64,000 nucleotides of DNA, taken from assembly GCA_965226585.1 (NCBI GenBank), contig OZ245366.1, forward strand, positions 335,298-399,297. The letters are read 5' to 3'. This stretch comes from Thermodesulfobacteriota bacterium. Lineage in GTDB: Bacteria > Desulfobacterota_D > UBA1144 > Nemesobacterales > Mycalebacteriaceae. Position 1 is the stretch's first letter. Every line of letters begins with the position of its first letter. Of the stretch, positions 1-64,000 are shown one piece after another. The notes beneath the pieces are model-generated. The model saw only the letters and a list, made by a program, of their open reading frames with translations. It had not been told where the DNA came from and made no database searches. The translations under genes were made by a program, and so were the position numbers.

Positions 1-437
1 AAGAACTTGTAATCGGCGTCATAAAAAACCCTTGTTCCCATGTCCCTTCCTTCCGCCACTATGCTCGTGTTCCGCCCGTGGGCGCGCTGGATGCGCCCGA
101 GCACGTCTCTCACGCTTCCTATTTCAGAAAATCTGGACGCGCTTTCAGATATTTCCGGAGTCCTTATCATCCCGCTCACGTCCCGCCCGTTCAGCATCAC
201 CGAATAGCCGCCGGGATTGTTCAGAAATGATATTTCCGCATCTTTCAGCAGGGCGTCCACTTTTTCCCCGTCTTCAGGGCTGACGCCTCTGCCGTCCGCA
301 AACAGCGCGAAAGCCCTGTATGTCGCGCCCGTGTCCAGATAGTCCGCCCCGAGGCGGCGCGCCACCTCTCTTGCGACCGTTCCCTTGCCCGAAGCACTTG
401 GGCCGTCAATTGCTATGACTTTTCTTTCTCCGTTCAT
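1..437 (-). CDS. cmk: cytidylate kinase (N-terminal part; C-terminus lies beyond window start)
   Basis: Minus-strand translation from the ATG at 437-435 reads MNGERKVIAIDGPSASGKGTVAREVARRLGADYLDTGATYR, the classic Cmk P-loop N-terminus. The ATG overlaps the aroA stop in an ATGA arrangement. Confidence 0.85.
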   Translation of the reverse strand, partial: MNGERKVIAIDGPSASGKGTVAREVARRLGADYLDTGATYRAFALFADGRGVSPEDGEKVDALLKDAEISFLNNPGGYSVMLNGRDVSGMIRTPEISESASRFSEIGSVRDVLGRIQRAHGRNTSIVAEGRDMGTRVFYDADYKF

Positions 438-1729
438 TTTCCGCTCCTCAGCTTTTCAAGAAACTCAAAAAATCCCCTGAACGAAACCGCCGCGCAATCC
501 GCGCCCTCAATCGCGCTGTTTCCCTCAGCGCCGCTTGCCGCCACCGCAAGCGCCATCGCGACCCTGTGGTCTCCCGCGCTTGAGCAGACACCCGCTTTCA
601 AAGCGCAGCCGTCAATTCTCATTCCGTCTTCAAAATCCTCAACCTTCGCCCCGAGGTTTCTCAAACCCTGTGTCATCGCCTCTATTCTGTCGCTCTCTTT
701 CACCCTCAACTCCGCCGCCCCCGATATTTTTGTGGTTCCCCGCGCGAAGCAAGCGACCGCCGCCACTGCGGGCAGTTCGTCTATCGCCCTCGCTATGACG
801 CCGCCGGTTATCTCAATCCCCTCAAGTTTGCCCGCGCCGCTCGCCGCTATGTCTGCCACCCGCTCCCCGCCGGAATCCCTTTCGTTCAAAAGCCGTATGT
901 CCGCGCCCATTTGTTTCAAAATTTCAATTCCCCCCGTCCGCTCGGGGTTCACGCCCACGTTTTCTATGACGACTTCCGAGCCCGGATTCACAGCCGCCGC
1001 CGCCACCGGAAAAATGGCGGATGATATGTCTGCGGGCACATCCACTTCCGCTCCGGCGAGGTCTTTCAGCGAGCCGCCTTCAAGCGTTACCTCTTTTCCC
1101 GCGCTTTCCACCCGCGCTCCGAAACGCCTCAACATTATCTCCGTGTGGTCTCTTGTTTTGACCGGCTCCACCACTTGCGTCTGTTCGTCCGCGAAAAGCC
1201 CGGCAAGCAAAATCGCGGATTTTACCTGCGCGCTTGCCACGGGTGTTTCGTACCGTATCGCGGAAACCTCGCCGCCATCAATCAGCACCGGAAGCCGTCC
1301 GCCGTCAGCGGATATGCGCGCGCCCATAAGAGAGAGCGGTTTTATCACCCGCTCCATTGGTCTTTTTACGAGGTAGCGGTCTCCGGTCAGAGCGGATTTG
1401 AACGGCTGGGCGCAGAGAATGCCTGTGAGAAGCCGCGCCGTTGTTCCGGAGTTTCCGCAGTCAACAACACCTGACGGAGGAGACAGTTTTTCCGCTCTCG
1501 CCGTTGTTTTTCCCGCGGAAGTTTCTATGCTCGCCCCCAGAAGCCTTAAAGCGTTTTTTGTGGAGCGAACGTCTTCGCTGTCAAGAAGGTTTGAGATATC
1601 CGCCCCTTCTTTTGAGAGGCATCCGATTATGAGAGCCCTGTGAGATATGGATTTGTCGCCCGGAACCGTAACGCACCCCCGCGCCGGGCGTCCTTTGCCT
1701 GCAAGGGTGATGGTTGTTTGAGATGACAC
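434..1729 (-). CDS. aroA: 3-phosphoshikimate 1-carboxyvinyltransferase (EPSP synthase)
   Basis: 431-aa ORF with LAGKGRP...VPGDKSISHRALI...GNSGTTARLL motifs typical of AroA. Confidence 0.95.
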   Translation of the reverse strand: MSSQTTITLAGKGRPARGCVTVPGDKSISHRALIIGCLSKEGADISNLLDSEDVRSTKNALRLLGASIETSAGKTTARAEKLSPPSGVVDCGNSGTTARLLTGILCAQPFKSALTGDRYLVKRPMERVIKPLSLMGARISADGGRLPVLIDGGEVSAIRYETPVASAQVKSAILLAGLFADEQTQVVEPVKTRDHTEIMLRRFGARVESAGKEVTLEGGSLKDLAGAEVDVPADISSAIFPVAAAAVNPGSEVVIENVGVNPERTGGIEILKQMGADIRLLNERDSGGERVADIAASGAGKLEGIEITGGVIARAIDELPAVAAVACFARGTTKISGAAELRVKESDRIEAMTQGLRNLGAKVEDFEDGMRIDGCALKAGVCSSAGDHRVAMALAVAASGAEGNSAIEGADCAAVSFRGFFEFLEKLRSGK

Positions 1730-1746
1730 TTTCTTCCGGCGCGCGC

Positions 1747-2178
1747 CTAAGGGGTGATTATCGTTCCCCCGCTTTTCTCTCCTTCCCCGCCCCCTGGAGC
1801 CTGCTTTTTGGCGCGGGATTCAATCAGGGAGAGAAGACGCTCCTTGAAGTTCTCCTCGTAGTCGCAGATAGACGGCACTATGTATCCCATAAGGGCTATC
1901 TGCAGAAGGTATTCGGTGTTGGCAATTATCTGCTCCTGCTGAGCCTTTTCCCCGTACTGTTTTGAAAGCCCCGTGAATATGTGCTGTCCCAACTCGCTGA
2001 GAATCTGCGCTATGCTCTTTGTTCCCTTCGCCTGCTGATTGGCGGAAACGCCGAGGTTAAAAGCCATGGTTATTGATGCGGCAAGGTCGTTTTCCATTCC
2101 GCCTTCAGGTGTTTTTGCGTCTGCGCCGTTCTCTGCGCCATCCGGTGCGGGGGGTTCTCTTTTTTCAGAATCACTCAT
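1747..2178 (-). CDS. hypothetical protein with a Gly/Pro/Ala-rich N-terminus
   Basis: 143-aa ORF just downstream of aroA on the same strand. Its composition matches the host; no family recognised. Confidence 0.45.
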   Translation of the reverse strand: MSDSEKREPPAPDGAENGADAKTPEGGMENDLAASITMAFNLGVSANQQAKGTKSIAQILSELGQHIFTGLSKQYGEKAQQEQIIANTEYLLQIALMGYIVPSICDYEENFKERLLSLIESRAKKQAPGGGEGEKSGGTIITP

Positions 2179-2238
2179 TTGCGGTTATCCTAACACGGAG
2201 GCTCAGTCCTGTAAATTGCGGCTGAGGCGCGTGCCCGT

Positions 2239-2736
2239 TTGAATTCCTCTCAACTTATCAAAAAACTCGGTCTGAAACCGCTTGAGCCCGAAGGCGGACT
2301 TTACAGGGAAACCTACGTGAGTTCCGAAACTTTTCCGCCCGGCAGTCTTCCCGGCCGCTACGGGGGAGACAGGAAATTTTCTTCGGCAATCTACTACCTT
2401 CTTGAAAAGGGCGGCGTTTCGGCAATGCACCGGCTTGTGTCGGATGAGGTTTATCACTTTTACTCAGGCGACCCCGTTCAGCTTCTCACTTTGTCTTCCT
2501 CAGGGGCGGGGCTGATATTTCTCGGAACCGACATAATGTCGGGTCAGCATCCTCAGGTGGTGGTTCCGGCGGGAGTGTGGCAGGGGATGAAACTGGTGGA
2601 CGGCGGCGAGTTCGCCCTTATGGGAACAACCGTGTCTCCCGCTTACACGCAAGAGGATTTTGAAGCGGGAGACACGGAGGAGTTGTCAAAACAGTTTCCG
2701 TCCCACGCCGAACTTATCAAAACGCTTTCACGCTAA
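2239..2736 (+). CDS. cupin-fold protein (DUF985-like)
   Basis: 165-aa ORF. The GGLYRETY...HRL.SDEVYHFY.G...L segment resembles DUF985 cupins. Confidence 0.65.
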   Translation: MNSSQLIKKLGLKPLEPEGGLYRETYVSSETFPPGSLPGRYGGDRKFSSAIYYLLEKGGVSAMHRLVSDEVYHFYSGDPVQLLTLSSSGAGLIFLGTDIMSGQHPQVVVPAGVWQGMKLVDGGEFALMGTTVSPAYTQEDFEAGDTEELSKQFPSHAELIKTLSR

Positions 2737-2818
2737 CGCCCGTTTTTTGACAACGCGGATTTTTGAAGTTAGAAGTTAGGCATTCCCGCCGCCGGCGGGA
2801 AGAGGTGGGTTTTTTGCG

Positions 2819-4171
2819 ATGAGTGATTCCAAGGTTCCAACGAGCGCGGATTCGGAGAGAGCCGTTCTGGGAGCGGTAATAATTGACAATTCGTGCATAA
2901 ACGAAGTCCTCTCCATACTGAAGCCGGACGACTTCTACTTCAGAGATAACAAAACGATTTTTGAAACCATGGTTGCCATGGACAAAGAGGAAAAGCCGAT
3001 AGACGTGCTTACTCTTTCCGAGCAGATAAACATGGCGGGACAGAACTCTCTCGCTGAAGTGGGCGGAAGCCACTACATCACTTCTCTCGCGGAATTGGTT
3101 ACCACCTCTTCAAACGTGGCGCAATACGCGCGCTACGTGAAAGACACCGCCGCTTTGAGGCAGATAATTGATACGGGGGGTGAAATAGTTCGCGGCGGTA
3201 GTGAGGGAATGAGCCCTGAAGACCTTCTGGAACGCTCCGAGGAAAACCTCATGAAGATAGCCGGGGAGAGGGCGAAATCCGCTTTTGCCCATCCACACAA
3301 ACTTGCCGCGCAGACCCTCAAGCACATAGAAGAGGCGCAGAAGAAAAAACAGGCGATTACCGGGCTTTCAACCGGCTTCAGAAGAATAGACGAACTCACC
3401 TCCGGCCTACAGCCTGGAGACCTCATAGTTGTGGCGGCGCGTCCCAGTCTCGGAAAAACATCTTTCAGTCTTAACATAGCCGAGCACGCAGGCGCGGTGG
3501 GCGGAAAAACCGTGGCGATTTTTTCCCTTGAGATGACGGAAATGGTGCTTGCGCTGAGATTGTTCTCGATGATGTCTGAGGTCAGTTTTTCAGACATCAG
3601 GGGCGGACACATGAAAGACAGGGATGTTTCCAGGATAGAGAAGGCATCGGAAAGTTTCGGAAACTCCCGCATTCTGATAGATGACGGCGCGGGGCAAACG
3701 GCTCTTGAAATTCGCGCGAAATGCAGACGGCTTAAAAAAGACAAAGGGCTTGACCTTGTCATTGTTGACTACCTTCAGCTTATGAGGGGAGACCAGAGGG
3801 AGCAGAACAGGGAGAGGGAGATTGCGAGTATATCGTCATCTCTCAAGGCGCTTGCCAAAGAATTGAATGTGCCCGTGATAGCGGTTTCCCAGCTCAGCCG
3901 CCAGACCGAAGTCCGCACCGACCGCCGCCCTCAGCTTTCGGATTTGAGAGAGAGCGGAGCGATAGAGCAGGACGCCGATGTGGTTATGTTCATACACCGT
4001 CCCGATTTCTACAAAAAAGATGACGAGCAAAGAGACGGCGTGGCGGAGGTGATTATCGGAAAGCAGAGAAACGGACCCCTCGGGGTTGCCAAACTGTCAT
4101 TTCTTGAAAGCAAGGGAGTGCCGGGATTTGCCGAGTATTCCGATGAGTATGAAGATATTTACGGCGGTTAA
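2819..4171 (+). CDS. dnaB: replicative DNA helicase
   Basis: 450 aa. An N-terminal DnaB domain is followed by a RecA-like domain with Walker A GKTSFSLNIA and LIVVDYLQLM motifs. A GAGGTG RBS lies upstream. Confidence 0.95.
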   Translation: MSDSKVPTSADSERAVLGAVIIDNSCINEVLSILKPDDFYFRDNKTIFETMVAMDKEEKPIDVLTLSEQINMAGQNSLAEVGGSHYITSLAELVTTSSNVAQYARYVKDTAALRQIIDTGGEIVRGGSEGMSPEDLLERSEENLMKIAGERAKSAFAHPHKLAAQTLKHIEEAQKKKQAITGLSTGFRRIDELTSGLQPGDLIVVAARPSLGKTSFSLNIAEHAGAVGGKTVAIFSLEMTEMVLALRLFSMMSEVSFSDIRGGHMKDRDVSRIEKASESFGNSRILIDDGAGQTALEIRAKCRRLKKDKGLDLVIVDYLQLMRGDQREQNREREIASISSSLKALAKELNVPVIAVSQLSRQTEVRTDRRPQLSDLRESGAIEQDADVVMFIHRPDFYKKDDEQRDGVAEVIIGKQRNGPLGVAKLSFLESKGVPGFAEYSDEYEDIYGG

Positions 4172-4180
4172 GCGCGGCGA

Positions 4181-4819
4181 CTACACAAGCAAAGGTTTTA
4201 TCTTTCTCTCTTCCGCCGTTTCCGCCGCGTGAAGTTCGCCGTCTTTCTGCCACAGAGCGAACCGGTCAAATATTTTTTTCATTTTTTTCTGCGTTGATGC
4301 CCATCCGAAACTCCACTCGTCATCTTTCCAGCCGTCCTCAAAAAAGGTTTTGAGAAAAAACTCTCTTTCCCTTCTGAGCCCTTTTTCCGCCAACCAGCCC
4401 GTGCGGGCAACGGCGTATCCGCAGGCAAATCCCATCGCCATAGTGCCTCTGAGACCCAAAGCCACCGCCGCGGTGGAAACAATCTCAATGTGGCAGTAGA
4501 GAGCCTGCTGAGTGCGGTATTTTTTCTCAGGCATAAGCGCGTCCATCGCCAGCAGGTTTTTCACAAAATACATCGGGTAGTAGGTTGGGCTGTTGACGTC
4601 AACCGACTTTGTGGCGCACAGAAGCGGCTTTTTTGCTATCACGTCCTCATCAATTACGCCCACCATAAAACTGCGCCGGTCAAACTCCCCTGCGTCTCCG
4701 CACAGCCGCAAACTGAGGCGGACTTTTTCCCACTCCCTAGCGGCTATCTCCATCGCAGATTCTATGCGCCCGTGTCCGGGGGCTTCCACAAGACCGTCAA
4801 GATTAGTTCCCGCGCTCAC
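4181..4819 (-). CDS. hypothetical protein, translationally coupled to glycerate kinase
   Basis: 212-aa ORF whose ATG overlaps the stop of the upstream glycerate kinase gene (ATGA). No recognisable family. Confidence 0.5.
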   Translation of the reverse strand: MSAGTNLDGLVEAPGHGRIESAMEIAAREWEKVRLSLRLCGDAGEFDRRSFMVGVIDEDVIAKKPLLCATKSVDVNSPTYYPMYFVKNLLAMDALMPEKKYRTQQALYCHIEIVSTAAVALGLRGTMAMGFACGYAVARTGWLAEKGLRREREFFLKTFFEDGWKDDEWSFGWASTQKKMKKIFDRFALWQKDGELHAAETAEERKIKPLLV

Positions 4820-6147
4820 TCCGGCATCTCCACAAGCACAATTCCAATGTCCATAACATTTGTTCCGGTGGATCCGGTTTTAATCAGATCGTCCAGAGAT
4901 TCGAAAAAAGTGTAAGAGTCGTTTTCCATCAGGTGGTTGCGTGCGCTTATGTCTCTCTTGCGCGCCAGCAGACGCGAAGCACCGTCGCATATCGCTCCCG
5001 CCGCGTCCGTGGGTCCGTCTATTCCGTCCGTTCCGGCAAACAAGCCCACTATGTTTTCGTGCCCGGCAACTTCCATACAAAATGACAGTGCGGTTTCCGT
5101 GTTCCTTCCGCCTCTTCCGCCGCGCTTCACGTTCACGGTTGTTTCGCCGCCGAAGATAACGCACGCAGGCGTCTCAAGCGGTTTTCCGAACCGCTCAACA
5201 TCAAGCGCGATTGCCGCAACACATTTCGCCACCTCTTTTGCCTCCCCCCTTATCTGCGATGACAGCACAAGGGTTGAGTATCCGAGGGCGCGCGCCTTTT
5301 CCTCAGCGGCGGAAACGCATTTGCTGTTGTTGCCAACCACTTCGGTTCGCACTTTCGCGCCGGGCGGAACGGTTTTTTCAAGGTTCGTTTCGTCTCTCAT
5401 ACCCCTTTCAAGCTCAACAACAACGCGGGGCGGAATCTGATGCTCAACGCCCAGCGCCTCAACCACGCGCCACGCCTCTTTGAAGGTGGTTGTGTCTTCA
5501 ACCGTGGGTCCCGAAGCTATCATTTCAAGGTTGTCTCCGACAACGTCTGAAAGGATTAACGTTACAACCTCTGACGGAAGCGCCTGCCGCAGAAGCCCGC
5601 CGCCCTTTATGCTGGACAGTTTTTTTCTGACTGTGTTCAGTCCGTAAGTGTCAACCCCGGAGATGAGGAGCTGTTCGGTAACTTTGCGCTTGTCTACAAG
5701 GGAAAGCCCTTCGCGGGGCTTGGCGAGCATTGAGCTTCCGCCGCCCGATATGAGAAACAGCACGAGGTCGTTTTTGCCGGTTTTCTCAAGCAGTTTCATA
5801 ATTTCGTCCGCCGCGCGCGCGCTTTTTTCATCGGGAACCGGGTGGCTTGAAAGCATGAATTTCATTACGGCAAAGTCAGAGGCGGGAGCGGAGTTTGAAA
5901 CCACAATCCCGTCCGTGATTCTGTCGCCGAGCAGTTTTTCCGCCGCCGCCGCCATCGCCGGGGCGGCTTTTCCGAACGAGACCACATAGATGCCTTTGTA
6001 TGAAGAAAGGTCGTAATTTTTTCCTTCCACTTTCAGGGTTTCGCCCTCAACTGATGCGTGCTCAAACACGCACCGCTCCGGATTGACCGCTTCAATTCCC
6101 GCGTCAAGAATCTCCATCGCGTGTTTTCTCAGGGTTTTGTTTGACAT
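4816..6147 (-). CDS. glycerate 2-kinase, MOFRL family
   Basis: 443 aa with the DUF4147/MOFRL architecture. Conserved GGGSSML and GTDGIDGPT motifs are present. Confidence 0.8.
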   Translation of the reverse strand: MSNKTLRKHAMEILDAGIEAVNPERCVFEHASVEGETLKVEGKNYDLSSYKGIYVVSFGKAAPAMAAAAEKLLGDRITDGIVVSNSAPASDFAVMKFMLSSHPVPDEKSARAADEIMKLLEKTGKNDLVLFLISGGGSSMLAKPREGLSLVDKRKVTEQLLISGVDTYGLNTVRKKLSSIKGGGLLRQALPSEVVTLILSDVVGDNLEMIASGPTVEDTTTFKEAWRVVEALGVEHQIPPRVVVELERGMRDETNLEKTVPPGAKVRTEVVGNNSKCVSAAEEKARALGYSTLVLSSQIRGEAKEVAKCVAAIALDVERFGKPLETPACVIFGGETTVNVKRGGRGGRNTETALSFCMEVAGHENIVGLFAGTDGIDGPTDAAGAICDGASRLLARKRDISARNHLMENDSYTFFESLDDLIKTGSTGTNVMDIGIVLVEMPE

Positions 6148-6156
6148 TTTCCGCTT

Positions 6157-6630
6157 TTAAGATTTTTTCAACTCTTCCAGAATTTTGTCCACCGATTCGC
6201 GGGTCAGGTTTTCGTGAAGCGAGTTGTCCACAAGCATAACCGGCGCAGAGCCGCACGCCGCGAGGCATTCGGCTTCCATAACCGTTATCTTGCCGTCTCC
6301 GGTCGTTTCACCCTTTGAGATACCCAGTTTGCCGCAAATGTGCTCCTCAACTTCGTCCGCCCCTTTGAGAGCGCACGACAGCGTTCCGCAAACCCAGACC
6401 GTGTGTCTGCCAACCGGTTTTGTGAAGAACATGGTGTAGAAAGTTGCCACATTCCGGACGCTTGCCGGGGTTATGTCCAGAATCTCCGCAACCTCGCTCA
6501 TGGATTCTTCAGCCAGCCAGCCCAGTTTCTGCTGGACTTTCCACAGAGCCGGAATCAAAGCCGCGCGCGTGTTTTCCGCTTCGCTTTTAATGCGCTCTAT
6601 TTCCGCTCTTGTGTCGTCAGGCAGTGGCAT
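6157..6630 (-). CDS. NuoE-like [2Fe-2S] thioredoxin-fold ferredoxin (NADH dehydrogenase 24 kDa subunit family)
   Basis: 157 aa with the four-Cys pattern VCGTLSC...C(x3)C of NuoE/HoxF-type 2Fe-2S domains. No other nuo genes are adjacent. Confidence 0.75.
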   Translation of the reverse strand: MPLPDDTRAEIERIKSEAENTRAALIPALWKVQQKLGWLAEESMSEVAEILDITPASVRNVATFYTMFFTKPVGRHTVWVCGTLSCALKGADEVEEHICGKLGISKGETTGDGKITVMEAECLAACGSAPVMLVDNSLHENLTRESVDKILEELKKS

Positions 6631-6641
6631 TTTGGTGAGCC

Positions 6642-7388
6642 TTACTTTACGTACTCAAACTGCGGGTATACAAAACTGCCCTTCATCCATACAGCCCATG
6701 TGGGGTCGGCAACCGGTTTGAGTTTGTTCAAGCGGTGACCGTCCGGAGCGGTGATTTCGATTTTCGCGTCTGTTATCGCTTTTGTGGAGCCGATGTATGG
6801 AATGGCGTATTTTACAAGTTTTCCGCCCTTTTTTCCGAAGTAGTTCAGGTGCCCGCCTTCGCGGTTTTCAAGTTTTCTGCCGGTAACCTTCGCTTCGGCT
6901 TTTATAAGAGTTTTGCCTCCCGCTTTCAGGCGCGCCTTCAGTTTGCCTTTTCTGACGCGCGCGGTGGTTTTTCCCTTCTCCGCCGGAATTCCGGCGCCAC
7001 GGGCGAACTTTCTCATCTTCTCCGAACTGTTGAAGTAGAAAACAAAATACCTGCCGGGATAGCCGTTTTTACTGTCCATCACGTAAGAGTCGCGCCCTTT
7101 CAGCTCAACCGTCAAATACGTTAGGGTATACGCTCCAAATCCCGAAGTCTGAGTGTCTTTCGGAACCGTGTACATGTTGATAACCACATGCCCGGTGGGT
7201 TCAAGCCCTTTCGGCAGCATCTTTTTCAGTTCTTTCTCATCCGCCTTGTAAGCCGCCATGAACATCCACGCGTCCTCAACAAGTTGAGGGGCGGGAAGCG
7301 GGTCGGGCGTTTTCGCGGCTCCGGCAACAGAAACCGGAATAACGACCGCAAGCAAAACGGCGGCAACAATCTTTTTCAGTTTTCTCAT
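6642..7388 (-). CDS. secreted hypothetical protein (signal peptide)
   Basis: The track ORF extends to 7577, but the probable start is the ATG near 7388 giving MRKLKKIVAAVLLAVVIPVSVAGAAKTP, a typical signal peptide. The remainder is Lys-rich. Confidence 0.55.
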   Translation of the reverse strand: MRKLKKIVAAVLLAVVIPVSVAGAAKTPDPLPAPQLVEDAWMFMAAYKADEKELKKMLPKGLEPTGHVVINMYTVPKDTQTSGFGAYTLTYLTVELKGRDSYVMDSKNGYPGRYFVFYFNSSEKMRKFARGAGIPAEKGKTTARVRKGKLKARLKAGGKTLIKAEAKVTGRKLENREGGHLNYFGKKGGKLVKYAIPYIGSTKAITDAKIEITAPDGHRLNKLKPVADPTWAVWMKGSFVYPQFEYVK

Positions 7389-7459
7389 AACAAAACCTCC
7401 TTTGTCGTACACGGATTTTTTAACAGATAAGCAAGCCAACCGCAAACGGACGGCGGCGG

Positions 7460-8065
7460 ATGCGGTTTGAATTGACCCCCGCGCTGGGCTATGCTTCTGC
7501 GGTGGCAAAGAGGCGTATAACAAGGGTTTACACAAAGACCGGCGACGGCGGGCAAACCTCGCTTGTGGGCGGCTCAAGGGTTGACAAAGACTCCGCCAGA
7601 GTGTCTGCGTACGGAGATGTGGACGAGTTGAACTCGGCTCTTGGTGTCGCTCGCGCGTTCTGCAATGGCGGCGAACTTGAGTCCATAATTCTGGAAATTC
7701 AGAACGACCTTTTCATTCTCGGCTCAGACCTTGCCAGCCCCGCCGGGGTTGACTCTCCCAGAATTGACGAGTCTCGCGCCGAGAAGCTGGAGGCGTGGAT
7801 AGACCGCCACCTTGAGCAGATGGAGACGCTAAAAGAGTTCATACTTCCCGCCGGAAAACCCGCCGGGGCGTTTTTCCACCTTTCGCGCTCAATATGCCGC
7901 AGGGCGGAGAGAAGCGCGGTCGCCCTGATGAAAAAAGAGAAAACCTCACAGGCGGCGGCAATTTATCTCAACCGCCTTTCCGACCTTCTTTTTGTTCTCG
8001 CCCGCGCGGCAAACATCCGGGACGGTTTTGCCGAGGTTCCGGTTGACTTCGGTGGCAAACCTTGA
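7460..8065 (+). CDS. ATP:cob(I)alamin adenosyltransferase, PduO type
   Basis: RITRVYTKTGDGGQTSL and DLFILGSDLA motifs of the PduO/MMAB family. The true start may be slightly downstream of 7460. Confidence 0.85.
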   Translation: MRFELTPALGYASAVAKRRITRVYTKTGDGGQTSLVGGSRVDKDSARVSAYGDVDELNSALGVARAFCNGGELESIILEIQNDLFILGSDLASPAGVDSPRIDESRAEKLEAWIDRHLEQMETLKEFILPAGKPAGAFFHLSRSICRRAERSAVALMKKEKTSQAAAIYLNRLSDLLFVLARAANIRDGFAEVPVDFGGKP

Positions 8066-8733
8066 AAGAAGACACAACAGAACAAAAGTTGACCGTTGTC
8101 CACCCGGAGATGGACTCTTATATGGCTTCCCTTGCGGAAGGGGCGGCTTTTCCTCAAACGGATGGCACGGTTGCCGAGATGGAGGCGCTTGCGGGGCAGA
8201 GGGATTTCCCCATAATCGGCCGCCTCGCGGGAAGGTTTCTTTTTCAGCAGACGCTTTTGCTGGGGGCGCGTTCGGTTTTTGAAATGGGTTCGGGTTTCGG
8301 TTATTCGGCTTACTGGTTCGCAAAAGCGGTCGGAAGCGGGGGGACGGTTGTGTGCACGGACAGGAGTGAGGAAAACTCAACGCTTGCCCGGAGTTTTATG
8401 GAGAAATGCGGATTCACAGACAGAACGGTTCTGCGCACGGGAGACGCAGTTGCCCTTATGGATGAAGCGGACGGAGTGTTTGACATAGTTTTTACAGACA
8501 TAGACAAACGCAGGTATCCGGAGGCGTTTCGCTCCGCGCGCGGCAAGATACGACCGGGAGGGCTTTACATAGTTGACAACGCTTTCTGGGACGGCCGCGC
8601 CGCAAACCCTTCGGGCGACCCGGACTCTGAAGGGGTGGCGGAGTTCAACAAGGCGGTGATGAGCGACCCCGATTTTCTCACGGTTCAAGTTCCGATAAGA
8701 GACGGTGTTTCGGTGAGTTTGAAACTGCGTTAG
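8062..8733 (+). CDS. class I SAM-dependent O-methyltransferase (caffeoyl-CoA OMT-like)
   Basis: The VFEMGSGFGYSAYW SAM-binding motif and VFTDIDKRRYP indicate the family 3 OMT fold. There is a 4-nt overlap with the preceding gene. Confidence 0.8.
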   Translation: MKEDTTEQKLTVVHPEMDSYMASLAEGAAFPQTDGTVAEMEALAGQRDFPIIGRLAGRFLFQQTLLLGARSVFEMGSGFGYSAYWFAKAVGSGGTVVCTDRSEENSTLARSFMEKCGFTDRTVLRTGDAVALMDEADGVFDIVFTDIDKRRYPEAFRSARGKIRPGGLYIVDNAFWDGRAANPSGDPDSEGVAEFNKAVMSDPDFLTVQVPIRDGVSVSLKLR

Positions 8734-8748
8734 GGTTCAAAACGCGCG

Positions 8749-11391
8749 ATGAAATCGACTGACAGAACGGAGGAGGAAACGGAGCGGCTCAAGAAGTTCT
8801 ATCTTGACGGCGCGCAGAAAATACGGGACAAGCATTTTTCCTTTACTCCGGAAAACAGGTTTGTTGCCGGAATGGAACTTGCGCGCGAGCGGACCGCCCT
8901 TGTTGACTCTTTTATCACAAAAGCCTCCGCAGACCGAAGCGGAAAATGCCCCGAAGGCGTTTCGCTTGTCGCCCTCGGCGGCTACGGCAGAAAAGACCTT
9001 TGCCCGTTTTCAGACATAGACCTTCTTGTTCTTCACAAGCCCGGGTTTGAGGAAGTCGCCCGCAAAACGGTTGAAAACATCTTCTATCCCATCTGGGACA
9101 TGAATCTTGACCTCGGTCACGCCGTCAGAACGGCTAATGAGTGCGCTCAAATGTGCGCCGGGGATTTTGTAACCTTCACCTCGCTTCTTGACAGCCGCTT
9201 CATCACCGGCGACCCGGCGGAGTTTGCCGCGCTCGCAAAGGGGCTTTCCGAAGACGTTATGCCGTCTGTCTCAGCGCGCTTTATTGATGAAAAACTCACT
9301 GAGGCGCGAATCCGCAGAAAGAAGTTCGGAAGTTCGGTCTGGATGCTTGAGCCCAACGTGAAAGAGGCGGAGGGCGCGCAGAGAGATTTGAACACAATGC
9401 TCTGGCTGTGTCAGGCGAAATACAAAATCAAAGCTTTTGATGAACTGCCGGACAAGGGGATTATGAGCGAAAAGGAGTTCAGAGTAACGTTCAAGTGCAT
9501 GAGTTTCCTCCTTCTCGTCCGCTCGCATCTTCACTACCTCGCGGGCAGAAAACACGACAAATTGAGTTTTGATTTTCAGCCCGATGTGGCGAAGTTTTTC
9601 GGGTATCAGGATTCTTCAAAGAAAGCGGTTGAAAAGTTTATGAGAATCTACTACCTGCGCGCCGGGCTTGTGAGCGAGAACTTTCAGCGTGTTGTGGAAA
9701 GGGTTTCGGAAAAATCCTCGTCTGCGGCAAAGCATTCCAAAATCCGCCATCTTGACCACGGGTTTACAATCAGCGACGGGGTTCTTTCCGTAACGGGAAA
9801 AAATGTTTTCAGGGAAACACCGGTAAATCTGATAAGGGCGTTTGAATACGCGGACAGGCACGGCGCGGAAATGAGCCGGTACATGAGGGCGCTTATCAGA
9901 GAGCACGTTCCGCTTATTGACGAAGAGGTGAGAAACAGCCCGGAGTTCAGCCGCATATTCACCGGTATTCTCAAAAACGGCTCAAACGTCTACAAGGTTC
10001 TCTCCCTCATGAACCGCCTGAGGTTTCTCGCCCACTACATACCGGAGTTCGGAAGAATTGTCTGCATGATGCAGCACAACGCCTACCACCTTTACACGGT
10101 GGATATTCACTCGCTTTTCCTTGTGAACGAGGTGGAGCGGCTTTTCAAATACGAGTACGAAGATGAGTTTCCCCTTCTGACGAAGGTCGCGGAATCGGTT
10201 GTCAGCAGAGACGTTCTGTATCTCGCGTGTCTGCTTCACGACATAGGCAAGGGTTCTGCCGGGCACGACCACGCGCGGGTGTCAAAGGAGATGGTTGAAA
10301 AAATCGGAGTGCGTCTCGGTCTCCCGCCGGATGATGCCGCCGTGCTTGAATTTCTTGTTGAAAACCACCAGATAATGTCGGATTTTTCACAGAAGCAGGA
10401 CATCAACGATTCGGAACTTGTCTCAAAGTTTGCCGAATCAGTCGGAGACGACGAACGGCTTTCCCTGCTCTACATACTCACTTTCGCGGACTTGAGGTCT
10501 GTCGGCACGGAGGTGTGGAACAACTGGAAATCCATGCTTCTCAGAAAACTGTATTTTTCCTCCCTCAGAAGTCTTGAACCCGGACGCCCCGGCCAGACCG
10601 AGGATGCGGACATGAGAAAGGAGACGGTGTGCAGGGAAGTAGAGCGCGCCTCTTCAGGCGAAATTACCGCTTCAGAAGCGGCTCGCGCCGTGGAAAATAT
10701 GCCTCTGTCATACCTGTTCAACCATTTGCCCGCCGACATTGGAAGGCACATCTCCATTATGAAATCCGCCCGCAACGGAATCGCGACCGATGTTATCCAC
10801 CACGAGGACGGGGGATATGACGAGTTTATTTTCTGGGGAAAAGACCGCAAAAGTTTGTTTCGCACCCTTTGCGGAGCCGTGAGCGCGAACGGTCTGAACA
10901 TCCTCGGGGCGAGAGCGGAAAGCGGCGCAGACGGCATGGCTCTGGACATCATGTATCTGAACCGGCTTGGCGGCTCGGCGGCGGACAGTCCGGAGTTGTG
11001 GGAAAAACTTGACGGCGACATCAGAGCCGCTCTGGGCGGCACGCTCGACATTGACGCTGTTATGAAAAAGCGCAAGCAGTTCTCTCCCGTGAAAAGGAAA
11101 CTCACCTCCACTCCTCCGAGGATTGTTTTTGACAACGAGTGGTCTGAAAAGGCGACTCTTGTGGAGGTGTTCGCAGACGACAAGCCGGGCATTCTCTACG
11201 ACATCGCGACCGTGCTTGCGGACGCAGGCGTTTCAATAACTCACGCCAAGGTGTCAACCAGAGCGGAGCAGGTTTTTGACGTTTTCTACGTTACCGGCGC
11301 GGACGGGCGCAAGGTGGAAAACCCCGATATTCTTGAGAAAATCAAAGAGGCGTTGCCGCGAGCCCTGGAACGGGATGCGGCGGATGTTTAG
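8749..11391 (+). CDS. glnD: [protein-PII] uridylyltransferase / uridylyl-removing enzyme
   Basis: 880 aa. A nucleotidyltransferase motif GGYGRKDLCPFSDIDLLVLH is followed by an HD domain (HDIGKG) and two C-terminal ACT domains. Confidence 0.9.
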   Translation: MKSTDRTEEETERLKKFYLDGAQKIRDKHFSFTPENRFVAGMELARERTALVDSFITKASADRSGKCPEGVSLVALGGYGRKDLCPFSDIDLLVLHKPGFEEVARKTVENIFYPIWDMNLDLGHAVRTANECAQMCAGDFVTFTSLLDSRFITGDPAEFAALAKGLSEDVMPSVSARFIDEKLTEARIRRKKFGSSVWMLEPNVKEAEGAQRDLNTMLWLCQAKYKIKAFDELPDKGIMSEKEFRVTFKCMSFLLLVRSHLHYLAGRKHDKLSFDFQPDVAKFFGYQDSSKKAVEKFMRIYYLRAGLVSENFQRVVERVSEKSSSAAKHSKIRHLDHGFTISDGVLSVTGKNVFRETPVNLIRAFEYADRHGAEMSRYMRALIREHVPLIDEEVRNSPEFSRIFTGILKNGSNVYKVLSLMNRLRFLAHYIPEFGRIVCMMQHNAYHLYTVDIHSLFLVNEVERLFKYEYEDEFPLLTKVAESVVSRDVLYLACLLHDIGKGSAGHDHARVSKEMVEKIGVRLGLPPDDAAVLEFLVENHQIMSDFSQKQDINDSELVSKFAESVGDDERLSLLYILTFADLRSVGTEVWNNWKSMLLRKLYFSSLRSLEPGRPGQTEDADMRKETVCREVERASSGEITASEAARAVENMPLSYLFNHLPADIGRHISIMKSARNGIATDVIHHEDGGYDEFIFWGKDRKSLFRTLCGAVSANGLNILGARAESGADGMALDIMYLNRLGGSAADSPELWEKLDGDIRAALGGTLDIDAVMKKRKQFSPVKRKLTSTPPRIVFDNEWSEKATLVEVFADDKPGILYDIATVLADAGVSITHAKVSTRAEQVFDVFYVTGADGRKVENPDILEKIKEALPRALERDAADV

Positions 11392-11417
11392 TTTTTGCGT
11401 GGGAGGCGCGCTTTGGA

Positions 11418-13004
11418 ATGTTTCGTAATGAGCCGGAAACAGATGTTCTTGTCATAGGAAGCGGGCTTGCGGGCTTGTACGCGGCTTTCAGCGCGGCGGC
11501 TGAGGGCGCGAGGGTGACGGTTGTAACGCGCACCACGATAAAGGAGAGCAATTCGTACTGGGCTCAGGGCGGAATTGCCGCCGCCGTTGATTCCGCCGAC
11601 TCGGTGCTTCTGCACAAAAACGACACCATAAAAGCGGGTTGCGGACTTTGCGACCGGGACGCGGTGGATGTTCTGGTTCAAGAGGGCAGGGAGAGGGTGA
11701 TGGAGATGGCGGAGTTCGGAATGGAGTTTGATTCAGACGCATACGGTTTTGACCTGGGGCTTGAAGGCGGCCACTCCAAACGGCGCGTTCTTCACGCGGG
11801 CGGAGCGGCTACGGGAAGAAAGATGATTGAGTTTCTCATCTCATCGGTAGAGAAGGCTGAGGGCGTTTCAATTATGGAGAGCACAGAGGTTGAGAGTCTT
11901 ATATCTTCAGGCGGCGAGTGCCTCGGCGCGTGGACGGTTCAAAGCGGCGGAGGGCGCGCCGCCGTGAGGGCGCGCTCAACCATACTCGCCACCGGAGGAG
12001 CCGCCGCGCTTTTCAGCCGGACAACAAACCCGCAAGCCGCCAAGGGAGACGGAATCCACATGGCATACCGCGCCGGAGCCGAGATAATGGACATGGAGTT
12101 TGTGCAGTTTCACCCCACTGCGTTTTACTCTCCGGGCGGCGAATGTTTTCTCATATCCGAAGCCATCAGGGGCGAGGGCGGATTTCTTACAAACTCAAAA
12201 GGCGAGAGATTTATGGAGGGCGCGCACCCGCTCGGCGACCTTGCTCCGAGAGACGTGGTGTCGAGGGCTATACATTCCCAGATAAGCGGCGGCGGAGAGG
12301 ATTTTGTCTGCCTTGACGTTACGGGCATAGAACCCGGAATTGTCAGGAACAGATTTTCAGACATCTATCGCCGCTGTCTTGAAAACGGCGTTGACTGCCT
12401 TGCCTCTCCCATTCCCGTTGCCCCCGCCGCCCACTACACAATAGGCGGCGTAAAGACCGGGCTTTACGGTGAGACCAGCCTGAAAGGGCTCTACTGCTGC
12501 GGCGAGACGGCGTGCGTTGGTGTTCACGGCGCGAACCGCCTTGCGAGCAACTCCCTGCTTGAATGTCTTGTTTTTTCAAAAAGGTCGGCCGGGGGGGCGG
12601 TTGAAAATCTCACCTCCGCCCGCCCGCCCGCAGAGCTTCCCGCGCCTCCGGATGATGACCAGAGCGGGGGAGATGAAAAACAGTACGACCGGCTTTGCGC
12701 AGAGATTGTTTCAAAAACCGGCTCCATGCTCGGCATAGTCAGAACGGGAGAGAAGATAAAAAGTTTTATCTCCGCCGCCGGGCGGATTCTGGATGAGTCT
12801 CAAAACATGGCGGGGTGGCGGGGGCGCAGGGTTGCCTCAATGGCAAACATTTGCCTGATGACGGCGCGGGCGGCTCTTATGAGGGAGGAGTCGAGAGGGG
12901 TTCACATACGGGAAGATTTTCCCGAAACAGACCCCCGGCTTTGCCGTCACAGTGTTTTCAGTAAAACTTCGTCCGCGCCCGCCCCGCGCTGGGAGGATTT
13001 GTGA
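11418..13004 (+). CDS. nadB: L-aspartate oxidase
   Basis: FAD-binding N-terminus VLVIGSGLAGL and flavoprotein oxidase motifs. It sits immediately upstream of nadC-nadA. Confidence 0.95.
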   Translation: MFRNEPETDVLVIGSGLAGLYAAFSAAAEGARVTVVTRTTIKESNSYWAQGGIAAAVDSADSVLLHKNDTIKAGCGLCDRDAVDVLVQEGRERVMEMAEFGMEFDSDAYGFDLGLEGGHSKRRVLHAGGAATGRKMIEFLISSVEKAEGVSIMESTEVESLISSGGECLGAWTVQSGGGRAAVRARSTILATGGAAALFSRTTNPQAAKGDGIHMAYRAGAEIMDMEFVQFHPTAFYSPGGECFLISEAIRGEGGFLTNSKGERFMEGAHPLGDLAPRDVVSRAIHSQISGGGEDFVCLDVTGIEPGIVRNRFSDIYRRCLENGVDCLASPIPVAPAAHYTIGGVKTGLYGETSLKGLYCCGETACVGVHGANRLASNSLLECLVFSKRSAGGAVENLTSARPPAELPAPPDDDQSGGDEKQYDRLCAEIVSKTGSMLGIVRTGEKIKSFISAAGRILDESQNMAGWRGRRVASMANICLMTARAALMREESRGVHIREDFPETDPRLCRHSVFSKTSSAPAPRWEDL

Positions 13005-13876
13005 AAAGCGAAAGAAAGCCGCCGGTTCTTGACTGGGAAAAGGTTGACCGCCTGATAGAGACTGCCGTCGCAGAAGATGTGCGCGGCGGCGACGTAACAA
13101 CGGAACTGCTTTTTGAAACCGATGTTTCCTGCCGCGCGGCGGTGCACGCGAACCAGCCCGGAACCCTCGCGGGAATAGATGTTGCGCGAACCGTTTTTGA
13201 AAAACTTGACAAGAATCTCAAATGGAAAAACCACAGGGATGACGGCGACAAACTGGAAAAAGGGGATGGCATTGTTACCATAACCGGCTCGCAGAGGCAC
13301 ATTCTCACCGGCGAGCGGCTTGCCCTTAACATACTTCAGCGGCTCAGCGGAATAGCTACTTTCACGGCGCGTTTTGTTGCCGCCGTTGAGGGAACGGGAG
13401 TTCTGATTGTTGACACGCGCAAAACCGCTCCGGGTATGAGGGAACTTGAGAAATATGCTGTGCGCATGGGCGGCGGGGGCAACCACAGATTTGGTCTTTA
13501 TGACGGCATTCTTATAAAAGACAATCATATAAAACTTGCCGGCGGGGTGAAAAAAGCCGTTGAAAAGGCGCGCCGCCGCGCGGCGGAATCGGCAGAAAAC
13601 TACGAGCGGTTTCCGATTGAAGTTGAGGCGAAGGAGATGTATCAGGTATCCGAAGCCGTTTCCTGCGGCGCGAGCGTTGTAATGCTTGACAACATGAGCG
13701 CGCAGCAGATGAAAGAAGCCGTCCGGCTTGTGGACGGAAGGGTTCTGCTTGAAGCATCCGGCGGAGTTACGCTTGAAAGCGTAAAAGAGGTTGCCGAAAC
13801 GGGCGTCAACATCATCTCAGTCGGCGCGCTCACGCATTCCGCCCCCGCGCTGGATATAAGTCTGGATATGATTTGA
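13001..13876 (+). CDS. nadC: nicotinate-nucleotide pyrophosphorylase (carboxylating)
   Basis: QPRTase motifs (DTRKT, DNHI, MLDN). There is a 4-nt overlap with nadB. Confidence 0.95.
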   Translation: MKSERKPPVLDWEKVDRLIETAVAEDVRGGDVTTELLFETDVSCRAAVHANQPGTLAGIDVARTVFEKLDKNLKWKNHRDDGDKLEKGDGIVTITGSQRHILTGERLALNILQRLSGIATFTARFVAAVEGTGVLIVDTRKTAPGMRELEKYAVRMGGGGNHRFGLYDGILIKDNHIKLAGGVKKAVEKARRRAAESAENYERFPIEVEAKEMYQVSEAVSCGASVVMLDNMSAQQMKEAVRLVDGRVLLEASGGVTLESVKEVAETGVNIISVGALTHSAPALDISLDMI

Positions 13877-13933
13877 AGGGCTTTTGGTTTTTTGTCTGCC
13901 GCTCTGTTCTTGCCGGGGAACCCGCCCCGCCTG

Positions 13934-13942
13934 TGGTATAAT
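13934..13942 (+). promoter_or_regulatory. candidate extended -10 element (TGgTATAAT) upstream of nadA
   Basis: The sequence tgtggtataat lies in the nadC-nadA intergenic gap. No good -35 is seen, which extended -10 promoters can tolerate. Confidence 0.3.
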
Positions 13943-13967
13943 TCCATTGCGGCTGATTTGAGGGAGA

Positions 13968-14927
13968 ATGACAGACACACTGAAAAACACCGCGCGGCGA
14001 ATTGACGAACTCAAGAGAGAGAAAAACGCCGTTATACTCGCGCACAACTACCAGGTGCCTGAAGTTCAGGACATTGCCGACTATGTGGGAGACTCTCTGG
14101 GGCTTTCCCGCAAGGCGGCGCAAACGGGGGCGGACGTTATCGTTTTCTGCGGCGTTCACTTTATGGCTGAGACCGCTAGCATAATTTCACCCGATAAAAA
14201 AGTTCTTATCCCCGACCCCCAAGCCGGCTGTTCGCTGGCAGACACCATCACCATTGAGCAACTCAAAGAGTGGAAAAATGAACACCCCGGCGCGGTTGTG
14301 GTTTCCTATGTCAACACCTCCGCCGCGGTCAAAAGCGAGAGCGACTACTGCGTTACATCTTCAAACGCCGTAAAGGTTGTGGAGTCAATCCCCGAAGACA
14401 GGAAAATACTTTTTCTGCCCGATATTTTTCTGGGCTCCTATGTGGCGAAACAAACAGGCAGAGAGATGGAGATATGGCCCGGCGAATGCCATGTTCATTC
14501 CGGCATCAAGGTTAAAGACATCAAAAACGTGAAAGCCCGCCACCCCGGCGCCGAAGTTGTTGTCCACCCCGAATGCGGATGCACAACCCACTATCTCTAC
14601 AACAGCGTTTCGGAAAAAGGCGAAGCCGTTCCGGGCGATGTGACATTTCTCTCAACTTCGGGCATGACAGAGCGCGCCCGCAAGGGCGGCGAAGAGTTTA
14701 TAGTTGCCACGGAAATGGGAATGCTTCACCGCCTCCGCAAGGATAATCCGGGCAAAAAGTTTTTTCCGGCAAGCGAAAGCGCCGTTTGCGAATATATGAA
14801 AATGATAACCCTTGACAAGGTTCTGCGCTCTCTTGAAGAGGAAATATACGAGGTGAAGGTTCCGCAACAACTGGCACTTCGCGCAAAGAAACCGATAGAC
14901 AGAATGCTTGGCGTTTCCGCCGCTTGA
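13968..14927 (+). CDS. nadA: quinolinate synthase
   Basis: 319 aa. ILAHNYQ...DYVGDSL and the conserved Cys-containing regions are typical of NadA. Confidence 0.95.
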   Translation: MTDTLKNTARRIDELKREKNAVILAHNYQVPEVQDIADYVGDSLGLSRKAAQTGADVIVFCGVHFMAETASIISPDKKVLIPDPQAGCSLADTITIEQLKEWKNEHPGAVVVSYVNTSAAVKSESDYCVTSSNAVKVVESIPEDRKILFLPDIFLGSYVAKQTGREMEIWPGECHVHSGIKVKDIKNVKARHPGAEVVVHPECGCTTHYLYNSVSEKGEAVPGDVTFLSTSGMTERARKGGEEFIVATEMGMLHRLRKDNPGKKFFPASESAVCEYMKMITLDKVLRSLEEEIYEVKVPQQLALRAKKPIDRMLGVSAA

Positions 14928-14952
14928 AAAGCTTTTGAGAAAAGAGCCGCCG

Positions 14953-15453
14953 CTACTCTGCGGCTTCTCTCGCTCCAACCTCTCTGTCCACCATAAGCAG
15001 GGCGGCGGGGTTGTCTTCTGCGAGCTTCAGGCTGTCGAGAATTTCCGTTGCGGCTTTCTCCTCCTCAACCTGCTCTTCTATGAACCACTCAAGCATGACG
15101 GCGGTTGCCATGTCTTTTTCTTTAACCGCCTCGCCGTGAAGTTTGTGAATCATGTCTGTTACAAGGCGTTCGTGTTTCAGCGACTGCTCGAACATCCCGG
15201 TAATGGTTCCGAATGAAGACGCCGGTTTTTTGATGGCTCCCAGCTCCACGCGGCCGCCCCTGTCAAGGACGAAATTAAACAGCTTCATGGCGTGGGCGGT
15301 TTCCTCTTCACTCTGTTTTCTCATCCATTTTCCGAAGCCCGGAAATCCTTTTGCTTCGCAGTCCGCCGCCATTGAAAGGTATATGTATGAAGAGTAGAGT
15401 TCGGCGTTTATCTGGCCGTTAATGTGTTCCTGCATTTTTTTGCCTATAGTCAT
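14953..15453 (-). CDS. ftn: non-heme ferritin
   Basis: 166 aa with ferritin diiron ligand pattern E...ExxH...E...QxxE. Convergent with nadA. Confidence 0.85.
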   Translation of the reverse strand: MTIGKKMQEHINGQINAELYSSYIYLSMAADCEAKGFPGFGKWMRKQSEEETAHAMKLFNFVLDRGGRVELGAIKKPASSFGTITGMFEQSLKHERLVTDMIHKLHGEAVKEKDMATAVMLEWFIEEQVEEEKAATEILDSLKLAEDNPAALLMVDREVGAREAAE

Positions 15454-15580
15454 TTGGCACCTCCCGTATGAATTGATTATAAGGCTCGCGGCGCGGTTTT
15501 CAACCGATGCGGGGCATCAGGCGGCTCAAAACCGGGCGGCGGTCTAGCGGAATAACGCGGTAACTATTAAAAAAGTTTCG

Positions 15581-15608
15581 TTGATATGTGTTTCTGCGTG
15601 CTTATAAT
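15581..15608 (+). promoter_or_regulatory. sigma70-like promoter (TTGATA-16nt-TATAAT) upstream of lon
   Basis: ttgatatgtgtttctgcgtgcttataat lies about 60 nt upstream of the lon ATG in the ftn/lon divergent intergenic region. Confidence 0.45.
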
Positions 15609-15670
15609 GTTTATGTAACGGTAGTTAACGGTAACGCGGGCGCATCAGGCGCCAAGGAGGAGCGCGCCGG

Positions 15671-18091
15671 ATGAGCACAGAAAAGACCCCAAGAGAGATT
15701 CCTATGCTTCCGCTTAGGGATGTTGTTATGTTTCCCTACATGGTTGCCCCGCTTTTTGTGGGAAGGGCAAGGTCGATAAAAGCCATTGAGGCGGCCGAAA
15801 GCACTGACAAAGAGATATTTCTCTGCACTCAGATGGATGCCAGCGAGAATGAGCCGAAGCGGGATGAAATATATTCCACCGGCGTCATAGGAACAGTTGC
15901 CCAGATGCTGCGTCTGCCGGACGGAACCGTGAAGGTTCTTGTTGAGGGCAGAAAAAGGGGGCGCATAGAGGAATACGCCGACACGGACGGTTTCTACAAG
16001 GTGAAGGTTTCCGTCATTGAAGAGGACAAAGAAACGGAAAGCGCCGAGGGAGACGCGCTCAGAAGGTCTGTTCTCAAAGCGTTTGAGGGATACATAAAAC
16101 TCAACAGAAAAATACCGAGCGAGGTTTTCTCAACTGTTTCCGCCATAGAGAACACAAGCCGTCTTTCCGACACGGTTGCGTCTCATCTGAATCTGAAAAT
16201 TGCCGACAAGCAGGATCTGCTTGAGACGAACAAACCCGAAGAGAGAATGAAAAAACTGCACGAGAAGATGCAGGAAGAGGTTGAGATTCTTGAGATTGAA
16301 AAACGCATAGGCAAAAGAGTGCGCAGGCAGATGGAGAAGTCTCAAAGGGAGTACTATCTGACCGAACAGATGAAAGCCATTCAGAAGGAACTGGGCGAAA
16401 AGGACGACATGAAGTCTGATGTTCAGGAGATTGAGGCGAAACTCAAAGACAAGGGTCTTCCCCCCGATGTTGAGGAAAGGGTGAAGAAAGAACTGAAAAA
16501 ACTCAAAATGATGCCGGCAATGTCAGCCGAAGCCACGGTTGTGCGCAACTATGTTGACTGGATAATGGACCTTCCGTGGACGAAAGAGCACACCAAAGAC
16601 CGGCTTGATGTGAAAGAGGCGCACAAGATACTTGACGAGGATCACTACGGACTTAAAGACCCGAAAGACAGAATCCTTGAATACCTTGCCGTCCGCACTC
16701 TCACCGAGAAGATACGCGGCCCCATTCTCTGCTTTGTGGGACCTCCGGGAGTGGGAAAAACCTCTCTCGCAAAATCCATAGCGAGGTCTATGGGAAGAAA
16801 GTTTGTGCGTGTTTCCCTCGGAGGAGTCAGAGACGAATCCGAGATACGCGGCCACAGAAGAACCTACATAGGCGCGCTTCCGGGAAAGATAATTCAGGGC
16901 ATGAAGAAAGCCGGAACCAACAACCCCGTGTTCCTTCTTGACGAGATGGACAAACTCGGAATGGACTTCAGGGGCGACCCGGCGTCCGCGCTTCTTGAGT
17001 GCCTCGACCCGGAACAGAACTGCAACTTTAATGACCACTATCTGGAGGCGGACTACGACCTGTCCAAGGTGCTGTTTATCGCCACCGCGAACATAATTCA
17101 CACGATTCCGTGGGCGCTTCAGGACAGAATGGAGATAATACGCATTCCGGGTTACACCGAGGATGAGAAACTCCGCATAGCAAAGAATTTCCTGCTCGGC
17201 AAACAGACAAAAGAGCACGGGCTTACTGAAAGCGCCGTCAGCGTGGCGGATTCCGCGCTTCTTGAGATGATAAGGCGCTACACCAAGGAAGCCGGAGTGA
17301 GAACGCTTGAGCGCGAAATTGCCAAACTGTGCAGAAAGGTCGCGCGGAAAGTGGCGGAAAAACAAGGCGGCAAATCCGGCTCGAAGGTCAGGGTGACGGC
17401 GAGGAACATCGGCTCCTATCTCGGAGTTCCGAAGTTCAAGCACGGCGAAATAGAAAAAGACAACCAGATTGGAGCCGTAACGGGGCTCGCGTGGACTGAG
17501 GTTGGCGGCGAACTTCTCACCATAGAGGTTTCCATCGTTCCCGGAAAGGGAAGTTTTACGGTTACGGGCGTCAAGCCGGAAGGCGAGAACGTTATGAAAG
17601 AGTCCGCCCGCGCGGCAATGAGCTATGTCCGTTCGCGAGGAGCGCAACTCGGGCTTGACAGGGATTTCTACCAGATGGTTGACATCCACATTCACGCCCC
17701 CGAAGGAGCGACACCCAAAGACGGTCCGTCTGCCGGAATAGCCATAGTTACGGCGATTGTGTCCGCCCTGCTCAAAAAACCGGTCAAGCGCGATGTGGCG
17801 ATGACGGGAGAGATAACCCTCAGGGGGCAGGTGCTCCCCATAGGCGGGCTGAAAGAGAAAATACTTGCCGCCCAGCGAGGGAAGGTTAAGACCGTGATAC
17901 TTCCGCAAGAGAACGAGAAGGACATGGAGGAAGTTCCCGCCGAGGTGAAAAAGGGAGTGGAGATAAAGTTTGTGGAGCACATGGACAAGGTTCTTGAAGA
18001 GGCGATCATTTCCGAAGAGCCGCTTCTCAGGAGTTTCGTTTCCCCGCTTGGGAGCGGAAGCATTGAGGTTCCCGAAACCAAGATGAACTGA
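15671..18091 (+). CDS. lon: ATP-dependent Lon protease
   Basis: 806 aa. An N-terminal LON domain is followed by an AAA+ Walker A GPPGVGKTS and a C-terminal S16 protease with the catalytic PKDGPSAG serine. Confidence 0.95.
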   Translation: MSTEKTPREIPMLPLRDVVMFPYMVAPLFVGRARSIKAIEAAESTDKEIFLCTQMDASENEPKRDEIYSTGVIGTVAQMLRLPDGTVKVLVEGRKRGRIEEYADTDGFYKVKVSVIEEDKETESAEGDALRRSVLKAFEGYIKLNRKIPSEVFSTVSAIENTSRLSDTVASHLNLKIADKQDLLETNKPEERMKKLHEKMQEEVEILEIEKRIGKRVRRQMEKSQREYYLTEQMKAIQKELGEKDDMKSDVQEIEAKLKDKGLPPDVEERVKKELKKLKMMPAMSAEATVVRNYVDWIMDLPWTKEHTKDRLDVKEAHKILDEDHYGLKDPKDRILEYLAVRTLTEKIRGPILCFVGPPGVGKTSLAKSIARSMGRKFVRVSLGGVRDESEIRGHRRTYIGALPGKIIQGMKKAGTNNPVFLLDEMDKLGMDFRGDPASALLECLDPEQNCNFNDHYLEADYDLSKVLFIATANIIHTIPWALQDRMEIIRIPGYTEDEKLRIAKNFLLGKQTKEHGLTESAVSVADSALLEMIRRYTKEAGVRTLEREIAKLCRKVARKVAEKQGGKSGSKVRVTARNIGSYLGVPKFKHGEIEKDNQIGAVTGLAWTEVGGELLTIEVSIVPGKGSFTVTGVKPEGENVMKESARAAMSYVRSRGAQLGLDRDFYQMVDIHIHAPEGATPKDGPSAGIAIVTAIVSALLKKPVKRDVAMTGEITLRGQVLPIGGLKEKILAAQRGKVKTVILPQENEKDMEEVPAEVKKGVEIKFVEHMDKVLEEAIISEEPLLRSFVSPLGSGSIEVPETKMN

Positions 18092-18207
18092 AGAGTTTTT
18101 GCTTAAACTTGCCGCGCGCCCTTGAATAATTTCCGATAAGCCTTTACACTTGGGGCGAGCCGCCGGGTCTTGCCGGGCGTTTTAAATCAACCTTTACAGG
18201 AGAGTAA

Positions 18208-18468
18208 ATGAATATATACGTAGGAAATTTGCCTTACAACACAACCGAAGACGAACTCAGGGATCTGTTTTCACAGCACGGTTCGGTTGTAAGCGTGAAT
18301 ATAATCAAGGACAGAGAGACAGGGAATTCAAAGGGATTTGGATTTGTGGAGATAGCCGAACAGGAAGCCGCTGAGAAAGCCATCAGCGAGCTCGACGGCT
18401 CAACACTGAACAACAGAAACCTGAAAGTAAACCAGGCCCGCCCCAAGGGCGACAGCATCAGGCGCTAA
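18208..18468 (+). CDS. RRM-domain RNA-binding protein
   Basis: 86 aa with RNP2 IYVGNL and RNP1 KGFGFVEI motifs. Confidence 0.8.
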   Translation: MNIYVGNLPYNTTEDELRDLFSQHGSVVSVNIIKDRETGNSKGFGFVEIAEQEAAEKAISELDGSTLNNRNLKVNQARPKGDSIRR

Positions 18469-18558
18469 TACCGCCTCAGCCGGGGCGGCTAAACCGCTCC
18501 GCTTTCGTTTTTCTTTCGGCCTTTATCGCTTCCGGCAATCGGAGGCGTGGCAATTCAG

Positions 18559-18604
18559 CCGGTTTTTTGCGAAAAACCGCTCCGTACTGTGGAGTGTTTT
18601 TTGC
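18559..18604 (+). terminator. candidate hairpin(s) plus U-run downstream of the RRM gene
   Basis: An 8-bp stem CGGTTTTT/AAAAACCG with loop TGCG is followed by a short CTCC/GGAG hairpin and TGTTTTTTG. Confidence 0.3.
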
Positions 18605-18644
18605 GGGTCGGTTAGTATAGCCACAAGCCCCGGATCGGACGCCA

Positions 18645-21600
18645 ATGAAAAACAATTTTGTTCATCTTCACGTGCACTCCCAGTACTCACTTCTGGACGG
18701 CGCGATAAAGTTTGACGAGCTTGTTGACAGAGTGAAAGAGTTGGATATGGGTGCGGTCGCGGTTACCGACCACGGCAACCTTTGCGGCGCCCGCGAGTTC
18801 TACAACGAAGCGGCAAAGAAAGGCGTCAAGCCCATTATCGGCTGTGAGATTTATATTACCCCGACCCTGAAACTGGACAATCCGGGAGACGGAAAAAACT
18901 TTCACCTTACGGTTCTCTGCATGAACGAGACCGGATATACGAACCTTTCCAATCTGGTTACGCGGGGCTACTTTGAAGGCTTTTATAGAAGGCCCAGAGT
19001 TGACCGCGAGATGCTTGCCGAACATAACGAGGGGCTCATAGTTTTGAGCGGCTGTATGAGCAGTGAGTTGTCGCGGGCGATATTCAAGAGCACACCGGAA
19101 ACTCCCGAAAACATCATCTCAACCTACAAGGAGATATTCGGCGACAGGTACTACCTTGAGGTTCAGGCAACCGGAACTCCTGAGCAGAACCGCATCAACA
19201 AATCCTTGAAAAAACTGGGCGAAAAGTTTGACATTCCGCTTGTCGCCACAAACGACTGCCATTTTCTGCGGCGTTCCGACCACGGATTTCACGACGTTCT
19301 TCTCTGCATCCAGACGGGCAGTAAACTTGAAGACCGGAACAGAATGAGATTTCCGGGAGACGGTTTCTATCTGAAATCGCGGGAGGAGATGGAGAAGTCT
19401 CTCAAAGGGTACTCTGACGCGCTGGACAGAACGGTTCAGATAGCGGAAAGATGCGATTTTGAGTTTAAGGGCGAGGGCTACCGCTTTCCGAAATTTCCTC
19501 TGGAAAACGGACTTGACGCTGACGGGTTTTTGCACAAACTCGCTCTGGGCAAGATGAAGGAAAGGCTTGCGGTGCGCGGCATTACAGGCGAGGAGATTGA
19601 GAAATACACCGAACGCCTTGACTATGAACTCGGCGAAATATGCAAGATGGGATTTGCGGATTATTTTCTTGTGGTCGCAGACCTTGTTCAAAACGCGAAA
19701 ACCAACGGCATTCCGGTTGGTCCCGGCAGGGGAAGCGCGGCGGGAAGCCTTGCGGCTTACGCTCTGGGAATCACCGATGTCGACCCCATAGTTCACAAAC
19801 TTATATTTGAGCGGTTTCTCAATCCGGGCAGGGTGTCAATGCCCGATATTGACATAGATTTTTGCACCGAAGGGCGCGACAGGGTCATAGATTACGTAAG
19901 CGAGAAATACGGCAGAGAGAACGTTGCCCAGATAGGAACTTTCGGCAAGATGTCGTCAAAAGCCGTTGTGCGGGATGTGGGAAGAGTGCTGGGTGTTCCC
20001 TACAGCGAAGTGGACAAGATTTCAAAACTTATTCCCTCCTACCGGGGCAAAGTGAGAAAGATTGAACAAGCCCTCAAGGAAAGCCCCGAACTGAGAAAGA
20101 AGGTTGAAGAGTCAGACGATATGACCCGCGTGGTTGAACTCGCGAAACCGCTTGAAGACATGGTGCGCCACGCTTCCACACATGCGGCGGGAGTGCTGAT
20201 AGCGAGCGAAAAAATCTCAGACCGCGTTCCTCTCTACAAGGGCTCCAAAGACGAAACCGTGACACAGTTTGACATGGATGCCATTCAGGAACTCGGATAC
20301 GTAAAGTTTGATTTCCTCGGGCTCAGAAACCTCACCGTTATCCGCAAAACAATTGACCTTATAGAAGAGAAGTCAAACGGCTCCGCGCCCGATTTGGACA
20401 TAGACCGTATGCCCCTTGATGACGAGGGGGCGTACAAACTTTTTGTCAACGGAAAGCCGCACGGGCTGTTTCAGGTTGAGGCGTCATCGGGAATGGCTTC
20501 CATGCTCCGCAGGCTGAAACCTGAAAAGTTTGAAGACATAGTCGCCGCGCTCGCCCTCTACAGGCCCGGACCCATAGACAGCGGCATGGTTGAGGACTTC
20601 ATCAAAAGAAAGAACGGCAAGGCGCGCGTCTCGTATCCGCACCCTCTGCTTGAGGAAATTCTCAGCGAAACGCACGGGCTGTTTGTGTATCAGGAGCAGA
20701 TAATGAGAACGGCAAGCGTTTGCGCGAACTACACCCTGTCGGACGCGGATTTGATGAGAAGGGCGATGGGAAAGAAAAATACTGCGGAGATGAAGGCGCA
20801 GAGGGAAAAGTTTGTATCCGGCGCGCTTGAAAACGGAATAGAAAAGGGAAAAGCCGCCGAACTGTTTGACATCATGGAGAAGTTTGCCGGCTATTCGTTC
20901 AACAAGAGCCACAGCGCCGCCTACGCGCTTATCACCTACCAGACCGCTTTTCTGAAGGCGCACCATGCGGCTGAGTTTATGTCTTCCCTCATGACTGTTG
21001 ATTCGGCAAACAACGACAAGGTGATTTCCCACATAGCGGAGTGCAGAAAGATGGAAATAAAAGTGCTTCCGCCCGATGTGAACGAGAGCATGGCGGAGTT
21101 TACTCCGGTGGATTCCGGCACCATCCGCTTTGGTCTTTCCGCCCTCAAAAGCGTGAATGACGACGTTGTCGCAGACATAATCGCGGCGCGCGAAGAAGGC
21201 GCGTTCACGGATCTTTTTGATTTCTGTTCGCGGGTCAAGTCGAAGCGGCTCACAAAAAAGGTGTTTGAGATGCTTATAAGAAGCGGAGCGTTTGACTCTT
21301 TTGAAAGCAACAGGGCGAAGCTTTTCGGCTCTCTTGAAACGGTGGTTTCCTTCTACATGCTCAAACAGTCTGCGGCGGACAACGGGCAGGGCTCGCTTTT
21401 CAATTCGCTGGAAAGCGAAGCCGTTATTCCGCCTCTTCCCGAAGTGGAGCCGTGGAGCGAGCAGGAGATGCTTGAAAGCGAACTTGAATCGCTGGGGCTT
21501 TTTGTTTCAAAACACCCGATGGAGAGATGCGCGGAGCAGTTGAAAATCGTTTCTTCCTGCGTTGACAGTTCCGGGTTTGAAGAGCTTAAAGACAGAAAAG

Positions 21601-22097
21601 AGGTATGCATCGCGGGCGTTGTGCGCTCCTTTTCAACGAAGGTTACAAAGTCCGGAAAAGGGCAGTTCGGCAGGATAGTTCTTGAAGACCTGAAGGGCTC
21701 GGTTGAGTGCGTAATCTTCAACGACGCCATAACCAGAAACCGCCTCCTGCTTGAGCAAAAAATACACCCGGTTGTGCTCATCGGCACGGTTGACGGCGGG
21801 GAAGACAAAAAGAGCCTCAAAGTGAAAGAGGCTCTGTCTGTTCACGACCTTATGGCGAAAAAGCACCGCGTTACAATCTCAATAGATGGCGAAGCCGCAG
21901 ACGGCGATACCCTCATCAAACTGGAAAACATTATGAAACAGCACGGAGGCGGGTCCAAAGTTGATCTCAACCTCAAGGTTGACGGCAAAACCGTTTCCAT
22001 AAACGTGGGGAAATACGGGGTTGCCGCCACAGACGGTTTTGTCAGCGAGGTTAAAGGGCTTTTGGGAGACAGGTCTCTTTCACTTGATGTTTTGTAG
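18645..22097 (+). CDS. dnaE: DNA polymerase III alpha subunit
   Basis: 1150 aa. PHP domain (HLHVHSQYSLLDG), polymerase core and OB-fold regions are characteristic of DnaE. Confidence 0.95.
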   Translation: MKNNFVHLHVHSQYSLLDGAIKFDELVDRVKELDMGAVAVTDHGNLCGAREFYNEAAKKGVKPIIGCEIYITPTLKLDNPGDGKNFHLTVLCMNETGYTNLSNLVTRGYFEGFYRRPRVDREMLAEHNEGLIVLSGCMSSELSRAIFKSTPETPENIISTYKEIFGDRYYLEVQATGTPEQNRINKSLKKLGEKFDIPLVATNDCHFLRRSDHGFHDVLLCIQTGSKLEDRNRMRFPGDGFYLKSREEMEKSLKGYSDALDRTVQIAERCDFEFKGEGYRFPKFPLENGLDADGFLHKLALGKMKERLAVRGITGEEIEKYTERLDYELGEICKMGFADYFLVVADLVQNAKTNGIPVGPGRGSAAGSLAAYALGITDVDPIVHKLIFERFLNPGRVSMPDIDIDFCTEGRDRVIDYVSEKYGRENVAQIGTFGKMSSKAVVRDVGRVLGVPYSEVDKISKLIPSYRGKVRKIEQALKESPELRKKVEESDDMTRVVELAKPLEDMVRHASTHAAGVLIASEKISDRVPLYKGSKDETVTQFDMDAIQELGYVKFDFLGLRNLTVIRKTIDLIEEKSNGSAPDLDIDRMPLDDEGAYKLFVNGKPHGLFQVEASSGMASMLRRLKPEKFEDIVAALALYRPGPIDSGMVEDFIKRKNGKARVSYPHPLLEEILSETHGLFVYQEQIMRTASVCANYTLSDADLMRRAMGKKNTAEMKAQREKFVSGALENGIEKGKAAELFDIMEKFAGYSFNKSHSAAYALITYQTAFLKAHHAAEFMSSLMTVDSANNDKVISHIAECRKMEIKVLPPDVNESMAEFTPVDSGTIRFGLSALKSVNDDVVADIIAAREEGAFTDLFDFCSRVKSKRLTKKVFEMLIRSGAFDSFESNRAKLFGSLETVVSFYMLKQSAADNGQGSLFNSLESEAVIPPLPEVEPWSEQEMLESELESLGLFVSKHPMERCAEQLKIVSSCVDSSGFEELKDRKEVCIAGVVRSFSTKVTKSGKGQFGRIVLEDLKGSVECVIFNDAITRNRLLLEQKIHPVVLIGTVDGGEDKKSLKVKEALSVHDLMAKKHRVTISIDGEAADGDTLIKLENIMKQHGGGSKVDLNLKVDGKTVSINVGKYGVAATDGFVSEVKGLLGDRSLSLDVL

Positions 22098-24479
22098 CCG
22101 CCCGTCGCTTTTTCCCGCCGCGCTCATCAGAGGCTCAAAAACTTCAGTTCCCGTAATTCTCTCTCCATCAGAAAACACCGAGACCATTCCCTCGTTTTCC
22201 GTCTCCCGTATCTCCGCCGGTGTTCCGCTCAAATCTCCCGCGCAACTGCGGCAAACCACAATTTCCGGGCGCGCCGTTTTTACCAGCGCGACCAGCGCGG
22301 CGCGGTTTTTATCATTAATTTTCGGCAGAAACACCACATCGCTTTCCACCTCATCTCCATACAGTTTCTCCACACCCTTTTTATGAGTATTGTGGATTGA
22401 TTCCGTCAACAGGAACGAAGTTTTCCCCGCCACAACTTTCACCAGCAAGGGATACGGAACTCCGGAATTCTCCACGCCCATTTTTTCGTGTAAGTGCAGG
22501 AACTTAATTTGCGCAAGACCGGTCTCTCCAATCTCTTGAACAGGTGATGAACGGTAGATTTTTTTCCACTTAACGCCGTGTTTTTCCACAGTTTTCCACA
22601 GTCTGTCGTTAAGTTTTGCACTGTTTATCCACAAGTTTTCCACACCGCCACCCTCTATAATTGCCGCCGCGCCGTTAAGCTGACCTCGGTCGTTTGAGAG
22701 CAGTATCAGAATGTCGGTTTTTGTAACGCGCTTTTTTCTGAGAGCAGGGAACACAACCGCCCTTTCTATGAAGTCCGAGCGGGCGAGTTTTGAAAAACCC
22801 CCTTTGATGAGAACCGTCTTTCCGTCCGGGAAGGTGAACAGCGCGATATTTTTTCTTCCCGCGTCAAAGAAAGACGCTTCGGTTTGCGCTCCGCCGGGGG
22901 GGCGGAAGTCGTAAGCCGCGCTCGCCGTGAGGCACAACATGAGAGCCGCCGCCGGATATGCCATTTTGCGGTTCAGTTTCACAAGCAGGAAAGCCGCCGC
23001 GCACAGGTAGAATAGGGCGAAAGTCCACCCGCTGAGCGAAGGCACGGTAACGGCGGGCGCGATGGAAGACAGGGCTTCCACCAGCGCCAGCAGGACGGCG
23101 GCAAAAACGGACAACGCTTCAAGAAGAAAACCCGGAACGAAGCCGAGCACGGCGAAAACCGCCACCGACACTATGCACAGGGGCACCATCGCAAGCGCCA
23201 CGGGCATAGCCGCGAGGTTGGCGGGGAAGGTGAGAACGGGAAGGAATCCGAACATGTTGATGACAAACGGCAGAGTTGCCGCCGTGGCGGCGGCAGTTGT
23301 GAAAAGCGCGGCGGCAAGGGCTTTTCCGGCTTTGAGTCCCGTGTTTTCCTCCGCTTCCTCTCTGCCGCCGCCGTAAAGATTCAGGGCGAGCAAAATTCCG
23401 AGAACGGCTGAGAACGACAGTATAAAAGACGCCTCAAAAAGCGCGCCCGGGGCGGCAACAAGAATGATAATCGCGGCGGCGGCGAGAGAGTTGAGACGGT
23501 CATCCTTTCTTCCCGCGACTATTGCGGTCAGGTACACCGCCGCCATAATCGCGGCGCGCACCGCGGAATTGCTCATCCCCGCGAGCAGGGCGTAGATGAA
23601 CACCGCCGGAATTGTGGCAAAGGCTGCCATTTTCGGCACGATGAAAGCCACCATCAGGTATCCCGATCTTTTCATAAGCCATTTGACGACCATGTAGAAA
23701 AAAACCGCCGCCACCCCGACGTGAAGCCCGGAGATTGCCAGCAGGTGACCGATTCCGAGTTTGGAAAAGCGGGTTTTCAGCTCAACCGGCAGCGCGCTTT
23801 TGTCTCCGGTAGACAGGGCGTTCACAATCTCCGCGCTCGCGGGCTCAAGTTTCTGCCTTATAAAAACGGCGTAATCTCTGCGAAGCCCTCCCACAAGGCG
23901 CAATATCGGATTTGAATCCCCCGCTCCCGCAGTCTTGATTTTGCCGGCGTCCGAATAAGCCGTGAAAAACACGCCCCTTGAGGCGAGCCTTTCCCGGTAT
24001 CCTCCCGCGCCGGGGTTTTTGAACTCCCTGACGGGTTTGATTTTGAGGCGCGCCTCCACGCGGTCTCCGTAGGCGAGGCCGTCAAGCCCGTTTGAATAGA
24101 CAAGGATTTTCCCGTCCGCTTTTTCCTCTACTCCCGAATGTTCAACCGCATCAACCAGAAGCGGAATTTTCGCGCTTGAGGGTCTTTTCTGCGCGTTTTC
24201 ATAAAGCTGCCCTTTCACTACCACCTGCCTGTCAATATTCTTGAGAAGCGCGGGATCCGGCTTTGCCGAGTGGAGAAACGGCAGAATAATTCCGGCGGGC
24301 AGGAAGGCGAGAAAAAGCAGTTTCGGAAACCGCAGACCCGCCCCGGCGATGAACAACACCGCAAGCGCGGCCGCGTGATATGCGGACGGCATATAGCGTG
24401 AAGCCGTTATTCCCAGAATAAGCAGGATTGCGCACACGGCAATTTTGTGCGCCCTGAACAGTGTGGAGAGGGCAGGCAT
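22080..24479 (-). CDS. comEC: DNA internalization-related competence protein ComEC/Rec2
   Basis: 799 aa. A polytopic membrane competence domain is followed by a C-terminal metallo-beta-lactamase-like domain. The 3' end overlaps dnaE convergently. Confidence 0.85.
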   Translation of the reverse strand: MPALSTLFRAHKIAVCAILLILGITASRYMPSAYHAAALAVLFIAGAGLRFPKLLFLAFLPAGIILPFLHSAKPDPALLKNIDRQVVVKGQLYENAQKRPSSAKIPLLVDAVEHSGVEEKADGKILVYSNGLDGLAYGDRVEARLKIKPVREFKNPGAGGYRERLASRGVFFTAYSDAGKIKTAGAGDSNPILRLVGGLRRDYAVFIRQKLEPASAEIVNALSTGDKSALPVELKTRFSKLGIGHLLAISGLHVGVAAVFFYMVVKWLMKRSGYLMVAFIVPKMAAFATIPAVFIYALLAGMSNSAVRAAIMAAVYLTAIVAGRKDDRLNSLAAAAIIILVAAPGALFEASFILSFSAVLGILLALNLYGGGREEAEENTGLKAGKALAAALFTTAAATAATLPFVINMFGFLPVLTFPANLAAMPVALAMVPLCIVSVAVFAVLGFVPGFLLEALSVFAAVLLALVEALSSIAPAVTVPSLSGWTFALFYLCAAAFLLVKLNRKMAYPAAALMLCLTASAAYDFRPPGGAQTEASFFDAGRKNIALFTFPDGKTVLIKGGFSKLARSDFIERAVVFPALRKKRVTKTDILILLSNDRGQLNGAAAIIEGGGVENLWINSAKLNDRLWKTVEKHGVKWKKIYRSSPVQEIGETGLAQIKFLHLHEKMGVENSGVPYPLLVKVVAGKTSFLLTESIHNTHKKGVEKLYGDEVESDVVFLPKINDKNRAALVALVKTARPEIVVCRSCAGDLSGTPAEIRETENEGMVSVFSDGERITGTEVFEPLMSAAGKSDGRLQNIK

Positions 24480-25669
24480 CAGGCTTTTTCAATCAGGCAC
24501 ATCGCCTTTGCCGCCACCCCTTCGCCCCTGCCGGTGAAGCCCATTTTCTCCGTGGTTGTGGCTTTTATGTTCACCGCGTCCGTTCCCAGTATGGCTGAGA
24601 TTTTTTCCCGCATCTCTCCGGTGTGCGGAGACAGGCGGGGTTTTTCGCAGACAATCACGCAGTCCACATTCACGGCTTGAAAACCGGCGCGTGATATGAT
24701 GGCGCGAGTCTGTTCCAGCAGATGCGCCCCTGTCGCGTTTTTGTACGCGGGGTCTGAGTCCGGAAAATGCTTGCCTATATCTCCAAGCCCCGCCGCTCCC
24801 AGAAGAGAGTCGCATATCGCGTGGGCAAGGGCATCTGCGTCTGAATGTCCTATAAGCCCTTTCTCAAACGGAATCTCCACACAGCCGAGAAACAGTTTTC
24901 TGTTCTTCCCAAACCTGTGGGCGTCAAATCCTGTTCCAACTCTGAAGCTCTTCATTCCGCCCCGCTCGAGCCCCCTGATGATTGCTTCGGCTGTTATCAA
25001 GTCTTCGCCGGTGGTGATTTTCATGTTCCGTTTTTCCCCTCCGGCGATAAGCACCTCTTTTCCGCGCCCTTCAAAAAGAGACGCTTCATCGGTTATCTCT
25101 TCGGGGTTTCCCGAAAAGTTTTCATAGATTTCCCCAAGCAGTTCTTTGCGGAACGCCTGAGGCGTTTGCGCCCGCCACACTCCGGAGCGCGGTATGCATT
25201 TGTGAAAGTACCGCTCTGCGCCGTTTTTTTCGTCCCCCCGGGTTTTCTTTATCGTGTCGTCAAGGGCAACTCCCGCAGAAGCCGCGCCGGAATCGTTCGC
25301 TCCCGAGATAACCGCCAGTATGGAGTGAGTGCTCACAAACGGTCTTGCCGCATCGTGAAAAACAACCACACCGCCGCCTGCGTTTTCAAATCCCAGCCGC
25401 GCGGATTCAAAGCGCGTTTTTCCACCGGTGATAACCTTTGTTTTTCCGCCTCCAAATTTTTCCGCTACTTCCTGTGCCTGTCCGATATGCTCTGCGGGGG
25501 CGGTGATTATGATTTCGCCTATGCCTTCGCAGTCTCTGAAAGTTTCAAGGCTGTGGGCAAGGAGCGGTTTTCCGCACAGATTCAGAAACTGCTTCGGCTC
25601 TCCCCCGACCCGTTTTCCCTCTCCCGCCGCGAGAATGATGGCGGAAACAATAGACCTGTTTTCTAACAT
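24479..25669 (-). CDS. ispDF: bifunctional 2-C-methyl-D-erythritol 4-phosphate cytidylyltransferase / 2-C-methyl-D-erythritol 2,4-cyclodiphosphate synthase
   Basis: N-terminal IspD (SAIILAAGEGKRVGG) is fused to C-terminal IspF (FRVGTGFDAHRF...GHSDADALAHA). The stop overlaps the comEC start. Confidence 0.9.
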   Translation of the reverse strand: MLENRSIVSAIILAAGEGKRVGGEPKQFLNLCGKPLLAHSLETFRDCEGIGEIIITAPAEHIGQAQEVAEKFGGGKTKVITGGKTRFESARLGFENAGGGVVVFHDAARPFVSTHSILAVISGANDSGAASAGVALDDTIKKTRGDEKNGAERYFHKCIPRSGVWRAQTPQAFRKELLGEIYENFSGNPEEITDEASLFEGRGKEVLIAGGEKRNMKITTGEDLITAEAIIRGLERGGMKSFRVGTGFDAHRFGKNRKLFLGCVEIPFEKGLIGHSDADALAHAICDSLLGAAGLGDIGKHFPDSDPAYKNATGAHLLEQTRAIISRAGFQAVNVDCVIVCEKPRLSPHTGEMREKISAILGTDAVNIKATTTEKMGFTGRGEGVAAKAMCLIEKA

Positions 25670-25696
25670 TTGAAAATGCTATATCTGTGGGCGTTT

Positions 25697-28600
25697 TCAT
25701 TCAAGTGGGTCACCCAAATCAAGCCTCAATCCCAAATAACGGACATCAAGTTTGTCCGCCTTGAACTGGTCAAAGGGATTTTCCAGTAGCGATATTCCGG
25801 TTTCATTTCCCCCCGCATTGAAAACCGTGCAAATCTGGTACTCGCCTAACTCCATTTGATTTTGACATCTACGGGCGTGTTCCCACTGTGGACCTGTAAT
25901 TTCGAAGGTGTGAGGGGGGCTACTTATTGTTGTCTTGACCTCTACGAAGATATCCAAATTGCCTTTTCTGCTGATGCTTATGTCATAGGGCTTACTGCTT
26001 TCCCCTGCTTCATTCATCCAGACTACCTCATCTTCCAGATATTTCTTTTGTAGTGCGAGAAGAACTTCTTCTTCTCCCCATCTTCCGGCTTCCAGATTTG
26101 GCTTTGTAGGTCTGCTGTTATTACTATCCTCTCTTGTGGAATTGTTCTGACGAGGGGAAGAGGTTCTTGGCGACAGTGTAGGCGTTACGGCGCGGTATAT
26201 TTTCGATGAACCATTCGGCTCGCGTTCGGGTTTCCATGGTTCTTCTGCAAAATTGTTGGGTTCCCCCGGTGTTCTGACCCCGCTTCTTTCATAGTTGCTT
26301 GAGCGCGGTTGTTTTAGTTGTTTCAGTTCTGCTTTCAATTCTTCATTCTCTTGCTTTAACTGTGTGTTTTCCTCCGCTTTTTCTTGGTACTCTTTGCGAG
26401 TAACAACTTCCGGTCTCATTCCCAGAGCGCGAGCTAATGTGTCTCGGGCTATTGGGGTTCCTTTCTCATACATTTCGTTCAAATCTTCAAATCCGTAATT
26501 TCCCAGAGATTCTATTTGTATCAGTTCGTTTTTTTTATCGTAGAGCCAGTTGTGTTTTTGTATAGTCTGTCCGGCTTCTGAGAACATCTCACACGTATTT
26601 TTGTTGGAAAAATTCTTTTGAGAACTACAAGATACTTTTCCCCTTAAATGGTCATAATATTTCAAGAGGAAACTCCACAAAATCTTTGAACGGCCCTCAT
26701 TGATATTTTCGAGAGAGTATTGAAGCCCGTAGATTTTGAAGTTAGGCTTAAAACCGTCTTCGCCTTTTTTATGGGGATTATCGGGAGTTCCGTGACGTAC
26801 TGTTTTCTTCCACTCTTCGCCATCCCATTCCCACTTTCCATCGTCATATTCCAAATCTTTAAAGCATCCGATTTTTACAAACATTTCTTTTATTTCTTTA
26901 TTGTTTTTCTCTGTCCATTTCAACTCTTTGACAGGTTCTATCTCTTTATTGTCTTTGAACCATTTTGTAGTTATCTCATCCTGCAGGAAAGTTTTGTCCG
27001 GTTTGCTATAGATTCCTGTTTCCGTGCGAATAATATAGAGGTTTTTTAATGACTTTGTGATGTCACTATCATTTTTGTAGCCTGCTATACGAGCAATGTT
27101 TTTGAGGTGATATTCTTCATTTATTTGGTGGTTTTCGTTTTCGTATTTGGGCAGTATGTCTTTTTGTATCCAGTCTTTTTCATCAGGTTCTTTGATTCCT
27201 AGGTATTCAAACAGTTTTTTGGCGTTTTCTTGCTTCAAAATTTCTTTGTCAATTATTTTGAAGGATGAGGACTCACTGTTGGATTCGTACGGTCTGAAAA
27301 CCTGTAGGTTTCCTTTAGAATCAAACGGAGACACGTAGTCTCCATTCTGTAGGCGTAAGATAGGTTTTTCTTTGAACAAGTCAATTATTTCACGATACCT
27401 CCCGTAAAATTTAGGTTTTAATTCACTTTCTTTTTCTTCTATAAAAATACCGTAAAAGTTATTTAGCCACTTATCATCTTTTTTACTGATGAATTCTTTA
27501 TCTAATTTCTCTGCAAACTTTTCTAACGAGAATTCTTCTATTGAGAGGATTTGGCGAATGTTATCTGGAATGTCCGTGGAGACCCATTTATACATGACAT
27601 CTTTTATTTCGTGTGGTTTAAGAAGTTTGGTTAGTTCCTTGTCTTTAGTAAACAAACATTCTTTCGGGTGAAGATATGTGTTTACTTCAACACCCGGAAG
27701 CAGTTTTTCTTGTTTCATTTTCTCTGTCACGGCCTCGCGTACGGTAGAGTATGGTTCTTCTCCATTTCTTTCGTTCACGGGCAGAAATCTTAAGACATCG
27801 GTTGATAGCAAACCTATATCTCTTATCAATGGCAGAGAATCGGCAACGAGTCTTCCCAAGCTCTTTGTAATTTCTTGGTTGTCTTCGTCATCAAGGCAGA
27901 GATTCTCTCTGCTGGGAGTTGTTCCGTAGGGTGCTTGAACAAGAAAAGGGAGATAACTTTCCGTGCTTGTCGGAAAAAAAACAAATACTGGGCTCTCGGC
28001 AACGCTAACCAGATTTCTTTTTTCTTTGAGTAAAGCGATTTTAATTTTATGGCTGGTTTTCCTGACTGATTTTATTGGCTCTATTACAAGATAGTGTTGG
28101 TCACCACCATCTCCGACAGTTGTTTCAGTAACTTTGAAATCTTTTTTGTATTTCTGCGGAATTTTTAGTGATTTTCTCTTTATGTGTAGATTCCATTTCT
28201 TGTCCTTATAGGAGAAAGTTATTCTTTGTATGTTTTTGAGGAAAAGGAGATTTTCACTTTTTGTTTCTTCAAATCCTTTGATTATAGTTTGTTTGATGTT
28301 CTGAGATTCATCGTTTTTGAGGCGAAGAATAAAAAGTGTTTCTTTTCCAATGTCTTTGGGTTTAACTTCTTCTGGAAGTATATAGTCCTCAATTTTGAAG
28401 TGGTATTTCCCCGAATGAATAATCGGAGAATCTGTAATGTTAAAAACTGACTTGAAGCCAACCCCGAACTTTCCTATGTCGTTTTTTCCTTCTTTATCTG
28501 AGTCACCAAAGTTAGTTATTGAATCAACATTGTTATAAGTAAAAACTTTTTTGCCATCGTGTCTTATCAGCAATTCTTTGTCTGACAAATCAAAGTGTAC

Positions 28601-28798
28601 GAACTTTGCTTCCTTATCTTCGGCATTTTGAAGAAATTCAAAAATGAACTGTGTTTTCTTAGAATGTTGTTCCGCAAGGAGTTTATGCGAGCGGTCTTTG
28701 CGTTTTTTCATCAGCTTGTGGTATTCGAGTATTTCCTCGCGAAGTTTGGCCAATCCGGGGTTGATATCTGCTTTATCCATATCAGTTTCTCTCCTCAT
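25697..28798 (-). CDS. large two-domain protein: N-terminal sacsin/MORC-type GHKL (HATPase) domain, coiled-coil and S/P-rich linker, C-terminal DUF3883 (restriction-endonuclease-like) domain; candidate defense ATPase-nuclease
   Basis: 1033-aa ORF in a markedly AT-rich stretch. N-terminus FIFEFLQNAEDKEAKFVHF...GKFGVGFKSVF is the Bergerat-fold sacsin-like ATP lid. C-terminus GEEEVLLALQKKYLEDEVVWMNE...PYDISI...DIFVEVKTT...YQICTVFNAG matches DUF3883. A coiled coil (TQLKQENEELKAELKQLKQ) and a Ser/Pro/Thr-rich linker lie between them. Confidence 0.75.
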   Translation of the reverse strand: MRRETDMDKADINPGLAKLREEILEYHKLMKKRKDRSHKLLAEQHSKKTQFIFEFLQNAEDKEAKFVHFDLSDKELLIRHDGKKVFTYNNVDSITNFGDSDKEGKNDIGKFGVGFKSVFNITDSPIIHSGKYHFKIEDYILPEEVKPKDIGKETLFILRLKNDESQNIKQTIIKGFEETKSENLLFLKNIQRITFSYKDKKWNLHIKRKSLKIPQKYKKDFKVTETTVGDGGDQHYLVIEPIKSVRKTSHKIKIALLKEKRNLVSVAESPVFVFFPTSTESYLPFLVQAPYGTTPSRENLCLDDEDNQEITKSLGRLVADSLPLIRDIGLLSTDVLRFLPVNERNGEEPYSTVREAVTEKMKQEKLLPGVEVNTYLHPKECLFTKDKELTKLLKPHEIKDVMYKWVSTDIPDNIRQILSIEEFSLEKFAEKLDKEFISKKDDKWLNNFYGIFIEEKESELKPKFYGRYREIIDLFKEKPILRLQNGDYVSPFDSKGNLQVFRPYESNSESSSFKIIDKEILKQENAKKLFEYLGIKEPDEKDWIQKDILPKYENENHQINEEYHLKNIARIAGYKNDSDITKSLKNLYIIRTETGIYSKPDKTFLQDEITTKWFKDNKEIEPVKELKWTEKNNKEIKEMFVKIGCFKDLEYDDGKWEWDGEEWKKTVRHGTPDNPHKKGEDGFKPNFKIYGLQYSLENINEGRSKILWSFLLKYYDHLRGKVSCSSQKNFSNKNTCEMFSEAGQTIQKHNWLYDKKNELIQIESLGNYGFEDLNEMYEKGTPIARDTLARALGMRPEVVTRKEYQEKAEENTQLKQENEELKAELKQLKQPRSSNYERSGVRTPGEPNNFAEEPWKPEREPNGSSKIYRAVTPTLSPRTSSPRQNNSTREDSNNSRPTKPNLEAGRWGEEEVLLALQKKYLEDEVVWMNEAGESSKPYDISISRKGNLDIFVEVKTTISSPPHTFEITGPQWEHARRCQNQMELGEYQICTVFNAGGNETGISLLENPFDQFKADKLDVRYLGLRLDLGDPLE

Positions 28799-28890
28799 GA
28801 GCAGTGTGTAATCTGCACAGAGCCAAGACTTTATCCAAAAAGAGCCTTGAAACCAAAGGCGCGAATACTCATAATAGCCCTGTCTACGGA

Positions 28891-29644
28891 GACTCTATTA
28901 TTGAAAGTACAAACCCTTGCCAGCGGAAGTTCGGGAAACTGCACTTTTATAGACAGCGGATGCTCAAAGATACTTGTTGACGCCGGTATCGGTGTGCGAA
29001 AACTCTCCAAATTCCTCGGGCAAATAGGCGTAAGTATGGAAGAGATAGACGCCGTTGTTGTCAGCCACGAACACTTAGACCACGCAAAAGCGATAACCTC
29101 CATTCCCGTTCCCGTCTATGTTTCATCCGCCACGGCGCACCTGTGGCACAAAAAAGTTGACTCTCTTTCCGAGTTCAATTCCGGCGGCGGTTTCGAAGTC
29201 GGCGCGATGACGATAAACACCTTTCCCGTTCCCCATGACGCCCTGGACCCGGTCGGCTTCACCGTTGAGGCGAAAGGCAAAAAAGTGGGAGTTGTTACCG
29301 ATATCGGCAGAGAAACCGGAGTTGTTTCCGACCGGCTGCGCGATTGCGATATGCTGGTGATAGAGTCAAACCACGATGAACGACAGCTTCTGTCCGGGCT
29401 CTACCCGTGGGAATTGAAACAGAGAATCGGCGGAAGTCTCGGCCATCTGTCAAACCGGCAGTGCTCAAATCTTCTCTGCGGCGTGGCGCACGACAAACTG
29501 CGTTTTGTGGTTCTCGCCCACTTGAGCGAGTCAAACAATATGCCCGCTCTCGCCCTTGACTCCGCGCGCGCGGCGGTCAGGGGGAGCGGGGCGTCCGTTC
29601 ACGTGGCTCCCAGAGTGTCGCCGGGGGAGGCGTTCATAATTTGA
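28891..29644 (+). CDS. MBL-fold metallo-hydrolase
   Basis: HEHLDHA metal-binding motif. Probable TTG start (LKVQTLASGSSGNC) with GGAG about 10 nt upstream. The track ORF from 28595 is an upstream in-frame extension overlapping the divergent gene. Confidence 0.7.
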
Positions 29645-30933
29645 TTTCACGATACAGCAGAAAGGAAATGGCGGACATCTGGAGCGACAAATCCAGATAC
29701 TCCAAATGGCTTGAAGTGGAACTCGCCGTCTGCAGGGCTTGGAGCGAGGCGGGAAAAATTCCCCCGAAAGCCCTTGCGGATATAGAAAAAAAAGCCGCCT
29801 TTGATACCGCGAGAATAGCGAAACTGGAAAAGAGTTTGAAGCACGACGTGCTCGCGTTTCTCACTTCCGTTTCAGAAAAAGTGGGCGCGAACTCAAGATA
29901 CATTCACATGGGCATCACCTCGTCAGATGTTCTGGACACCGCGTTCGCCCTCCAGCTTGGGCAAGCCGCGCAACTCATAATGAAAGATATGAAAGACGTG
30001 ATGAAGGTTTTGAAAAAACACGCTCTCCGGCACAAAAAAACCCCGATGATAGGAAGGTCTCACGGCATTCACGCCGAGCCCAAAACCCTCGGGCTTGTTT
30101 TCGCCCTATGGTATGACGAGATGTCTCGAAACCTTGCCAGAATGAAGCGCGCCGCCCATGAGGCGGGGGTGGGCATGATGTCGGGACCTGTTGGAACCTA
30201 CGCGAGCGTGCCGCCCCGGATTGAGAAAAGTGCCTGCAAAAAACTGGGTCTTCGTCCCGCCGCGATATCAACCCAGATAATTCACCGCGACATACACGCC
30301 GAGTATTTTCTCTGCCTCTCGCTCATCGCCGCCGGAATTGAGAGAATAGCGACCGAGATACGGCACTTTCAAAGAACCGAGGTTCTTGAAATGGAGGAGC
30401 CGTTCGGAAGCGGGCAGAAAGGGTCTTCGGCGATGCCCCACAAAAAAAATCCGATATTGTCGGAAAATCTCTGCGGCCTCGCAAGGGTTGTGAGGTCTCA
30501 CTCTGCGGCCGCGCTTGAAAACATCTCCCTGTGGCACGAGAGAGACATAAGCCACTCGTCGGTTGAAAGGATTATCGCCCCGGACGGCACCACTCTTGTT
30601 GATTTTATGCTCGTCCGCCTCAAACTTCTTCTGGATGGTCTTGTGATACACAAGGACAAACTTTCGGAAAACATGGACCTGACAAAAGGGCTTGTGTTTT
30701 CCCAGAAAGTTTTGCTGAAGATTATAGACAAGGGCGTCTCCCGTGAGAATGCGTACGCGATTGTGCAGAGAAACGCCATGAAATGCTGGGAGGAGAAGAC
30801 CGACTTTTCAGCCATCCTTAAAACGGACGGGGAGTTGATGAAGATTCTCCCGGAGGACGAAATTGACTCATGTTTTGATACTTCAGAGGATTTTCAGCAT
30901 GTTGAGACGATTTTTAAGAGAGTTTTCTCCTGA
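29641..30933 (+). CDS. purB: adenylosuccinate lyase
   Basis: 430 aa with N-terminus MISRYSRKEMADIWS and the fumarate lyase signature region. There is a 4-nt overlap with the MBL gene. Confidence 0.95.
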   Translation: MISRYSRKEMADIWSDKSRYSKWLEVELAVCRAWSEAGKIPPKALADIEKKAAFDTARIAKLEKSLKHDVLAFLTSVSEKVGANSRYIHMGITSSDVLDTAFALQLGQAAQLIMKDMKDVMKVLKKHALRHKKTPMIGRSHGIHAEPKTLGLVFALWYDEMSRNLARMKRAAHEAGVGMMSGPVGTYASVPPRIEKSACKKLGLRPAAISTQIIHRDIHAEYFLCLSLIAAGIERIATEIRHFQRTEVLEMEEPFGSGQKGSSAMPHKKNPILSENLCGLARVVRSHSAAALENISLWHERDISHSSVERIIAPDGTTLVDFMLVRLKLLLDGLVIHKDKLSENMDLTKGLVFSQKVLLKIIDKGVSRENAYAIVQRNAMKCWEEKTDFSAILKTDGELMKILPEDEIDSCFDTSEDFQHVETIFKRVFS

Positions 30934-31933
30934 CCTTCCGGTTGTTGCCTCTCTCTGTTTTTTGCTGATTTTCTGCGCCGCGCAGAACTCCGCCGCAAGG
31001 AGTTTTGAGCAAAAAACCCGCGCGGCGGCGGAGACATTCGCAAAAAGTTTTGTGCTTTTTCTCCCCGCCGGATACACGGTTGGCGTTGAGAAATCCGGCG
31101 CGAAAAGACAGAGAGGGTTTATAAGCGGAAGGTTTGTTTTCAAATCCCCCAAAGGGAAAAAGGCGGACGTTCCGCCCGTTGCGTTTCTTCTGACTTCAGA
31201 CGGAAAGTATTTGATTCTGGGAACAGACAAAGTGGTTGGCACGGCTGACCTTGAAGGCTCAGACCTTTCCGGATTCGCCAAAATCCCAAATTTCTTCAAA
31301 GAGGCGCCGGTGGTTCTTTTCTCAAAAGACGGGCGGATAATCGCCGCGAACAACATTCTTGAAGTCGGCGCGGATTACGCCCTGAAGAACAGGCGGAAAA
31401 TGTCATTCAAAAACTCCCCGGTGCTGGGAGACCCGCGCGCCGAGGTGTCAATTGTTGAGTATTCGAACTTTCAATGCCCCTACTGCAAGGAGGCGCTTTT
31501 TTTAATCAGGGATGTTCTGGATAAGTATGAGGGCAAGGTGAGGCTTGTGTACAAACACCTTCCGGCAAGTTTTCATGAGTGGTCGTACCCCGCAGCCGCC
31601 GCTTCGTACTGTTTTGCCAGATTCGGGGGCAACAAGGCGTTCAGGTATTTTCACGATGAGGTTTTCAGGCATCAGGCATCCATAACTCCGCAAAACTACG
31701 CCAAACGCTTTGCCGCCCTCGCGCGCCGGTCGGGGCTTTCGCCGGGGCGCATATCAAAATGCATGGATTCATCCGAAGCAAAGGATATTATCAGTCGCGA
31801 CATAAAAGAGGCGGAATCGCTGGAAGTGGAAGGAACTCCAACGTTTTTTGTTGACGGAATCAGGGTTCCCGTGGACGCGGATTTGCTCAAGCGGGCAATT
31901 GAGATACGTCTTTCCCGCAGGGGTTTACAATGA
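30897..31933 (+). CDS. DsbA-family thiol:disulfide interchange protein (signal peptide, CPYC active site)
   Basis: A signal-peptide-like N-terminus follows the internal ATG near 30897. The thioredoxin-fold motif FQCPYC is present. The track start at 30863 overlaps the purB 3' end. Confidence 0.7.
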
Positions 31934-31943
31934 AAGGGGCGAT

Positions 31944-33155
31944 ATGGATTTTATAGAACAGGCGGGAAAAGCGGTAAGGCGGAAAGCCCCGGAATTGCGG
32001 GACTGGGAGGCGGAGCATCTGTCGAAAATACTGGCGCCTTTTTATTCCTCCGCCGACCTCAGGGTTTCAGAGAAAAAGTGCGCCGTTGTTGACACAAACA
32101 TCTTTCCCGCCGGTTTCAACAACCTTTCCGCGCCATTCCGTTCAGCCCTAGGTTCTCTCATAAAAGACGCTCTTGAGCGGAAATATCCCGGCACGGAAAG
32201 TGTTCTTATAGTTCCCGAAGTTCACACGCGAAACCCGTATTACTGGGAGAATATTAAGACGCTTGAAAAGGTTCTGCTGAGCCGCGGTTTTGAGGCGCGG
32301 GTTGGTTTTATTGACGACTCGGTTGAGCGCGAAAAAATCTCATGTGAGACATCGGGCGGCGAGACGGTGGAGCTTGCCAAAATACGTTCCGAGGGCGGAA
32401 AGATAACAGCCGGGGGTTTTACCGCGGACGCGGTTTTGCTGAACAACGATTTTTCCGATGACTGCCCGTCAATTCTGCGTGACGTTGTTCAGCCGATTGT
32501 GCCTCCGGTTGAAATCGGGTGGCATTCCCGCAGAAAAGATGTTCATTTTGAGTTTTACAACTCCCTTGCGTCCGAAGCCGCGCTGATATGCGGAATTGAC
32601 CCCGCCTCGGTTCAGGTTCTCACCCGTCCGGTGGAGGATGTGGATTTTGACGAAGCGGATGACAGGGAGAGGGTTGCCCTTGCCGCAGACGGCATGACCG
32701 GGGAGATGAAAAACGGTTCCGAGCCGTTTGTTTTTGTCAAAAGCAACAACGGCACTTACGGGATGGCGGTGGTTTCGGTTGCGGACGGCGATGCGGTGAG
32801 AAACATGAACGCCGAGAACAGAAAGAAGATGCGCGCCGGAAAATCAAAACAGCCTTTGAGAAACGTGGTTGTTCAGGAAGGCGTTCCGACCGCTTTGCGG
32901 ACAACGGACGGAATGCCCACCGAACCCGTTCTCTACATGGTGGAAACGCAAGTTGCGGGCGCGTTTTACCGGGCAAACTCCAGGAAAGACGCGCAGCAGA
33001 ATCTGAACTCATCGGGAATGGAGTTCCGACCGTTTCCCGATGCGGTGAGCGGTTTTCAGGAGATACCGGAACTGTTTTCCCTATGCGCCAAAATCGCCGT
33101 CATCGCCGCCGGATACGAGATTGAAAAGGTCATGCTGGAAGGGGGCTGTGAGTGA
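31944..33155 (+). CDS. putative glutamate--cysteine ligase family protein (GshA-like, uncertain)
   Basis: About 403 aa from ATG 31944 (RBS aaagggg). Overall resemblance to the small bacterial Glu-Cys ligase family. The assignment rests on weak recall. Confidence 0.4.
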   Translation: MDFIEQAGKAVRRKAPELRDWEAEHLSKILAPFYSSADLRVSEKKCAVVDTNIFPAGFNNLSAPFRSALGSLIKDALERKYPGTESVLIVPEVHTRNPYYWENIKTLEKVLLSRGFEARVGFIDDSVEREKISCETSGGETVELAKIRSEGGKITAGGFTADAVLLNNDFSDDCPSILRDVVQPIVPPVEIGWHSRRKDVHFEFYNSLASEAALICGIDPASVQVLTRPVEDVDFDEADDRERVALAADGMTGEMKNGSEPFVFVKSNNGTYGMAVVSVADGDAVRNMNAENRKKMRAGKSKQPLRNVVVQEGVPTALRTTDGMPTEPVLYMVETQVAGAFYRANSRKDAQQNLNSSGMEFRPFPDAVSGFQEIPELFSLCAKIAVIAAGYEIEKVMLEGGCE

Positions 33156-33199
33156 GTCGGAAATTTTGTTTGTGCGGATTTGGTTGATACCATTAAGAA

Positions 33200-33994
33200 A
33201 TGGCAAAGAATCTGAACCCTTGGATAGAGATGAGTATTGAATACGCGAACCAGCGTAGTTACTTGGATGATTTGTTCACCGTTTATCCGACAATACCGGA
33301 TGGTATTCGTGAAATAGATGAGGAAGTTCGGGAAAGTGTGGAAAAATCGTTTGAAAAGCAGGACAACATTTCGCTTATTGAAAACTTGCTCAAACTTGAA
33401 CTTTTTCCGGTCAAGGACTCGTATGTAGCGTACCTCAGGAGAGACAAAGAATCCTTGAGACGCAATCCTGCCACCGTAGACAGGCTTGCCGGTCGCATTT
33501 ATGATTTGGGGCTGGAGGAAGTTTTGTCTCGCTCTTCCGAGCCGAAAGAAACCAACAGGCAAATAGGCCCGCTTTTCAAACGCTGGATTAGTGGAAAGTC
33601 TCTCGGTGTGAAGCCAGTGAAGTTGGATAAGTTTTTGGAAACAAAAAGAAACGCTGTTCTTGATGCAAGTGATGAAGAGATGAAAGAATTTGCTTGGAAA
33701 AATCTGAATTACAAGCATGACAAAGGGCTCGATTTTGTCGGGCGTTTTAACGGCAAATACGTTATTGGAGAAGCAAAATTCCTAACTGATTTTGGAGGAC
33801 ATCAGAACGCTCAATTCAATGATGCTGTAGCTACTGTAACAGCGCGTGGAGTGAAAGCAGTTCAGGTCGCAATTCTTGACGGTGTCCTATACATTGAAAG
33901 CAGAAGTAAATTGCATAAGGAAATTACCGGACGGCTTAGAAACAAAAATATAATGAGTGCATTGGTTTTTCGGGAGTTTCTGTATCAGGTCTAA
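33200..33994 (+). CDS. putative type II restriction endonuclease (PD-(D/E)XK-like)
   Basis: 264 aa, AT-rich. It carries a D...(E)AK-type motif (GLDFVGRF...VIGEAKF) and overlaps the downstream DNA methyltransferase start by 1 nt (TAATG). Confidence 0.5.
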   Translation: MAKNLNPWIEMSIEYANQRSYLDDLFTVYPTIPDGIREIDEEVRESVEKSFEKQDNISLIENLLKLELFPVKDSYVAYLRRDKESLRRNPATVDRLAGRIYDLGLEEVLSRSSEPKETNRQIGPLFKRWISGKSLGVKPVKLDKFLETKRNAVLDASDEEMKEFAWKNLNYKHDKGLDFVGRFNGKYVIGEAKFLTDFGGHQNAQFNDAVATVTARGVKAVQVAILDGVLYIESRSKLHKEITGRLRNKNIMSALVFREFLYQV

Positions 33995-35124
33995 TGCCAA
34001 TGTTCATTACTTATGAAAACAAGAAGTCTGAGAAAGATATTCTCGACAAAACTTCTGGCGTAGGTCTGGATGTTGTTTCCGGGCAAGGGGCGGCAAACAA
34101 GCTTATTCACGCAGACAACCTTCCAACTCTTAAAACTCTACTTGCCGATTATGCTGGGAAAATTGATTTGATTTACATTGACCCCCCATTTGCCACGAAC
34201 GGACATTTCAAAATCAGCAAAGACAGGGCGAATACGGTCAGCTGTTGCAATGGTGATGAAGTGGCGTACAGCGATACCCTTTTAGGAGTGGATTTTCTGG
34301 AATTTTTGCGTGAAAGGCTGGTACTGTTGCGCGAACTCTTATCCGAACACGGGTCAATTTATCTGCACATTGACTACAAGATAGGGCATTACGTCAAGTT
34401 GATAATGGATGAGATATTTGGAATCGGTACGTTCCGGAACGATATTACCAGAGTTAAGTGTAATCCGAAGAATTTTAACCGTAAAGCGTATGGAAACATT
34501 AAGGATTTGATACTTTTTTATTCAAAATCTCCTACTCCGAAATGGAATGACCCGCGTATTCCTTTTTCAAAAGAGGATGAGGAACGCTTGTTCAAAAAAA
34601 CAGATGATAACGGGCGGAAATATACGACAATACCGCTTCACGCGCCTGGAGAAACTTCAAGCGGTAAGACGAGCGAGGAGTGGAAAGGTATGAAGCCGCC
34701 TAGGGGAAGGCATTGGCGTACCGACCCGGCGATACTTGAGAAATGGGACAATCAGGGATTGGTTGAGTGGTCGGTAAACGGAGTTCCACGTAAGAAAATC
34801 TTTCTTGATGAGAGGAGAGGTAAGAAAATGCAAGACATTTGGGAATTCAAGGACCCGCAGTATCCGCAGTACCCAACGGAGAAAAGTTTGAATCTTTTGA
34901 AATTTATTATTGAAGCGTCATCAAACGAAGGAGATTTGGTACTGGATTGTTTTGCGGGTTCGGGAACGACTCTTGTCGCAGCACAATCTCTGAACCGTCA
35001 TTGGATAGGAATTGACGAGTCTGAATCGGCGATTAAAGTTATCAAAGAGAGAATAAACGATTTGCCTGCCACTCTTTTTTCACTTGTTGAATATGAGTTT
35101 TTGAGAACAGTACAAATGCCATAG
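33994..35124 (+). CDS. DNA methyltransferase, beta-class N6-adenine/N4-cytosine type (motif IV DPPF preceding motif I FAGSGTT)
   Basis: 376 aa, AT-rich. IYIDPPF catalytic motif lies N-terminal to the LDCFAGSGTTLVAA SAM-binding motif, which is the circular permutation typical of beta-group amino-MTases. Confidence 0.8.
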   Translation: MPMFITYENKKSEKDILDKTSGVGLDVVSGQGAANKLIHADNLPTLKTLLADYAGKIDLIYIDPPFATNGHFKISKDRANTVSCCNGDEVAYSDTLLGVDFLEFLRERLVLLRELLSEHGSIYLHIDYKIGHYVKLIMDEIFGIGTFRNDITRVKCNPKNFNRKAYGNIKDLILFYSKSPTPKWNDPRIPFSKEDEERLFKKTDDNGRKYTTIPLHAPGETSSGKTSEEWKGMKPPRGRHWRTDPAILEKWDNQGLVEWSVNGVPRKKIFLDERRGKKMQDIWEFKDPQYPQYPTEKSLNLLKFIIEASSNEGDLVLDCFAGSGTTLVAAQSLNRHWIGIDESESAIKVIKERINDLPATLFSLVEYEFLRTVQMP

Positions 35125-35149
35125 TATTCGACCTGATGACCAAGAAAAA

Positions 35150-35178
35150 TTGACACTTTTCAGGCAGTTAGGTATAGA
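35150..35178 (+). promoter_or_regulatory. sigma70-like promoter (TTGACA-17nt-TATAGA) upstream of the Panacea-domain gene
   Basis: ttgacacttttcaggcagttaggtatagaat lies about 55 nt upstream of the ATG at 35230. Confidence 0.35.
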
Positions 35179-35229
35179 ATGTGAGGTAGCGATTGAACTT
35201 ATTGTAAGTATGAAAATAGGGGGGTTGCA

Positions 35230-35760
35230 ATGCCGAAATCAACAAAAAAGCTAACCGAACTTCTCTTGTATGTTGCGTCTAAATCTGAAGGAGACGGGAG
35301 TTTTGGAATGACTAAACTCAACAAATTGATGTTTTTTTCAGATTTTTCTCACTACAAAAAGACTGGAAGATCTATTACAGACACCACTTATGTAAGAAAC
35401 CATCGGGGACCCACCATTAAGGATTTACATTTGGTATTGAATGAAATGGAGAGTAATCGTGTTTCTGCGATTAAAGAGACAGATTTTCACGGCTATCCAC
35501 AGAAGCGTCTAATTGCACTGAGACGCGCTGACATATCACAGTTTACGGTTGATGAGATAGACACGGTAGGGAGTGTTCTATCACTTCTGAAGGGTCATAA
35601 TGCGTCAGAAGTTAGTGAAGCATCCCACGAATTCGTAGGGTGGAGATTTGCCCGTCAGGGTGAGGAAATCCCTTACATGACTATTAATATATGTAGTCCT
35701 GAACAGGTTGCTGAATCAATGTCAGATGAAGAGTTAAGGCAAGCAAGTGAGTACGACTGA
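35230..35760 (+). CDS. Panacea-domain (DUF4065, SocA/GepA-like) antitoxin candidate
   Basis: 176 aa. The N-terminus LTELLLYVASKS...MTKLNKLMFFSDFSHYKKTGRSITDTTYVRNHRGP matches the Panacea/DUF4065 signature. RBS gggggg upstream. AT-rich. Confidence 0.7.
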   Translation: MPKSTKKLTELLLYVASKSEGDGSFGMTKLNKLMFFSDFSHYKKTGRSITDTTYVRNHRGPTIKDLHLVLNEMESNRVSAIKETDFHGYPQKRLIALRRADISQFTVDEIDTVGSVLSLLKGHNASEVSEASHEFVGWRFARQGEEIPYMTINICSPEQVAESMSDEELRQASEYD

Positions 35761-36049
35761 TAACCTTTTCAATATAATTGAAACAGGCGAATATAAGAAA
35801 AGTATCCGGTGCCTGAAAAGAAAGGATCTCTTTGACTCCAAGGGTCTCAAGTTCGCAAGGGATGCTGTCCGGTGGGCGTTGGAGCGCAGTCCGGAGGATT
35901 ACCTTGTAGTTAATCCTAAGGCATCCATCCGTTTTATAAGAGTTTGGAACCAAAGAGGAACCACCTCGCTAGGGGTTTTTTACAAAGTTTGTGAGGGAGA
36001 TGTGTGCTTACGTGGTGCGTGTGCTACTAAGAAGGAGTGGTTAATGTAG
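35747..36049 (+). CDS. small toxin candidate (RelE/ParE-like pattern), overlapping the Panacea gene
   Basis: 100-aa ORF overlapping the upstream gene by 14 nt. Its C-terminal half IRFIRVWNQRGTTSLGVFYKVCEGDVCLRG resembles the beta-sheet core of RelE/ParE toxins. Weak. Confidence 0.4.
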   Translation: MSTTDNLFNIIETGEYKKSIRCLKRKDLFDSKGLKFARDAVRWALERSPEDYLVVNPKASIRFIRVWNQRGTTSLGVFYKVCEGDVCLRGACATKKEWLM

Positions 36050-36072
36050 TCGATGATTTTGCCTGTGAGTAG

Positions 36073-37773
36073 TCACCCCTCTGCCACCGCGTTATTATAC
36101 GCTTCAATCACATCCCTTCGCGACAAAATCCCCACTATTTTTCTTGACCCCTTGGACTCCACAACCGGAAGTATTTCCGCGGGCTTCTGCCCCAGCACTT
36201 TTACCACATCGTAGAGATTGTCATCGGGGCAGGCGGTTGTTACGTCAAGAGTCGCGAACTCCTTGACGAGCAGAAGGTCTTTCAAATCCTCCTGAAACAG
36301 CCACTGGCGGAAATCCTGTATTGACACTATCCCCGATAAAAGCCCTTCCGAGTCTACAATCGGAAAGGTTGTGAACCTGCTCTGCGGAATGTCTTCAATC
36401 AGTTTTCTCAACTTGGTGTTCTCGTCAACCGTCTCAATACTCGTTCTCATCACATCTTTCACGCTCAGGGAATGCAGGTTTTCGTTCTCTATCCCGCTTA
36501 TCTCAACCCCCTCTTTTTTCAACTCAAGCATGTCCATTGAGCCGCCCGTAAGAGCGCGGGCAAGCGACCAGCTTACAACCGTGCACGCCATCACCGGAAC
36601 TATCACCTGATAACTCTGTGTCAACTCAATTATCAAAAATATGGAAGTCAGAGGGGCGTGCGTGATGGCGGCAAGAAACGCCCCCATGCCCAGAGTTGCG
36701 CAAACGGACGATATGTTTGGCGGAGCGGAAAAAATACTTGACGCCGCCTTCGCAAAAGCCCCGCCCGCGGCGGCTCCCATGAATATGGCGGGCGCGAACA
36801 AACCTCCGGGCCACCCGCTGCCGACCGTAACGCAAGTCGCAACCGGCTTCAAAAGAGCCACCGCCGCAAGCCCAAGCAGCGGAGCGTTTCCCTTCAGTAT
36901 ATCCCTCACGTGCTCGTAGCCGTTTCCAAGAATGTCGGGCGAAGCAAAAGACAGCCCGCCCAGAAGAGCCGCCCCGATGAACAGGCGAATCTTCCTGTCG
37001 CCTATCTTTGAAAACAGGTCTTCAGTTACGGAAAATATCTTCATAAAACCCGCCGCATTGAAACCGATAACAACCCCCAGCGGCAGGTAGAAAATCATAA
37101 GGTCGCGCATGTTAAACGCTTCGTTCTGAAAACTCGGCATCTCAAAAAGCGGAGTGCTGCCGCCCAGAAAATATGACAGAGCGGTTGCGGTCGCAGATGA
37201 TATGACTATCGGAATAAAAGTTGCCGACCTCAGGTTTCTCAAGAGCACTATCTCTTCAGAAAAAAGCACTCCCGTAATCGGCGCGTTGAAGGTTGCCGCG
37301 ATTGCCGCCGCCGTTCCGCACGCTATGAAAGTGCGGATGCCGGTTTTGGACAGACGCACCCGCTCTCCAATCATACTGCCAATCGCCCCGCCCGTTTGGG
37401 CGATGGGTCCCTCCTGCCCGGCGGAGCCGCCGAAACCCAATGCAACCACAGATCCCGCGGCGCGTGAGATTGCCTCGCGCCCCCTGATAACTCCGCTTCC
37501 GAGGTTTATCCTCTCAACAAATCTCGGAAACCCGAAACCCAGCAGGTCTTTCGGGGAAAACGGCAGTTTTGAAATGACGGCAAGCAAAGCCGCGCCGGCA
37601 AAAAGAGGGATGAAAATTTTTGCCCCGGCTCCCGTAAACGGAGAAACGGCAAAGTGGTAGAGACTTTCATACGAGGTGACAAACAGATGGTTCACCCCGC
37701 CCGCCGCAAGCCCTATCACAAGAGCCCCGGCGATGAGAACGGTCTGCTCGGACAGCAGGCGGTTTTTTTTCAT
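36073..37773 (-). CDS. ClC-family voltage-gated chloride channel with C-terminal CBS pair
   Basis: 566 aa. ClC selectivity motifs (GSAGQEGP, GGLFAPAIFMGAAAG) are followed by two CBS domains. Confidence 0.9.
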   Translation of the reverse strand: MKKNRLLSEQTVLIAGALVIGLAAGGVNHLFVTSYESLYHFAVSPFTGAGAKIFIPLFAGAALLAVISKLPFSPKDLLGFGFPRFVERINLGSGVIRGREAISRAAGSVVALGFGGSAGQEGPIAQTGGAIGSMIGERVRLSKTGIRTFIACGTAAAIAATFNAPITGVLFSEEIVLLRNLRSATFIPIVISSATATALSYFLGGSTPLFEMPSFQNEAFNMRDLMIFYLPLGVVIGFNAAGFMKIFSVTEDLFSKIGDRKIRLFIGAALLGGLSFASPDILGNGYEHVRDILKGNAPLLGLAAVALLKPVATCVTVGSGWPGGLFAPAIFMGAAAGGAFAKAASSIFSAPPNISSVCATLGMGAFLAAITHAPLTSIFLIIELTQSYQVIVPVMACTVVSWSLARALTGGSMDMLELKKEGVEISGIENENLHSLSVKDVMRTSIETVDENTKLRKLIEDIPQSRFTTFPIVDSEGLLSGIVSIQDFRQWLFQEDLKDLLLVKEFATLDVTTACPDDNLYDVVKVLGQKPAEILPVVESKGSRKIVGILSRRDVIEAYNNAVAEG

Positions 37774-37822
37774 TCAGCCTCCCCCCGGCATTGACAGCAA
37801 AGCATCTTGATATGTAGAGTTT

Positions 37823-39157
37823 GTGCCAAACTTTTCCGCTCGCGCGCTGAAGATAATTCTCATGATACAAGAAACCCTTCCCGGTGTGCCGCAACTGTCA
37901 GAAAGCGGTTTTCTGCTGATTTTATCCCTTGTGCTGCTTGTATCCAAGTTTTTCGCCGAAGTGGCGGAACGCTTCCGGCAGTCGTCCGTTCTGGGCGAAC
38001 TTGTGGCGGGTGTTGTTCTGGGCGGCGGAATTCTGGCGGTTATGCCTTCCGGACCGGCGGATTCCGGCTACCACACCTTCTATCTGATTTCCGAACTCGC
38101 GGTTGTTGTTCTTCTGTTTGAAATAGGGCTTGAAACCAAACTCAAAGATATTCTGAAAGTCGGTCCCGTCTCGCTTCTTGTCGCCCTTGTCGGGATTGTC
38201 GCGCCTTTTGCTCTGGGCTTTATTTCGATCTACGCGCTTTCCTCATACAGCATAATGGAGATGCACCTGCTCGAACCGACCGGGCTGTTTCTTGTTGCCG
38301 TAACCACGGGAGCCACCCTCACGGCAACAAGCGTGGGAATAACGGCGAGGGTGCTTTCAGACATAAAACAGCTGGGCGCGCCCGAGTCAAAGATAATCAT
38401 CGGCGCGGCGGTTATAGATGATGTGGTGGGGCTTATAATCCTCAGCCTTGTAAGCGGGCTGATACAGTCGCACGGAGCGGGTGTTGAGAGCGGAATATCA
38501 GTTGCCCAGGTGGCGCTGATTTCGGCAAAGGCGTTTGGTTTTCTTTTCATCGCCGTGGTTGTGGGCAACCTTGTTGTTGAAAAGGTTTTCTCTTTCATAG
38601 GAAATCTCAAAAGCCGGGGCGCGCTTGTGGTTGCCGCCCTGTCAGTCGCATTTCTCTACGCGTACGCGGGAAAGTATTTTGCGGATGTTGCCCCGATAGT
38701 GGGAGCGTTTGCCGCGGGTCTTGTTATCAGAAAAGCGCCGCAGTTTGAATCCATAGAGCACAGCATCAGAACGGTGTCGGATTTTCTTGTGCCTGTTTTC
38801 TTTGTCGCGGTAGGGGCGCAGGTTGACGTGAGGGTTCTCAATCCGTTCGGAGACGGAAACTCTCAAGTGCTTGCCGTGGCGGTGGGGCTTTTTGTTGTGG
38901 CGTTTATAGGCAAGTACGTAAGCGCGATTGCCGCCTTCGGGTCGGGCATAAGGAGAAACATCGTGGGCATCGGTATGGTTCCGCGCGGCGAGGTGGGATT
39001 GATTTTTGCGCAGATAGGCTACAATAACGGCAACGGGGTTTTTGACTCAATGTTCTTTTCGGCTATTGTGCTGACCGTTATGCTTACGACCTTCGTGGTA
39101 CCGCCCCTTCTGCAGAGAGGCTTTGGAAAAGCGGAGGCGGATGCGGGTTCCGCATGA
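37823..39157 (+). CDS. cation:proton antiporter (CPA1/CPA2, Na+/H+ exchanger family)
   Basis: 444 aa polytopic membrane protein with the sodium/hydrogen exchanger fold. The start may be the internal ATG near 37862. Confidence 0.85.
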   Translation: MPNFSARALKIILMIQETLPGVPQLSESGFLLILSLVLLVSKFFAEVAERFRQSSVLGELVAGVVLGGGILAVMPSGPADSGYHTFYLISELAVVVLLFEIGLETKLKDILKVGPVSLLVALVGIVAPFALGFISIYALSSYSIMEMHLLEPTGLFLVAVTTGATLTATSVGITARVLSDIKQLGAPESKIIIGAAVIDDVVGLIILSLVSGLIQSHGAGVESGISVAQVALISAKAFGFLFIAVVVGNLVVEKVFSFIGNLKSRGALVVAALSVAFLYAYAGKYFADVAPIVGAFAAGLVIRKAPQFESIEHSIRTVSDFLVPVFFVAVGAQVDVRVLNPFGDGNSQVLAVAVGLFVVAFIGKYVSAIAAFGSGIRRNIVGIGMVPRGEVGLIFAQIGYNNGNGVFDSMFFSAIVLTVMLTTFVVPPLLQRGFGKAEADAGSA

Positions 39158-39175
39158 CGATTTTTTTGACGTTCT

Positions 39176-39700
39176 GTGTTTAGAGAAAAAAAGATGAGAC
39201 TGTTTCGGGCATCAGCGTATATTTTCCTCACATTCACAGCCGCCGCGCAAAGCGCGTTTGCGGCGGGCGATTTGATAACCGCAGACAAAACCGTGTTTGT
39301 GCAGTTCGCCATTTTTCTGGTCGCCCTGTATCTGCTGAACATCCTGTTCTTCAGACCGCTTATCTATCTTGCGGATAAAAGGGAGAGCGCGACTTCCGGC
39401 TCCGGCAGAGAGGCGGAGGAGTTGACGGCAAAATCCGAAGAATTAACGGCGCGCTACAACGCGGAGGTTAAAGAGGCGAGAGAGCGGGCGGCTGAGGAAA
39501 GGACGCTCATCACAAAGGCGGCTATTGAAGAGGCGGACGGCATAGTTTCATCGGCGAGAGAGGAAGCGCGCGCGCTTCTGGACGAGCGCACGGCGGAGCT
39601 TTCCGCAGAGGTTGAAAAGACAAAATCAGAGATGAGTTCCGAAATAGAGGAAATTGCGGTGATGATAACCCGCGCGGCGGGAGGCGGCAAAGATGCTTGA
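39176..39700 (+). CDS. atpF2: F0F1 ATP synthase subunit b' (second b-type subunit)
   Basis: Single N-terminal TM helix followed by a long Ala/Glu/Arg-rich helix. It sits immediately upstream of atpF. Confidence 0.7.
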   Translation: MFREKKMRLFRASAYIFLTFTAAAQSAFAAGDLITADKTVFVQFAIFLVALYLLNILFFRPLIYLADKRESATSGSGREAEELTAKSEELTARYNAEVKEARERAAEERTLITKAAIEEADGIVSSAREEARALLDERTAELSAEVEKTKSEMSSEIEEIAVMITRAAGGGKDA

Positions 39701-40241
39701 CGCGGGATTTCTCGCGGCGGCGGGTGAAGCCGCCGGAACGGCGCCGTATTTCAACTGGACATACGTTGGCAAGCACGCGTTCAACCTTGCCGTTCTTATA
39801 GGAATTCTCTACTATGTTCTCAGGAAACCGGTTTCAGGTTTTCTAAAATCCCGCAGAAAAGAGATGGTGGAAAAGTTTGAGGAATCAGGCAGAAAACTGA
39901 ACGAGGCGAAAAAGATATTTGAGCAGTGCTCTGAGAAACTTGACGGCGTTAAAGCCGAGACGGATTCTCTGAAATCCACCATCGCCGCGCAGGCGCAAAA
40001 CGAAAGGGAGAACATCATCCGCCGCGCCCGCGCCGAAAAAGAGGCGATACTGAAAGAGACGGCTGAAAGCATTGAGTCCGCCGCCGCGAGGGCGCGCGCT
40101 TCGATAAGGCGGGAGGCGGTTGCCGCCGCCATGAGCATAGCGGAACGGAAACTGAAAGAGTCCGGGGGCGGAAGCCCGGTTGACATCAAATCTTTTGAGT
40201 CTGCGGTTGAGGAGGGCAAATGGCTTCGGTCGCGAAACTGA
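39693..40241 (+). CDS. atpF: F0F1 ATP synthase subunit b
   Basis: 182 aa, N-terminal TM helix plus coiled-coil stalk. There is an 8-nt overlap with the b' gene. Confidence 0.8.
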   Translation: MLDAGFLAAAGEAAGTAPYFNWTYVGKHAFNLAVLIGILYYVLRKPVSGFLKSRRKEMVEKFEESGRKLNEAKKIFEQCSEKLDGVKAETDSLKSTIAAQAQNERENIIRRARAEKEAILKETAESIESAAARARASIRREAVAAAMSIAERKLKESGGGSPVDIKSFESAVEEGKWLRSRN

Positions 40242-40768
40242 AAGATATGGTTGACGCTCTTGTCTTGTGTTGCGCGGAGTCCGGAGAGTTCTCCGTTGAC
40301 GATTGCGCTGAGGGGCTTGAGAGTTTTTTCTCAAAAGTGGAAGAGGGCGGGCTTTTGAAAAAAGCGCTTGAAAGCCCGGTTGTTGCGGCGGGAGAGAAGG
40401 CGGAAATTTTGCGCGATTTGTGCTCGGCGGCGGAGTTTCCTCCGCTTCTTGCCAACTTCCTTGTTACGGCGGCGGAGTTTGACAAACTGAGAGCCCTGCT
40501 TAACCGTCGCAGAACGGTTCTGGAATGGATACGCTCTGCGGGAGGAACGGTGAGAGCCACCGTTACGGTTGCTTCCCCGGTCAGCCAGGAGGATGAGCGG
40601 CGGGTGAGGGAAGCGGTGTCGCGGCTTGCGGGCGGCGGGAAATGCGAGGTTGAGTTCGTTCAGGATTCGGAGATAATAGGCGGGATGATTGTGAGGATTG
40701 GCAACAGCGTTTACGATGACAGCGTTAAAACCCATCTGGACGGAATGCGTTACGAGCTTTCAAAATAG
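40220..40768 (+). CDS. atpH: F0F1 ATP synthase subunit delta (OSCP)
   Basis: 182 aa with OSCP-family features and correct position between b and alpha. Confidence 0.85.
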   Translation: MASVAKLKDMVDALVLCCAESGEFSVDDCAEGLESFFSKVEEGGLLKKALESPVVAAGEKAEILRDLCSAAEFPPLLANFLVTAAEFDKLRALLNRRRTVLEWIRSAGGTVRATVTVASPVSQEDERRVREAVSRLAGGGKCEVEFVQDSEIIGGMIVRIGNSVYDDSVKTHLDGMRYELSK

Positions 40769-40810
40769 GACTTTTTCGCGCGAAACATAAAACTCAAAAA
40801 GGAGAGGAAA

Positions 40811-42340
40811 ATGCAGGAATCGATAAAAGTTGATGATGTTGGCGAGATACTGAAAAAGAGAATCAGCGGTTACGAACGCAAGTTTGAAACCTCTGAGGTT
40901 GGAACCGTAATCTCAGTTGGGGACGGAATCGCGAGGGTCTACGGTCTTGACAACTCAATGGCGGGGGAACTTGTTGAATTTCCGGGAGGAATCAAAGGGC
41001 TGGTTCTGAACCTTGAGGAAGACAATGTCGGTGTCGCCATTCTCGGTGAAGAGAAAGACATCAAGCAGGGAGATGTTGTCAAGCGCACGGGCGGCATCGC
41101 CCGGATTCCCGTTGGAGACGCCGCGCTCGGAAGAGTTGTGAACTCCCTCGGTGTTCCCGTGGACGGCAAAGGCGATATTCAAACATCCGAAACAAGACCC
41201 CTTGAACTCAAGGCGCCGGGCGTTGTTTTCAGAAAATCCGTTCACGAGCCGCTTCAGACCGGCATAAAAGCCATTGACTCCATGATACCGATAGGCAGAG
41301 GACAGAGGGAACTCATACTGGGCGACCGGCAGACCGGCAAGACCGCCATTGCAGTTGACACGATAATCAACCAGAAGGGCGAAGATGTTCACTGCATTTA
41401 CGTTGCCATCGGTCAGAAAAAATCCAATGTCGTTCAGGTGGTGGACAAGTTGAGAGAACACGGAGCCATGGAGTACACGACCGTTGTTACGGCTTCGGCG
41501 AGCGAGCAGGCGCCGTTTCAGTTTATAGCCCCGTACGCTGGCTGCGCCCTCGGGGAATACTTCAGAGACAGCGGCAGGCACGCCCTTGTTATCTATGACG
41601 ACCTTACAAAGCACGCATGGTCATACAGGCAGCTTTCGCTTCTGCTCAAACGCCCGCCCGGGCGCGAGGCGTATCCGGGAGATGTTTTCTACCTTCATTC
41701 GCGCCTTCTTGAGCGCGCGGCAAAGATGAGAGATGAGGACGGCGGCGGCTCGCTCACCGCTCTTCCCATAATTGAAACTCAGGCGGGAGACGTTTCCGCC
41801 TACATACCGACAAACGTGATTTCCATTACGGACGGTCAGATATACCTTGAAAGCAACCTTTTCTACTCCGGCGTGAGACCCGCGATTAACGTGGGGCTTT
41901 CGGTTTCAAGGGTTGGCGGCTCGGCGCAGATAAAGGCGATGAAAAAAGTCGCCGGAACTCTGAGGCTTGACCTCGCCCAGTACAGAGAGGTTGAGGCTTT
42001 TTCGCAATTCGCCTCAGACCTTGACAAAATCACACAGAATCAGCTCGCGAGGGGAGTCCGGCTTGTTGAGATTCTCAAGCAGGATCAGTTTGTTCCCCTT
42101 CCCGTTGAAAAGCAGGTCATCTCAATATTTGCCGTCACAAAAGGGTATCTGGACGAACACCCCGTTTCCTCCGTGCGCGCCTATGAGAAAGAGCTGTTCG
42201 CGTTCTTTGAAGCCAAATACAACGGGCTTCTGGAAGAGGTAAGAAACAAAAAGGAGATATCCGAAGAACTTGAGCCGCAAGTGATAAAGGCGCTTGATGA
42301 ACTCAAGTTGCAAACGGCTGATTTAACACAGGACGGATAA
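40811..42340 (+). CDS. atpA: F0F1 ATP synthase subunit alpha
   Basis: 509 aa. Walker [10 protein letters not shown] and the conserved alpha signature are present. Confidence 0.97.
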
Positions 42341-42350
42341 GCGACCGCAA

Positions 42351-43226
42351 ATGCCAAGCCTTCAACAGATAAACACGAAGATAACGAGCGTGCGCGGCAC
42401 AATGCGCATCATGAGTGCCATGAAGCTTATCGCGGCGGTGAAACTGCAGAGAGCCCAGTCGCTTCTGAAGGCGCACCGCGACTACGTTTCCGCCTACACG
42501 AAAATTTCATCAGGCGTTCTCGCCACCTGCGAGCCCGACTCGCATCCGCTCCTTTTCCGTCCCGAAGAGAAAAAGAGGGCGCATGTGGTGTTTCTGACAT
42601 CGGACAGGGGGCTTTGCGGAAACTTCAACAATGTTCTCATAAAGGGTCTTGACGCGATGCTTGAGGAACGCGGGTTTGACAAAGACAACCTGAAGATGAC
42701 TTTCCTCGGAAACAAGGGGAGAAACTTCTTTGCCCCGCGCGGGCTTGCTCAGGGCTCATACTACAGCGGAATAAACGAAAGCAACTACACCGAAGTTTCC
42801 GAAGAGCTTTCAACACTGCTTTCAAGAGAGTTCACCGAAAGGGAGACTGATGAGGTGATTGTGGTTCACAGCAATTTCATTTCCGCCCTTTCAAGGGAAA
42901 CAGTTTTTGACACTTTTCTTCCAATAGAGTTTCCCCCCGACGAGCAAGACCCGGACGACTGCGTGTTTGAGCCTTCAAAGGAGAAAATAGTTGAAGACCT
43001 GATACCGGGATACTTGAGGCTTCGCATGGAGAAAGCGGTTCTGGAATCCCTCACAAGCGAGCACTCGGCGCGCATGACGGCTATGGAAAGCGCCACAAAC
43101 AACGCTGATGAACTTGTAAAAAATCTTACTCTGTTGTTCAACAAAACCAGGCAGGCAATAATAACCACCGAGCTTATGGATATTGTGAACGGAACGGAAG
43201 CTTTAAGAGAAGGAGGAGACGATTAA
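42351..43226 (+). CDS. atpG: F0F1 ATP synthase subunit gamma
   Basis: 291 aa with gamma N-terminal and C-terminal helices (ITKAMKMVAA-like, ELIDIVNG). Confidence 0.95.
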   Translation: MPSLQQINTKITSVRGTMRIMSAMKLIAAVKLQRAQSLLKAHRDYVSAYTKISSGVLATCEPDSHPLLFRPEEKKRAHVVFLTSDRGLCGNFNNVLIKGLDAMLEERGFDKDNLKMTFLGNKGRNFFAPRGLAQGSYYSGINESNYTEVSEELSTLLSREFTERETDEVIVVHSNFISALSRETVFDTFLPIEFPPDEQDPDDCVFEPSKEKIVEDLIPGYLRLRMEKAVLESLTSEHSARMTAMESATNNADELVKNLTLLFNKTRQAIITTELMDIVNGTEALREGGDD

Positions 43227-44630
<1,404 letters not shown>

Positions 44631-44652
44631 CTCGGGAAAAAGGAAAACTGAA

Positions 44653-45051
44653 TTGGCTGACGAACTTACTTTGAAAGTTATCACCCCGGCGGGGCTTGCC
44701 CTTGAAGAACAGGTTGAAACTGTTGTTCTCAAAGGCGAGATGGGCGAGTTCGGCGTTCTTGCCGGGCATGTTCCGATGGTTTCAACCCTCGTTGCCGGAA
44801 CGATGCGCTATGAAAGCGCGAAGGGTGAAGAAAAAACTTTCATCATCCACAGAGGCGTCTCCGAAGTCCGCGAAGACACGGTGACGGTTCTGACCAAAGC
44901 CCTTGAAAGCCCGGGCGATATGAGCGTTTCCGAAGCGGCAAAAGAGGCGGAAGAAATAGAGCAGAGCCTGGAAGACGGCTCTCTTTCCGATGAAGAACAC
45001 AAACGCCTGTCCGGAAGGCTTATGCTTGTCCGCGCCCGCGCGGGAATGTAG
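44653..45051 (+). CDS. atpC: F0F1 ATP synthase subunit epsilon
   Basis: 132 aa with epsilon beta-sandwich plus C-terminal helices. It follows atpD. Confidence 0.9.
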   Translation: MADELTLKVITPAGLALEEQVETVVLKGEMGEFGVLAGHVPMVSTLVAGTMRYESAKGEEKTFIIHRGVSEVREDTVTVLTKALESPGDMSVSEAAKEAEEIEQSLEDGSLSDEEHKRLSGRLMLVRARAGM

Positions 45052-45080
45052 CCCCCCTTCGCCAAAACAAAACACATTAT

Positions 45081-45121
45081 AAAAAACCCGACCGGAATAG
45101 GAATTTCCGGCCGGGGTTTTA
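45081..45121. terminator. bidirectional rho-independent terminator between convergent atpC and nrdJ
   Basis: aaaaaaCCCGACCGGAAataggaaTTTCCGGCCGGGGtttt forms a roughly 11-bp GC-rich stem with one mismatch. It is flanked by an A-run on one side and a T-run on the other, giving U-tracts on both strands. Confidence 0.55.
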
Positions 45122-45162
45122 AGGAGGAGTGGAGGAGGAAAATCTCCTGTTTTTCTACGCTA

Positions 45163-47643
45163 CTAACCGCACTTCGAGTAACCACAGCTTCTGCAGGTTA
45201 CGCACCCCGATTCAAAAGCCAGAGAAGGGCTGTCGCATTCCGGGCATTTCGAAAAGTGGAGGTCTTTTGACCTCGGTTTTTCCACGGCAACGTCTTCGCC
45301 TTTGTCAACGAAGTGTCTTTTAAGCACCGCCGCCACGGCGTCAGGGATTGACATGACAAGCTTGCCCTCGGAGAAAACGGGGGACGCGCCGCCGATTCCT
45401 TCAAGTTGCTCGACTATCTTTTTTGCGCCGATTCCGGCCCTGAGTCCGAGAGAGGCAAGCCTTCCGATTGCTTCGGCGTCAGCCATTGTTGTATAGCCGG
45501 ACTTGCCTATCTGAACAAACACCTCGAAGGGTTTTCCTTCAACGGTGTTGACCGTAACGTAGAGGTTGCCGTGCCCCGTTCTGACAACCTCGGTAAAGCC
45601 GTTCAGCACCTGCGGTCGTTCTTTCTTTTCCGTAGGCGCGGATTTTGAGGGATGAGGAGATGAGGTGAGGTTGGGGTGAGTGGCTTGAGAAATCTCCCCA
45701 TCCCTATTCTTTTCATTTTTTTCTTCTTGCTGTTGCTCGGTAATCAGAATGCCCTCTCTGGAGCCTTCTCTGTAAATGGTGACGCCCTTGCAGCCGTTCT
45801 TCCATGACTGGAAGTAAATTTTCTCCACCTCTTCAGGAGAGATGTCGGCGGGAAGGTTCACGGTGCTGGATATGCATGAATCTATGTGTTTCTGTATCGC
45901 GGCCTGCATGCGGACTCTGAAGCCGGGTTTTATATCGTGAGAGGTTACAAACAACTCCGGCAGGTCATCTTCGTCTGAGAGGCCGAACTTGTCCATGTAG
46001 GTTCCGACAAGCGGGTGATAGACCTTGAACTGCTCTTTTGAGAGTGATTCCGACCTTCTGAAGTATGAGAGCGCGAACATGGGTTCAATGCCGCTTGATG
46101 TGCCGGCGAGAACCGAACCGCTTCCGACCGGAGGAACGGTCAGGATGCAGGCGTTTCTGAGGCCGTTTTTACGCACCCTTCCAAGAACTTCCCCGTCAAG
46201 GGTGTCAAGGAAGGGGCTGTTGAAATGCTTTTCCGGGTCGTACGCAGGAAACGTTCCTTTCTCTTCGGCAAGTTTGGAACTTGAGGAGTAAACCGTGTTC
46301 TTTATGTGGTCGAAAAGTTCATCCGTAAACTCAATTGCTTCGTCCGAGTCATATTTTTTGCCCAGTTTGGCTATCATGTCTCCGAAGCCGGTGAATCCCA
46401 CGCCTATGCGTCTTGAGATTTGAGATGCTTCGGTTTGAAAACCGAGAGGGTGTTTGTTCTCGTTGTAGTCCAGAATGTTGTCCAGAAAGCGCACTGAGTA
46501 GGACAGCGAGCGGTCAAGATTTTCCCAGTCAACACAGGCGTCTTTTGTGAATTCATCTTTCACGAAAAGGCTGAGGTTTATGTTGCCCAGACAGCAGTTT
46601 CCGTAGTTCTCAAGAGCCTGCTCACTGCAGGGATTAACGCCTTCCACTTCCATCCCGCCGTATTCGGTTGGGGAGTAGCGTTTCACGGCGTCCCAGAAGA
46701 TAAGACCGGGCTCTGCGGAAGACCACGCAGATTTGACAAGTCTCTGCCAAATGTCTCTCGCCTTAACGGTTTTTCTCATGCGCACTTTCTTGTTTTCGTA
46801 TTCAAGGTCAAAGTCGCCGTCTGTTTCAACGGCTTTCATAAACTCGTCTGAAACCTTCACGGAAATGTTGGCAAACTTCACCTGCGACCTGTCCGAGTCG
46901 TTTTTGATGTCCAGAAAATCCATTATGTCGGGGTGGTTGACGTCTATCGTTATCATGAGAGCGCCCCTTCTTCCCGCCTGACCGATTGTTCCGGTTGTGG
47001 TGGAGAGGAGTTCCATAAACGAGACGGCGCCCGTTGAGTGAATCGCCGAGTTGTTCACCGGCGCGCCTTTCGGTCTCAGAACGGATATATCCGTGCCGAC
47101 TCCGCCGCCGAAGGAGTAGGTTCTTGCCGCTTCCTTGCACCACTCAAAGATTCCCTCTATGGAGTCTTCTTTGATGGGCATGAAGTAGCAGTTCAGAAGT
47201 GTCGAACGCCTTGTCTGCCCGGCTCCGAAAAGTATTCTGCCCCCGGGAACAAAGCGGAAGTTTGACAGAAGCCAGTAGAACTTCTCTGTCCATTCCTCTC
47301 TCAGTTCTCCGGTTGATTCGGTGGAAGCCATCTCCGTTGCGACCCTCTTCCACATCTGTTCCGGAAGTGTCTCAACCGTCGAGCCGTCTTCATCTTTCAG
47401 GGCGTATTTCTCATAGAAGACCCGCGCGCGGAGTTCGTCTCCCTCAAATGCTTCAATTGTTTCGCGGGGGATGTCTTCCTCTCCGGGTTGTTCATCAGCT
47501 ACCAGCCTTGGAACATCCGGCTTTTCTTCATCTGAAAAGACTGTATCGTTGGAGAGAGATTTCTTGGGCAGTTCAAATATATTTCCGTTCTCGCCGGATG
47601 TGCCTTTTGCGCCTTCTTCAGTCTCTGTTTTGTCGGATGACAT
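45163..47643 (-). CDS. nrdJ: adenosylcobalamin-dependent (class II) ribonucleoside-diphosphate/triphosphate reductase
   Basis: 826 aa. Class II RNR core motifs are present. The C-terminal tail ends in a Cys-rich CPECDSP...CVTCRSCGYSKCG zinc-ribbon-like segment. Confidence 0.9.
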   Translation of the reverse strand: MSSDKTETEEGAKGTSGENGNIFELPKKSLSNDTVFSDEEKPDVPRLVADEQPGEEDIPRETIEAFEGDELRARVFYEKYALKDEDGSTVETLPEQMWKRVATEMASTESTGELREEWTEKFYWLLSNFRFVPGGRILFGAGQTRRSTLLNCYFMPIKEDSIEGIFEWCKEAARTYSFGGGVGTDISVLRPKGAPVNNSAIHSTGAVSFMELLSTTTGTIGQAGRRGALMITIDVNHPDIMDFLDIKNDSDRSQVKFANISVKVSDEFMKAVETDGDFDLEYENKKVRMRKTVKARDIWQRLVKSAWSSAEPGLIFWDAVKRYSPTEYGGMEVEGVNPCSEQALENYGNCCLGNINLSLFVKDEFTKDACVDWENLDRSLSYSVRFLDNILDYNENKHPLGFQTEASQISRRIGVGFTGFGDMIAKLGKKYDSDEAIEFTDELFDHIKNTVYSSSSKLAEEKGTFPAYDPEKHFNSPFLDTLDGEVLGRVRKNGLRNACILTVPPVGSGSVLAGTSSGIEPMFALSYFRRSESLSKEQFKVYHPLVGTYMDKFGLSDEDDLPELFVTSHDIKPGFRVRMQAAIQKHIDSCISSTVNLPADISPEEVEKIYFQSWKNGCKGVTIYREGSREGILITEQQQEEKNEKNRDGEISQATHPNLTSSPHPSKSAPTEKKERPQVLNGFTEVVRTGHGNLYVTVNTVEGKPFEVFVQIGKSGYTTMADAEAIGRLASLGLRAGIGAKKIVEQLEGIGGASPVFSEGKLVMSIPDAVAAVLKRHFVDKGEDVAVEKPRSKDLHFSKCPECDSPSLAFESGCVTCRSCGYSKCG

Positions 47644-47710
47644 GTTTCTCTCCTTTTATTTGCTCAATTCCTAGTGAAGCCCATATCTCGTGCTACGAGG
47701 GCTATTAGAC

Positions 47711-47726
47711 TACCATATATTGTGGC
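47711..47726 (-). promoter_or_regulatory. candidate NrdR-box-like palindrome upstream of nrdJ
   Basis: Minus-strand reading cCACAATATATGGTag matches 12 of 16 positions of the acaCwAtATaTwGtgt NrdR consensus. No nrdR gene lies in the window, and a second box is not convincing. Confidence 0.25.
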
Positions 47727-47802
47727 AAGTCAAGACAGTTTCCGGTGTTGATATTTACAAATTTGGAAATATCCTTTATTTGAAGCGGGTAACAGCGGAT
47801 AG

Positions 47803-48432
47803 TTGCAGGACAGTGTTATGTTGGTAGATAGTCTGGCAGAGAAGATACACGCCTTTTGGTTCGGTGAAATCGGTGAAAACGGCCTTTGCGATGCCGAAAA
47901 GTCGTCTGCGTGGTTCGAAAAAGACGACTGTTTCGACCGCCTCATGGAGCGTGAATTCGGGAATTTTCTGTCTTCCGTCCACAGCGGCGCTCTTGACGGC
48001 ATGGATCAGACACCTCGCGGGGCGCTTTCCCTTATAGTTCTAACCGACCAGTTTCCGCGAAACATACACCGCGGACGCCCGGAATCCTTCGCTTTTGATT
48101 CATTTGCGCTTGCTGTCTGCAGAAAAGGGATTGGCAAGGGTTTTGACAGTTTGCTTGCGCCTCCGGAGAGAGTTTTCTTCTACCTTCCGCTTATGCACTC
48201 GGAGAGTTTTGCGATACAGAAAATATCAGTAAAAACCTTTACATCTCTGGCGGAGGATTTCAGGGAAATTCCTGAAGTTTTTAAAACACTTAATTACTCC
48301 GTGGATTTTGCGCGCCGCCATTTTGACATTATTGAGCAGTTCGGCAGATACCCGCACAGAAATAAAATACTCGGCAGAGAGTCCACACCTGAGGAAATAG
48401 AGTTTCTTAAACAGCCGGGGAGTTCGTTTTAG
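47803..48432 (+). CDS. DUF924-family protein
   Basis: 209 aa. FWFG...QFPRN...HRNKILGRESTPEE segments are typical of DUF924. Confidence 0.75.
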   Translation: MQDSVMLVDSLAEKIHAFWFGEIGENGLCDAEKSSAWFEKDDCFDRLMEREFGNFLSSVHSGALDGMDQTPRGALSLIVLTDQFPRNIHRGRPESFAFDSFALAVCRKGIGKGFDSLLAPPERVFFYLPLMHSESFAIQKISVKTFTSLAEDFREIPEVFKTLNYSVDFARRHFDIIEQFGRYPHRNKILGRESTPEEIEFLKQPGSSF

Positions 48433-48444
48433 TATGAACCTTGC

Positions 48445-49179
48445 TTATTTCTTTTCATACTGTTCAACAAAATACGCAGGTCTTTTTTTGCCTCTGTATG
48501 AAGGGTGAGGACCAACATAAACAGTTCTTTTATTTGTCGATACAAAACTCAATATCTCTTCTTTGCGGTTAAATTCAAGGCTTTGAAAAATAATTATGTC
48601 TGGGTTGAAAATGTTGACTTCTTTAATAAAAAACTCTTGTTCAATGTCTTTTTTGTAATGCTTTCTGTTTTTCCCTCCTGATTTGTAATTTCTGCCTACG
48701 TCAACGAACTTGTAGAAATTTGTCAGGGATATATGGGAAAGAGGATTTTCTTCCGGCAGGCAATCCTTTTTGTTTTTCAATATTTGCTGACAGGTATGTG
48801 TTTTCCCTATTTCATTCCACTTGTTTCCCCAATTCAGATTTTTTTCCAGAAAGTGTAGGGCGGTGAAATAAGTTCCGGCAATGTGCGGGTTGAGGAGATG
48901 AAACTCTTTTTTCTCAATGCTTGAATTTCTCCCGTTAAAATCCTGTATATGTTCTTTCTCATCTTTTCCCTTATCGAGTCCTACAAAAAGAATTGCGGGT
49001 GAATACTTCCCGTAATTTGAACCGATGTACGGATAAGTGGGGAACCTAACTTTCTTACACTTGCGAGTATTTTGATGTGATTCTGTTTTGAGAATCCCCG
49101 TTTTCGGGTCTATTTCCATATCACGGAAAAATTTTCCGTGCGTTTCTTTCAATTCTCTTTTTAATCTGCCGTTGGACAC
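48445..49179 (-). CDS. low-GC hypothetical protein (possible divergent UDG-superfamily fold; speculative)
   Basis: 244-aa Lys/Asn-rich ORF in an AT-rich stretch. Segments AILFVGLDKG and VGPHPSYRG are faintly reminiscent of UDG motif A and motif B (HPS). No confident family. Confidence 0.5.
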   Translation of the reverse strand: MSNGRLKRELKETHGKFFRDMEIDPKTGILKTESHQNTRKCKKVRFPTYPYIGSNYGKYSPAILFVGLDKGKDEKEHIQDFNGRNSSIEKKEFHLLNPHIAGTYFTALHFLEKNLNWGNKWNEIGKTHTCQQILKNKKDCLPEENPLSHISLTNFYKFVDVGRNYKSGGKNRKHYKKDIEQEFFIKEVNIFNPDIIIFQSLEFNRKEEILSFVSTNKRTVYVGPHPSYRGKKRPAYFVEQYEKK

Positions 49180-49209
49180 GGGCGTTATTTTAATTCACAA
49201 TTCCATCAA

Positions 49210-49623
49210 ATGAAAACCCTTGCTCTTGATGTTGGAACAAAAACCATTGGTGTTGCCGCAAGTGATGAACTCGGCATAACATCAAACGGGATTGGAGTAA
49301 TAAAACGCAAAGACGAAAAAAGCGATTTGGAATCCCTCGCGATTCTAATTGAAGAACACAAACCCGGCCGCATAGTTGTGGGTATTCCCTTTAACGCAGA
49401 CGGCTCTCTGGGCGAGCGAGCGGTTCGCATAAAACAGTTTTCAGAAAAACTGAGAGATTTTTCCGGAGTGGAAACAGCGCTGTGGGATGAAAGTTTTTCC
49501 ACCGTCAGCGCGGAAAAAACCCTCATCGGCGGCGGAATGGGACGGAAAAAAAGGAAGAAAGTTGTTGATAAACTGGCGGCGGTTGTTATCCTGCGCGAAT
49601 ATCTTGACAGCAGGGGAAGTTAA
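49210..49623 (+). CDS. ruvX: Holliday junction resolvase-like protein YqgF/RuvX
   Basis: 137 aa. LALDVGTKTIGVAASD and VVGIPFN motifs of the RuvX/YqgF RNase H-like fold are present. Confidence 0.9.
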   Translation: MKTLALDVGTKTIGVAASDELGITSNGIGVIKRKDEKSDLESLAILIEEHKPGRIVVGIPFNADGSLGERAVRIKQFSEKLRDFSGVETALWDESFSTVSAEKTLIGGGMGRKKRKKVVDKLAAVVILREYLDSRGS

Positions 49624-50421
49624 ATGCCTGTGGCAAAAGTAAACGGAATGAACATAAACTACGAAGAACACGGCTCCGGAGCGCCGGTTTTTCTCATCGG
49701 AGGGCTCGGAAGCACAATTCAAAGCTGGGACGACCAGATACCCGTTTATTCAAAACATTTCAGAGTGATAGCCTTTGACAACCGGGGGTCAGGTCTTTCA
49801 GACAAGCCCCGCAAACCCTACTCAACTGAAGATATGGCGGACGATGCGGTCGCCCTTGCGGATTTTCTGAAGATAGAAAAAGCGTCTTTTGTGGGCAAAT
49901 CCATGGGCGGCATGATAGCGCAGTGGATAGGCATCAAATACCCCGAAAAAGTTGAACGTCTGGTGATGGGTTGCTCTTCAGCCCGCAGAGATGAGGTGGG
50001 AAACCTGATACTCAGCACGGGCAGAGAAATATCGGAAAAAGCCGGAATGGGCCCGGTGTGGCTCACGGCTCTCTTTCTCGGCTACGGCAGAAAATACATT
50101 GAAGACAACCTTGAGGAGATAAAACGGAGACTTTCCGCGGTCAGAACTTCCCCCGAAGACATAGCCGGTTACCACGGCCAGTGCGGGGCGTGCGAAGGGC
50201 ACGATACCTCCGGGCTTCTGCATACCATAAAAGCCCCGACCCTTGTTATGTTCGGCACGGAAGACAACGTTACAGACCCGCAGAGAGCGGCGGAGGTGGG
50301 AGAGCTGATTCCGGGTTCCTCGGTTCGCGCATTTGAGGGCGCGGGGCACGGCTTCTGGAGAGAGAAAAGGGAAGAGGCGGACGCCCTTGTATTTGACTTT
50401 CTCAAAGGTAATGCGGTTTAA
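49624..50421 (+). CDS. alpha/beta-fold hydrolase
   Basis: 265 aa with nucleophile elbow GKSMGG and the HGSGAP oxyanion region. Confidence 0.8.
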   Translation: MPVAKVNGMNINYEEHGSGAPVFLIGGLGSTIQSWDDQIPVYSKHFRVIAFDNRGSGLSDKPRKPYSTEDMADDAVALADFLKIEKASFVGKSMGGMIAQWIGIKYPEKVERLVMGCSSARRDEVGNLILSTGREISEKAGMGPVWLTALFLGYGRKYIEDNLEEIKRRLSAVRTSPEDIAGYHGQCGACEGHDTSGLLHTIKAPTLVMFGTEDNVTDPQRAAEVGELIPGSSVRAFEGAGHGFWREKREEADALVFDFLKGNAV

Positions 50422-50428
50422 TATCGGT

Positions 50429-50869
50429 ATGTCTGCGATGAGAATCATTTTTCAAACGGACGGATACGGAGGGCTTATAGCCCGGCTGTTTCTCGGTGCG
50501 GTTATGCTCCCGCACGGCTTCCAGAAAATTTTTTCCGTGGAGCAAACTATGAACAACTTCACCTCCAAGATGGATTTGCCCTATGTGGTGGCAGTTCTTG
50601 TGATTGCGGGAGAATCCGTTGGCGCGGTGTCGCTGATTATAGGCTTTATGTCGCGCTTCTGCGCTTTATCAATGGGTATCATAATGATAGGCGCGGTACA
50701 CATGTTTCACCTACAACACGGGTTCTTTATGAACTGGAAAAAAGACCTGGACGCCGGACAGGGATATGAATACCACCTGCTCATGATAGGTCTCGCTCTT
50801 GTTGTCGTCGTGTGCGGCGGCGGCAAACTGTCGGTTGACAGGGTTATAGGGCGGATGTCTTCTTCCTGA
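50429..50869 (+). CDS. DoxX-family membrane protein
   Basis: Hydrophobic 4-TM protein with the RLFLGAVMLPHGFQK DoxX signature. The start is chosen at an internal ATG after the upstream stop; the track ORF from 50333 overlaps the hydrolase. Confidence 0.65.
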   Translation: MSAMRIIFQTDGYGGLIARLFLGAVMLPHGFQKIFSVEQTMNNFTSKMDLPYVVAVLVIAGESVGAVSLIIGFMSRFCALSMGIIMIGAVHMFHLQHGFFMNWKKDLDAGQGYEYHLLMIGLALVVVVCGGGKLSVDRVIGRMSSS

Positions 50870-50882
50870 TTTTAGAGTCTCT

Positions 50883-51203
50883 TCAGCCGCTTTCCGTTTG
50901 CAGAGCCCGCTCAAGGTCTCCGCTCTGGAACATCTCTTCGCAAATATCACAGCCGCCTATAAATTTTCCGTCCACGTAAAGTTGCGGAATTGTGGGCCAG
51001 TTTGAAAAATCCTTTATTCCCTGCCGCAGTTTCTCATTTTCCAGCACATCCACCGTCTCGTAGATGATGCCCATGGTGTTGAGTATCTGCACAACCCGTG
51101 CCGAAAAACCGCACTGCGGCATCTCTCTGGTTCCCTTCATATAAAGGAGAACCCTGTTGTTCTCCACTTGCGATTTTATCAATTCTTTTGTTTCTTCAGA
51201 CAT
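50883..51203 (-). CDS. grxD: Grx4-family monothiol glutaredoxin
   Basis: CGFS active-site motif (MPQCGFSARV) and WPTIPQLY...GGCDI motifs. A GGAGG RBS lies upstream of MSEETKE. Confidence 0.9.
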   Translation of the reverse strand: MSEETKELIKSQVENNRVLLYMKGTREMPQCGFSARVVQILNTMGIIYETVDVLENEKLRQGIKDFSNWPTIPQLYVDGKFIGGCDICEEMFQSGDLERALQTESG

Positions 51204-51205
51204 TG

Positions 51206-51445
51206 TTATCCTCCGGTTTTGCTCCACTGTTCGGGCGTGTAGGTCTTTATGGAAAGGGCGTGAATCTCTTCCCTCATCGCGTCTCCAAGGGCGGAGTACA
51301 CAAGTTTGTGCCTGTCAACAGGCGTTTTTCCTTCAAAATCCGCCGAAACCACTATCGCCTCAAAGTGTGATCCGTCGCCGTCAACTTCAACATGGCTCGC
51401 GTCAAGCGATTTTTCTATTGCTGATTTGATGTTTTCCGGGCTCAC
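51206..51445 (-). CDS. bolA: BolA-family protein
   Basis: 79 aa with the BolA core GDGSHFEAIVVSADFEGKTPVDRHKLVY. It sits immediately upstream of grxD on the same strand. Confidence 0.8.
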   Translation of the reverse strand: MSPENIKSAIEKSLDASHVEVDGDGSHFEAIVVSADFEGKTPVDRHKLVYSALGDAMREEIHALSIKTYTPEQWSKTGG

Positions 51446-51501
51446 GGGTGGTATTATCTATACTTGGTACTGTAGTTGTCAAACAGAATGAGAGGTGAAA
51501 T

Positions 51502-51942
51502 ATGCTTGTATCTGAGATAATGAGCGCGGACATAAAAACGGTTTCCGAGGACGCCCTGCTTAAAGATGTGGCAATGGCGATGACCCGCCAAGGTGTCGGC
51601 TGTCTTCCGGTTGTGGACGCCGGAGGGAAACTGACCGGAATAATATCCGAATCTGATTTTGTAGGAACCCTTCGCAATGTCCCGTTCTCAAGAGAAACCG
51701 GACATGTGCTGTTCGGGCAGTGGACAGACGGAGAGGGAATAGTATCGAGTTGCAGGGAGGTGGCGGAGATGAAACTGAAAGATTTTATGAACTCCCATGT
51801 TGTAACCGTCAGCCCGGATGACACGGTGGAAGAGGCCGTTACGAAGATGCTGAAAAACCGCATCCGCCGTATGCCGGTTGTGAAAGACGGCAAACCGGTG
51901 GCGATGTTTTCAAGAAACGATCTTCTCAAGATATTCAAATGA
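51502..51942 (+). CDS. CBS-domain pair protein
   Basis: 146 aa with two CBS motifs (VGCLPVVD...GIISESD and RRMPVV...MFSRNDLL). Confidence 0.75.
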   Translation: MLVSEIMSADIKTVSEDALLKDVAMAMTRQGVGCLPVVDAGGKLTGIISESDFVGTLRNVPFSRETGHVLFGQWTDGEGIVSSCREVAEMKLKDFMNSHVVTVSPDDTVEEAVTKMLKNRIRRMPVVKDGKPVAMFSRNDLLKIFK

Positions 51943-51961
51943 CCGCCGGCGGGAGCCAGTT

Positions 51962-53332
51962 TTGTACCCAAGAGTAGTTATTGCGGGAGAGCGGAGCGGA
52001 TGCGGAAAAACAACCGTTACTCTCGCCCTTATGAGCGTTTTTTCCTCAAAAGGGCTTGCCGTTCAGGGCTTCAAAACGGGTCCGGATTACATAGACACCT
52101 CGCACTACGAGGCGAGAACCGGAAGAAAAGGCAGAAACATAGACCTCTGGATGACCGACCCCGGAGACTGTATTGAGATTTTCCGCAGAAACGCCGCCGG
52201 GCGGATATCCGTAATTGAAGGGGTTATGGGCCTCTATGACGGCGCGTATCCGGATGGCGCGGCAAGCACGGCGCACACCGCCAAACTGCTTGACGCCCCC
52301 GTGATAGTTGTTCTGGACGGCGCGCGGGGCGGCGGCTCCATCGCCGCGACCGCGCTGGGGCTGAAGATGTTTGACGAAGAGGTCAACATCGCCGGTTTCA
52401 TTTTGAACCGCATTTCACCGCGCCGCGCGGCGGAAACGGCAAAGACCGTTGCCTGCCGCACGGGAATACCGTTTCTGGGCTTCCTTCCGCCCGATGACGA
52501 TATGGCGATAAGGTCAAGACATCTGGGACTTGTTCCCGCTTCAGAATCCGCCGCCTGTTCACGGAGAATTGCCTCAGAATCCGCAATAGCGGAAAAATCG
52601 CTTGATATTGAACTGATAGAGAAAATAGCCCGCGCCGCTCCCTCTCCCGGAGAGTCTGCGGGGTCGCTTTATCCTCCCGACCCCCTGCCCCAGCGTGTCC
52701 GCCTCGCGGTTGCGCGTGACAAAGCGTTTTCGTTCTACTACGAAGACTCTCTTGACCTTCTGTCCATGTGGGGATGCGAGGTGGCAGAGTTTTCCCCCGT
52801 TTCAGATGAGAGTCTTCCCCCCGGGGCGGACGCGGTTTTTCTGGGCGGCGGATTTCCCGAACTGTATTGCGGGGAGATTGAGGAGAACGTCTCAATGAGG
52901 CGGGACTTGCTGCGTTTCTGCAATTCGGGCGGCGCGGTTTACGGAGAGTGCGGGGGAATGATGTATCTGGGGCGGAGTGTGACGGATATGAGCGGGCGGA
53001 AATTTGAGATGAGCGGCGTGTTTCCGGCAGAGTTTGAGATGAGAAAAACCTTGCAGTCTCTCGGCTACAGAGAGGTTGTTGCCAGAGCAGACGCGGGCTT
53101 TTTCCGCGCGGGAGACACGGAAAAAGGGCACGAGTTTCACTATTCCGGGTTTTCCCCGTCCGGGGCGGACACGGATTTTTTCAACATAACAAAATCTTCA
53201 GGCGGCTGTTTTGACGGCGGGATGAGTTTCAAAAACACCGTTGCTTCATACGTTCACCTGAACTTTTTGTCGTCCGGCATCGCGGAACTGATACCTCAGA
53301 GGATAAAGCCCGCAAAGGGGGAAACGCTTTGA
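51962..53332 (+). CDS. cbiA: cobyrinate a,c-diamide synthase
   Basis: 456 aa. P-loop AGERSGCGKTT is followed by a C-terminal glutamine amidotransferase domain. Typical CbiA/CobB. Confidence 0.9.
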   Translation: MYPRVVIAGERSGCGKTTVTLALMSVFSSKGLAVQGFKTGPDYIDTSHYEARTGRKGRNIDLWMTDPGDCIEIFRRNAAGRISVIEGVMGLYDGAYPDGAASTAHTAKLLDAPVIVVLDGARGGGSIAATALGLKMFDEEVNIAGFILNRISPRRAAETAKTVACRTGIPFLGFLPPDDDMAIRSRHLGLVPASESAACSRRIASESAIAEKSLDIELIEKIARAAPSPGESAGSLYPPDPLPQRVRLAVARDKAFSFYYEDSLDLLSMWGCEVAEFSPVSDESLPPGADAVFLGGGFPELYCGEIEENVSMRRDLLRFCNSGGAVYGECGGMMYLGRSVTDMSGRKFEMSGVFPAEFEMRKTLQSLGYREVVARADAGFFRAGDTEKGHEFHYSGFSPSGADTDFFNITKSSGGCFDGGMSFKNTVASYVHLNFLSSGIAELIPQRIKPAKGETL

Positions 53333-54396
53333 AACTGTCGTCCCGCGCCGCCGCGCCTTTTCACGGCGGTCTTGATTACGAGGAGATTCGCCTGATGGGG
53401 ATTGACCCCGAAAGTGTGGTTGATTTTTCAAGCAACATAAACCCGTTTTTCCCGTCCTCGCGCCTGCTTGCGGGCGCGTGCGCCGGAGCGTGCGACTATC
53501 CGGATGCCGGATATTCGGAACTGCGCGGGGCGGTAGCAGAGTTTCACGGAGTTGTGCCGGAGCAGGTTTTCGCGGGCAACGGCGCTTCCGAAATAGTTCA
53601 TCTTCTGTGCAGATGTCTTCCTGCGGGCGCGTCCGTTCTGATACCCGTGCCGACTTTTTCAGAATACGAAAGGGCGGCGGTTATCTGCGGAGCGCGGGTG
53701 ATTTTGTGCCCCGCCCCGGATGGCATGCGTTTTGACCCTCAGGCGATAGCGCGCGCCATAAAAGACAGCCGTCCCGACCTTGTTTTTCTGTGCAATCCCA
53801 ACAACCCGACCGGGCTCAACCTCTCCCGCGCCGCCGTTGAAACTGTCGTTTCTTCAGCAAACGGCGCGGTGGTTGTTATAGACGAATCCTACGCTGATTT
53901 TGTGGAAAACCGTGAGGATTATTCCCCCGTTAGCGGGGCTGAAAACGTTGTGATTCTCCGTTCCCTGACAAAATTTTACGGGCTTGCCGGCTTGAGAATC
54001 GGATACGCGGTTTCAAGTCCGCCCGTAGTTGCCGCGCTGAACGGCGTTCGTCCGCCGTGGAATGTGAACTCGGTGGCGGCGGCGGCGGCGGCATCAATTT
54101 TTTCGCTTCCCCGGTCTGTTTGTGACGAAAGCAGGGCGCGTTTGTTCTCGGCAAGAAACCGGCTTGTGAAAGCCCTTGAAGATGCGGGCAAAAAATGCCT
54201 TCCGACAGACACGGGATTTTTTATGGTGGAAACTCCCCACGCGACCGCCGTGAGGGAAAAACTTTTGAGAAAAGGCGTTGCCGTGCGAGACTGTTCATCC
54301 TTCGGGCTTGCTTCCCACATCCGCATCAGCGCGCGTCCGGAGAAAGACTGCGGCGAACTCATCAAGCAGTGGAAGGCGGCAGACCGTGAAGGCTAA
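53329..54396 (+). CDS. cobD: threonine-phosphate decarboxylase (class I/II aminotransferase fold)
   Basis: 355 aa. HGGLD...DFSSNINPF N-terminus is characteristic of CobD. There is a 4-nt overlap with cbiA. Confidence 0.85.
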   Translation: MKLSSRAAAPFHGGLDYEEIRLMGIDPESVVDFSSNINPFFPSSRLLAGACAGACDYPDAGYSELRGAVAEFHGVVPEQVFAGNGASEIVHLLCRCLPAGASVLIPVPTFSEYERAAVICGARVILCPAPDGMRFDPQAIARAIKDSRPDLVFLCNPNNPTGLNLSRAAVETVVSSANGAVVVIDESYADFVENREDYSPVSGAENVVILRSLTKFYGLAGLRIGYAVSSPPVVAALNGVRPPWNVNSVAAAAAASIFSLPRSVCDESRARLFSARNRLVKALEDAGKKCLPTDTGFFMVETPHATAVREKLLRKGVAVRDCSSFGLASHIRISARPEKDCGELIKQWKAADREG

Positions 54397-55891
54397 AACT
54401 TTGATGGTTCAGGGAACCGCCTCCCACGTGGGCAAAAGCGTTATCACAGCCGGTCTGTGCAGGGTTCTCTCTCGCAGGGGTTTTTCGGTCGCCCCTTTCA
54501 AATCGCAGAATATGAGTTTGAACTCGTTTGTAACCGGAGACGGCTCGGAGATTGGAAGGGCGCAAGCAATGCAGGCGGAGGCGGCGGGTGTGCCGGCCCT
54601 TGCCGAGATGAACCCCATCCTTCTCAAACCTCTGAAAGATGACGGCTCGCAGGTGATGGTTCTCGGAAAGTCCGAAGGCAACATGACATTTGCCGAATAC
54701 ATGGATTTTCGTCCCCGCGCTCTTGAGGCGGTGCGTTCATCCCTTGATGTTCTGGCCGGGAAGTTTGATGCGGTTGTGATTGAAGGCGCGGGCTGTGCGG
54801 CGGAGATAAATTTTTCCCGCAGTGAGATAGTCAACATGACGGTTGCGAACCTTGCGGACGCGCCGGTTCTGCTTGTCGGCGACATAGACAGGGGCGGCGT
54901 TTTCGCCTCGCTTGTGGGAACCCTTGAACTGCTTGAAAAAGCGGAAAGGGAAAGGGTGCGGGGGCTGATAATAAACAGGTTCCGGGGAGACGCCGATTTG
55001 CTTGGCGCGGGGCTTGATTTTCTTGAGAAAAAAACCGGAAAGCCGGTTCTGGGCGTTGTGCCTTATATTCGCGGGCTTATGCTTGACGATGAGGATTCTG
55101 TCTGTCTTGAAGATTCCCGGCCGGCCGCCGGGGCGGATTTGAAGGTGTGCGTGCCGAGGCTTCCGCGCATATCAAACTTTACCGACCTGCGTCCGCTTGA
55201 GATGGAGAGCGGCGTTTCCGTTTCATACGCGGGGCGACCCGAAGAGATTGCGGACTCGGACGCGGTTGTGATAGCCGGAAGCAAGGCAACGATGGACGAT
55301 TTGCGGTTTTTCAAAAACAGCGGAATGGCGGACGCGGTTGCAAAAGCATGCTCAAGCGGCGTTCCGGTTATAGGCATATGCGGCGGTTATCAGATGCTGG
55401 GTTCGGTTTTCGCAGACGGGGGAGGGTTTGAGTCTGCTCCCGGAACGGAGAACGGCCTTGGTGTTTTTCCGGCGGAAACGGAGATAAAAGAGGAAAAAAC
55501 CCTCCGGCAGACATCCGCCACGGTTAAAAACGGCGGCGCGATGTTCAGAGGCATTGAGGGCGAGGAGGTGAAGGGATACGAGATTCACATGGGGCAGACG
55601 CGGTTTTCCGGCGGGGTCAAGTCTTTCCTGAGCAAAGCGGACGGATTGTGTGACGGAGCCGTGAATGGCGGGGGAAATGTTTACGGCACATACCTTCACG
55701 GCATTTTTGAGAATGATAACTTGAGGGGTGAGTTTTTGAGATACTTGCGGCAAAAGAAGGGTGCGCCGTGCCGGGAGACGGTAAAATTCACCGAAGAACG
55801 CGAGAAACAGTACGACCTGCTCGCCGACTGTATTGAGGAAAGTTTGGATATGGACGCAGTGATGAGTATTGTTTCGGGGAAGAGTAAGTAG
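54386..55891 (+). CDS. cobQ: cobyric acid synthase
   Basis: LMVQGTASHVGKS P-loop N-terminus plus C-terminal GATase domain. The start is taken as GTG at 54386 overlapping the cobD end; the track ORF from 54278 is an upstream extension. Confidence 0.88.
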   Translation: MKAKTLMVQGTASHVGKSVITAGLCRVLSRRGFSVAPFKSQNMSLNSFVTGDGSEIGRAQAMQAEAAGVPALAEMNPILLKPLKDDGSQVMVLGKSEGNMTFAEYMDFRPRALEAVRSSLDVLAGKFDAVVIEGAGCAAEINFSRSEIVNMTVANLADAPVLLVGDIDRGGVFASLVGTLELLEKAERERVRGLIINRFRGDADLLGAGLDFLEKKTGKPVLGVVPYIRGLMLDDEDSVCLEDSRPAAGADLKVCVPRLPRISNFTDLRPLEMESGVSVSYAGRPEEIADSDAVVIAGSKATMDDLRFFKNSGMADAVAKACSSGVPVIGICGGYQMLGSVFADGGGFESAPGTENGLGVFPAETEIKEEKTLRQTSATVKNGGAMFRGIEGEEVKGYEIHMGQTRFSGGVKSFLSKADGLCDGAVNGGGNVYGTYLHGIFENDNLRGEFLRYLRQKKGAPCRETVKFTEEREKQYDLLADCIEESLDMDAVMSIVSGKSK

Positions 55892-55893
55892 AT

Positions 55894-56625
55894 ATGGACA
55901 AAGTGACGTTTAAGCAGTTTCGCAGTTTTATTCAGTTTTTTGATGGAGAGGAATTAGAAACACCTGTTCAAAAAAAACCTTTTAGAGTTGATGTTGCAGA
56001 AACATATATTTCTTTTACTCCTGAAGTCAGTGGGGAATCAAGAAGTGTTTATTATAAAAATGACATTATAGGGAGCGAAGGAAAAAAGGGTTATTTAGCA
56101 TTTTATAATGAAGGTTGCAGACAAGGCAAGGATTTCCCTCGTAAAAATTATATGGATGTTTCATATTTTATTGCTGTTATGAAAGAATATGAAAAACCTC
56201 AAAATCGTATTTTTCATAAGAGTGAAAATCACAAAAAAACTGAAACACAGTCTCTTGCAATGGCAAGGGTGGGACAAGGTGAATTCAGGAATCAACTTTT
56301 AGCGTATTGGGAGAGTTCCTGTTCAGTTACCGGAGTTAATGATAAAAATTTGTTGCGTGCTTCTCATATCAAACCTTGGAGAGACTCTCAAAACAATGAA
56401 CGGTTGGACAAGTTCAATGGCTTGCTGTTGAATCCAAATCTGGATTTGTTGTTTGACAAAGGATTTATAACTTTTGATGGTAATGGCAAAATTCACATTT
56501 CTAAGCAAATATCAAAAAAGAATCTAGATAGATTAGGCGTTAAGGATTCTATGTCTTTAAGAAGGATTGATGGTGGGCACAAGCATTTCCTCGATTATCA
56601 TAGAGAGAAGGTTTTTCAAAAGTAA
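55894..56625 (+). CDS. HNH endonuclease (HNH_2/PF13391-like C-terminal domain) with unknown N-terminal domain
   Basis: 243 aa, AT-rich. The C-terminus RVGQGEFRNQLLAYWESSCSVTG...LLRASHIKPW...NGLLLNPNLDLLFDKGFITF matches the HNH_2 signature. The gene starts 2 nt after the cobQ stop, and its stop overlaps the cobW ATG. Confidence 0.7.
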   Translation: MDKVTFKQFRSFIQFFDGEELETPVQKKPFRVDVAETYISFTPEVSGESRSVYYKNDIIGSEGKKGYLAFYNEGCRQGKDFPRKNYMDVSYFIAVMKEYEKPQNRIFHKSENHKKTETQSLAMARVGQGEFRNQLLAYWESSCSVTGVNDKNLLRASHIKPWRDSQNNERLDKFNGLLLNPNLDLLFDKGFITFDGNGKIHISKQISKKNLDRLGVKDSMSLRRIDGGHKHFLDYHREKVFQK

Positions 56626-57674
56626 TGCAAACAACACGAAAAATACCCATAACGGTGATAACCGGTTTTCTTGGAGCCGGAAAAACAACCATTGTTCGCA
56701 ACCTTCTCTCGCAGACGGGCGGACGGCGTATAACCGTGATTGTCAACGAGTTTGGAGACATCGGAATAGACGGCGAAATAATCAGGGATTCATGCGGTTG
56801 TGAAGAAGGCGAAATTGTTGAACTGAGCAACGGATGCCTCTGCTGTACGGTTCAGGAGGAATTTCTGCCCACAATGACAAAACTTGTTGAGAGAAAAAAC
56901 GATATTGATCACATCGTGATTGAAACCTCAGGGCTCGCTCTGCCAAAACCCCTTGTCCGTGCCGTTAACTGGCCCGGGCTGAAACCGCATTTTTCCGTTG
57001 ATTCCGTTGTGGCGGTTGTTGATGCGGACGGAATGGCGACCGGGGAAATATGCGACAGAAAAAAAATTCAGTCTCAGCGCGAGGCAGACGACTCCCTTGA
57101 CCACGAAACGCCGATTGAAGAATTGTTTTCAGACCAAGTTTCATGCGCGGATATGGTTGTTTTGAATAAATCCGACCTTGTGGGCGAACAAAAACTGGAT
57201 GAAATTGAAAACCTTTTGAGAGATGAAATGAAAGAGGGCGCGGCGGTTGCGCGGGCGCGGATGGGAAATATTTCCCCCGAAATTCTGCTCGGAATAGGAG
57301 CCGCCGCCGAAGATGACCTTGATCCAAGACGTTCCCATCACGAAGACCATCACGAAAACGGGGGCGACCACGAGCACGACGAGGATATTGATTCCGTTGT
57401 TGTGGAAATTAAATCAGACGTTTCACCTGAAGCCCTTATGAGCGCGCTGAAAAAAACAGCCCGCGAGCATGAGATTTACAGAGTGAAAGGATTTATGAAG
57501 GTTTCGGGCAAGCGGATGAGAATGCTTGTTCAGGGAGTGGGAGAGAGATTTGAGGGGTATTTTGACAGACTCTGGAGAGAGGATGAAACCGCGAGAACCC
57601 GTCTGGTTTTTATCGGAAAAAATCTGTCCCTTCTGAATCTCGGCGAAATTGTGGAAAAAAACCTTTCCCGATAA
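56625..57674 (+). CDS. cobW: CobW/COG0523-family G3E GTPase (metallochaperone)
   Basis: Walker A ITGFLGAGKTT, CxCC metal-binding motif (GCLCC) and a His/Asp-rich stretch HHEDHHENGGDHEHDEDID. Confidence 0.85.
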   Translation: MQTTRKIPITVITGFLGAGKTTIVRNLLSQTGGRRITVIVNEFGDIGIDGEIIRDSCGCEEGEIVELSNGCLCCTVQEEFLPTMTKLVERKNDIDHIVIETSGLALPKPLVRAVNWPGLKPHFSVDSVVAVVDADGMATGEICDRKKIQSQREADDSLDHETPIEELFSDQVSCADMVVLNKSDLVGEQKLDEIENLLRDEMKEGAAVARARMGNISPEILLGIGAAAEDDLDPRRSHHEDHHENGGDHEHDEDIDSVVVEIKSDVSPEALMSALKKTAREHEIYRVKGFMKVSGKRMRMLVQGVGERFEGYFDRLWREDETARTRLVFIGKNLSLLNLGEIVEKNLSR

Positions 57675-57695
57675 TATTTTTCCGCTTTTGTAAAA

Positions 57696-60600
57696 ATGCA
57701 TCTTATAGCCACCATACCGGGCGGATGGAATCCCGGAGATGACGGCGGGGTTTTTCTAATAGACCAGACCCCGGGCGACATCGTATTTCTTTCCGCGGCG
57801 GACACGGATATTTTCTGCCTTAATTCCGCCTATCTGAAACTTTCGGACGGCCGGGAACTTCCGTCTCTCAGAATGGCAAACCTTTCGTATTTGAAACGGG
57901 AACTTTCCGTTGATAATTATGTTGAATCGGTCATCCGTTCCGCGCGCCTTGTAGTTGTCAGAATGCTGGGCGGAAAAAATTATCATCCTTATGTTTGCGA
58001 CTCTCTTGAGGCGGAATGCGGAAAAAATAAAACGCCTCTGATTTTTCTCCCCGGAGATGACAGCCCTGATATTGAACTTATGTCTCTCTCCACGGCTCCG
58101 CAGAATTTTGTACAAAAAGCGTTCGGATATTTCTCTTCCGGAGGCCGGAAGAATTTTGAGAATTTTCTCAAACTTGCTCTCAATGATTTTTTTAATGTTT
58201 CTTTTTCCGTGAAAGCCCCCGAAAAAATGCCCGATATTTTTTCACGTGATGTTGCCGGACAAGGCGGCGGGAACTCGAACGCGGCAATTATTGCTTACAG
58301 AAGCCACTACCTTTCCGGAAACCTCTCTCCGGTTGAGACGCTTACGGAAAAACTTTCGGAGCAGGGTTTTAATTCAAAGGCGATTTTTGTGAAAAGCCTC
58401 AGAGAGCGTGAGGATATTGCGGAACTGTCTGAGTTTCTTTCGGGGGGAGAGTTTGACCTGATTTACAACACCACCAGTTTTGCTCTTAAAAGCGCGGCGG
58501 AAAAAAACGGATTTATTTTTGAAGAAAAAGGTGTTCCCGTTCTTCAAACCGTTTTTGCCTCGTGCCCGGAGGAAATGTGGAGGGAAAACCTTTTCGGGCT
58601 TTCCCCCACAGATATGGCGATAAATATAACCCTTCCGGAAATGGACGGGAAAATAGACGCGGGACCCGTCAGTTTCAAACGCGTAGAGGGTAAAGATCCG
58701 GGCACCGATTCAGAAATAGTGAAAAACCACCCCTACACGGACGGATGCCGCCGCGCGGCGGTTTTCGGAAAAAAATGGATAAATCTCCGCGAAAAAAACA
58801 ACGCAGATAAAAAAATAGCCGTCATAATGCCGAACTATCCCTCGCGTGACGGCCGCCTCGCAAACGGCGTTGGGCTTGACACCCCGCAGAGTTGCGTTCG
58901 CATACTGAAAAGTCTTGCCGCCGCGGGTTATTCTCCGGGCGCGGATTTTCCGGACAGCGGAGCCGCCCTTATGGACGAAATATCCCGGAAAATCACGAAC
59001 GACCCGGATTTTATGGACTCAAGGGATTGCGGGGTCTTTTTGCCTTTTGACAGTTTTCTTGACCGCTACCGCAAACTTTCAAAAAAACTTCGCGACCGTC
59101 TCGAACAACACTGGGGCGCTCCCGAAAACGATATTCACATAAAAAACGGCGGATTTCCCCTGCCGGGAATTGTGTTGGACAACATCTTCGTATCAATTCA
59201 GCCTGAGAGGGGATACGGGCAGGACATAAAAGCCGTCTATCATTCGCCCGATATTCCGCCGCCTTACCGCTATCTGGCGTTTTATTTCTGGCTTTTTCAA
59301 AACTTCCGCGCAGACGCGGTTATCCATCTGGGAAAGCACGGAAACCTTGAGTGGCTTCCCGGAAAAAGCGTGGCTCTTGACCCCGAAACGTGCTTTCCGG
59401 CGGCAATTTTTCCTCCGGTTCCCCATTTTTATCCTTTTATCGTCAACGACCCCGGCGAGGGTTCACAGGCGAAAAGGCGGTCGCGCGCCGTGATTATAGA
59501 CCACCTTGTTCCCCCGATGGTGCGAGCTGAATCGTATGGCGACTACCTTCGCCTTGAGCAGTTAATGGATGAGTACTATCAGGCATGGGGGCTCGACCCG
59601 CCCCGCGCGCAGTTTTTGAAGGAGCAAATATCCCGCGCGGTCAGAGAAACATCCCTTTATAAAGACCTCGACTGCGCCCCGGACGATATTGATGAAATCA
59701 TGAACCGTCTGGATGTGTGCCTGTGCGAAATCAAAGAGTCTCAGATACGGGGCGGTTTGCACATTCTGGGGGAGTGTCCGCAGGGCGGGCCGCTTGCCGA
59801 GCTTGTGGTCGCGCTTCACAGAATTCCCTCCGCTTCGGGGCCCGGAATAACGCAGGCGCTCGCGCGGGATATGGGTCTTGACCTTGACCCGCTTGACTGC
59901 GACTACGGCGCAGAGTTCAACCGCTCCGTTTCAGGAAAGGAGTGCAGAACGGCGGGGGCGGCGGTCGCCGCGCTTGAGGAAACGGCAAAGGATTATGTTT
60001 TGCGCGCCATTGAAAGCGGCTCTGCAGAGTGCGCCGGCAGAGATTTTCCGGAATTCCGTCAGGTTCTTGAGTCCGCGCTTTCAACCACGCTTCCAAACCT
60101 GCGGATGTGTTCCGATGAAATCGGCAACCTGCTTCGCGGTCTGGACGGGGGCTACGTTCCTTCCGGACCCTCAGGCGCGCCCACAAGGGGAAAACCGGAA
60201 ATTCTTCCCACCGGCAGAAACTTCCACTCCGTTGACACGAGAGGGCTTCCGACCCGCGCCGCGTACGCGCTTGGGGAAAAAAGCGCGGACTCTCTTGTTG
60301 AAAGACACCTTCAGGAAAACGGCGAATATCCCTCGGCGGTTGGCATATCGGTTTGGGGAACTTCAACAATGCGCACCGGCGCGGACGACATCGCGCAGGC
60401 TTTTGCGCTTATGGGTTTGAGACCCGTCTGGCAGGGGGAAAGCGGAAGAGTTGTGGATTTTGAGGCTCTTTCGCTGAACGAACTGCAAAGGCCCAGAGTG
60501 GACGTTACGCTCAGAATTTCGGGGTTTTTCAGAGACGCTTTCCCTGACCTCATTTCTCTTTTCAATGCGGCGGTTGAAAAAATTGCCGCGATGGATGATG

Positions 60601-61412
60601 AGCCTGAAAACCTGAACCCCGTGAGGCGGCGGCACTTGCTTGAAAAAACCGAATGGGTGAAGAAAGGGATTGATGAAGAAACCGCGCGGAAACGCTCTCT
60701 CTACAGGGTTTTCGGTTCAAAACCCGGCTCCTACGGCGCGGGGCTTCAATCCGCGATAGATTCAAAAAACTGGAAGACGCCCGAAGATTTGGCGATGATA
60801 TACGTGAACTGGAGCGGCTACGCGTACGGAAAAGACGGACCCAGTTCCGCCGCCGAAACTTACCGCCGCCGCCTCGCGGGCATGGATGTTGTAATTCAAA
60901 ATCAGGACAACCGTGAGCACGATATTCTGGATTCCGATGACTACTACCAGTTTCACGGCGGAATGGCGAATGCGGCGCGCGCGGAAAAGGGTGAGATGCC
61001 CGAAGTGTATTTCGGCGACCACTCAAAACCGGAAACACCGAAAATAAAAACCCTGAAGGAGGAAATCGTCAGGGTTTACCGCTCTCGTGTTGTAAATCCG
61101 AAGTGGATTGAGGCGATGAGGCGGCACGGATATAAAGGTGCTTTTGAGATGGCGGCGACCGTTGACTACCTGTTCGGCTATGACGCCACCACGGGGGTTG
61201 TGGACGATTTTATCTACGACGGCGTGGCGCAGGCGTATCTTTTTGACGGCGACAACTTTGATTTTCTCAAGAAAAACAACCCTCGCGCCGCGGTTGAGAT
61301 GGCGGAGAGAATGCTCGAAGCGGCTCAGCGCGGGATGTGGGAAAACCCCGGAGAAAAAACGCTTGAAAAACTGCGCTCGGTGTTTACCGAAGCCGAAGCC
61401 GTGACGGAATAA
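57696..61412 (+). CDS. cobN: cobaltochelatase subunit CobN
   Basis: 1238 aa, CobN/Mg-chelatase H family. Its position after cobW supports a cobalt chelatase role. Confidence 0.88.
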   Translation: MHLIATIPGGWNPGDDGGVFLIDQTPGDIVFLSAADTDIFCLNSAYLKLSDGRELPSLRMANLSYLKRELSVDNYVESVIRSARLVVVRMLGGKNYHPYVCDSLEAECGKNKTPLIFLPGDDSPDIELMSLSTAPQNFVQKAFGYFSSGGRKNFENFLKLALNDFFNVSFSVKAPEKMPDIFSRDVAGQGGGNSNAAIIAYRSHYLSGNLSPVETLTEKLSEQGFNSKAIFVKSLREREDIAELSEFLSGGEFDLIYNTTSFALKSAAEKNGFIFEEKGVPVLQTVFASCPEEMWRENLFGLSPTDMAINITLPEMDGKIDAGPVSFKRVEGKDPGTDSEIVKNHPYTDGCRRAAVFGKKWINLREKNNADKKIAVIMPNYPSRDGRLANGVGLDTPQSCVRILKSLAAAGYSPGADFPDSGAALMDEISRKITNDPDFMDSRDCGVFLPFDSFLDRYRKLSKKLRDRLEQHWGAPENDIHIKNGGFPLPGIVLDNIFVSIQPERGYGQDIKAVYHSPDIPPPYRYLAFYFWLFQNFRADAVIHLGKHGNLEWLPGKSVALDPETCFPAAIFPPVPHFYPFIVNDPGEGSQAKRRSRAVIIDHLVPPMVRAESYGDYLRLEQLMDEYYQAWGLDPPRAQFLKEQISRAVRETSLYKDLDCAPDDIDEIMNRLDVCLCEIKESQIRGGLHILGECPQGGPLAELVVALHRIPSASGPGITQALARDMGLDLDPLDCDYGAEFNRSVSGKECRTAGAAVAALEETAKDYVLRAIESGSAECAGRDFPEFRQVLESALSTTLPNLRMCSDEIGNLLRGLDGGYVPSGPSGAPTRGKPEILPTGRNFHSVDTRGLPTRAAYALGEKSADSLVERHLQENGEYPSAVGISVWGTSTMRTGADDIAQAFALMGLRPVWQGESGRVVDFEALSLNELQRPRVDVTLRISGFFRDAFPDLISLFNAAVEKIAAMDDEPENLNPVRRRHLLEKTEWVKKGIDEETARKRSLYRVFGSKPGSYGAGLQSAIDSKNWKTPEDLAMIYVNWSGYAYGKDGPSSAAETYRRRLAGMDVVIQNQDNREHDILDSDDYYQFHGGMANAARAEKGEMPEVYFGDHSKPETPKIKTLKEEIVRVYRSRVVNPKWIEAMRRHGYKGAFEMAATVDYLFGYDATTGVVDDFIYDGVAQAYLFDGDNFDFLKKNNPRAAVEMAERMLEAAQRGMWENPGEKTLEKLRSVFTEAEAVTE

Positions 61413-61442
61413 GCTCCCGCTAATTTCATGCGAGAGGGGTTT

Positions 61443-62360
61443 TTAATTCAAAGATTTCCAGAAATCTGAAATTCCATCTTCAATTCCGACTTCAGGTTTC
61501 CATCCGAGTTTTTTCGCGGCAAGTGAATTATCAAGAAATATCGCGCCTACGTCTCCTTTTTTCGCGCCGGTTTTTTTAACTTTCACCTTTTTGCCGGAAA
61601 CTGTTGACAGGATGTCCGTAATTTTATTGACCGAGGTTTCCACGCCCGTAGAGATGTTGAAAATCCCCCCGGGTTTTGAAGCGCAAAGCGCGTTTGCGCG
61701 GGCAACATCCGAGCAGTGAACATAGTCCCTTGTCTGCCCGCCGCTTCCGAACACCGTTGTTTGCGCGCCTTTTTTGTGGTTGCCGCACAAAATCGCCACA
61801 ATTCCGGTTTTTTTCTCCGTGTCCTGTCTTTCCCCGTAAACGTTTGAATAGCGGAGCGCGGTGAAATCAACCCCGTGATGCGATTTGAAAAAGCGCAGGT
61901 AGTATTCAACGCACAGTTTTGCGGTTCCGTACGGCGATTGTGGATTCGGCTCCGCATCCTCGCCTGCGGGCGGGCGGGCGACTTCGCCGTAAACCGCGCC
62001 GCTTGAGGCAAAGATAAATTTCCCCGTCCCCCGCTCCGCGCACAGGCTCAACAAGTTGAGGGAGCCGGTGATGTTTATGTCCGCGTCAAGGGCGGGATTT
62101 TCCGCTGAAACCCTCACGTCTATTTGCGCGGCGTGATGATTTACCAGTTCCGGCTTGAAAGATGAAAATATTTTTTTCATCCCGGCGGAGTCTCTTATGT
62201 CGTACTTTTCAAATCTCGCCCCGGGCGGGATGCTTTCCTCCTTTCCCGAAGAAAGGTTGTCAACAATTAAAACCTCGTGACCGTCTTCAACATATTTGCG
62301 GGAAATATGTGAGCCGATGAAACCCGCGCCTCCCGTAAGCAGTATTCTCATTTTTTCCAC
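61443..62360 (-). CDS. NAD-dependent epimerase/dehydratase (GalE-like SDR)
   Basis: Rossmann motif LLTGGAGFIGSH and catalytic YxxxK (SPYGTAK). The start could be the second ATG (MRILL). Confidence 0.85.
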   Translation of the reverse strand: MEKMRILLTGGAGFIGSHISRKYVEDGHEVLIVDNLSSGKEESIPPGARFEKYDIRDSAGMKKIFSSFKPELVNHHAAQIDVRVSAENPALDADINITGSLNLLSLCAERGTGKFIFASSGAVYGEVARPPAGEDAEPNPQSPYGTAKLCVEYYLRFFKSHHGVDFTALRYSNVYGERQDTEKKTGIVAILCGNHKKGAQTTVFGSGGQTRDYVHCSDVARANALCASKPGGIFNISTGVETSVNKITDILSTVSGKKVKVKKTGAKKGDVGAIFLDNSLAAKKLGWKPEVGIEDGISDFWKSLN

Positions 62361-62401
62361 ACCAATTTGGACTGACCCTTTCCGTTTGTATTCAAAAACT
62401 A

Positions 62402-62485
<84 letters not shown>

Positions 62486-62608
62486 TTGCGCGGACATTTT
62501 AACGGAAGCGTTTTGCCGGAAGCAACCTTCACGCTGTCCGGGCGGTTGCGTGAGCAAGCGATTATAACACGGCGGAGATGTTTTTTCGCGCGACCCGAAA
62601 AACAGTTC

Positions 62609-62636
62609 TTGACAACAACCCGCTGGTGATTATCTT
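62609..62636 (+). promoter_or_regulatory. candidate promoter upstream of groES (TTGACA-16nt-TATCTT)
   Basis: cttgacaacaacccgctggtgattatctt lies about 90 nt upstream of groES. No CIRCE inverted repeat was spotted. Confidence 0.3.
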
Positions 62637-62726
62637 TAGGTTTGTCTCAGGGCGGGTGAGTGGTTTTGCTTTACGCATTAGCGACGTCCTGCAACAGAAA
62701 AACATATTTCAGGAGGGCAAGCGACA

Positions 62727-63026
62727 ATGGCTTCAAAGGTAAAGTTTAGGCCGCTTCACGACAAGGTTCTTGTAAAAAGGCTGGAAGGAGAAGAGACAAC
62801 CGCCGGGGGAATTATCATCCCGGACACTGCTCAGGAGCAGTCTCAGGAGGGCAAAGTGGTAGCGGTTGGCAACGGTGCAATCGGTGATGACGGCAAAGTC
62901 AGAAAACTTGACGTAAAGCCGGGGGACAGCGTTCTCTTCAGCAAATACGGCGGAACCGACATCAACATAGAAGGCGAAAGCTACATTGTGATGAAAGAGG
63001 AAGACATACTTGCCGTTATCGCCTAG
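62727..63026 (+). CDS. groES: co-chaperonin GroES
   Basis: 99 aa: [30 protein letters not shown]. Confidence 0.95.
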
Positions 63027-63062
63027 GCGGTCGCGAGCAGTTCCAACAAAGGAGGGAAACAA

Positions 63063-64000
63063 ATGTCTGTAAAAAACATTGAATTCAACAGAGAAGCTCA
63101 GAATCTTATTATGAGCGGTGTTAACAAACTTGCCAACGCCGTAAAGGTGACGCTCGGGCCCAGAGGCAGAAACGTGCTTATGGAGAAACCGTTCGGCGCT
63201 CCCAACGTTACAAAAGACGGAGTGAGTGTGGCAAAGGAAATAGAACTTGAGGACAAGTTTGAGAACATGGGAGCGCAGATGGTCAAAGAAGTCGCTTCAA
63301 AAACAAGTGACGTTGCCGGAGACGGAACCACAACCGCGACTGTTCTCGCTCAGTCCATAGTTAGGGAAGGCACAAAACTCGTTGCCGCCGGGCACGACCC
63401 CATGAAACTTAAAAGGGGAATTGACAAGGCGGTTGAGGTTGTTGTTGAAAGCATCAGAAAACTCAGCAAACAGACCAAAGACAAGACCGAGATTTTTCAG
63501 GTTGCCACTATTTCCGCAAACGGCGATGAAGAAATAGGAAACAAAATCGCGGACGCGATGGAGCAGGTTGGAAAAGACGGCGTTATAACCGTTGAAGAGG
63601 GCAGAAGCCTTGACACGGAGCTTGAGGTTGTTGAGGGAATGCAGTTCGACAGGGGATATCTCAGCCCCTATTTCGTAACGGATTCCGAAAGGATGCTCGT
63701 TGAGCTTGAAGACCCGCTAATCCTTCTTTTTGACAAGAAAATAGCGAACATGAAAGACCTTGTCCCTCTTCTTGAAGAGGTCGCGAGGAGTTCCAGTCCG
63801 CTTCTTATCATATCGGAAGACGTTGAGGGCGAAGCCCTTGCGACTCTCGTTGTGAACAAGATACGGGGAACCCTTAAAGCTGCCGCCGTCAAGGCGCCCG
63901 GATTTGGCGACAGACGCAAGGCGATGGTAGAAGACATAGGCGTTCTGACCGGAGGAAACGTTATCTCCGAAGAGGCGGGCATGAAGCTTGAAACCGCCAC
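63063..64000 (+). CDS. groEL: chaperonin GroEL (N-terminal part; continues beyond window end)
   Basis: Open frame from ATG 63063 translating [38 protein letters not shown]...[10 protein letters not shown]. It has no stop in the window, so it is absent from the ORF track. Confidence 0.95.

Follow-up and report, generated by a model that had tools for sequence, protein, structure and literature searches.

The window, by which we mean the whole 64,000-nt stretch of DNA that was analyzed, carries a gene whose product is probably a stand-alone nuclease of the Tiamat (TmtA) family, regulated by ATP, that defends the cell against phages or other DNA invaders. This reading is drawn from sequence comparisons and structure prediction. 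The initial annotation had put the gene forward as a candidate single-protein defense system, a proposal strengthened by its TmtA-like architecture and by its status as an accessory gene that gives way to an alternative allele or to an empty site. The locus holds a compact, 1033-aa putative version of Tiamat with every catalytic motif intact. It also offers a natural allele series: among three genomes with flanks ~98–99% identical, one carries the window allele, another an allele 56% identical to it, and the third has an empty site, both alleles being under purifying selection. This series is what is new here. The architecture itself is already known as TmtA, and the case is otherwise an ordinary one of a defense gene in a variable chromosomal slot.

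Locus organization

The open reading frame (ORF) is the only long one listed in the gap between two conserved genes, ispDF (24479–25669, minus strand), which is downstream, and an MBL-fold gene (28901–29644, plus strand), which is upstream and divergent. Its GC content is 0.388, against 0.51–0.55 for each flanking gene, and its GC3 is 0.39, against a comparison value of ~0.6. The early description of an AT-rich islet with a single long minus-strand ORF is thus upheld, and the limits given for it (25670–28890) closely bracket the strain-variable unit. This unit spans ~25697–28850 when set against the alternative allele, with sharp edges, and 25639–28837 when set against the empty site. The peptides FIFEFLQNAEDKEA, GKFGVGFKSVF, YDISI and FVEVKTT are each present in the ORF translation. 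The features of the locus are collected in Table 1.

Table 1. Features of the tmtA-like locus and its protein product (positions in the window)
Feature	Residues or length	Position	Strand	Basis or details
TmtA-like (Tiamat-family) short form, whole ORF	1033 aa	25697..28798	minus	ORF call, PADLOC PDLC03972, homologs
Sacsin/Hsp90-type GHKL (Bergerat) ATPase	45–300	27899..28666	minus	Pfam, NCBIfam, PDB-profile, Foldseek, motif conservation
Helical region	301–520	27239..27898	minus	pLDDT mostly 83–96
Alpha/beta middle module, confidently folded	521–800	26399..27238	minus	structure prediction, allele comparison
Long helix, putative coiled coil	801–824	26327..26398	minus	predicted structure
Disordered Ser/Pro/Thr/Asn-rich linker	825–900	26099..26326	minus	pLDDT, sequence
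DUF3883/NOV_C PD-(D/E)XK nuclease domain	901–1033	25700..26098	minus	D939, E953-V-K955, Q971-W972
Allele-specific 5' leader	~50 nt	28799..28850	minus	sister-strain identity restarts at ~28851
Spacer between stop codon and ispDF start	27 nt	25670..25696	minus	1 base differs between 2 occupied strains

The spacer contains the motif TGAAAAC...GATATAGCATTT, which occurs at the empty site too, and no terminator-like site was found within it. Promoter and terminator predictions at the locus do not exceed the counts obtained from shuffled sequence. Judged by its spacing, the gene is probably co-transcribed with ispDF-comEC.

Domain architecture

The N-terminal ATPase matches Pfam SACS (E 6.2e-16, aa 45–136), the NCBIfam sacsin N-terminal ATP-binding-like domain (E 2.4e-23) and the sacsin PDB profiles 5V44-47 (E ~1e-16), in agreement with the sacsin-type Bergerat fold proposed at the outset. 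Its motifs are E54-x3-N58-x2-D61, H80-D-G82, G109-x-F-G112-x-G114-F-K116 and an invariant R297, and every residue numbered here is conserved in a 45-sequence comparison. The 50 best Foldseek matches listed consist of Hsp90/TRAP1/GRP94/HtpG, the MutL family (MutL, MLH1, PMS2 etc.) and sacsin, with best E values of 1.6e-8 for Hsp90/TRAP1, 6e-6 for sacsin SR1 and ~1e-5 for the MLH1 and MutL N-terminal domains. MORC structures are absent from these 50, and PF13589 (HATPase_c_3) reached 15.2 bits in Pfam (E 0.022), short of its cut-off at 25, so the additional designation as MORC-type is not supported. Foldseek alignments to Hsp90/TRAP1 structures comprising the N and M domains extend over ~500–560 columns. 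On this basis, residues 301–520 are read as the likely equivalent of the Hsp90 middle domain, with inferred boundaries.

The middle module (residues 521–800) yielded no structural relative in the fold search and only a weak match to the TmtA profile PDLC03969. At 48%, it has the lowest identity of any folded region between the two alleles, the enzymatic domains being their best conserved parts. This combination hints at where specificity may reside, and we regard the segment as a candidate recognition module. The coiled coil and low-complexity linker described previously were both recovered: the predicted helix coincides with weak Pfam DivIC and bZIP matches at residues 801–830, and pLDDT falls below 50 at residues 819–852 and 875–899.

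At the C-terminus, a Pfam NOV_C/DUF3883 match (E 2.5e-11, aa 910–998) and the conservation of D939, E953 and K955 in the 45-sequence comparison corroborate the restriction-endonuclease-like domain assigned earlier. The fold search classes it as Hjc-like, resembling the Holliday-junction resolvase Hjc. A near-invariant glutamine of the gene's family, Q971, lies 16 residues past K955. Our literature search found no paper that mentions both plant NO VEIN and GHKL ATPases.

Relation to Tiamat

By sequence, the protein is a divergent short form of TmtA, remotely similar to the verified one. Eight PADLOC TmtA profiles match it in raw hmmscan scores, the best being PDLC03972. Residues 38–758 align to positions 31–797 of this profile (E 6e-79) and residues 803–1018 to positions 1105–1294 of 1302 (E 1.8e-20). 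The match is colinear and covers ~73% of the 1302 positions, while positions ~798–1104 (~300) are missing from the window protein. The initial annotation held that the architecture had not been characterized as a named system, which these matches contradict, as TmtA has the same architecture.

Tiamat TmtA is listed as 'Hsp90, DUF3684, DUF3883' for both proteins tested (Millman et al. 2022); Pfam DUF3684 has no match in the window protein at E up to 1, yet its middle part falls in the stretch homologous to TmtA profile positions 31–797. Defense was observed for the Bacillus cereus FORC_005 protein (1590 aa), and none was seen in the original screen for the Enterobacter protein (1429 aa) (Millman et al. 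2022). As in the proteins described by PDLC03964-03972, a single gene encodes, in the same order, an Hsp90/sacsin-like ATPase, a large middle part and a C-terminal DUF3883. The window protein differs in its length, 1033 aa against 1590 and 1429 aa for these two and ~1300–1800 aa for TmtA as described, and in the connection between middle module and DUF3883, where it has a helix and a disordered linker without the ~300 profile positions. The criterion for the original expansion of the Tiamat family included 'similar average protein size'.

A comparison covering the N-terminal 399 aa of the verified B. cereus TmtA gave 31% identity over 83 aa, confined to the ATP-binding motifs; the Enterobacter TmtA is closer in its N-terminal region (24% over 310 aa). 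The limited similarity to the verified protein, the closer relationship to a defense-negative one and the missing profile positions were all counted against the defense reading.

Other short forms behave alike, as all four short-form relatives examined match the same TmtA profile (E 1e-64 to 1e-110). A PADLOC TmtA model of 1063 positions matches such relatives over the ATPase motifs only and is not among the matches of the window protein. The short-form homolog of Sulfuricurvum, located beside Qat, is absent from the Tiamat tables of the original paper as stored. No solved Tiamat structure was detectable by sequence, and reviews up to 2026 still list Tiamat, a validated defense system, as uncharacterized.

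Alleles, empty site and history of the slot

The alternative allele, 56% identical at the amino acid level, occupies the same slot in a sister strain with flanks 98–100% identical, and the empty site was found in a genome with flanks 97.5–98.5% identical. The strain-variable unit comprises one ORF and ~50 nt, with no conserved partner gene, as befits a single-gene system. The motif residues checked are retained in the sister allele. The two alleles differ with a dN/dS of 0.25 and a dS of ~1.1, which indicates that both are functional and old. The same dS, set against ~1% divergence in the flanks, led us to reject in-place hypermutation as the source of their divergence. Alleles are probably exchanged through homologous recombination over the conserved flanks.

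In a more distant relative, with a purB only 83% identical, the same slot is filled, the gene is AT-rich there too, and this copy has an in-frame stop inside its ATP-binding motif. Low GC is therefore a property of the gene pool and no proof of recent arrival. The earlier view that the gene was laterally acquired therefore needs qualification, although the gene is variable, as seen in the alternative allele and the empty site. The region contains no direct or inverted repeats flanking the unit, no recombinase and no Rfam match, and no target-site duplication, terminal repeats or antitoxin-like partner were found at the locus. The persistence of the slot in the distant relative and the position of the gene 27 nt before the essential ispDF can be read as domestication, and were counted against the defense reading.

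The MBL-fold neighbor was considered as a partner gene and rejected: its GC is normal, its sequence is 100% conserved and overlaps that of purB, and the empty site retains it. An MBL protein near a Nitrospirota homolog is only 35% identical to it. When further occupants of the slot were sought, the exact MBL protein was found on one other contig only, and metagenome scans, one using a conserved 32-mer of ispDF and the other protein-based, both found nothing.

Family and genomic neighborhoods

Database searches recovered P0001, a protein identical to that of the window, together with hundreds of homologs of ~1040 aa that combine SACS and NOV_C. The family comprises thousands of clusters, across which both the ATP-binding residues and those of the D...E-x-K motif are conserved. 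Of 67 family loci, 51 have a gene GC lower than that of their flanks (p 3e-8), and members occur on plasmids and within defense islands. Defense neighbors include RM/DruA/NurA/HerA in Thermodesulfovibrio, NERD and QatABCD on a Sulfuricurvum plasmid and HNH/HEPN in a Nitrospirota metagenome-assembled genome (MAG), whereas 13 loci of the DUF3883 form have mixed neighborhoods with many housekeeping genes. Housekeeping genes flank the gene in the window and at the L081, L086 and L089 loci. Also inside the window, at a distance of 4.4 kb from the gene, is a type II R-M islet. The alternative C-termini of other family forms mostly lack a Pfam match; effector swapping is partly documented, with one Mokosh-like tail among these forms.

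A broader proposal, which we consider possible rather than probable, is that SACS–DUF3883 proteins of ~1000–1060 aa constitute a distinct and widespread short branch of the Tiamat superfamily. Residues 521–800 would set specificity. In this Thermodesulfobacteriota lineage, the gene would act as a swappable cassette (A, B or empty) at a fixed slot, where balancing selection exerted by phages would maintain the polymorphism and an essential operon would supply the promoter.

Proposed mechanism and alternative explanations

For the window protein, we infer the dimerization, the trigger and the substrate. By analogy with Hsp90, MutL and VcSduA, the N-terminal domains would dimerize on ATP binding and form a clamp. 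A cue from the phage, be it a protein or a particular form of DNA, would be recognized by the variable middle module. The resulting state would then license the DUF3883 domain, tethered by a linker of ~75 residues, for DNA nicking or cutting, which could be directed at the invader or, if the response is abortive, at any cellular DNA. With no methyltransferase partner, self/non-self discrimination must reside in the protein.

One sub-case of defense invokes a modification-dependent, type IV-like restriction enzyme, in which DUF3883 would cut foreign-modified DNA, the middle module would read the modification and the GHKL domain would serve as motor or clamp. A solitary nuclease in a variable unit without a cognate methyltransferase is consistent with such an enzyme, as is the annotation of DUF3883 as the catalytic domain of YenY4I, which is modification-dependent, and of DUF3427-DUF3883 fusions (PMC6765204). 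The middle module, the most variable folded part and without an assigned fold, could be its reader, but the absence of a fold match counts against this assignment, and Pfam detected no PUA, SRA, DUF3427 or other known modification reader. Moreover, the DUF3883 of HmaA is a nickase, essential for defense against T4, and HmaA acts in an abortive-infection-like manner and not as a modification-dependent enzyme (PMC11232893). We therefore consider this sub-case improbable.

It is very unlikely that the gene is a domesticated housekeeping factor, such as an Hsp90/MutL-like DNA repair or branched-DNA enzyme expressed with ispDF-comEC. Absence of the gene between nearly identical flanks, its replacement by the alternative allele in a strain with ~99% identical flanks, its low GC3, the in-frame stop in the distant copy and the occurrence of family members on plasmids and in defense islands all argue against such a role. 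They do so despite its co-oriented, tightly packed position before ispDF with no terminator-like site found, the filled slot in the distant relative, the purifying selection, the resemblance of the N-terminal fold to MutL as well as Hsp90 and that of the nuclease to Hjc. The least probable reading is a selfish or addictive element, or a decaying remnant of no host benefit. Presence/absence polymorphism, foreign base composition and one apparently inactivated related copy would suit it, but the locus lacks the recombinase, duplications, repeats and antitoxin-like partner of such elements, and the 1033-codon ORF is intact, with all catalytic residues kept and a low dN/dS. A TmtA-family defense nuclease remains the preferred reading.

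Comparison with known systems

The first ~500 residues share their fold with MutL, Hsp90 and sacsin, which, unlike the proposed defense protein, are housekeeping chaperone or repair proteins. MutL, too, has a GHKL ATPase and an endonuclease connected by a long disordered linker, and its endonuclease domain is not known to adopt a PD-(D/E)XK fold. Sacsin proper combines repeated sacsin regions with DnaJ and HEPN domains, in contrast to the single ATPase module seen here; Pfam detected no MutL_C, DnaJ or HEPN domain in the window protein.

DUF3883 is an active nuclease in other proteins, HmaA and YenY4I among them, and this counts in favor of the main reading. Of these two, HmaA places an N-terminal Snf2 (SF2) helicase before NOV_C, where the window protein has its sacsin/Hsp90-type ATPase. 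HmaA also has a conserved Glu 15 residues past its catalytic Lys; Q971 stands here at a similar offset of 16. YenY4I (PUA-DUF3427-DUF3883) carries N-terminal modification readers that were not found in the window protein.

VcSduA of Vibrio cholerae (paraMORC3, Shedu type I-D) differs in both enzymatic parts, its ATPase being HATPase_c/MORC-like rather than sacsin/Hsp90-like and its nuclease DUF4263 rather than DUF3883. Its nuclease mutant K557A places the motif ~400 residues earlier than K955, and neither PADLOC nor Pfam matched the window protein to Shedu or DUF4263. The two proteins nevertheless share a common plan, in which a single polypeptide begins with a GHKL ATPase and ends with a PD-(D/E)xK nuclease. 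VcSduA needs both activities for anti-phage defense, and the model proposed for it is a clamp-like dimer (PMC12137116).

Genomic context and base composition

The AT-rich islet carries, as proposed in the initial annotation, a single long ORF of 1033 aa on the minus strand between ispDF and a divergent MBL-fold hydrolase gene, and every motif quoted there is found in its translation. GC content is 0.33-0.41 within the gene versus 0.51-0.56 in its surroundings; gene by gene, it is 0.388 versus 0.51-0.55 for the flanking genes, with a GC3 of 0.39 versus ~0.6. Promoter and terminator scans around the gene were uninformative. Since ispDF begins 27 nt past the stop codon and no terminator-like site was seen, co-transcription of the two genes is suggested. 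Upstream of the gene, and in the orientation of both the gene and ispDF, a hairpin precedes a T-run (GCCTTTGGTTTCAAGGC TCTTTTTGG). Its equivalent at the empty site of a related genome (L088, ~7925-7945) reads CCGTTATTTCAAGACGG TTTTG, about 60 nt ahead of ispDF, and its stem appears preserved through compensatory changes. Insertion of the 1033-aa gene may have separated ispDF from a leader element.

Features of the islet and of other low-GC patches in the window
Feature	Position	Strand	Remarks
ispDF	24479-25669	-	
1033-aa ORF	25697-28798	-	sole long ORF of the islet
Hairpin and T-run	28844-28860	-	
MBL-fold hydrolase gene	28901-29644	+	upstream side of the 1033-aa ORF
Second AT-rich islet	33200-35760	+	GC 0.41-0.44; four housekeeping genes from the 1033-aa gene
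Tsp45I-like type II restriction enzyme	33200-33994	+	Pfam 3e-118
N6/N4 DNA methyltransferase	33994-35124	+	PADLOC MTase_II 2e-169
SocA/Panacea-domain protein	35230-35760	+	
Uracil-DNA-glycosylase superfamily	48445-49179	-	weak match, 6e-6; GC 0.41; adjoins DUF924 gene
HNH_2 endonuclease	55894-56625	+	third low-GC patch, GC 0.39; PADLOC HNH 2e-27; directly upstream of CobW-family GTPase gene

The 1033-aa gene has no methyltransferase partner. Just past gshA, the genome with the empty site encodes a methyltransferase other than that of the window, together with an unknown protein of 467 aa and a SIR2_2 protein; judged by gene content, this suggests a second variable defence slot.

Domain architecture

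Pfam identifies SACS (6.2e-16, aa 45-136) and NOV_C/DUF3883 (2.5e-11, aa 910-998), and NCBIfam a sacsin N-terminal ATP-binding-like domain (2.4e-23). An AlphaFold2 model (45 homologs as input, mean pLDDT 81) contains a confidently folded module at residues 521-800, for which no structural match was found, a long helix (801-824) and a disordered Ser/Pro/Thr/Asn-rich stretch (~825-900) leading to the nuclease. The domain-level description originally offered is correct. The epithet MORC-type is not supported: HATPase_c_3 reaches 15.2 bits against a cut-off of 25, and MORC is absent among the 50 structural matches listed for the model. The best of these are Hsp90/TRAP1 N+M regions (500-560 alignment columns, E 1.6e-8), followed by MLH1, MutL, PMS2 and sacsin SR1, and the only solved structures matched by the family profile are sacsin SR1 (5V44-47, ~1e-16) and, weakly, Hsp90 proteins. 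Sacsin/Hsp90-type is the apt label.

Across 45 homologs, roughly 25-58% identical to the window protein, E54, N58, D61, H80, G82, G109, G112, G114, K116 and R297 in the N-terminal part and D939, E953, K955, Q971 and W972 in the DUF3883 part are invariant or nearly so, and both enzymatic centres therefore look active. By analogy with the Hsp90 middle-domain arginine, we infer that R297 acts as a gamma-phosphate sensor.

Three states of a single chromosomal slot

A sister contig (L081, run SRR10511996) has the same gene order, with gshA, a DsbA-like gene, purB, MBL, ispDF, comEC and dnaE at 98.3-100% DNA identity; its slot gene is only 56% identical at the protein level and 69% at the DNA level. 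This divergence spans the entire ORF (41-86% identity per 90-nt bin) and has sharp edges: identity is 100% down to ~28851 on one side and, on the other, 99% starting at the stop codon (25697). In a third genome (L088, GCA_051010995.1), with flanks 97.5-98.5% identical, the gene is missing: MBL and ispDF lie 122 nt apart, and 87 nt stand in place of window 25639-28837. The first ~10 codons of ispDF read VSIKNSTSA there (8001-8030) versus MLENRSIVSA in occupied genomes (window 25640-25669); the exchanged haplotype therefore reaches into an essential gene. The interval initially delimited, 25670-28890, closely encloses this strain-variable unit. The window and L088 junctions show neither a target-site duplication nor terminal repeats, and no recombinase or Rfam element was found there.

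A dN/dS of 0.25 and a dS of ~1.1 between the window and L081 alleles indicate that both are functional and that they long predate the strains, having apparently been exchanged by recombination, not generated in place. Identity is 66% in the ATPase and 68% in DUF3883, 48% in residues 521-800, 32% in the helix and 41% in the linker, and all catalytic and motif residues checked are retained in the L081 allele except D81, which is N.

A more distant syntenic relative (L086, Logan SRR23241728; purB 83%, MBL 64% amino acid identity) has the slot filled by a copy with 42% identity. This copy is equally AT-rich, so low GC is a standing property of the gene pool and gives no sign that the gene came in recently. 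At L086 ~2000-2185, an in-frame TAG replaces the Glu of LQNA-E-D in the ATP-binding motif of this copy (FIFEILQNA*DAGAK), with the remainder of the ORF intact and in frame, which reflects either recent inactivation or an assembly error.

A housekeeping role in repair or as a chaperone is contradicted by the empty slot, the allele replacement and the base composition of the gene. A selfish element or decaying gene is likewise contradicted, as the ORF is intact and constrained and mobility genes are absent. The added value of the find, which we regard as of moderate interest, is the three-state polymorphism (allele, other allele, empty) at one slot.

Family distribution and neighbourhoods

An exhaustive search returned 4,989 clusters (50% identity) at E up to 1e-3 and 1,176 at E up to 1e-30; most top matches are 1000-1090 aa long, and named records read 'DUF3883 domain-containing protein'. 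The 80 loci surveyed, all from named genomes, come from a wide range of bacterial phyla and from several archaea. Members have the first ~800 residues in common but vary in their C-termini, with DUF3883 in some members, many tails without a Pfam match and a Mokosh-like tail in one 1630-aa member. An Actinomycetota group (L013, L016, L019, L022, L024 and others; 820-870 aa) ends after the middle module, where the shared ~800 residues close, with no nuclease domain and host-like GC; at L013, the one downstream gene checked is a short-chain dehydrogenase, and no separate effector gene is evident. In 51 of 67 loci the family gene has a lower GC than its flanks (mean difference -0.042, Wilcoxon p 3e-8), and the deficit is largest in the DUF3883 clade closest to the window protein (e.g. 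0.30 vs 0.53 in a Nitrospina MAG). Relatives, mostly partial matches, occur in 22 plasmid records and 1 phage record. One Candidatus Poriferihabitaceae MAG (CBDFMY010000003.1) has two members ~380 kb apart (L030 and L049; GC 0.41 and 0.37 vs 0.56 in flanks), and P0003, among the closest homologs, comes from a sponge metagenome.

Homologs have mixed surroundings. Some reside in clear defence islands: one in Thermodesulfovibrio contains methyltransferases, restriction enzymes of the HinfI type and ThaI, DruA, NurA and HerA, the Sulfuricurvum homolog adjoins Qat, and a Nitrospirota MAG homolog has HNH and HEPN neighbours; other homologs are solitary insertions amid housekeeping genes. A cassette of DruA, the SACS-DUF3883 gene, NurA and HerA(DUF87) (L082 8855-17692, L007 1622-8826) occurs both in Thermodesulfovibrio, a bacterium, and in Ferroglobus, an archaeon, with 71-80% identity between the proteins (62% for the SACS-DUF3883 gene itself). 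This sharing implies that the cassette has moved across domains; it is possibly a multi-gene variant of the system. An MBL-fold gene near a Nitrospirota MAG homolog (L090 12377-13144) was considered as a recurrent partner and treated as coincidence, because its identity to the window MBL is only 35% and the latter remains at the empty site.

Proposed mechanism

Hsp90- and MutL-type GHKL ATPases dimerise upon ATP binding. In VcSduA, a single-protein defence combining GHKL and PD-(D/E)xK domains, ATPase and nuclease are both required (PMC12137116); HmaA cannot defend against T4 without its DUF3883 domain, a nickase (PMC11232893), and in the modification-dependent enzyme YenY4I, DUF3883 is annotated as the catalytic domain (PMC6765204). 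The anatomy, the conserved catalytic residues, the kinship with a validated system and the accessory, exchangeable character of the gene are shown; going further by these analogies, we propose a clamp-gated nuclease. The variable middle module would recognise a cue and gate the N-terminal clamp, ATP would drive its closing, and closure would allow the Hjc-like nuclease on its tether to nick or cleave DNA. The window protein may instead be a modification-dependent restriction variant, although it has no known reader domain.

Relation to Tiamat

The initial annotation held that this architecture had no named defence system. This was wrong, since TmtA of Tiamat is listed as 'Hsp90, DUF3684, DUF3883' (Table S2, Millman et al. 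2022 preprint), with 'observed defense' marked 'v' for the 1590-aa protein of Bacillus cereus FORC_005 and 'x' for the 1429-aa protein of Enterobacter sp. ku-bf2. Eight PADLOC TmtA profiles match the window protein (best PDLC03972, 6e-79). Residues 38-758 align with positions 31-797 of 1302 in PDLC03972 and, in a separate scan, the C-terminal 233 residues with positions 1105-1294 (E 1.8e-20), as well as with the C-terminal end of four other TmtA profiles. Colinearity thus extends over ~73% of the profile, of which the protein lacks ~300 internal positions. Kinship to the tested proteins is distant, judging from the alignments: only 83 residues of ATP-binding motifs align with the verified B. 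cereus TmtA (31%; first 399 residues compared), and 310 residues with the Enterobacter TmtA (24%, E 6e-22). A 2024 survey places Tiamat among single-gene PD-(D/E)XK systems, and a 2026 review still lists its mechanism as unknown. Plasmid pSULKU01 of Sulfuricurvum kujiense (L091, NC_014754.1 31208-39743) carries a 1006-aa short-form homolog. A NERD-domain gene overlaps it by 4 nt on one side, and a complete QatABCD system lies on the other; of the tables stored with Millman et al. 2022, the Tiamat gene list does not contain this homolog and the DefenseFinder table does not give it as Tiamat. Rather than having an uncharacterised architecture, the window protein belongs to a known and already named defence family, of which it is a short and divergent member.

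Follow-up and report, generated by a model that had tools for sequence, protein, structure and literature searches.

In the window, by which we mean the whole 64,000-nucleotide stretch of Thermodesulfobacteriota DNA that was analysed, a gene has been inserted on the opposite strand between the DUF924 gene and ruvX, and the best explanation of it is that it was horizontally acquired and probably encodes a functional DNA-binding enzyme of the UDG superfamily. Judging from its conserved residues, the protein is likely to act as a monofunctional glycosylase on uracil or 5-substituted uracil. Neither the fold nor the overall chemistry of such proteins is new, and Pfam flags this protein; what is new is the motif set of the family, its occurrence among uncultured bacteria and DPANN archaea and a possible role in immunity.

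A low-GC gene on the opposite strand between DUF924 and ruvX

The gene, its two neighbours and the spacers that separate them are arranged as follows.

47803 to 48432, plus strand: DUF924 gene (Pfam E 1e-62), a conserved flank of the insertion slot
48433 to 48444, no strand: 12-nt spacer to the DUF924 stop codon, right edge of the insertion slot
48445 to 49179, minus strand: UDG-superfamily-like coding sequence of 244 aa, with a GTG start at 49179 and its stop codon at 48445-48447
49180 to 49209, no strand: spacer of 30 nt between divergent genes, reaching to the ruvX start and forming the left edge of the insertion slot
49210 to 49623, plus strand: ruvX gene (Pfam E 2e-41), a conserved flank of the insertion slot

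The spacer to ruvX has the length given in the original prediction, whereas the one to DUF924 had been counted as 13 nt and measures 12. The base composition of the ORF sets it apart, as had been noticed from the letters: its GC content is 0.366 versus a mean of 0.515 for the window, which ranks it in the lowest 2.1% of all segments of 735 nt, and its GC3 is 0.38. The protein is correspondingly described as rich in Lys and Asn, and indeed contains 13.5% Lys and 7.8% Asn as compared with 4.8-10% and 1.5-3.9%, respectively, in its neighbours; its net charge is +16. The translation contains both motifs that had been picked out by eye, AILFVGLDKG (residues 62-71) and VGPHPSYRG (residues 222-230).

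The database gene call (P0001) is 224 aa long and begins at an internal ATG, residue 21. Given that an N-terminal helix of about 20 residues is kept in the homologues and is modelled with confidence, this call is probably 20 codons short and the GTG at 49179 is to be preferred as the start. A scan for promoters and terminators found no convincing promoter or Shine-Dalgarno signal for the ORF, the scores being no better than in shuffled sequence. One promoter-like match on the minus strand (49216-49187) overlaps the ruvX spacer with 9 of 12 positions matching; since shuffled sequence scores as well, we do not take the site as evidence of function. The locus in the window was also searched for signatures of mobile elements; apart from two weak inverted repeats nothing came up, neither direct repeats nor a nearby tRNA. 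The ORF is nevertheless a real gene and not a chance reading frame, as indicated by the existence of clusters of homologues and by a confident AlphaFold2 model.

The protein is a divergent member of the UDG superfamily

The Pfam UDG profile (PF03167) matches residues 56-242 over profile positions 3-138 of 141 with 26.8 bits (E 6e-6), a score that lies only 2.5 bits above the cut-off of 24.3 bits. An AlphaFold2 model built from the family alignment (pLDDT 89, pTM 0.89) predicts an alpha/beta fold built around a central parallel sheet, which can be superposed on solved UDGs, and Foldseek comparison of the model with the PDB returned SMUG1, TDG, UdgX and family-4 UDG as top matches, all of them weak (E about 3e-3, TM 0.38-0.46). 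The unrelated fold that the original prediction had named as grounds for its refutation did not emerge from modelling. Along the chain, motif 1 is placed after beta1 and motif 2 after beta4, collinear with the order in known UDGs, as far as the alignment tells.

Profile comparisons point in the same direction. Family-4 and UdgX sequences were taken from the PDB and then aligned, and hhalign of a 142-sequence profile of the present family with the family-4 UDGs gave an alignment of 184 columns (E 1.2e-4, probability 56%) in which motifs 1, 3 and 2 are in register; obtaining this full-length alignment required the larger family profile and greedy settings, and its residue register is indicative, not proof. 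With default local settings and an alignment of four family-4 sequences, hhalign matched 21 columns only, in the beta3 region. An HMM made from the same number of family-4 sequences picked this ORF alone among the 290 ORFs of the window (E 6e-4). Searching all PDB chains with the protein and with a 33-sequence profile yielded no match even at E 10, and the NCBIfam search of the protein gave no match either.

Together, sequence profiles and the structural model make membership of the UDG superfamily well supported. Of the two options that had been considered, a diverged DNA-glycosylase fold and something entirely new, the first is borne out by PF03167, AlphaFold2 and Foldseek, and the second holds only in that the protein falls outside every characterised family tested. 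The family is a previously uncharacterised, very divergent branch within the superfamily, Brig2 having been compared by description only. Its distance from each characterised UDG family is as large as the distances of those families from one another.

Conserved motifs and a putative active site

Four conserved segments can be recognised in the protein.

48961 to 48981, minus strand: equivalent of motif 1 (motif A), G67-L-D69-K-G71-K-D73, directly after beta1 (residues 63-67)
48868 to 48891, minus strand: family signature N97-P-H99-I-A-G-T-Y104 at the start of the helix 98-111, invariant in 33 sequences
48703 to 48726, minus strand: equivalent of motif 3, L152-T-N154-F-Y-K157-F-V159, on strand beta2
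48490 to 48513, minus strand: equivalent of motif 2 (motif B), G223-P-H225-P-S-Y-R-G230, after strand beta4

In the 142-member alignment, the motif 1 residues G67, D69, G71 and D73 are found in 130, 127, 134 and 131 members, respectively; the consensus reads G-L-D-[IVML]-G, with Leu at position 68 in 104 of the 142. Conservation is higher still in the signature of helix 98-111 (H99 and G102, 139/142 each) and in motif 3 (N154, 141/142; K157, 136/142), and is similar in motif 2 (H225, 135/142; P226, 137/142). Outside these segments, E187 (140/142) and Q199 (139/142) are nearly invariant, and P193 is also part of the family signature.

The roles that we assign to residues derive from alignment and not from superposed coordinates. 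By hhalign, G67, D69 and G71 fall on G40, G42 and G44 of the T. thermophilus (Tth) family-4 enzyme UDGa, A101-G102 on the helix cap A58-G59, N154 and K157 on N80 and K83, and H225-P on H155-P, with the strand 'PDIIIFQ' on 'PQIIVPL'. Family 1 has its water-activating Asp as the third residue of motif 1 and family 2 has Asn at this position, whereas families 4-6 lack the catalytic side chain there (PMC5387724). In families 1 and 4, the His of motif 2 stabilises uracilate as the leaving group, and by the numbering used there Tth N80 corresponds to N123 of E. coli UNG, the Asn that recognises uracil (PMC5387724). Read through the alignment, D69 sits at the catalytic position of UNG. This differs from the original prediction, according to which motif A lacked its catalytic acid: the acid is there as the third residue of G-L-D-x-G. 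The candidates for base stacking are H99 and F81. In the hhalign alignment F81 is paired with Tth F54, while comparison of the P-H-I-A-G and P-F-V-G-x-A-G patterns would put H99 there.

In the mechanism that we propose, the basic protein (net +16) would bind DNA and, in the manner of UNG, flip a pyrimidine out of the DNA into its pocket, where H99 or F81 would stack on the flipped base. N154 would read the N3-H/O4 face, which would select a uracil- or thymine-type base and not cytosine; H225 would stabilise the departing base through O2; and D69 would activate water, so that the N-glycosidic bond is cleaved and an abasic site is left.

An improbable alternative is that the UDG fold here serves a non-hydrolytic protein, either a UdgX-like sensor or cross-linker of damage or uracil, or one with a selfish or mobile function such as counter-defence or the processing of DNA modifications. 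The UdgX loop KRRIH, which carries the cross-linking His109, has no counterpart in the alignment, with no equivalent insert after beta2, and the conservation of both the water-activating Asp and the leaving-group His points to turnover chemistry; as to a selfish or mobile function, no copies are found on sequenced plasmids or phages.

Comparison with characterised UDG families

The protein is 13-14% identical to family-4 UDGs (UDGa of T. thermophilus, 1UI0; T. maritima, 1L9G; S. tokodaii, 4ZBX). Motif 1 of family 4 reads GE[AG][VP]G (PMC5387724), unlike the G-L-D-[IV]-G found here, and the motif Pro of family 4 is supplied by neither position 70 nor position 98. Nor are there counterparts of the four Cys that hold the family-4 [4Fe-4S] cluster (Tth C13, C16, C84 and C100); across the 142-member alignment, Cys is present in more than 30% of members at one column only (C130, 45%). 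Relative to family 4, the protein also has two large inserts, residues 72-97 and 112-146. Its putative catalytic residues follow instead the Asp/Asn/His logic of family 1, as in D64, N123 and H187 of E. coli UNG (PMC5387724), while the GQDPY and HPSPLS motifs of family 1 are not found. As read from the alignment, the family thus combines a UNG-like Asp/Asn/His set with a family-4-like scaffold that has no Fe-S cluster.

SMUG1/SMUG2 and TDG/MUG (families 3 and 2), which include top Foldseek matches, share with the present family a Gly at the fifth position of motif 1; they carry Asn in motif 1 where this family has Asp, and are 10-14% identical to the protein, with TM-scores of 0.3-0.45 only. 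A fifth-position Gly in families 3 and 2 goes with acceptance of 5-substituted pyrimidines. Given that G71 replaces the thymine-excluding Tyr of UNG and L68 the pocket-tightening Glu of family 4, the predicted pocket may accept 5-substituted uracils.

Insertion, decay and absence at the DUF924-ruvX slot

Two metagenome contigs (L005 and L007) carry the gene in the same slot and in the same orientation. In the GTDB Thermodesulfobacteriota MAG OZ242184.1 (L041; 1.40 Mb) the copy is a pseudogene, broken by several frameshifts and stops, with a nucleotide identity of 82% to the L005 gene. In the closest relative of the window (L042, WLWD01000050.1; 83.4% identity over concatenated RNR, hydrolase, RuvX and DUF924), homology to the window ends at the DUF924 stop codon, and we found no trace of the gene in the AT-rich spacer of 289 bp that separates DUF924 from ruvX, a finding compatible with loss of the gene or with its never having been gained. 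The gene is likewise absent from four more distant relatives of about 62% identity (L043, L049, L054 and L071), in which the DUF924-ruvX spacers are about 190 bp. The absence in L042 and the pseudogene in L041 are at odds with a family inherited vertically and present at this locus in all relatives, an outcome that had been held out as speaking against the original prediction. Given the spacers without the gene in L042 and in the more distant relatives, the ancestral arrangement is DUF924 followed directly by ruvX; the gene is an opposite-strand insertion, and among the descendants some have since retained it, while in others it has decayed or been lost.

DUF924 is 65-70% identical in L005, L007, L041 and L042, and ruvX is 71-81% identical in the relatives. 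The syntenic UDG-like proteins are 46-58% identical to one another, and the flanking proteins about 82%. The GC content of the gene is 0.36-0.39 in all syntenic genomes, as compared with 0.49-0.58 in the flanks. In a neighbour-joining tree, the copies of the window and of L005 group together with 65% bootstrap and all syntenic copies with 23%, and the closest match of the L007 copy is a non-syntenic protein (60%); the tree is compatible with a single insertion or with repeated replacement at the slot. Whichever of these took place, the gene was horizontally acquired and is accessory in one clade of small-genome Thermodesulfobacteriota.

The decay seen in L041 bears on whether the copy in the window could itself be a decaying or non-functional foreign remnant, an AT-rich ORF kept by chance. 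Such a remnant would be in line with that pseudogene, with the other degenerate copies of the family described below and with the failure of the scan to reveal a convincing promoter or Shine-Dalgarno signal. The copy in the window, however, runs uninterrupted for 244 codons, keeps every family-invariant residue intact and folds confidently; it is 58% identical to its L005 orthologue with no disruption of the frame while the flanks are about 82% identical, a pattern that fits purifying selection on the catalytic core. We therefore regard a remnant as very improbable and proceed with a functional gene.

A rare family with a patchy distribution across domains

The original prediction had called the gene an orphan. 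This no longer applies: in a word-indexed search, 33 clusters (formed at 90% identity) proved homologous to the protein and 37-58% identical to it, and scanning 1.84 billion representatives with an HMM brought up 283 clusters, formed at 50% identity, with E<=1e-3, 124 of them with E<=1e-30. Among genomes taken one per species, the family is present in 34 of 185,579. The 34 loci belong to Longimicrobiales and Palauibacter (Gemmatimonadota), Bacteroidales, Flavobacteriales, Gammaproteobacteria, Patescibacteria, Latescibacterota, Nanoarchaeota and Woesearchaeota, and include the Thermodesulfobacteriota pseudogene. For some of the contigs, the presence of archaeal PolD genes near the homologue supports a host that is truly archaeal. 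All hosts are uncultured bacteria or DPANN archaea, and several of the host genomes are reduced in size. One Nanoarchaeota copy and one Patescibacteria copy are 81% identical, 5 of the 34 genome copies are degenerate, and in 40 of 41 loci the GC content of the gene is below that of its flanks, with an average deficit of 7 points.

Searches of IMG/VR, of the INPHARED phages and of the PLSDB plasmids found no relatives, and a BFVD search returned distant UDG-like folds only. An origin from phages or plasmids is on these searches unsupported.

Neighbourhoods of the homologues and the possible role of the gene

All-against-all clustering of 1,045 neighbouring ORFs from 37 loci revealed no conserved operon partner, recurrence being seen only among closely related Palauibacter genomes. 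Pfam and PADLOC scans assigned 139 Pfam families to the 144 nearest-neighbour proteins, none of them in more than 2 of 30 loci, or 2-3 loci over both scans. With no recurrent partner gene, a multi-gene system was rejected, and the gene is taken as a stand-alone unit. Individual homologues have a type I HsdR as neighbour, lie between a Type ISP protein and two transposases, reside inside a conjugative element with a T4SS, a DruE-like DEAD/MZB helicase and ParE, or adjoin PDDEXK_4, NucS_C and PIN genes; some are beside Uma2 nucleases, and type III restriction-modification is also among the neighbours. Other homologues lie among metabolic or replication genes such as those for a 5'-3' exonuclease, PolD and DnaB. 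By raw counts, defence or mobile neighbours are found at a minority of loci and most neighbours are housekeeping genes. For the protein of the window itself, PADLOC-DB 2.0, which dates from 2023 and predates Brig1-3, gave no matching family at E up to 10.

DNA glycosylases have reportedly been recognised of late as single-protein anti-phage effectors, in the Brig1, Brig2, Brig3 and Dag families. To our knowledge, few anti-phage glycosylase families have been characterised, all of them from cultivable or library-derived bacteria. By analogy with these, the role that we consider most likely, and put forward tentatively, is a Brig-like innate defence in which the enzyme would excise uracil, 5-hydroxymethyluracil or hypermodified thymine from phage DNA. 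The likeness to Brig1 and Brig2 consists in a single AT-rich gene of patchy distribution, in transfer between domains, in frequent decay and in occasional restriction-modification or mobile neighbours.

The likeness to Brig1 is not one of descent that can be seen in the sequence: hhalign gave a probability of 0.2% and E 0.28 over 35 columns only, with a Brig1 sequence that was machine-read from a supplement PDF and may contain small errors, and relatedness was rejected. Brig1 is an anti-phage glycosylase for alpha-glucosyl-hmC that has the motif GLNPG and reads the cytosine derivative with a Glu (E147) at the place of N154 (PMC11078745); the present family has in contrast an Asn of the uracil/thymine type and an Asp in motif 1. 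Homologues of Brig1 are mostly actinobacterial and are located in defence islands (PMC11078745). Brig2 is described as a UDG-like glycosylase that protects against phages and whose substrates are modified thymidines (bioRxiv 10.1101/2025.10.29.685425). By this description, it resembles the present family in being a single-gene UDG fold located in AT-rich regions and patchy across phyla, in a list of homologues that includes Gemmatimonadota and Thermodesulfobacteriota, and in its substrate class, since a 5-substituted uracil is what the conserved Asn would predict here. The homologues of Brig2 are mainly from Pseudomonadota and Bacillota, unlike those of the present family. Brig3 has an AAG-like fold and not a UDG fold, and was set aside as irrelevant.

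Against a defence role count the empty PADLOC search, the lack of similarity to Brig1, the mostly housekeeping neighbours with no conserved partner and the absence of copies from the phage and plasmid collections searched; the Asp/Asn/His triad, moreover, is equally expected of a plain uracil repair enzyme. The protein could be an ordinary base-excision-repair glycosylase for uracil or for oxidised or deaminated pyrimidines that was taken up by streamlined genomes, among them those of small Thermodesulfobacteriota, CPR bacteria and DPANN archaea, in place of a lost housekeeping UDG and has no part in immunity; we consider this the main alternative, if on balance doubtful. The completeness of the UNG-type set is in keeping with repair, as are the housekeeping placement beside ruvX, the many homologues among metabolic and replication genes, the absence of matches in PADLOC and the reduced genomes of several hosts. 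For a needed repair enzyme, however, it is atypical that the family is so rare and patchy and has so many degenerate copies (the 34 species and 5 of 34 copies given above), that equally close relatives of the same genome style lack the gene or have it as a pseudogene, that its GC content is consistently below that of the host, that copies in different domains are 81% identical and that the gene diverges faster than the genes beside it. A sporadic distribution is, however, also reported for UdgX (PMC10776899). Roles other than defence or repair are unlikely.

Taking up the Brig-like defence again, the fuller proposal is of a new family that acts as a one-gene anti-phage module, excises uracil or 5-substituted uracil and was recently exchanged among DPANN archaea, CPR bacteria, sponge-associated Gemmatimonadota and small-genome Thermodesulfobacteriota; this we advance with reserve, as a possibility. 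If true, glycosylase-based immunity would extend to uncultured lineages and to archaea, and a defence enzyme of this kind would represent a new specificity class and imply that glycosylase immunity circulates among lineages with ultra-small genomes. If the protein is instead a repair enzyme, it would add a UDG family with an unusual motif set to the six families and UdgX, and this set could help to explain how catalytic residues have migrated within the superfamily. In either case a soluble-looking protein of 244 aa with clear point mutants would be a cheap and well-defined target for biochemistry.

Three other low-GC islands were observed in the window, and their content, like the defence or mobile neighbours of some homologues, counts in favour of a defence role. 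One encodes a Tsp45I-type restriction enzyme with its N6/N4 methylase and a SocA/Panacea protein, another a 1033-aa Sacsin-HATPase/NOV_C protein, and the third an HNH_2 nuclease. Given that all three encode defence or selfish functions, low GC in this genome marks acquired cargo of the defence type.

Start codon of the glycosylase gene

The start region of the predicted glycosylase gene offers two candidate initiation codons:

49119-49179: start region of the glycosylase gene, with GTG at 49179 versus an internal ATG at residue 21

The public gene call (P0001) begins at the internal ATG and gives a protein of 224 aa. Initiation at the GTG adds an N-terminal helix, which is conserved, as seen in the homologues and in the AlphaFold2 model of the 244-aa protein. 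Together, the homologues and the model support GTG as the probable start codon over the annotated ATG.

The DUF924-ruvX slot in relatives

Exploring the slot between DUF924 and ruvX in the closest relative by neighbouring genes (L042), we found that the glycosylase gene is absent and that the slot (5298-5586) is filled by an unrelated spacer of 289 bp (GC 0.32), carrying a 55-codon ORF with a hydrophobic N-terminus (MKKYISTLIFALFFCVF...). Insertions may land repeatedly in the DUF924-ruvX slot. The conserved block has received one more small accessory insertion in L007, a metagenome contig with the glycosylase gene in the same slot, namely a HicA-toxin-like gene pair flanked by the ribonucleotide reductase gene and atpC (14115-14689) and missing from the window.

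A further match to the slot was found on contig L128, where a 1-kb segment (5832-6829) is 93% identical in nucleotide sequence to the slot of L005. The segment holds the glycosylase gene together with ~125 nt of a truncated ruvX 5' end and ~115 nt of the DUF924 3' end, and is surrounded by a Type ISP protein, a Y1 transposase and a DDE transposase, on a contig that differs from L005. Both contigs come from the same metagenome sample. Either the slot was transposed, or the segment is an assembly chimera at ~3x coverage.

Variants of the family

Some high-GC family members (Palauibacter/Longimicrobiales type) carry a C-terminal extension of ~120 aa, as in P0030 (357 aa), and in some the N-terminus may be longer by ~190 aa, the L029 locus having an open frame of 424 aa.

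P0030 / P0033 (L126, 8001-9074): extended high-GC family members
L029, L030 and L033, ~9450-10735: high-GC family members, possibly extended

The L034 copy (10001-11017), from a Pseudomonadales MAG, consists of two pieces in the same frame, ~320 bp apart, and is either an interrupted pseudogene or a pseudogene with an insertion.

One pair of family members spans two domains:

L008, 10001-10699: Nanoarchaeota MAG
L009, 10001-10699: Patescibacteria MAG

Because the two copies share 81% identity over 227 residues, their sequences imply either a recent transfer across domains or mis-binning.

Other genes in the window

The sole RNA gene detected across the 64-kb window was a tRNA:

62402-62485 (-): tRNA-Leu(CAG)

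A low-GC island (33200-35760; GC 0.41-0.44) encodes a restriction-modification pair and an antitoxin-domain protein:

33200-33994: Tsp45I-type type II restriction enzyme (Pfam E 3e-118)
33994-35124: N6/N4 DNA methylase
35230-35760: SocA/Panacea antitoxin-domain protein, after the methylase gene

Two additional features have low GC:

25697-28798 (-): Sacsin-like HATPase + NOV_C protein, 1033 aa, low-GC island (0.37-0.41)
55894-56625 (+): HNH_2 endonuclease gene, GC 0.39

The 1033-aa protein carries its Sacsin-like HATPase domain at the N-terminus and NOV_C (DUF3883) at the C-terminus, an architecture frequent in defence islands. The HNH_2 gene lies immediately upstream of cobW (56625-57674), which it abuts, and looks like a further small acquired insertion, within a housekeeping (cobalamin) cluster.

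What the first reader, a model, noticed from the sequence alone, without database searches (positions are those of the whole stretch)
55880..56640. AT-rich HNH_2-type endonuclease gene inserted seamlessly inside the cobalamin operon (cobQ | HNH | cobW)
A 243-aa ORF begins 2 nt after the cobQ stop, and its TAA stop overlaps the cobW ATG (TAATG). It is therefore fully embedded in the B12 biosynthesis transcription unit, yet its codon composition is conspicuously AT-rich. The C-terminal 120 aa carry the HNH_2 signature (GQGEFRNQLLAYWESSCSVTG...ASHIKPW...NGLLLNPNLDLLFDKGFITF). The N-terminal 120 aa are an unrecognised domain, possibly a DNA-binding or modified-base-reading module as in type IV restriction enzymes. 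A selfish or defensive nuclease riding inside an essential biosynthetic operon is an unusual arrangement.
Basis: partly seen in the sequence, partly recalled or inferred. Interest (0 to 1): 0.55.

Follow-up and report, generated by a model that had tools for sequence, protein, structure and literature searches.

The report
Lone HNH nuclease wedged into B12 operon
A small, AT-rich gene for a restriction-type HNH DNA-cutting enzyme with a previously undescribed front domain sits seamlessly between two vitamin-B12 genes, at a junction that is empty, holds this nuclease, or holds a different gene in related bacteria, so it is most likely a tiny swappable defence slot rather than part of B12 synthesis.

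Summary
A 243-aa ORF (55894-56625, +) starts 2 nt after the cobQ stop. Its TAA overlaps the cobW ATG, and its GC is 0.34 against about 0.55 in the flanks.

The C-terminal half is an HNH_2 nuclease closely related to the HNH domain of VcaM4I, a solved type IV restriction enzyme. All four VcaM4I active-site residues are conserved.

The junction is polymorphic:
- Two near-identical genomes (98-99% nt) have either an empty 23-nt spacer or a different AT-rich 289-aa gene.
- Two more distant relatives are empty.
- Two others (flanks 60-84% aa identical) carry a 55-58% identical, equally AT-rich HNH homologue in the same slot, with the same TAATGCA right junction.

So this is neither a strain-specific novelty nor a B12 factor. 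It is the recurrent cargo of a 745-nt islet inside the operon. The best reading is a solitary type IV-like defence nuclease with a new sensor domain. A homing-like selfish nuclease is the main rival. Nothing has been tested biochemically.

The parts
55883..56627 (+). The variable islet: the stretch with no counterpart in the empty-site relative L001.
   Evidence: BLASTN of L001 against the window is 98% identical up to 55882 and again from 56628. For L002 the limits are 55876 and 56639.
55894..56625 (+). HNH nuclease gene, 243 aa, GC 0.34, GC3 0.28.
   Evidence: ORF listing, composition, and an identical protein on record as P0001.
55894..56223 (+). N-terminal domain, about aa 1-110. It is uncharacterised and has the conserved signature G18, L21-x-T23, F30, (F/Y)-T42-P43, S90-Y91, A94.
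56224..56319 (+). Predicted helical linker, about aa 111-142, in the position of the auto-inhibitory linker helix of VcaM4I.
   Evidence: The AF2 full-length model predicts a helix at 115-142, but with low confidence. The linker role in VcaM4I comes from PMC7897488. Applying it here is inference.
56320..56622 (+). HNH_2 catalytic domain, about aa 143-243, with H158, N175, D184 and D188.
   Evidence: Pfam HNH_2. PADLOC HNH PDLC04132, E 2.3e-27. 6yex VcaM4I aligns over aa 114-243 at E 1.4e-26. The four residues are invariant in the family and equal VcaM4I H224, N241, D250 and D254.
55883..55893 (+). Left junction: islet-specific last two cobQ codons (AGT AAG), the stop TAG, and a 2-nt spacer AT.
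   Evidence: L004 has the same TAGATATG.
56623..56627 (+). Right junction TAATG: the HNH stop overlaps the cobW start, which implies translational coupling.
   Evidence: The motif TAATGCA is conserved in L004 and L085.
54386..55891 (+). cobQ (cobyric acid synthase), the upstream core flank.
   Evidence: NCBIfam NF001989, 622 bits.
56625..57674 (+). cobW (cobalt metallochaperone GTPase), the downstream core flank.
   Evidence: TIGR02475, 449.7 bits.

Best explanation
The gene encodes a solitary, methyltransferase-less restriction-type nuclease built like the modular type IV (modification-dependent) enzymes. It has a C-terminal VcaM4I-type HNH_2 cutting domain, which probably dimerises and is held in check by the preceding helical linker. 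It has an N-terminal ~110-aa domain of a hitherto undescribed family, which would act as the DNA-feature sensor; which modification or structure it senses is unknown.

The gene is the single cargo of a 745-nt variable islet at the cobQ|cobW junction. Alleles (empty, HNH, other cargo) are most likely exchanged within populations by homologous recombination through the conserved cob flanks.

Because the islet lies inside an operon, the cargo is promoter-less and terminator-less. It would be transcribed with the cob genes. Its TAATG stop/start overlap would keep cobW, and cobN behind it, translated.

What is shown: the architecture, the conserved catalytic residues, the rarity and novelty of the N domain, the junction polymorphism, and the absence of mobile-element scars. 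What is inferred: nuclease activity, dependence on a DNA modification, a defence role, co-transcription, and exchange by recombination.
For: **Nuclease domain.**
- HNH_2 scores above the Pfam cutoff.
- PADLOC HNH and restriction-enzyme models match at E 2e-27 to 3e-13.
- There is a weak NCBIfam hit to 'phosphorothioated DNA-binding restriction endonuclease'.
- VcaM4I (6yex) aligns over aa 114-243 at E 1.4e-26, with H224/N241/D250/D254 matching H158/N175/D184/D188. These residues are invariant in the family.

**Modular architecture.** More than 800 relatives share only the HNH half and carry different N-termini. This is the pattern described for modification-dependent restriction enzymes (PMC6765204, PMC11037411).

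**No partner gene.** The 745-nt islet has no methyltransferase or other gene. A solitary nuclease must therefore spare host DNA by itself.

**Polymorphic junction.**
- Empty in L001, L005 and L094.
- A different AT-rich cargo in L002.
- An HNH homologue in L004 and L085.

**Genome habit.** Two of the window's three other AT-rich stretches carry defence-type or defence-like genes wedged between core genes: a Tsp45I restriction-modification pair plus SocA/Panacea, and a sacsin/NOV_C protein. The third holds a UDG-like gene.

**Domain context.** A stand-alone N-domain homologue lies near GmrSD_N and DUF4145 genes.

**No mobile-element signs.** There are no terminal inverted repeats, no target duplication, and no room for an attC site. 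This matches 'core defence hotspots' exchanged through conserved flanks (PMC10250203).
Against: - The N domain matches no known modification reader. Modification dependence is therefore assumed from the nuclease's relatives, not shown.
- The L002 alternative cargo is an uncharacterised family with only weak nuclease or defence similarity: Pfam PDDEXK_2 at E 0.03 and PADLOC PDC-S11 at E 4e-4. The claim that this is a defence slot rests mainly on the HNH gene itself.
- Occupancy of the identical slot in three lineages that differ by 16-40% at the amino-acid level in the flanks, with GC3 staying at 0.26-0.36, is also what a site-specific selfish element would produce.
- Known defence hotspots are usually intergenic islands of kilobases. 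They are not single genes translationally coupled inside a biosynthetic operon.
Confidence: 0.5

Rival explanations
1. It is a free-standing, homing-like selfish endonuclease. The nuclease would recognise the uninterrupted cobQ|cobW junction, or a nearby conserved cob sequence, in genomes that lack it. It would cut there, and its gene would be copied in by repair from an HNH-bearing allele. This would explain why the same slot is occupied in several lineages while close relatives are empty.
For: - The same slot and the same right junction (TAATGCA) are seen in the window, L004 and L085. The TAGATATG left junction is shared by the window and L004.
- Distribution is patchy, down to strains 98% identical.
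- The empty alleles share spacer motifs: ATACAGG in L001 and L094, and AGGATTTTCTTCTG / AGGAGTTTTTTCTG in L001 and L005. They are therefore old alleles, not fresh deletions, and both states persist.
- The gene stays AT-rich in all three lineages.
- Long-form relatives also sit just downstream of atpC in two related genomes.
Against: - The nuclease domain is of the HNH_2 / VcaM4I restriction type. No homing-type modules (NUMOD, AP2, HNH_3, LAGLIDADG, GIY-YIG) are detected. That homing HNH enzymes belong to other subfamilies is my own knowledge, not a test done here.
- No divergent co-conversion tract flanks the insert. SNP density against L001 is a uniform ~2% to within about 10 nt of the junction.
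- Other family members sit at unrelated loci (L098, L099, L086).
- The N domain was not found in IMG/VR viral contigs.
- The three cob-slot copies are 42-47% diverged, in the same rank order as their hosts. This fits long residence and gives no sign of recent spread.
Confidence: 0.22
2. It is an old, vertically inherited passenger. A single ancient insertion has been carried along with the cob operon and kept or lost by drift. The gene may now have little function, or may have been recruited for a housekeeping DNA transaction. The patchiness would reflect allele replacement by recombination, not selection for defence or selfish spread.
For: - HNH identities (58, 55 and 53%) follow the same rank order as CobW identities (84, 79 and 77%). 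They are not far below CobD and CobB (60-69%).
- The junction architecture is conserved across lineages.
Against: - All three copies are intact, with invariant catalytic and N-domain residues, which implies purifying selection on an active nuclease.
- GC3 of 0.26-0.36 has not moved towards the host value of ~0.6 despite the implied age.
- The slot holds a different cargo in L002.
Confidence: 0.15
3. It is a cobalamin-pathway accessory or regulatory protein, co-opted because it sits between cobQ and cobW.
For: Only the position: it is co-oriented with the cob genes and translationally coupled to cobW.
Against: - It is absent from genomes with 97-99% identical Cob proteins (L001) and from L005 and L094.
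- Its composition is foreign.
- The domain content is a restriction-type nuclease.
- A literature search found no paper that mentions an HNH endonuclease together with cobW.
Confidence: 0.02

Closest known systems
VcaM4I (PDB 6yex), the EVE-HNH type IV modification-dependent restriction endonuclease; also TagI and the TspA15I group
   Same: - The C-terminal HNH_2 domain aligns over 130 residues at E 1.4e-26 and roughly 50% identity.
- The active-site residues H224, N241, D250 and D254 are conserved.
- The overall layout is the same: sensor domain, helical linker, then HNH.
- Both are single-gene systems with no methyltransferase.
[quoted passage not shown]
   Same: The architecture is modular, with an HNH_2-class nuclease fused to an interchangeable DNA-feature sensor (PMC11037411). 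There is a weak NCBIfam hit to the PT-DNA restriction model over the HNH part.
   Different: No winged-helix or sulphur-binding domain is detected in the 243-aa protein. The 340-360-aa long forms of the family have an extra ~110-aa N-terminal extension whose fold I did not determine.
Core defence hotspots (e.g. cDHS1 and cDHS2 of Pseudomonas aeruginosa)
   Same: The content is variable and compositionally foreign, flanked by invariant core genes. There are no mobile-element hallmarks. Different strains carry different cargo or none, and exchange through conserved flanks has been proposed (PMC10250203).
   Different: The slot here is tiny (0-0.9 kb, one gene). It lies inside an operon between two co-transcribed biosynthetic genes. 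The cargo replaces the last codons of cobQ and the first codons of cobW, and is translationally coupled to cobW.
Free-standing homing endonucleases of phages (e.g. T4 mob/seg genes, I-HmuI-type HNH)
   Same: It is a small AT-rich nuclease gene wedged between conserved genes. It occupies the same slot in divergent genomes, with patchy presence.
   Different: It is chromosomal rather than phage-borne. The HNH subfamily is different (HNH_2). No NUMOD or AP2 DNA-binding modules are present, no co-conversion tract is seen, and no relatives were found in IMG/VR.

Membership tests
HNH_2 (PF13391) / VcaM4I-type HNH nuclease domain | Profile match above the curated threshold | tested here: met
   Pfam HNH_2 scores 47.7 bits against a cutoff of 21, E 1.4e-12, over aa 143-195. 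PADLOC HNH PDLC04132 matches at E 2.3e-27.
HNH_2 (PF13391) / VcaM4I-type HNH nuclease domain | Catalytic His (water activator), structural Asn, and the two metal-ligand Asp residues defined in VcaM4I (H224, N241, D250, D254) | tested here: met
   In the alignment they correspond to H158, N175, D184 and D188. All four are invariant in 11 family members. The residue roles come from PMC7897488.
HNH_2 (PF13391) / VcaM4I-type HNH nuclease domain | Metal-dependent DNA cleavage | not testable with these tools
   This needs purified protein.
Type IV (modification-dependent) restriction endonucleases | Single polypeptide with a separate sensor domain and nuclease domain, and no cognate methyltransferase | tested here: met
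   The layout has two domains. The 745-nt islet holds only this gene.
Type IV (modification-dependent) restriction endonucleases | Sensor domain belongs to a recognised modified-DNA reader class (SRA, EVE/PUA/YTH, DUF3427, SBD, wH, NEco) | tested here: not met
Type IV (modification-dependent) restriction endonucleases | Cleaves modified but not unmodified DNA, and restricts phages with modified genomes | not testable with these tools
   Requires a biochemical assay or a plaque assay.
Free-standing homing endonucleases | Same insertion slot between conserved genes in divergent genomes, with sporadic distribution | tested here: met
   The window, L004 and L085 are occupied. L001, L005 and L094 are empty.
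Free-standing homing endonucleases | Nuclease and DNA-binding modules of homing type (HNH PF01844 / HNH_3, NUMOD, AP2, LAGLIDADG, GIY-YIG) | tested here: not met
   The only Pfam hit is HNH_2.
Free-standing homing endonucleases | Co-conversion of flanking markers around the insert | tested here: not met
   SNP density against L001 is uniform, 1-8 per 200 nt on the left flank and 2-4 per 200 nt in the first 1 kb on the right, right up to the junction. This is inconclusive if the donor belonged to the same species.
Free-standing homing endonucleases | Cleavage of the insert-less allele | not testable with these tools
   Needs an in vitro assay on the L001-type junction.
Transposon, IS or integron cassette | Terminal inverted repeats, target-site duplication, attC, or a transposase or integrase gene | tested here: not met
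   There are no terminal repeats at the islet ends. The stop codon overlaps the cobW ATG, leaving no room for an attC site. The islet has no other ORF.
Cobalamin biosynthesis accessory protein | Conserved presence in orthologous cob clusters | tested here: not met
   It is absent from L001 (Cob proteins 98-99% identical), L005 and L094.

The most novel reading that the evidence does not exclude
The ~110-aa N-terminal domain is a new class of DNA-feature reader. It would recognise either a DNA modification that no known reader covers, or a specific sequence. In the sequence-specific case, this family would be a chromosomal, operon-embedded, homing-like HNH element. It would target the cobQ|cobW junction (and, in long-form relatives, the region after atpC) and preserve host operon function by supplying its own stop and start codons for the neighbouring genes.
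Probability: 0.2. Interest if true: 0.75.

Novelty: new variant of a known kind. Interest (0 to 1): 0.45.

Why it matters
If the N-terminal domain is a DNA-modification sensor, it adds a new reader fold to the modular type IV restriction toolkit. That toolkit has repeatedly yielded reagents for epigenetic mapping. The family is small (about a dozen clusters), so it is tractable.

The locus also shows that variable, defence-type cargo can be accommodated inside a biosynthetic operon with single-nucleotide economy. The cargo rewrites the end of cobQ and the start of cobW and couples its own translation to cobW. The same slot stays polymorphic (empty, HNH, other) across strain-level to family-level divergence.

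This widens the search space for defence genes, because island-based searches would miss single genes hidden in core operons. It also offers a clean natural system, three alleles on a 98-99% identical background, for asking whether such slots are maintained by phage-driven balancing selection or by selfish homing.

Tried and rejected
**Known reader folds for the N domain: rejected.**
- No Pfam hit on 14 domain sequences.
- A profile search against PDB sequences found nothing.
- Foldseek against afdb50 was not available.

**Other explanations: rejected.**
- B12 accessory factor. Ruled out by the empty-site relatives.
- Transposon, IS or integron cassette. No terminal repeats and no room for attC.
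- Phage origin of the family. The N domain is absent from IMG/VR, and only 2 phage records match, over the HNH half only.
- Riboswitch control. No cobalamin riboswitch, or any Rfam family other than one tRNA, was found in the window at gathering thresholds.
- Recent import from a divergent donor. No SNP cluster lies next to the junction.

**Searches that yielded little.**
- The exact-sequence look-up of the window's own protein returned no contig.
- The CobW scan of GTDB genomes gave only one close relative (L005); the rest were cyanobacteria or Bacteroidota at ~50% identity.
- The metagenome DNA-pattern scan gave one relative (L094) and six unrelated COG0523 genes.
- Most long-form contexts are on contigs of 1-3 kb and say little.

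**L002 cargo.** It belongs to a very large uncharacterised family; some members carry DUF5655. Only weak PD-(D/E)XK and PDC-S11 similarity was found, so I do not call it a defence gene.

Full report
**1. Observation.**
- The window contains an ATG-initiated ORF at 55894..56625 (+), 243 aa.
- The sequence shows the cobQ stop TAG at 55889-55891, two bases (AT), then ATG. At the other end, AAG TAATG CAA puts the nuclease's TAA over the ATG of the next gene at 56625.
- The gene's GC is 0.342 (GC1 0.43, GC2 0.31, GC3 0.28). cobQ is 0.55 with GC3 0.62. The window mean for 600-nt windows is 0.515 with sd 0.053.
NCBIfam equivalog models call cobyrinic acid a,c-diamide synthase (51962-53332), a CobD-type aminotransferase (53329-54396, best match TIGR01140, just below its cutoff), cobyric acid synthase CobQ (54386-55891), CobW (56625-57674) and CobN (57696-61412).
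- Spacing along this run is -4, -11, +2, -1 and +21 nt. The terminator scan puts no terminator-like site at the cobQ-HNH-cobW junctions.
- No cobalamin riboswitch was detected anywhere in the window.

**2. The protein.**

*Nuclease half.*
- Pfam finds only HNH_2, at aa 143-195 with E 1.4e-12.
- PADLOC HNH and restriction-enzyme models match aa 96-242 at E 2.3e-27.
- The only solved relative by sequence is VcaM4I (6yex), an EVE-HNH type IV enzyme. It aligns over aa 114-243 at E 1.4e-26.
- The VcaM4I paper defines H224 (water activator), N241, D250 and D254 (metal ligands) and shows that alanine variants lose activity (PMC7897488).
- In the alignment these are H158, N175, D184 and D188 of the window protein. 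All four are invariant across the family. The nuclease half is therefore very probably active.

*N-terminal half.*
- It has no Pfam hit, even when 14 homologous domain sequences are scanned.
- It has no PDB sequence hit by profile.
- An AlphaFold2 model of the domain alone, built on the 14-sequence alignment, is confident: pLDDT 89.9, pTM 0.82. The topology is a helix, a four-stranded meander, then three to four helices.

*Rarity of the N domain.*
- An exhaustive phmmer run of aa 1-115 against 1.84 billion representatives finds 11 proteins.
- By contrast, more than 800 proteins share only the HNH half, with other N-termini.
- Most relatives are 340-360 aa and carry a further ~110-aa N-terminal extension. 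Four are short forms of 243-255 aa (the window protein, P0003, P0006 and P0124).
- A profile search also recovers stand-alone versions of the domain, 88-107 aa (P0132-P0138). They share the signature G, L-x-T, F, (F/Y)-T-P, S-Y, A.
- One stand-alone copy lies in a run of small ORFs that includes GmrSD_N (DUF262) and DUF4145 genes.

**3. The locus in relatives.** This is the most informative evidence.

| Locus | Flank similarity to the window | State of the cobQ/cobW junction |
|---|---|---|
| L001 (GCA_051010995.1, a Thermodesulfobacteriota MAG) | 98.1% nt; Cob proteins 98-99% | Empty: 23-nt spacer between the cobQ stop and the cobW start |
| L002 (a Logan assembly) | 98.8-99.1% nt | A different 289-aa, GC 0.39 gene, again with its stop overlapping the cobW start (TGATG) |
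| L005 | CobW 86% aa | Empty |
| L094 | CobW 83% aa | Empty |
| L004 | Cob proteins 67-79% aa | 255-aa homologue, 55% identical, GC 0.38 |
| L085 | Cob proteins 67-84% aa | 251-aa homologue, 58% identical, GC 0.33 |

- L001 and L002 belong to the same 90% CobW cluster as the window.
- The right junction TAATGCA is the same in the window, L004 and L085. The left junction TAGATATG is shared by the window and L004.
- The empty spacers are related to one another. ATACAGG occurs in L001 and L094. AGGATTTTCTTCTG in L001 matches AGGAGTTTTTTCTG in L005. The empty state is therefore an old allele, not a fresh deletion.
- The islet boundaries lie just inside the flanking genes. Each allele has its own last cobQ codons (GKSK*, GKGA*, LIRVK*) and its own first cobW codons (MQTTRK, MSQTTRK, MVEKTNQRFAHSVAK).
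- SNP density between the window and L001 is a uniform ~2% up to about 10 nt from the junction on both sides. There is no sign of import from a divergent donor.
- No terminal inverted repeats or target duplications flank the islet.

**4. Wider context.**
- The window has three other AT-rich stretches among core genes:
  - a 1033-aa sacsin/NOV_C protein (25697-28798, minus strand);
  - a Tsp45I restriction enzyme with its N6/N4 methyltransferase, plus a SocA/Panacea gene (33200-35760);
  - a UDG-like gene (48445-49179, minus strand).
- At the UDG-like position, L001 and L002 carry a DNA methyltransferase instead, and L004 has nothing.
- In a more distant genome (L003), a long-form family member sits two genes after atpC. 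The atp operon there is itself interrupted by several inserted ORFs, including a methyltransferase. In the related L088, another long form directly follows atpC.
- Other members sit at unrelated loci.
- HNH-half relatives occur on 151 plasmids and 2 phages.
- The N domain was not found in IMG/VR.

**5. Interpretation.**

*Best explanation (about 0.5): a solitary type IV-like restriction nuclease.*
- A new sensor domain would gate a VcaM4I-type HNH nuclease.
- The gene is carried as the single cargo of a miniature, polymorphic core hotspot. Hotspots of this kind are the cDHS sites described in Pseudomonas (PMC10250203). This one is squeezed into an operon and made compatible with it by translational coupling.
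- The logic is as follows:
  - The nuclease looks active.
  - It has no methyltransferase partner in the cassette.
  - Its nuclease domain belongs to the clade whose characterised members are modification-dependent (PMC6765204, PMC7897488, PMC11037411).
  - The genome repeatedly stores defence-type or defence-like genes in the same AT-rich, wedged-in fashion.
- Activity, substrate, co-transcription and the recombinational exchange of alleles are all inferred.

*Main rival (about 0.2): a homing-like selfish nuclease.*
- Evidence for it:
  - Three lineages share the identical slot.
  - Both occupied and empty alleles persist.
  - The gene keeps its low GC3.
- Evidence against it:
  - The nuclease belongs to the wrong HNH subfamily.
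  - No homing-type DNA-binding modules are present.
  - No co-conversion tract is seen.
  - The family is not found in viral contigs.
  - The HNH divergences (58, 55 and 53%) rank like the host's CobW divergences (84, 79 and 77%), which suggests long residence rather than recent spread.

*Other readings.*
- A neutral, vertically inherited passenger (about 0.15) fits that rank order. It does not fit the intact, constrained sequence, the unameliorated composition, or the alternative cargo in L002.
- A B12 role is effectively excluded.

**6. Novelty and score.**
- The nuclease domain and the sensor-plus-HNH design are known.
- Three things are new:
  - The sensor domain has no family, no fold match, and only about a dozen clusters.
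  - The genomic habit is unusual: a one-gene, operon-internal slot, translationally coupled to cobW, with three alleles.
  - The same slot is occupied in three lineages whose flanking Cob proteins are only 60-86% identical.
- I classify it as a new variant of a known kind.
- Interest is 0.45. It is a solid lead for enzymologists of modification-dependent nucleases and a neat population-genetic system. It is not a categorical surprise, and its function is untested.

Noticed in passing
L002 7132-8001 (the same cobQ|cobW slot in a genome 99% identical to the window): A different cargo occupies the slot: a 289-aa, GC 0.39 protein whose TGA overlaps the cobW ATG. It belongs to a very large uncharacterised family (more than 7,900 hits, ~285-310 aa, some carrying DUF5655 / PF18899). 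Its N-terminus has only weak similarity to PD-(D/E)XK (E 0.03) and to PADLOC PDC-S11 (E 4e-4). In this allele CobW has an extended N-terminus, MVEKTNQRFAHSVAK.
   Followed up: partly
window 48445-49179 (minus strand), compared with L001 1-1290, L002 1-411 and L004 630-1303: There is a second variable spot, between the DUF924 gene and ruvX. The window has an AT-rich (GC ~0.37) 243-aa UDG-superfamily gene on the minus strand. L001 and L002 have a 581-599-aa N6_N4 DNA methyltransferase there. L004 has nothing. Homology between the window and L001/L002 starts exactly at the ruvX start (49210).
   Followed up: partly
window 25697-28798 (minus strand): An AT-rich (GC 0.33-0.40) 1033-aa ORF with a sacsin-type ATP-binding domain and a NOV_C domain is wedged between ispDF (24479-25669) and a metallo-beta-lactamase-fold gene. 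It looks like another foreign, possibly defence-related islet.
   Followed up: no
window 33200-35760: A Tsp45I-family type II restriction enzyme (E 3e-118) is followed by an N6_N4 methyltransferase and a SocA/Panacea-domain gene. All three are AT-rich and lie between a GshA-type glutamate-cysteine ligase gene and a ClC channel gene.
   Followed up: no
L003 1-9789 and L088 3-1155: In a more distant genome the ATP synthase operon is interrupted by inserted ORFs. A 217-aa unknown lies between atpA and atpG. A 186-aa unknown, a DUF6338 protein and an N6_N4 methyltransferase lie between atpG and atpD. A long-form (352-aa) member of the HNH family sits between two M48 peptidase genes just after atpC. 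In the related contig L088, another long form directly follows atpC with a 4-nt gap. The window's own atp operon (39693-45051) is uninterrupted.
   Followed up: partly
window 55847-55862 and 55891-55906: A 16-nt near-repeat (14/16 matching) occurs twice. GATATGGACGCAGTGA lies inside the end of cobQ, and GATATGGACAAAGTGA spans the cobQ stop and the HNH start, 44 nt apart. L004 shows a weaker version (12/16). This could be microhomology left from the original insertion, or chance; about 0.3 such pairs are expected in 1.5 kb.
   Followed up: partly
window 50800-52000 and the whole window: No cobalamin riboswitch was found upstream of, or within, the cob cluster at Rfam gathering thresholds. The only Rfam hit in 64 kb is a tRNA at 62402-62485 (minus strand).
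   Followed up: partly
L089 593-895 and its neighbours; P0132-P0138: Stand-alone 88-107-aa versions of the nuclease's N-terminal domain exist. One lies in a run of small unknown ORFs together with GmrSD_N (DUF262) and DUF4145 genes. This hints that the domain can also work as a separate subunit in defence-type loci.
   Followed up: partly
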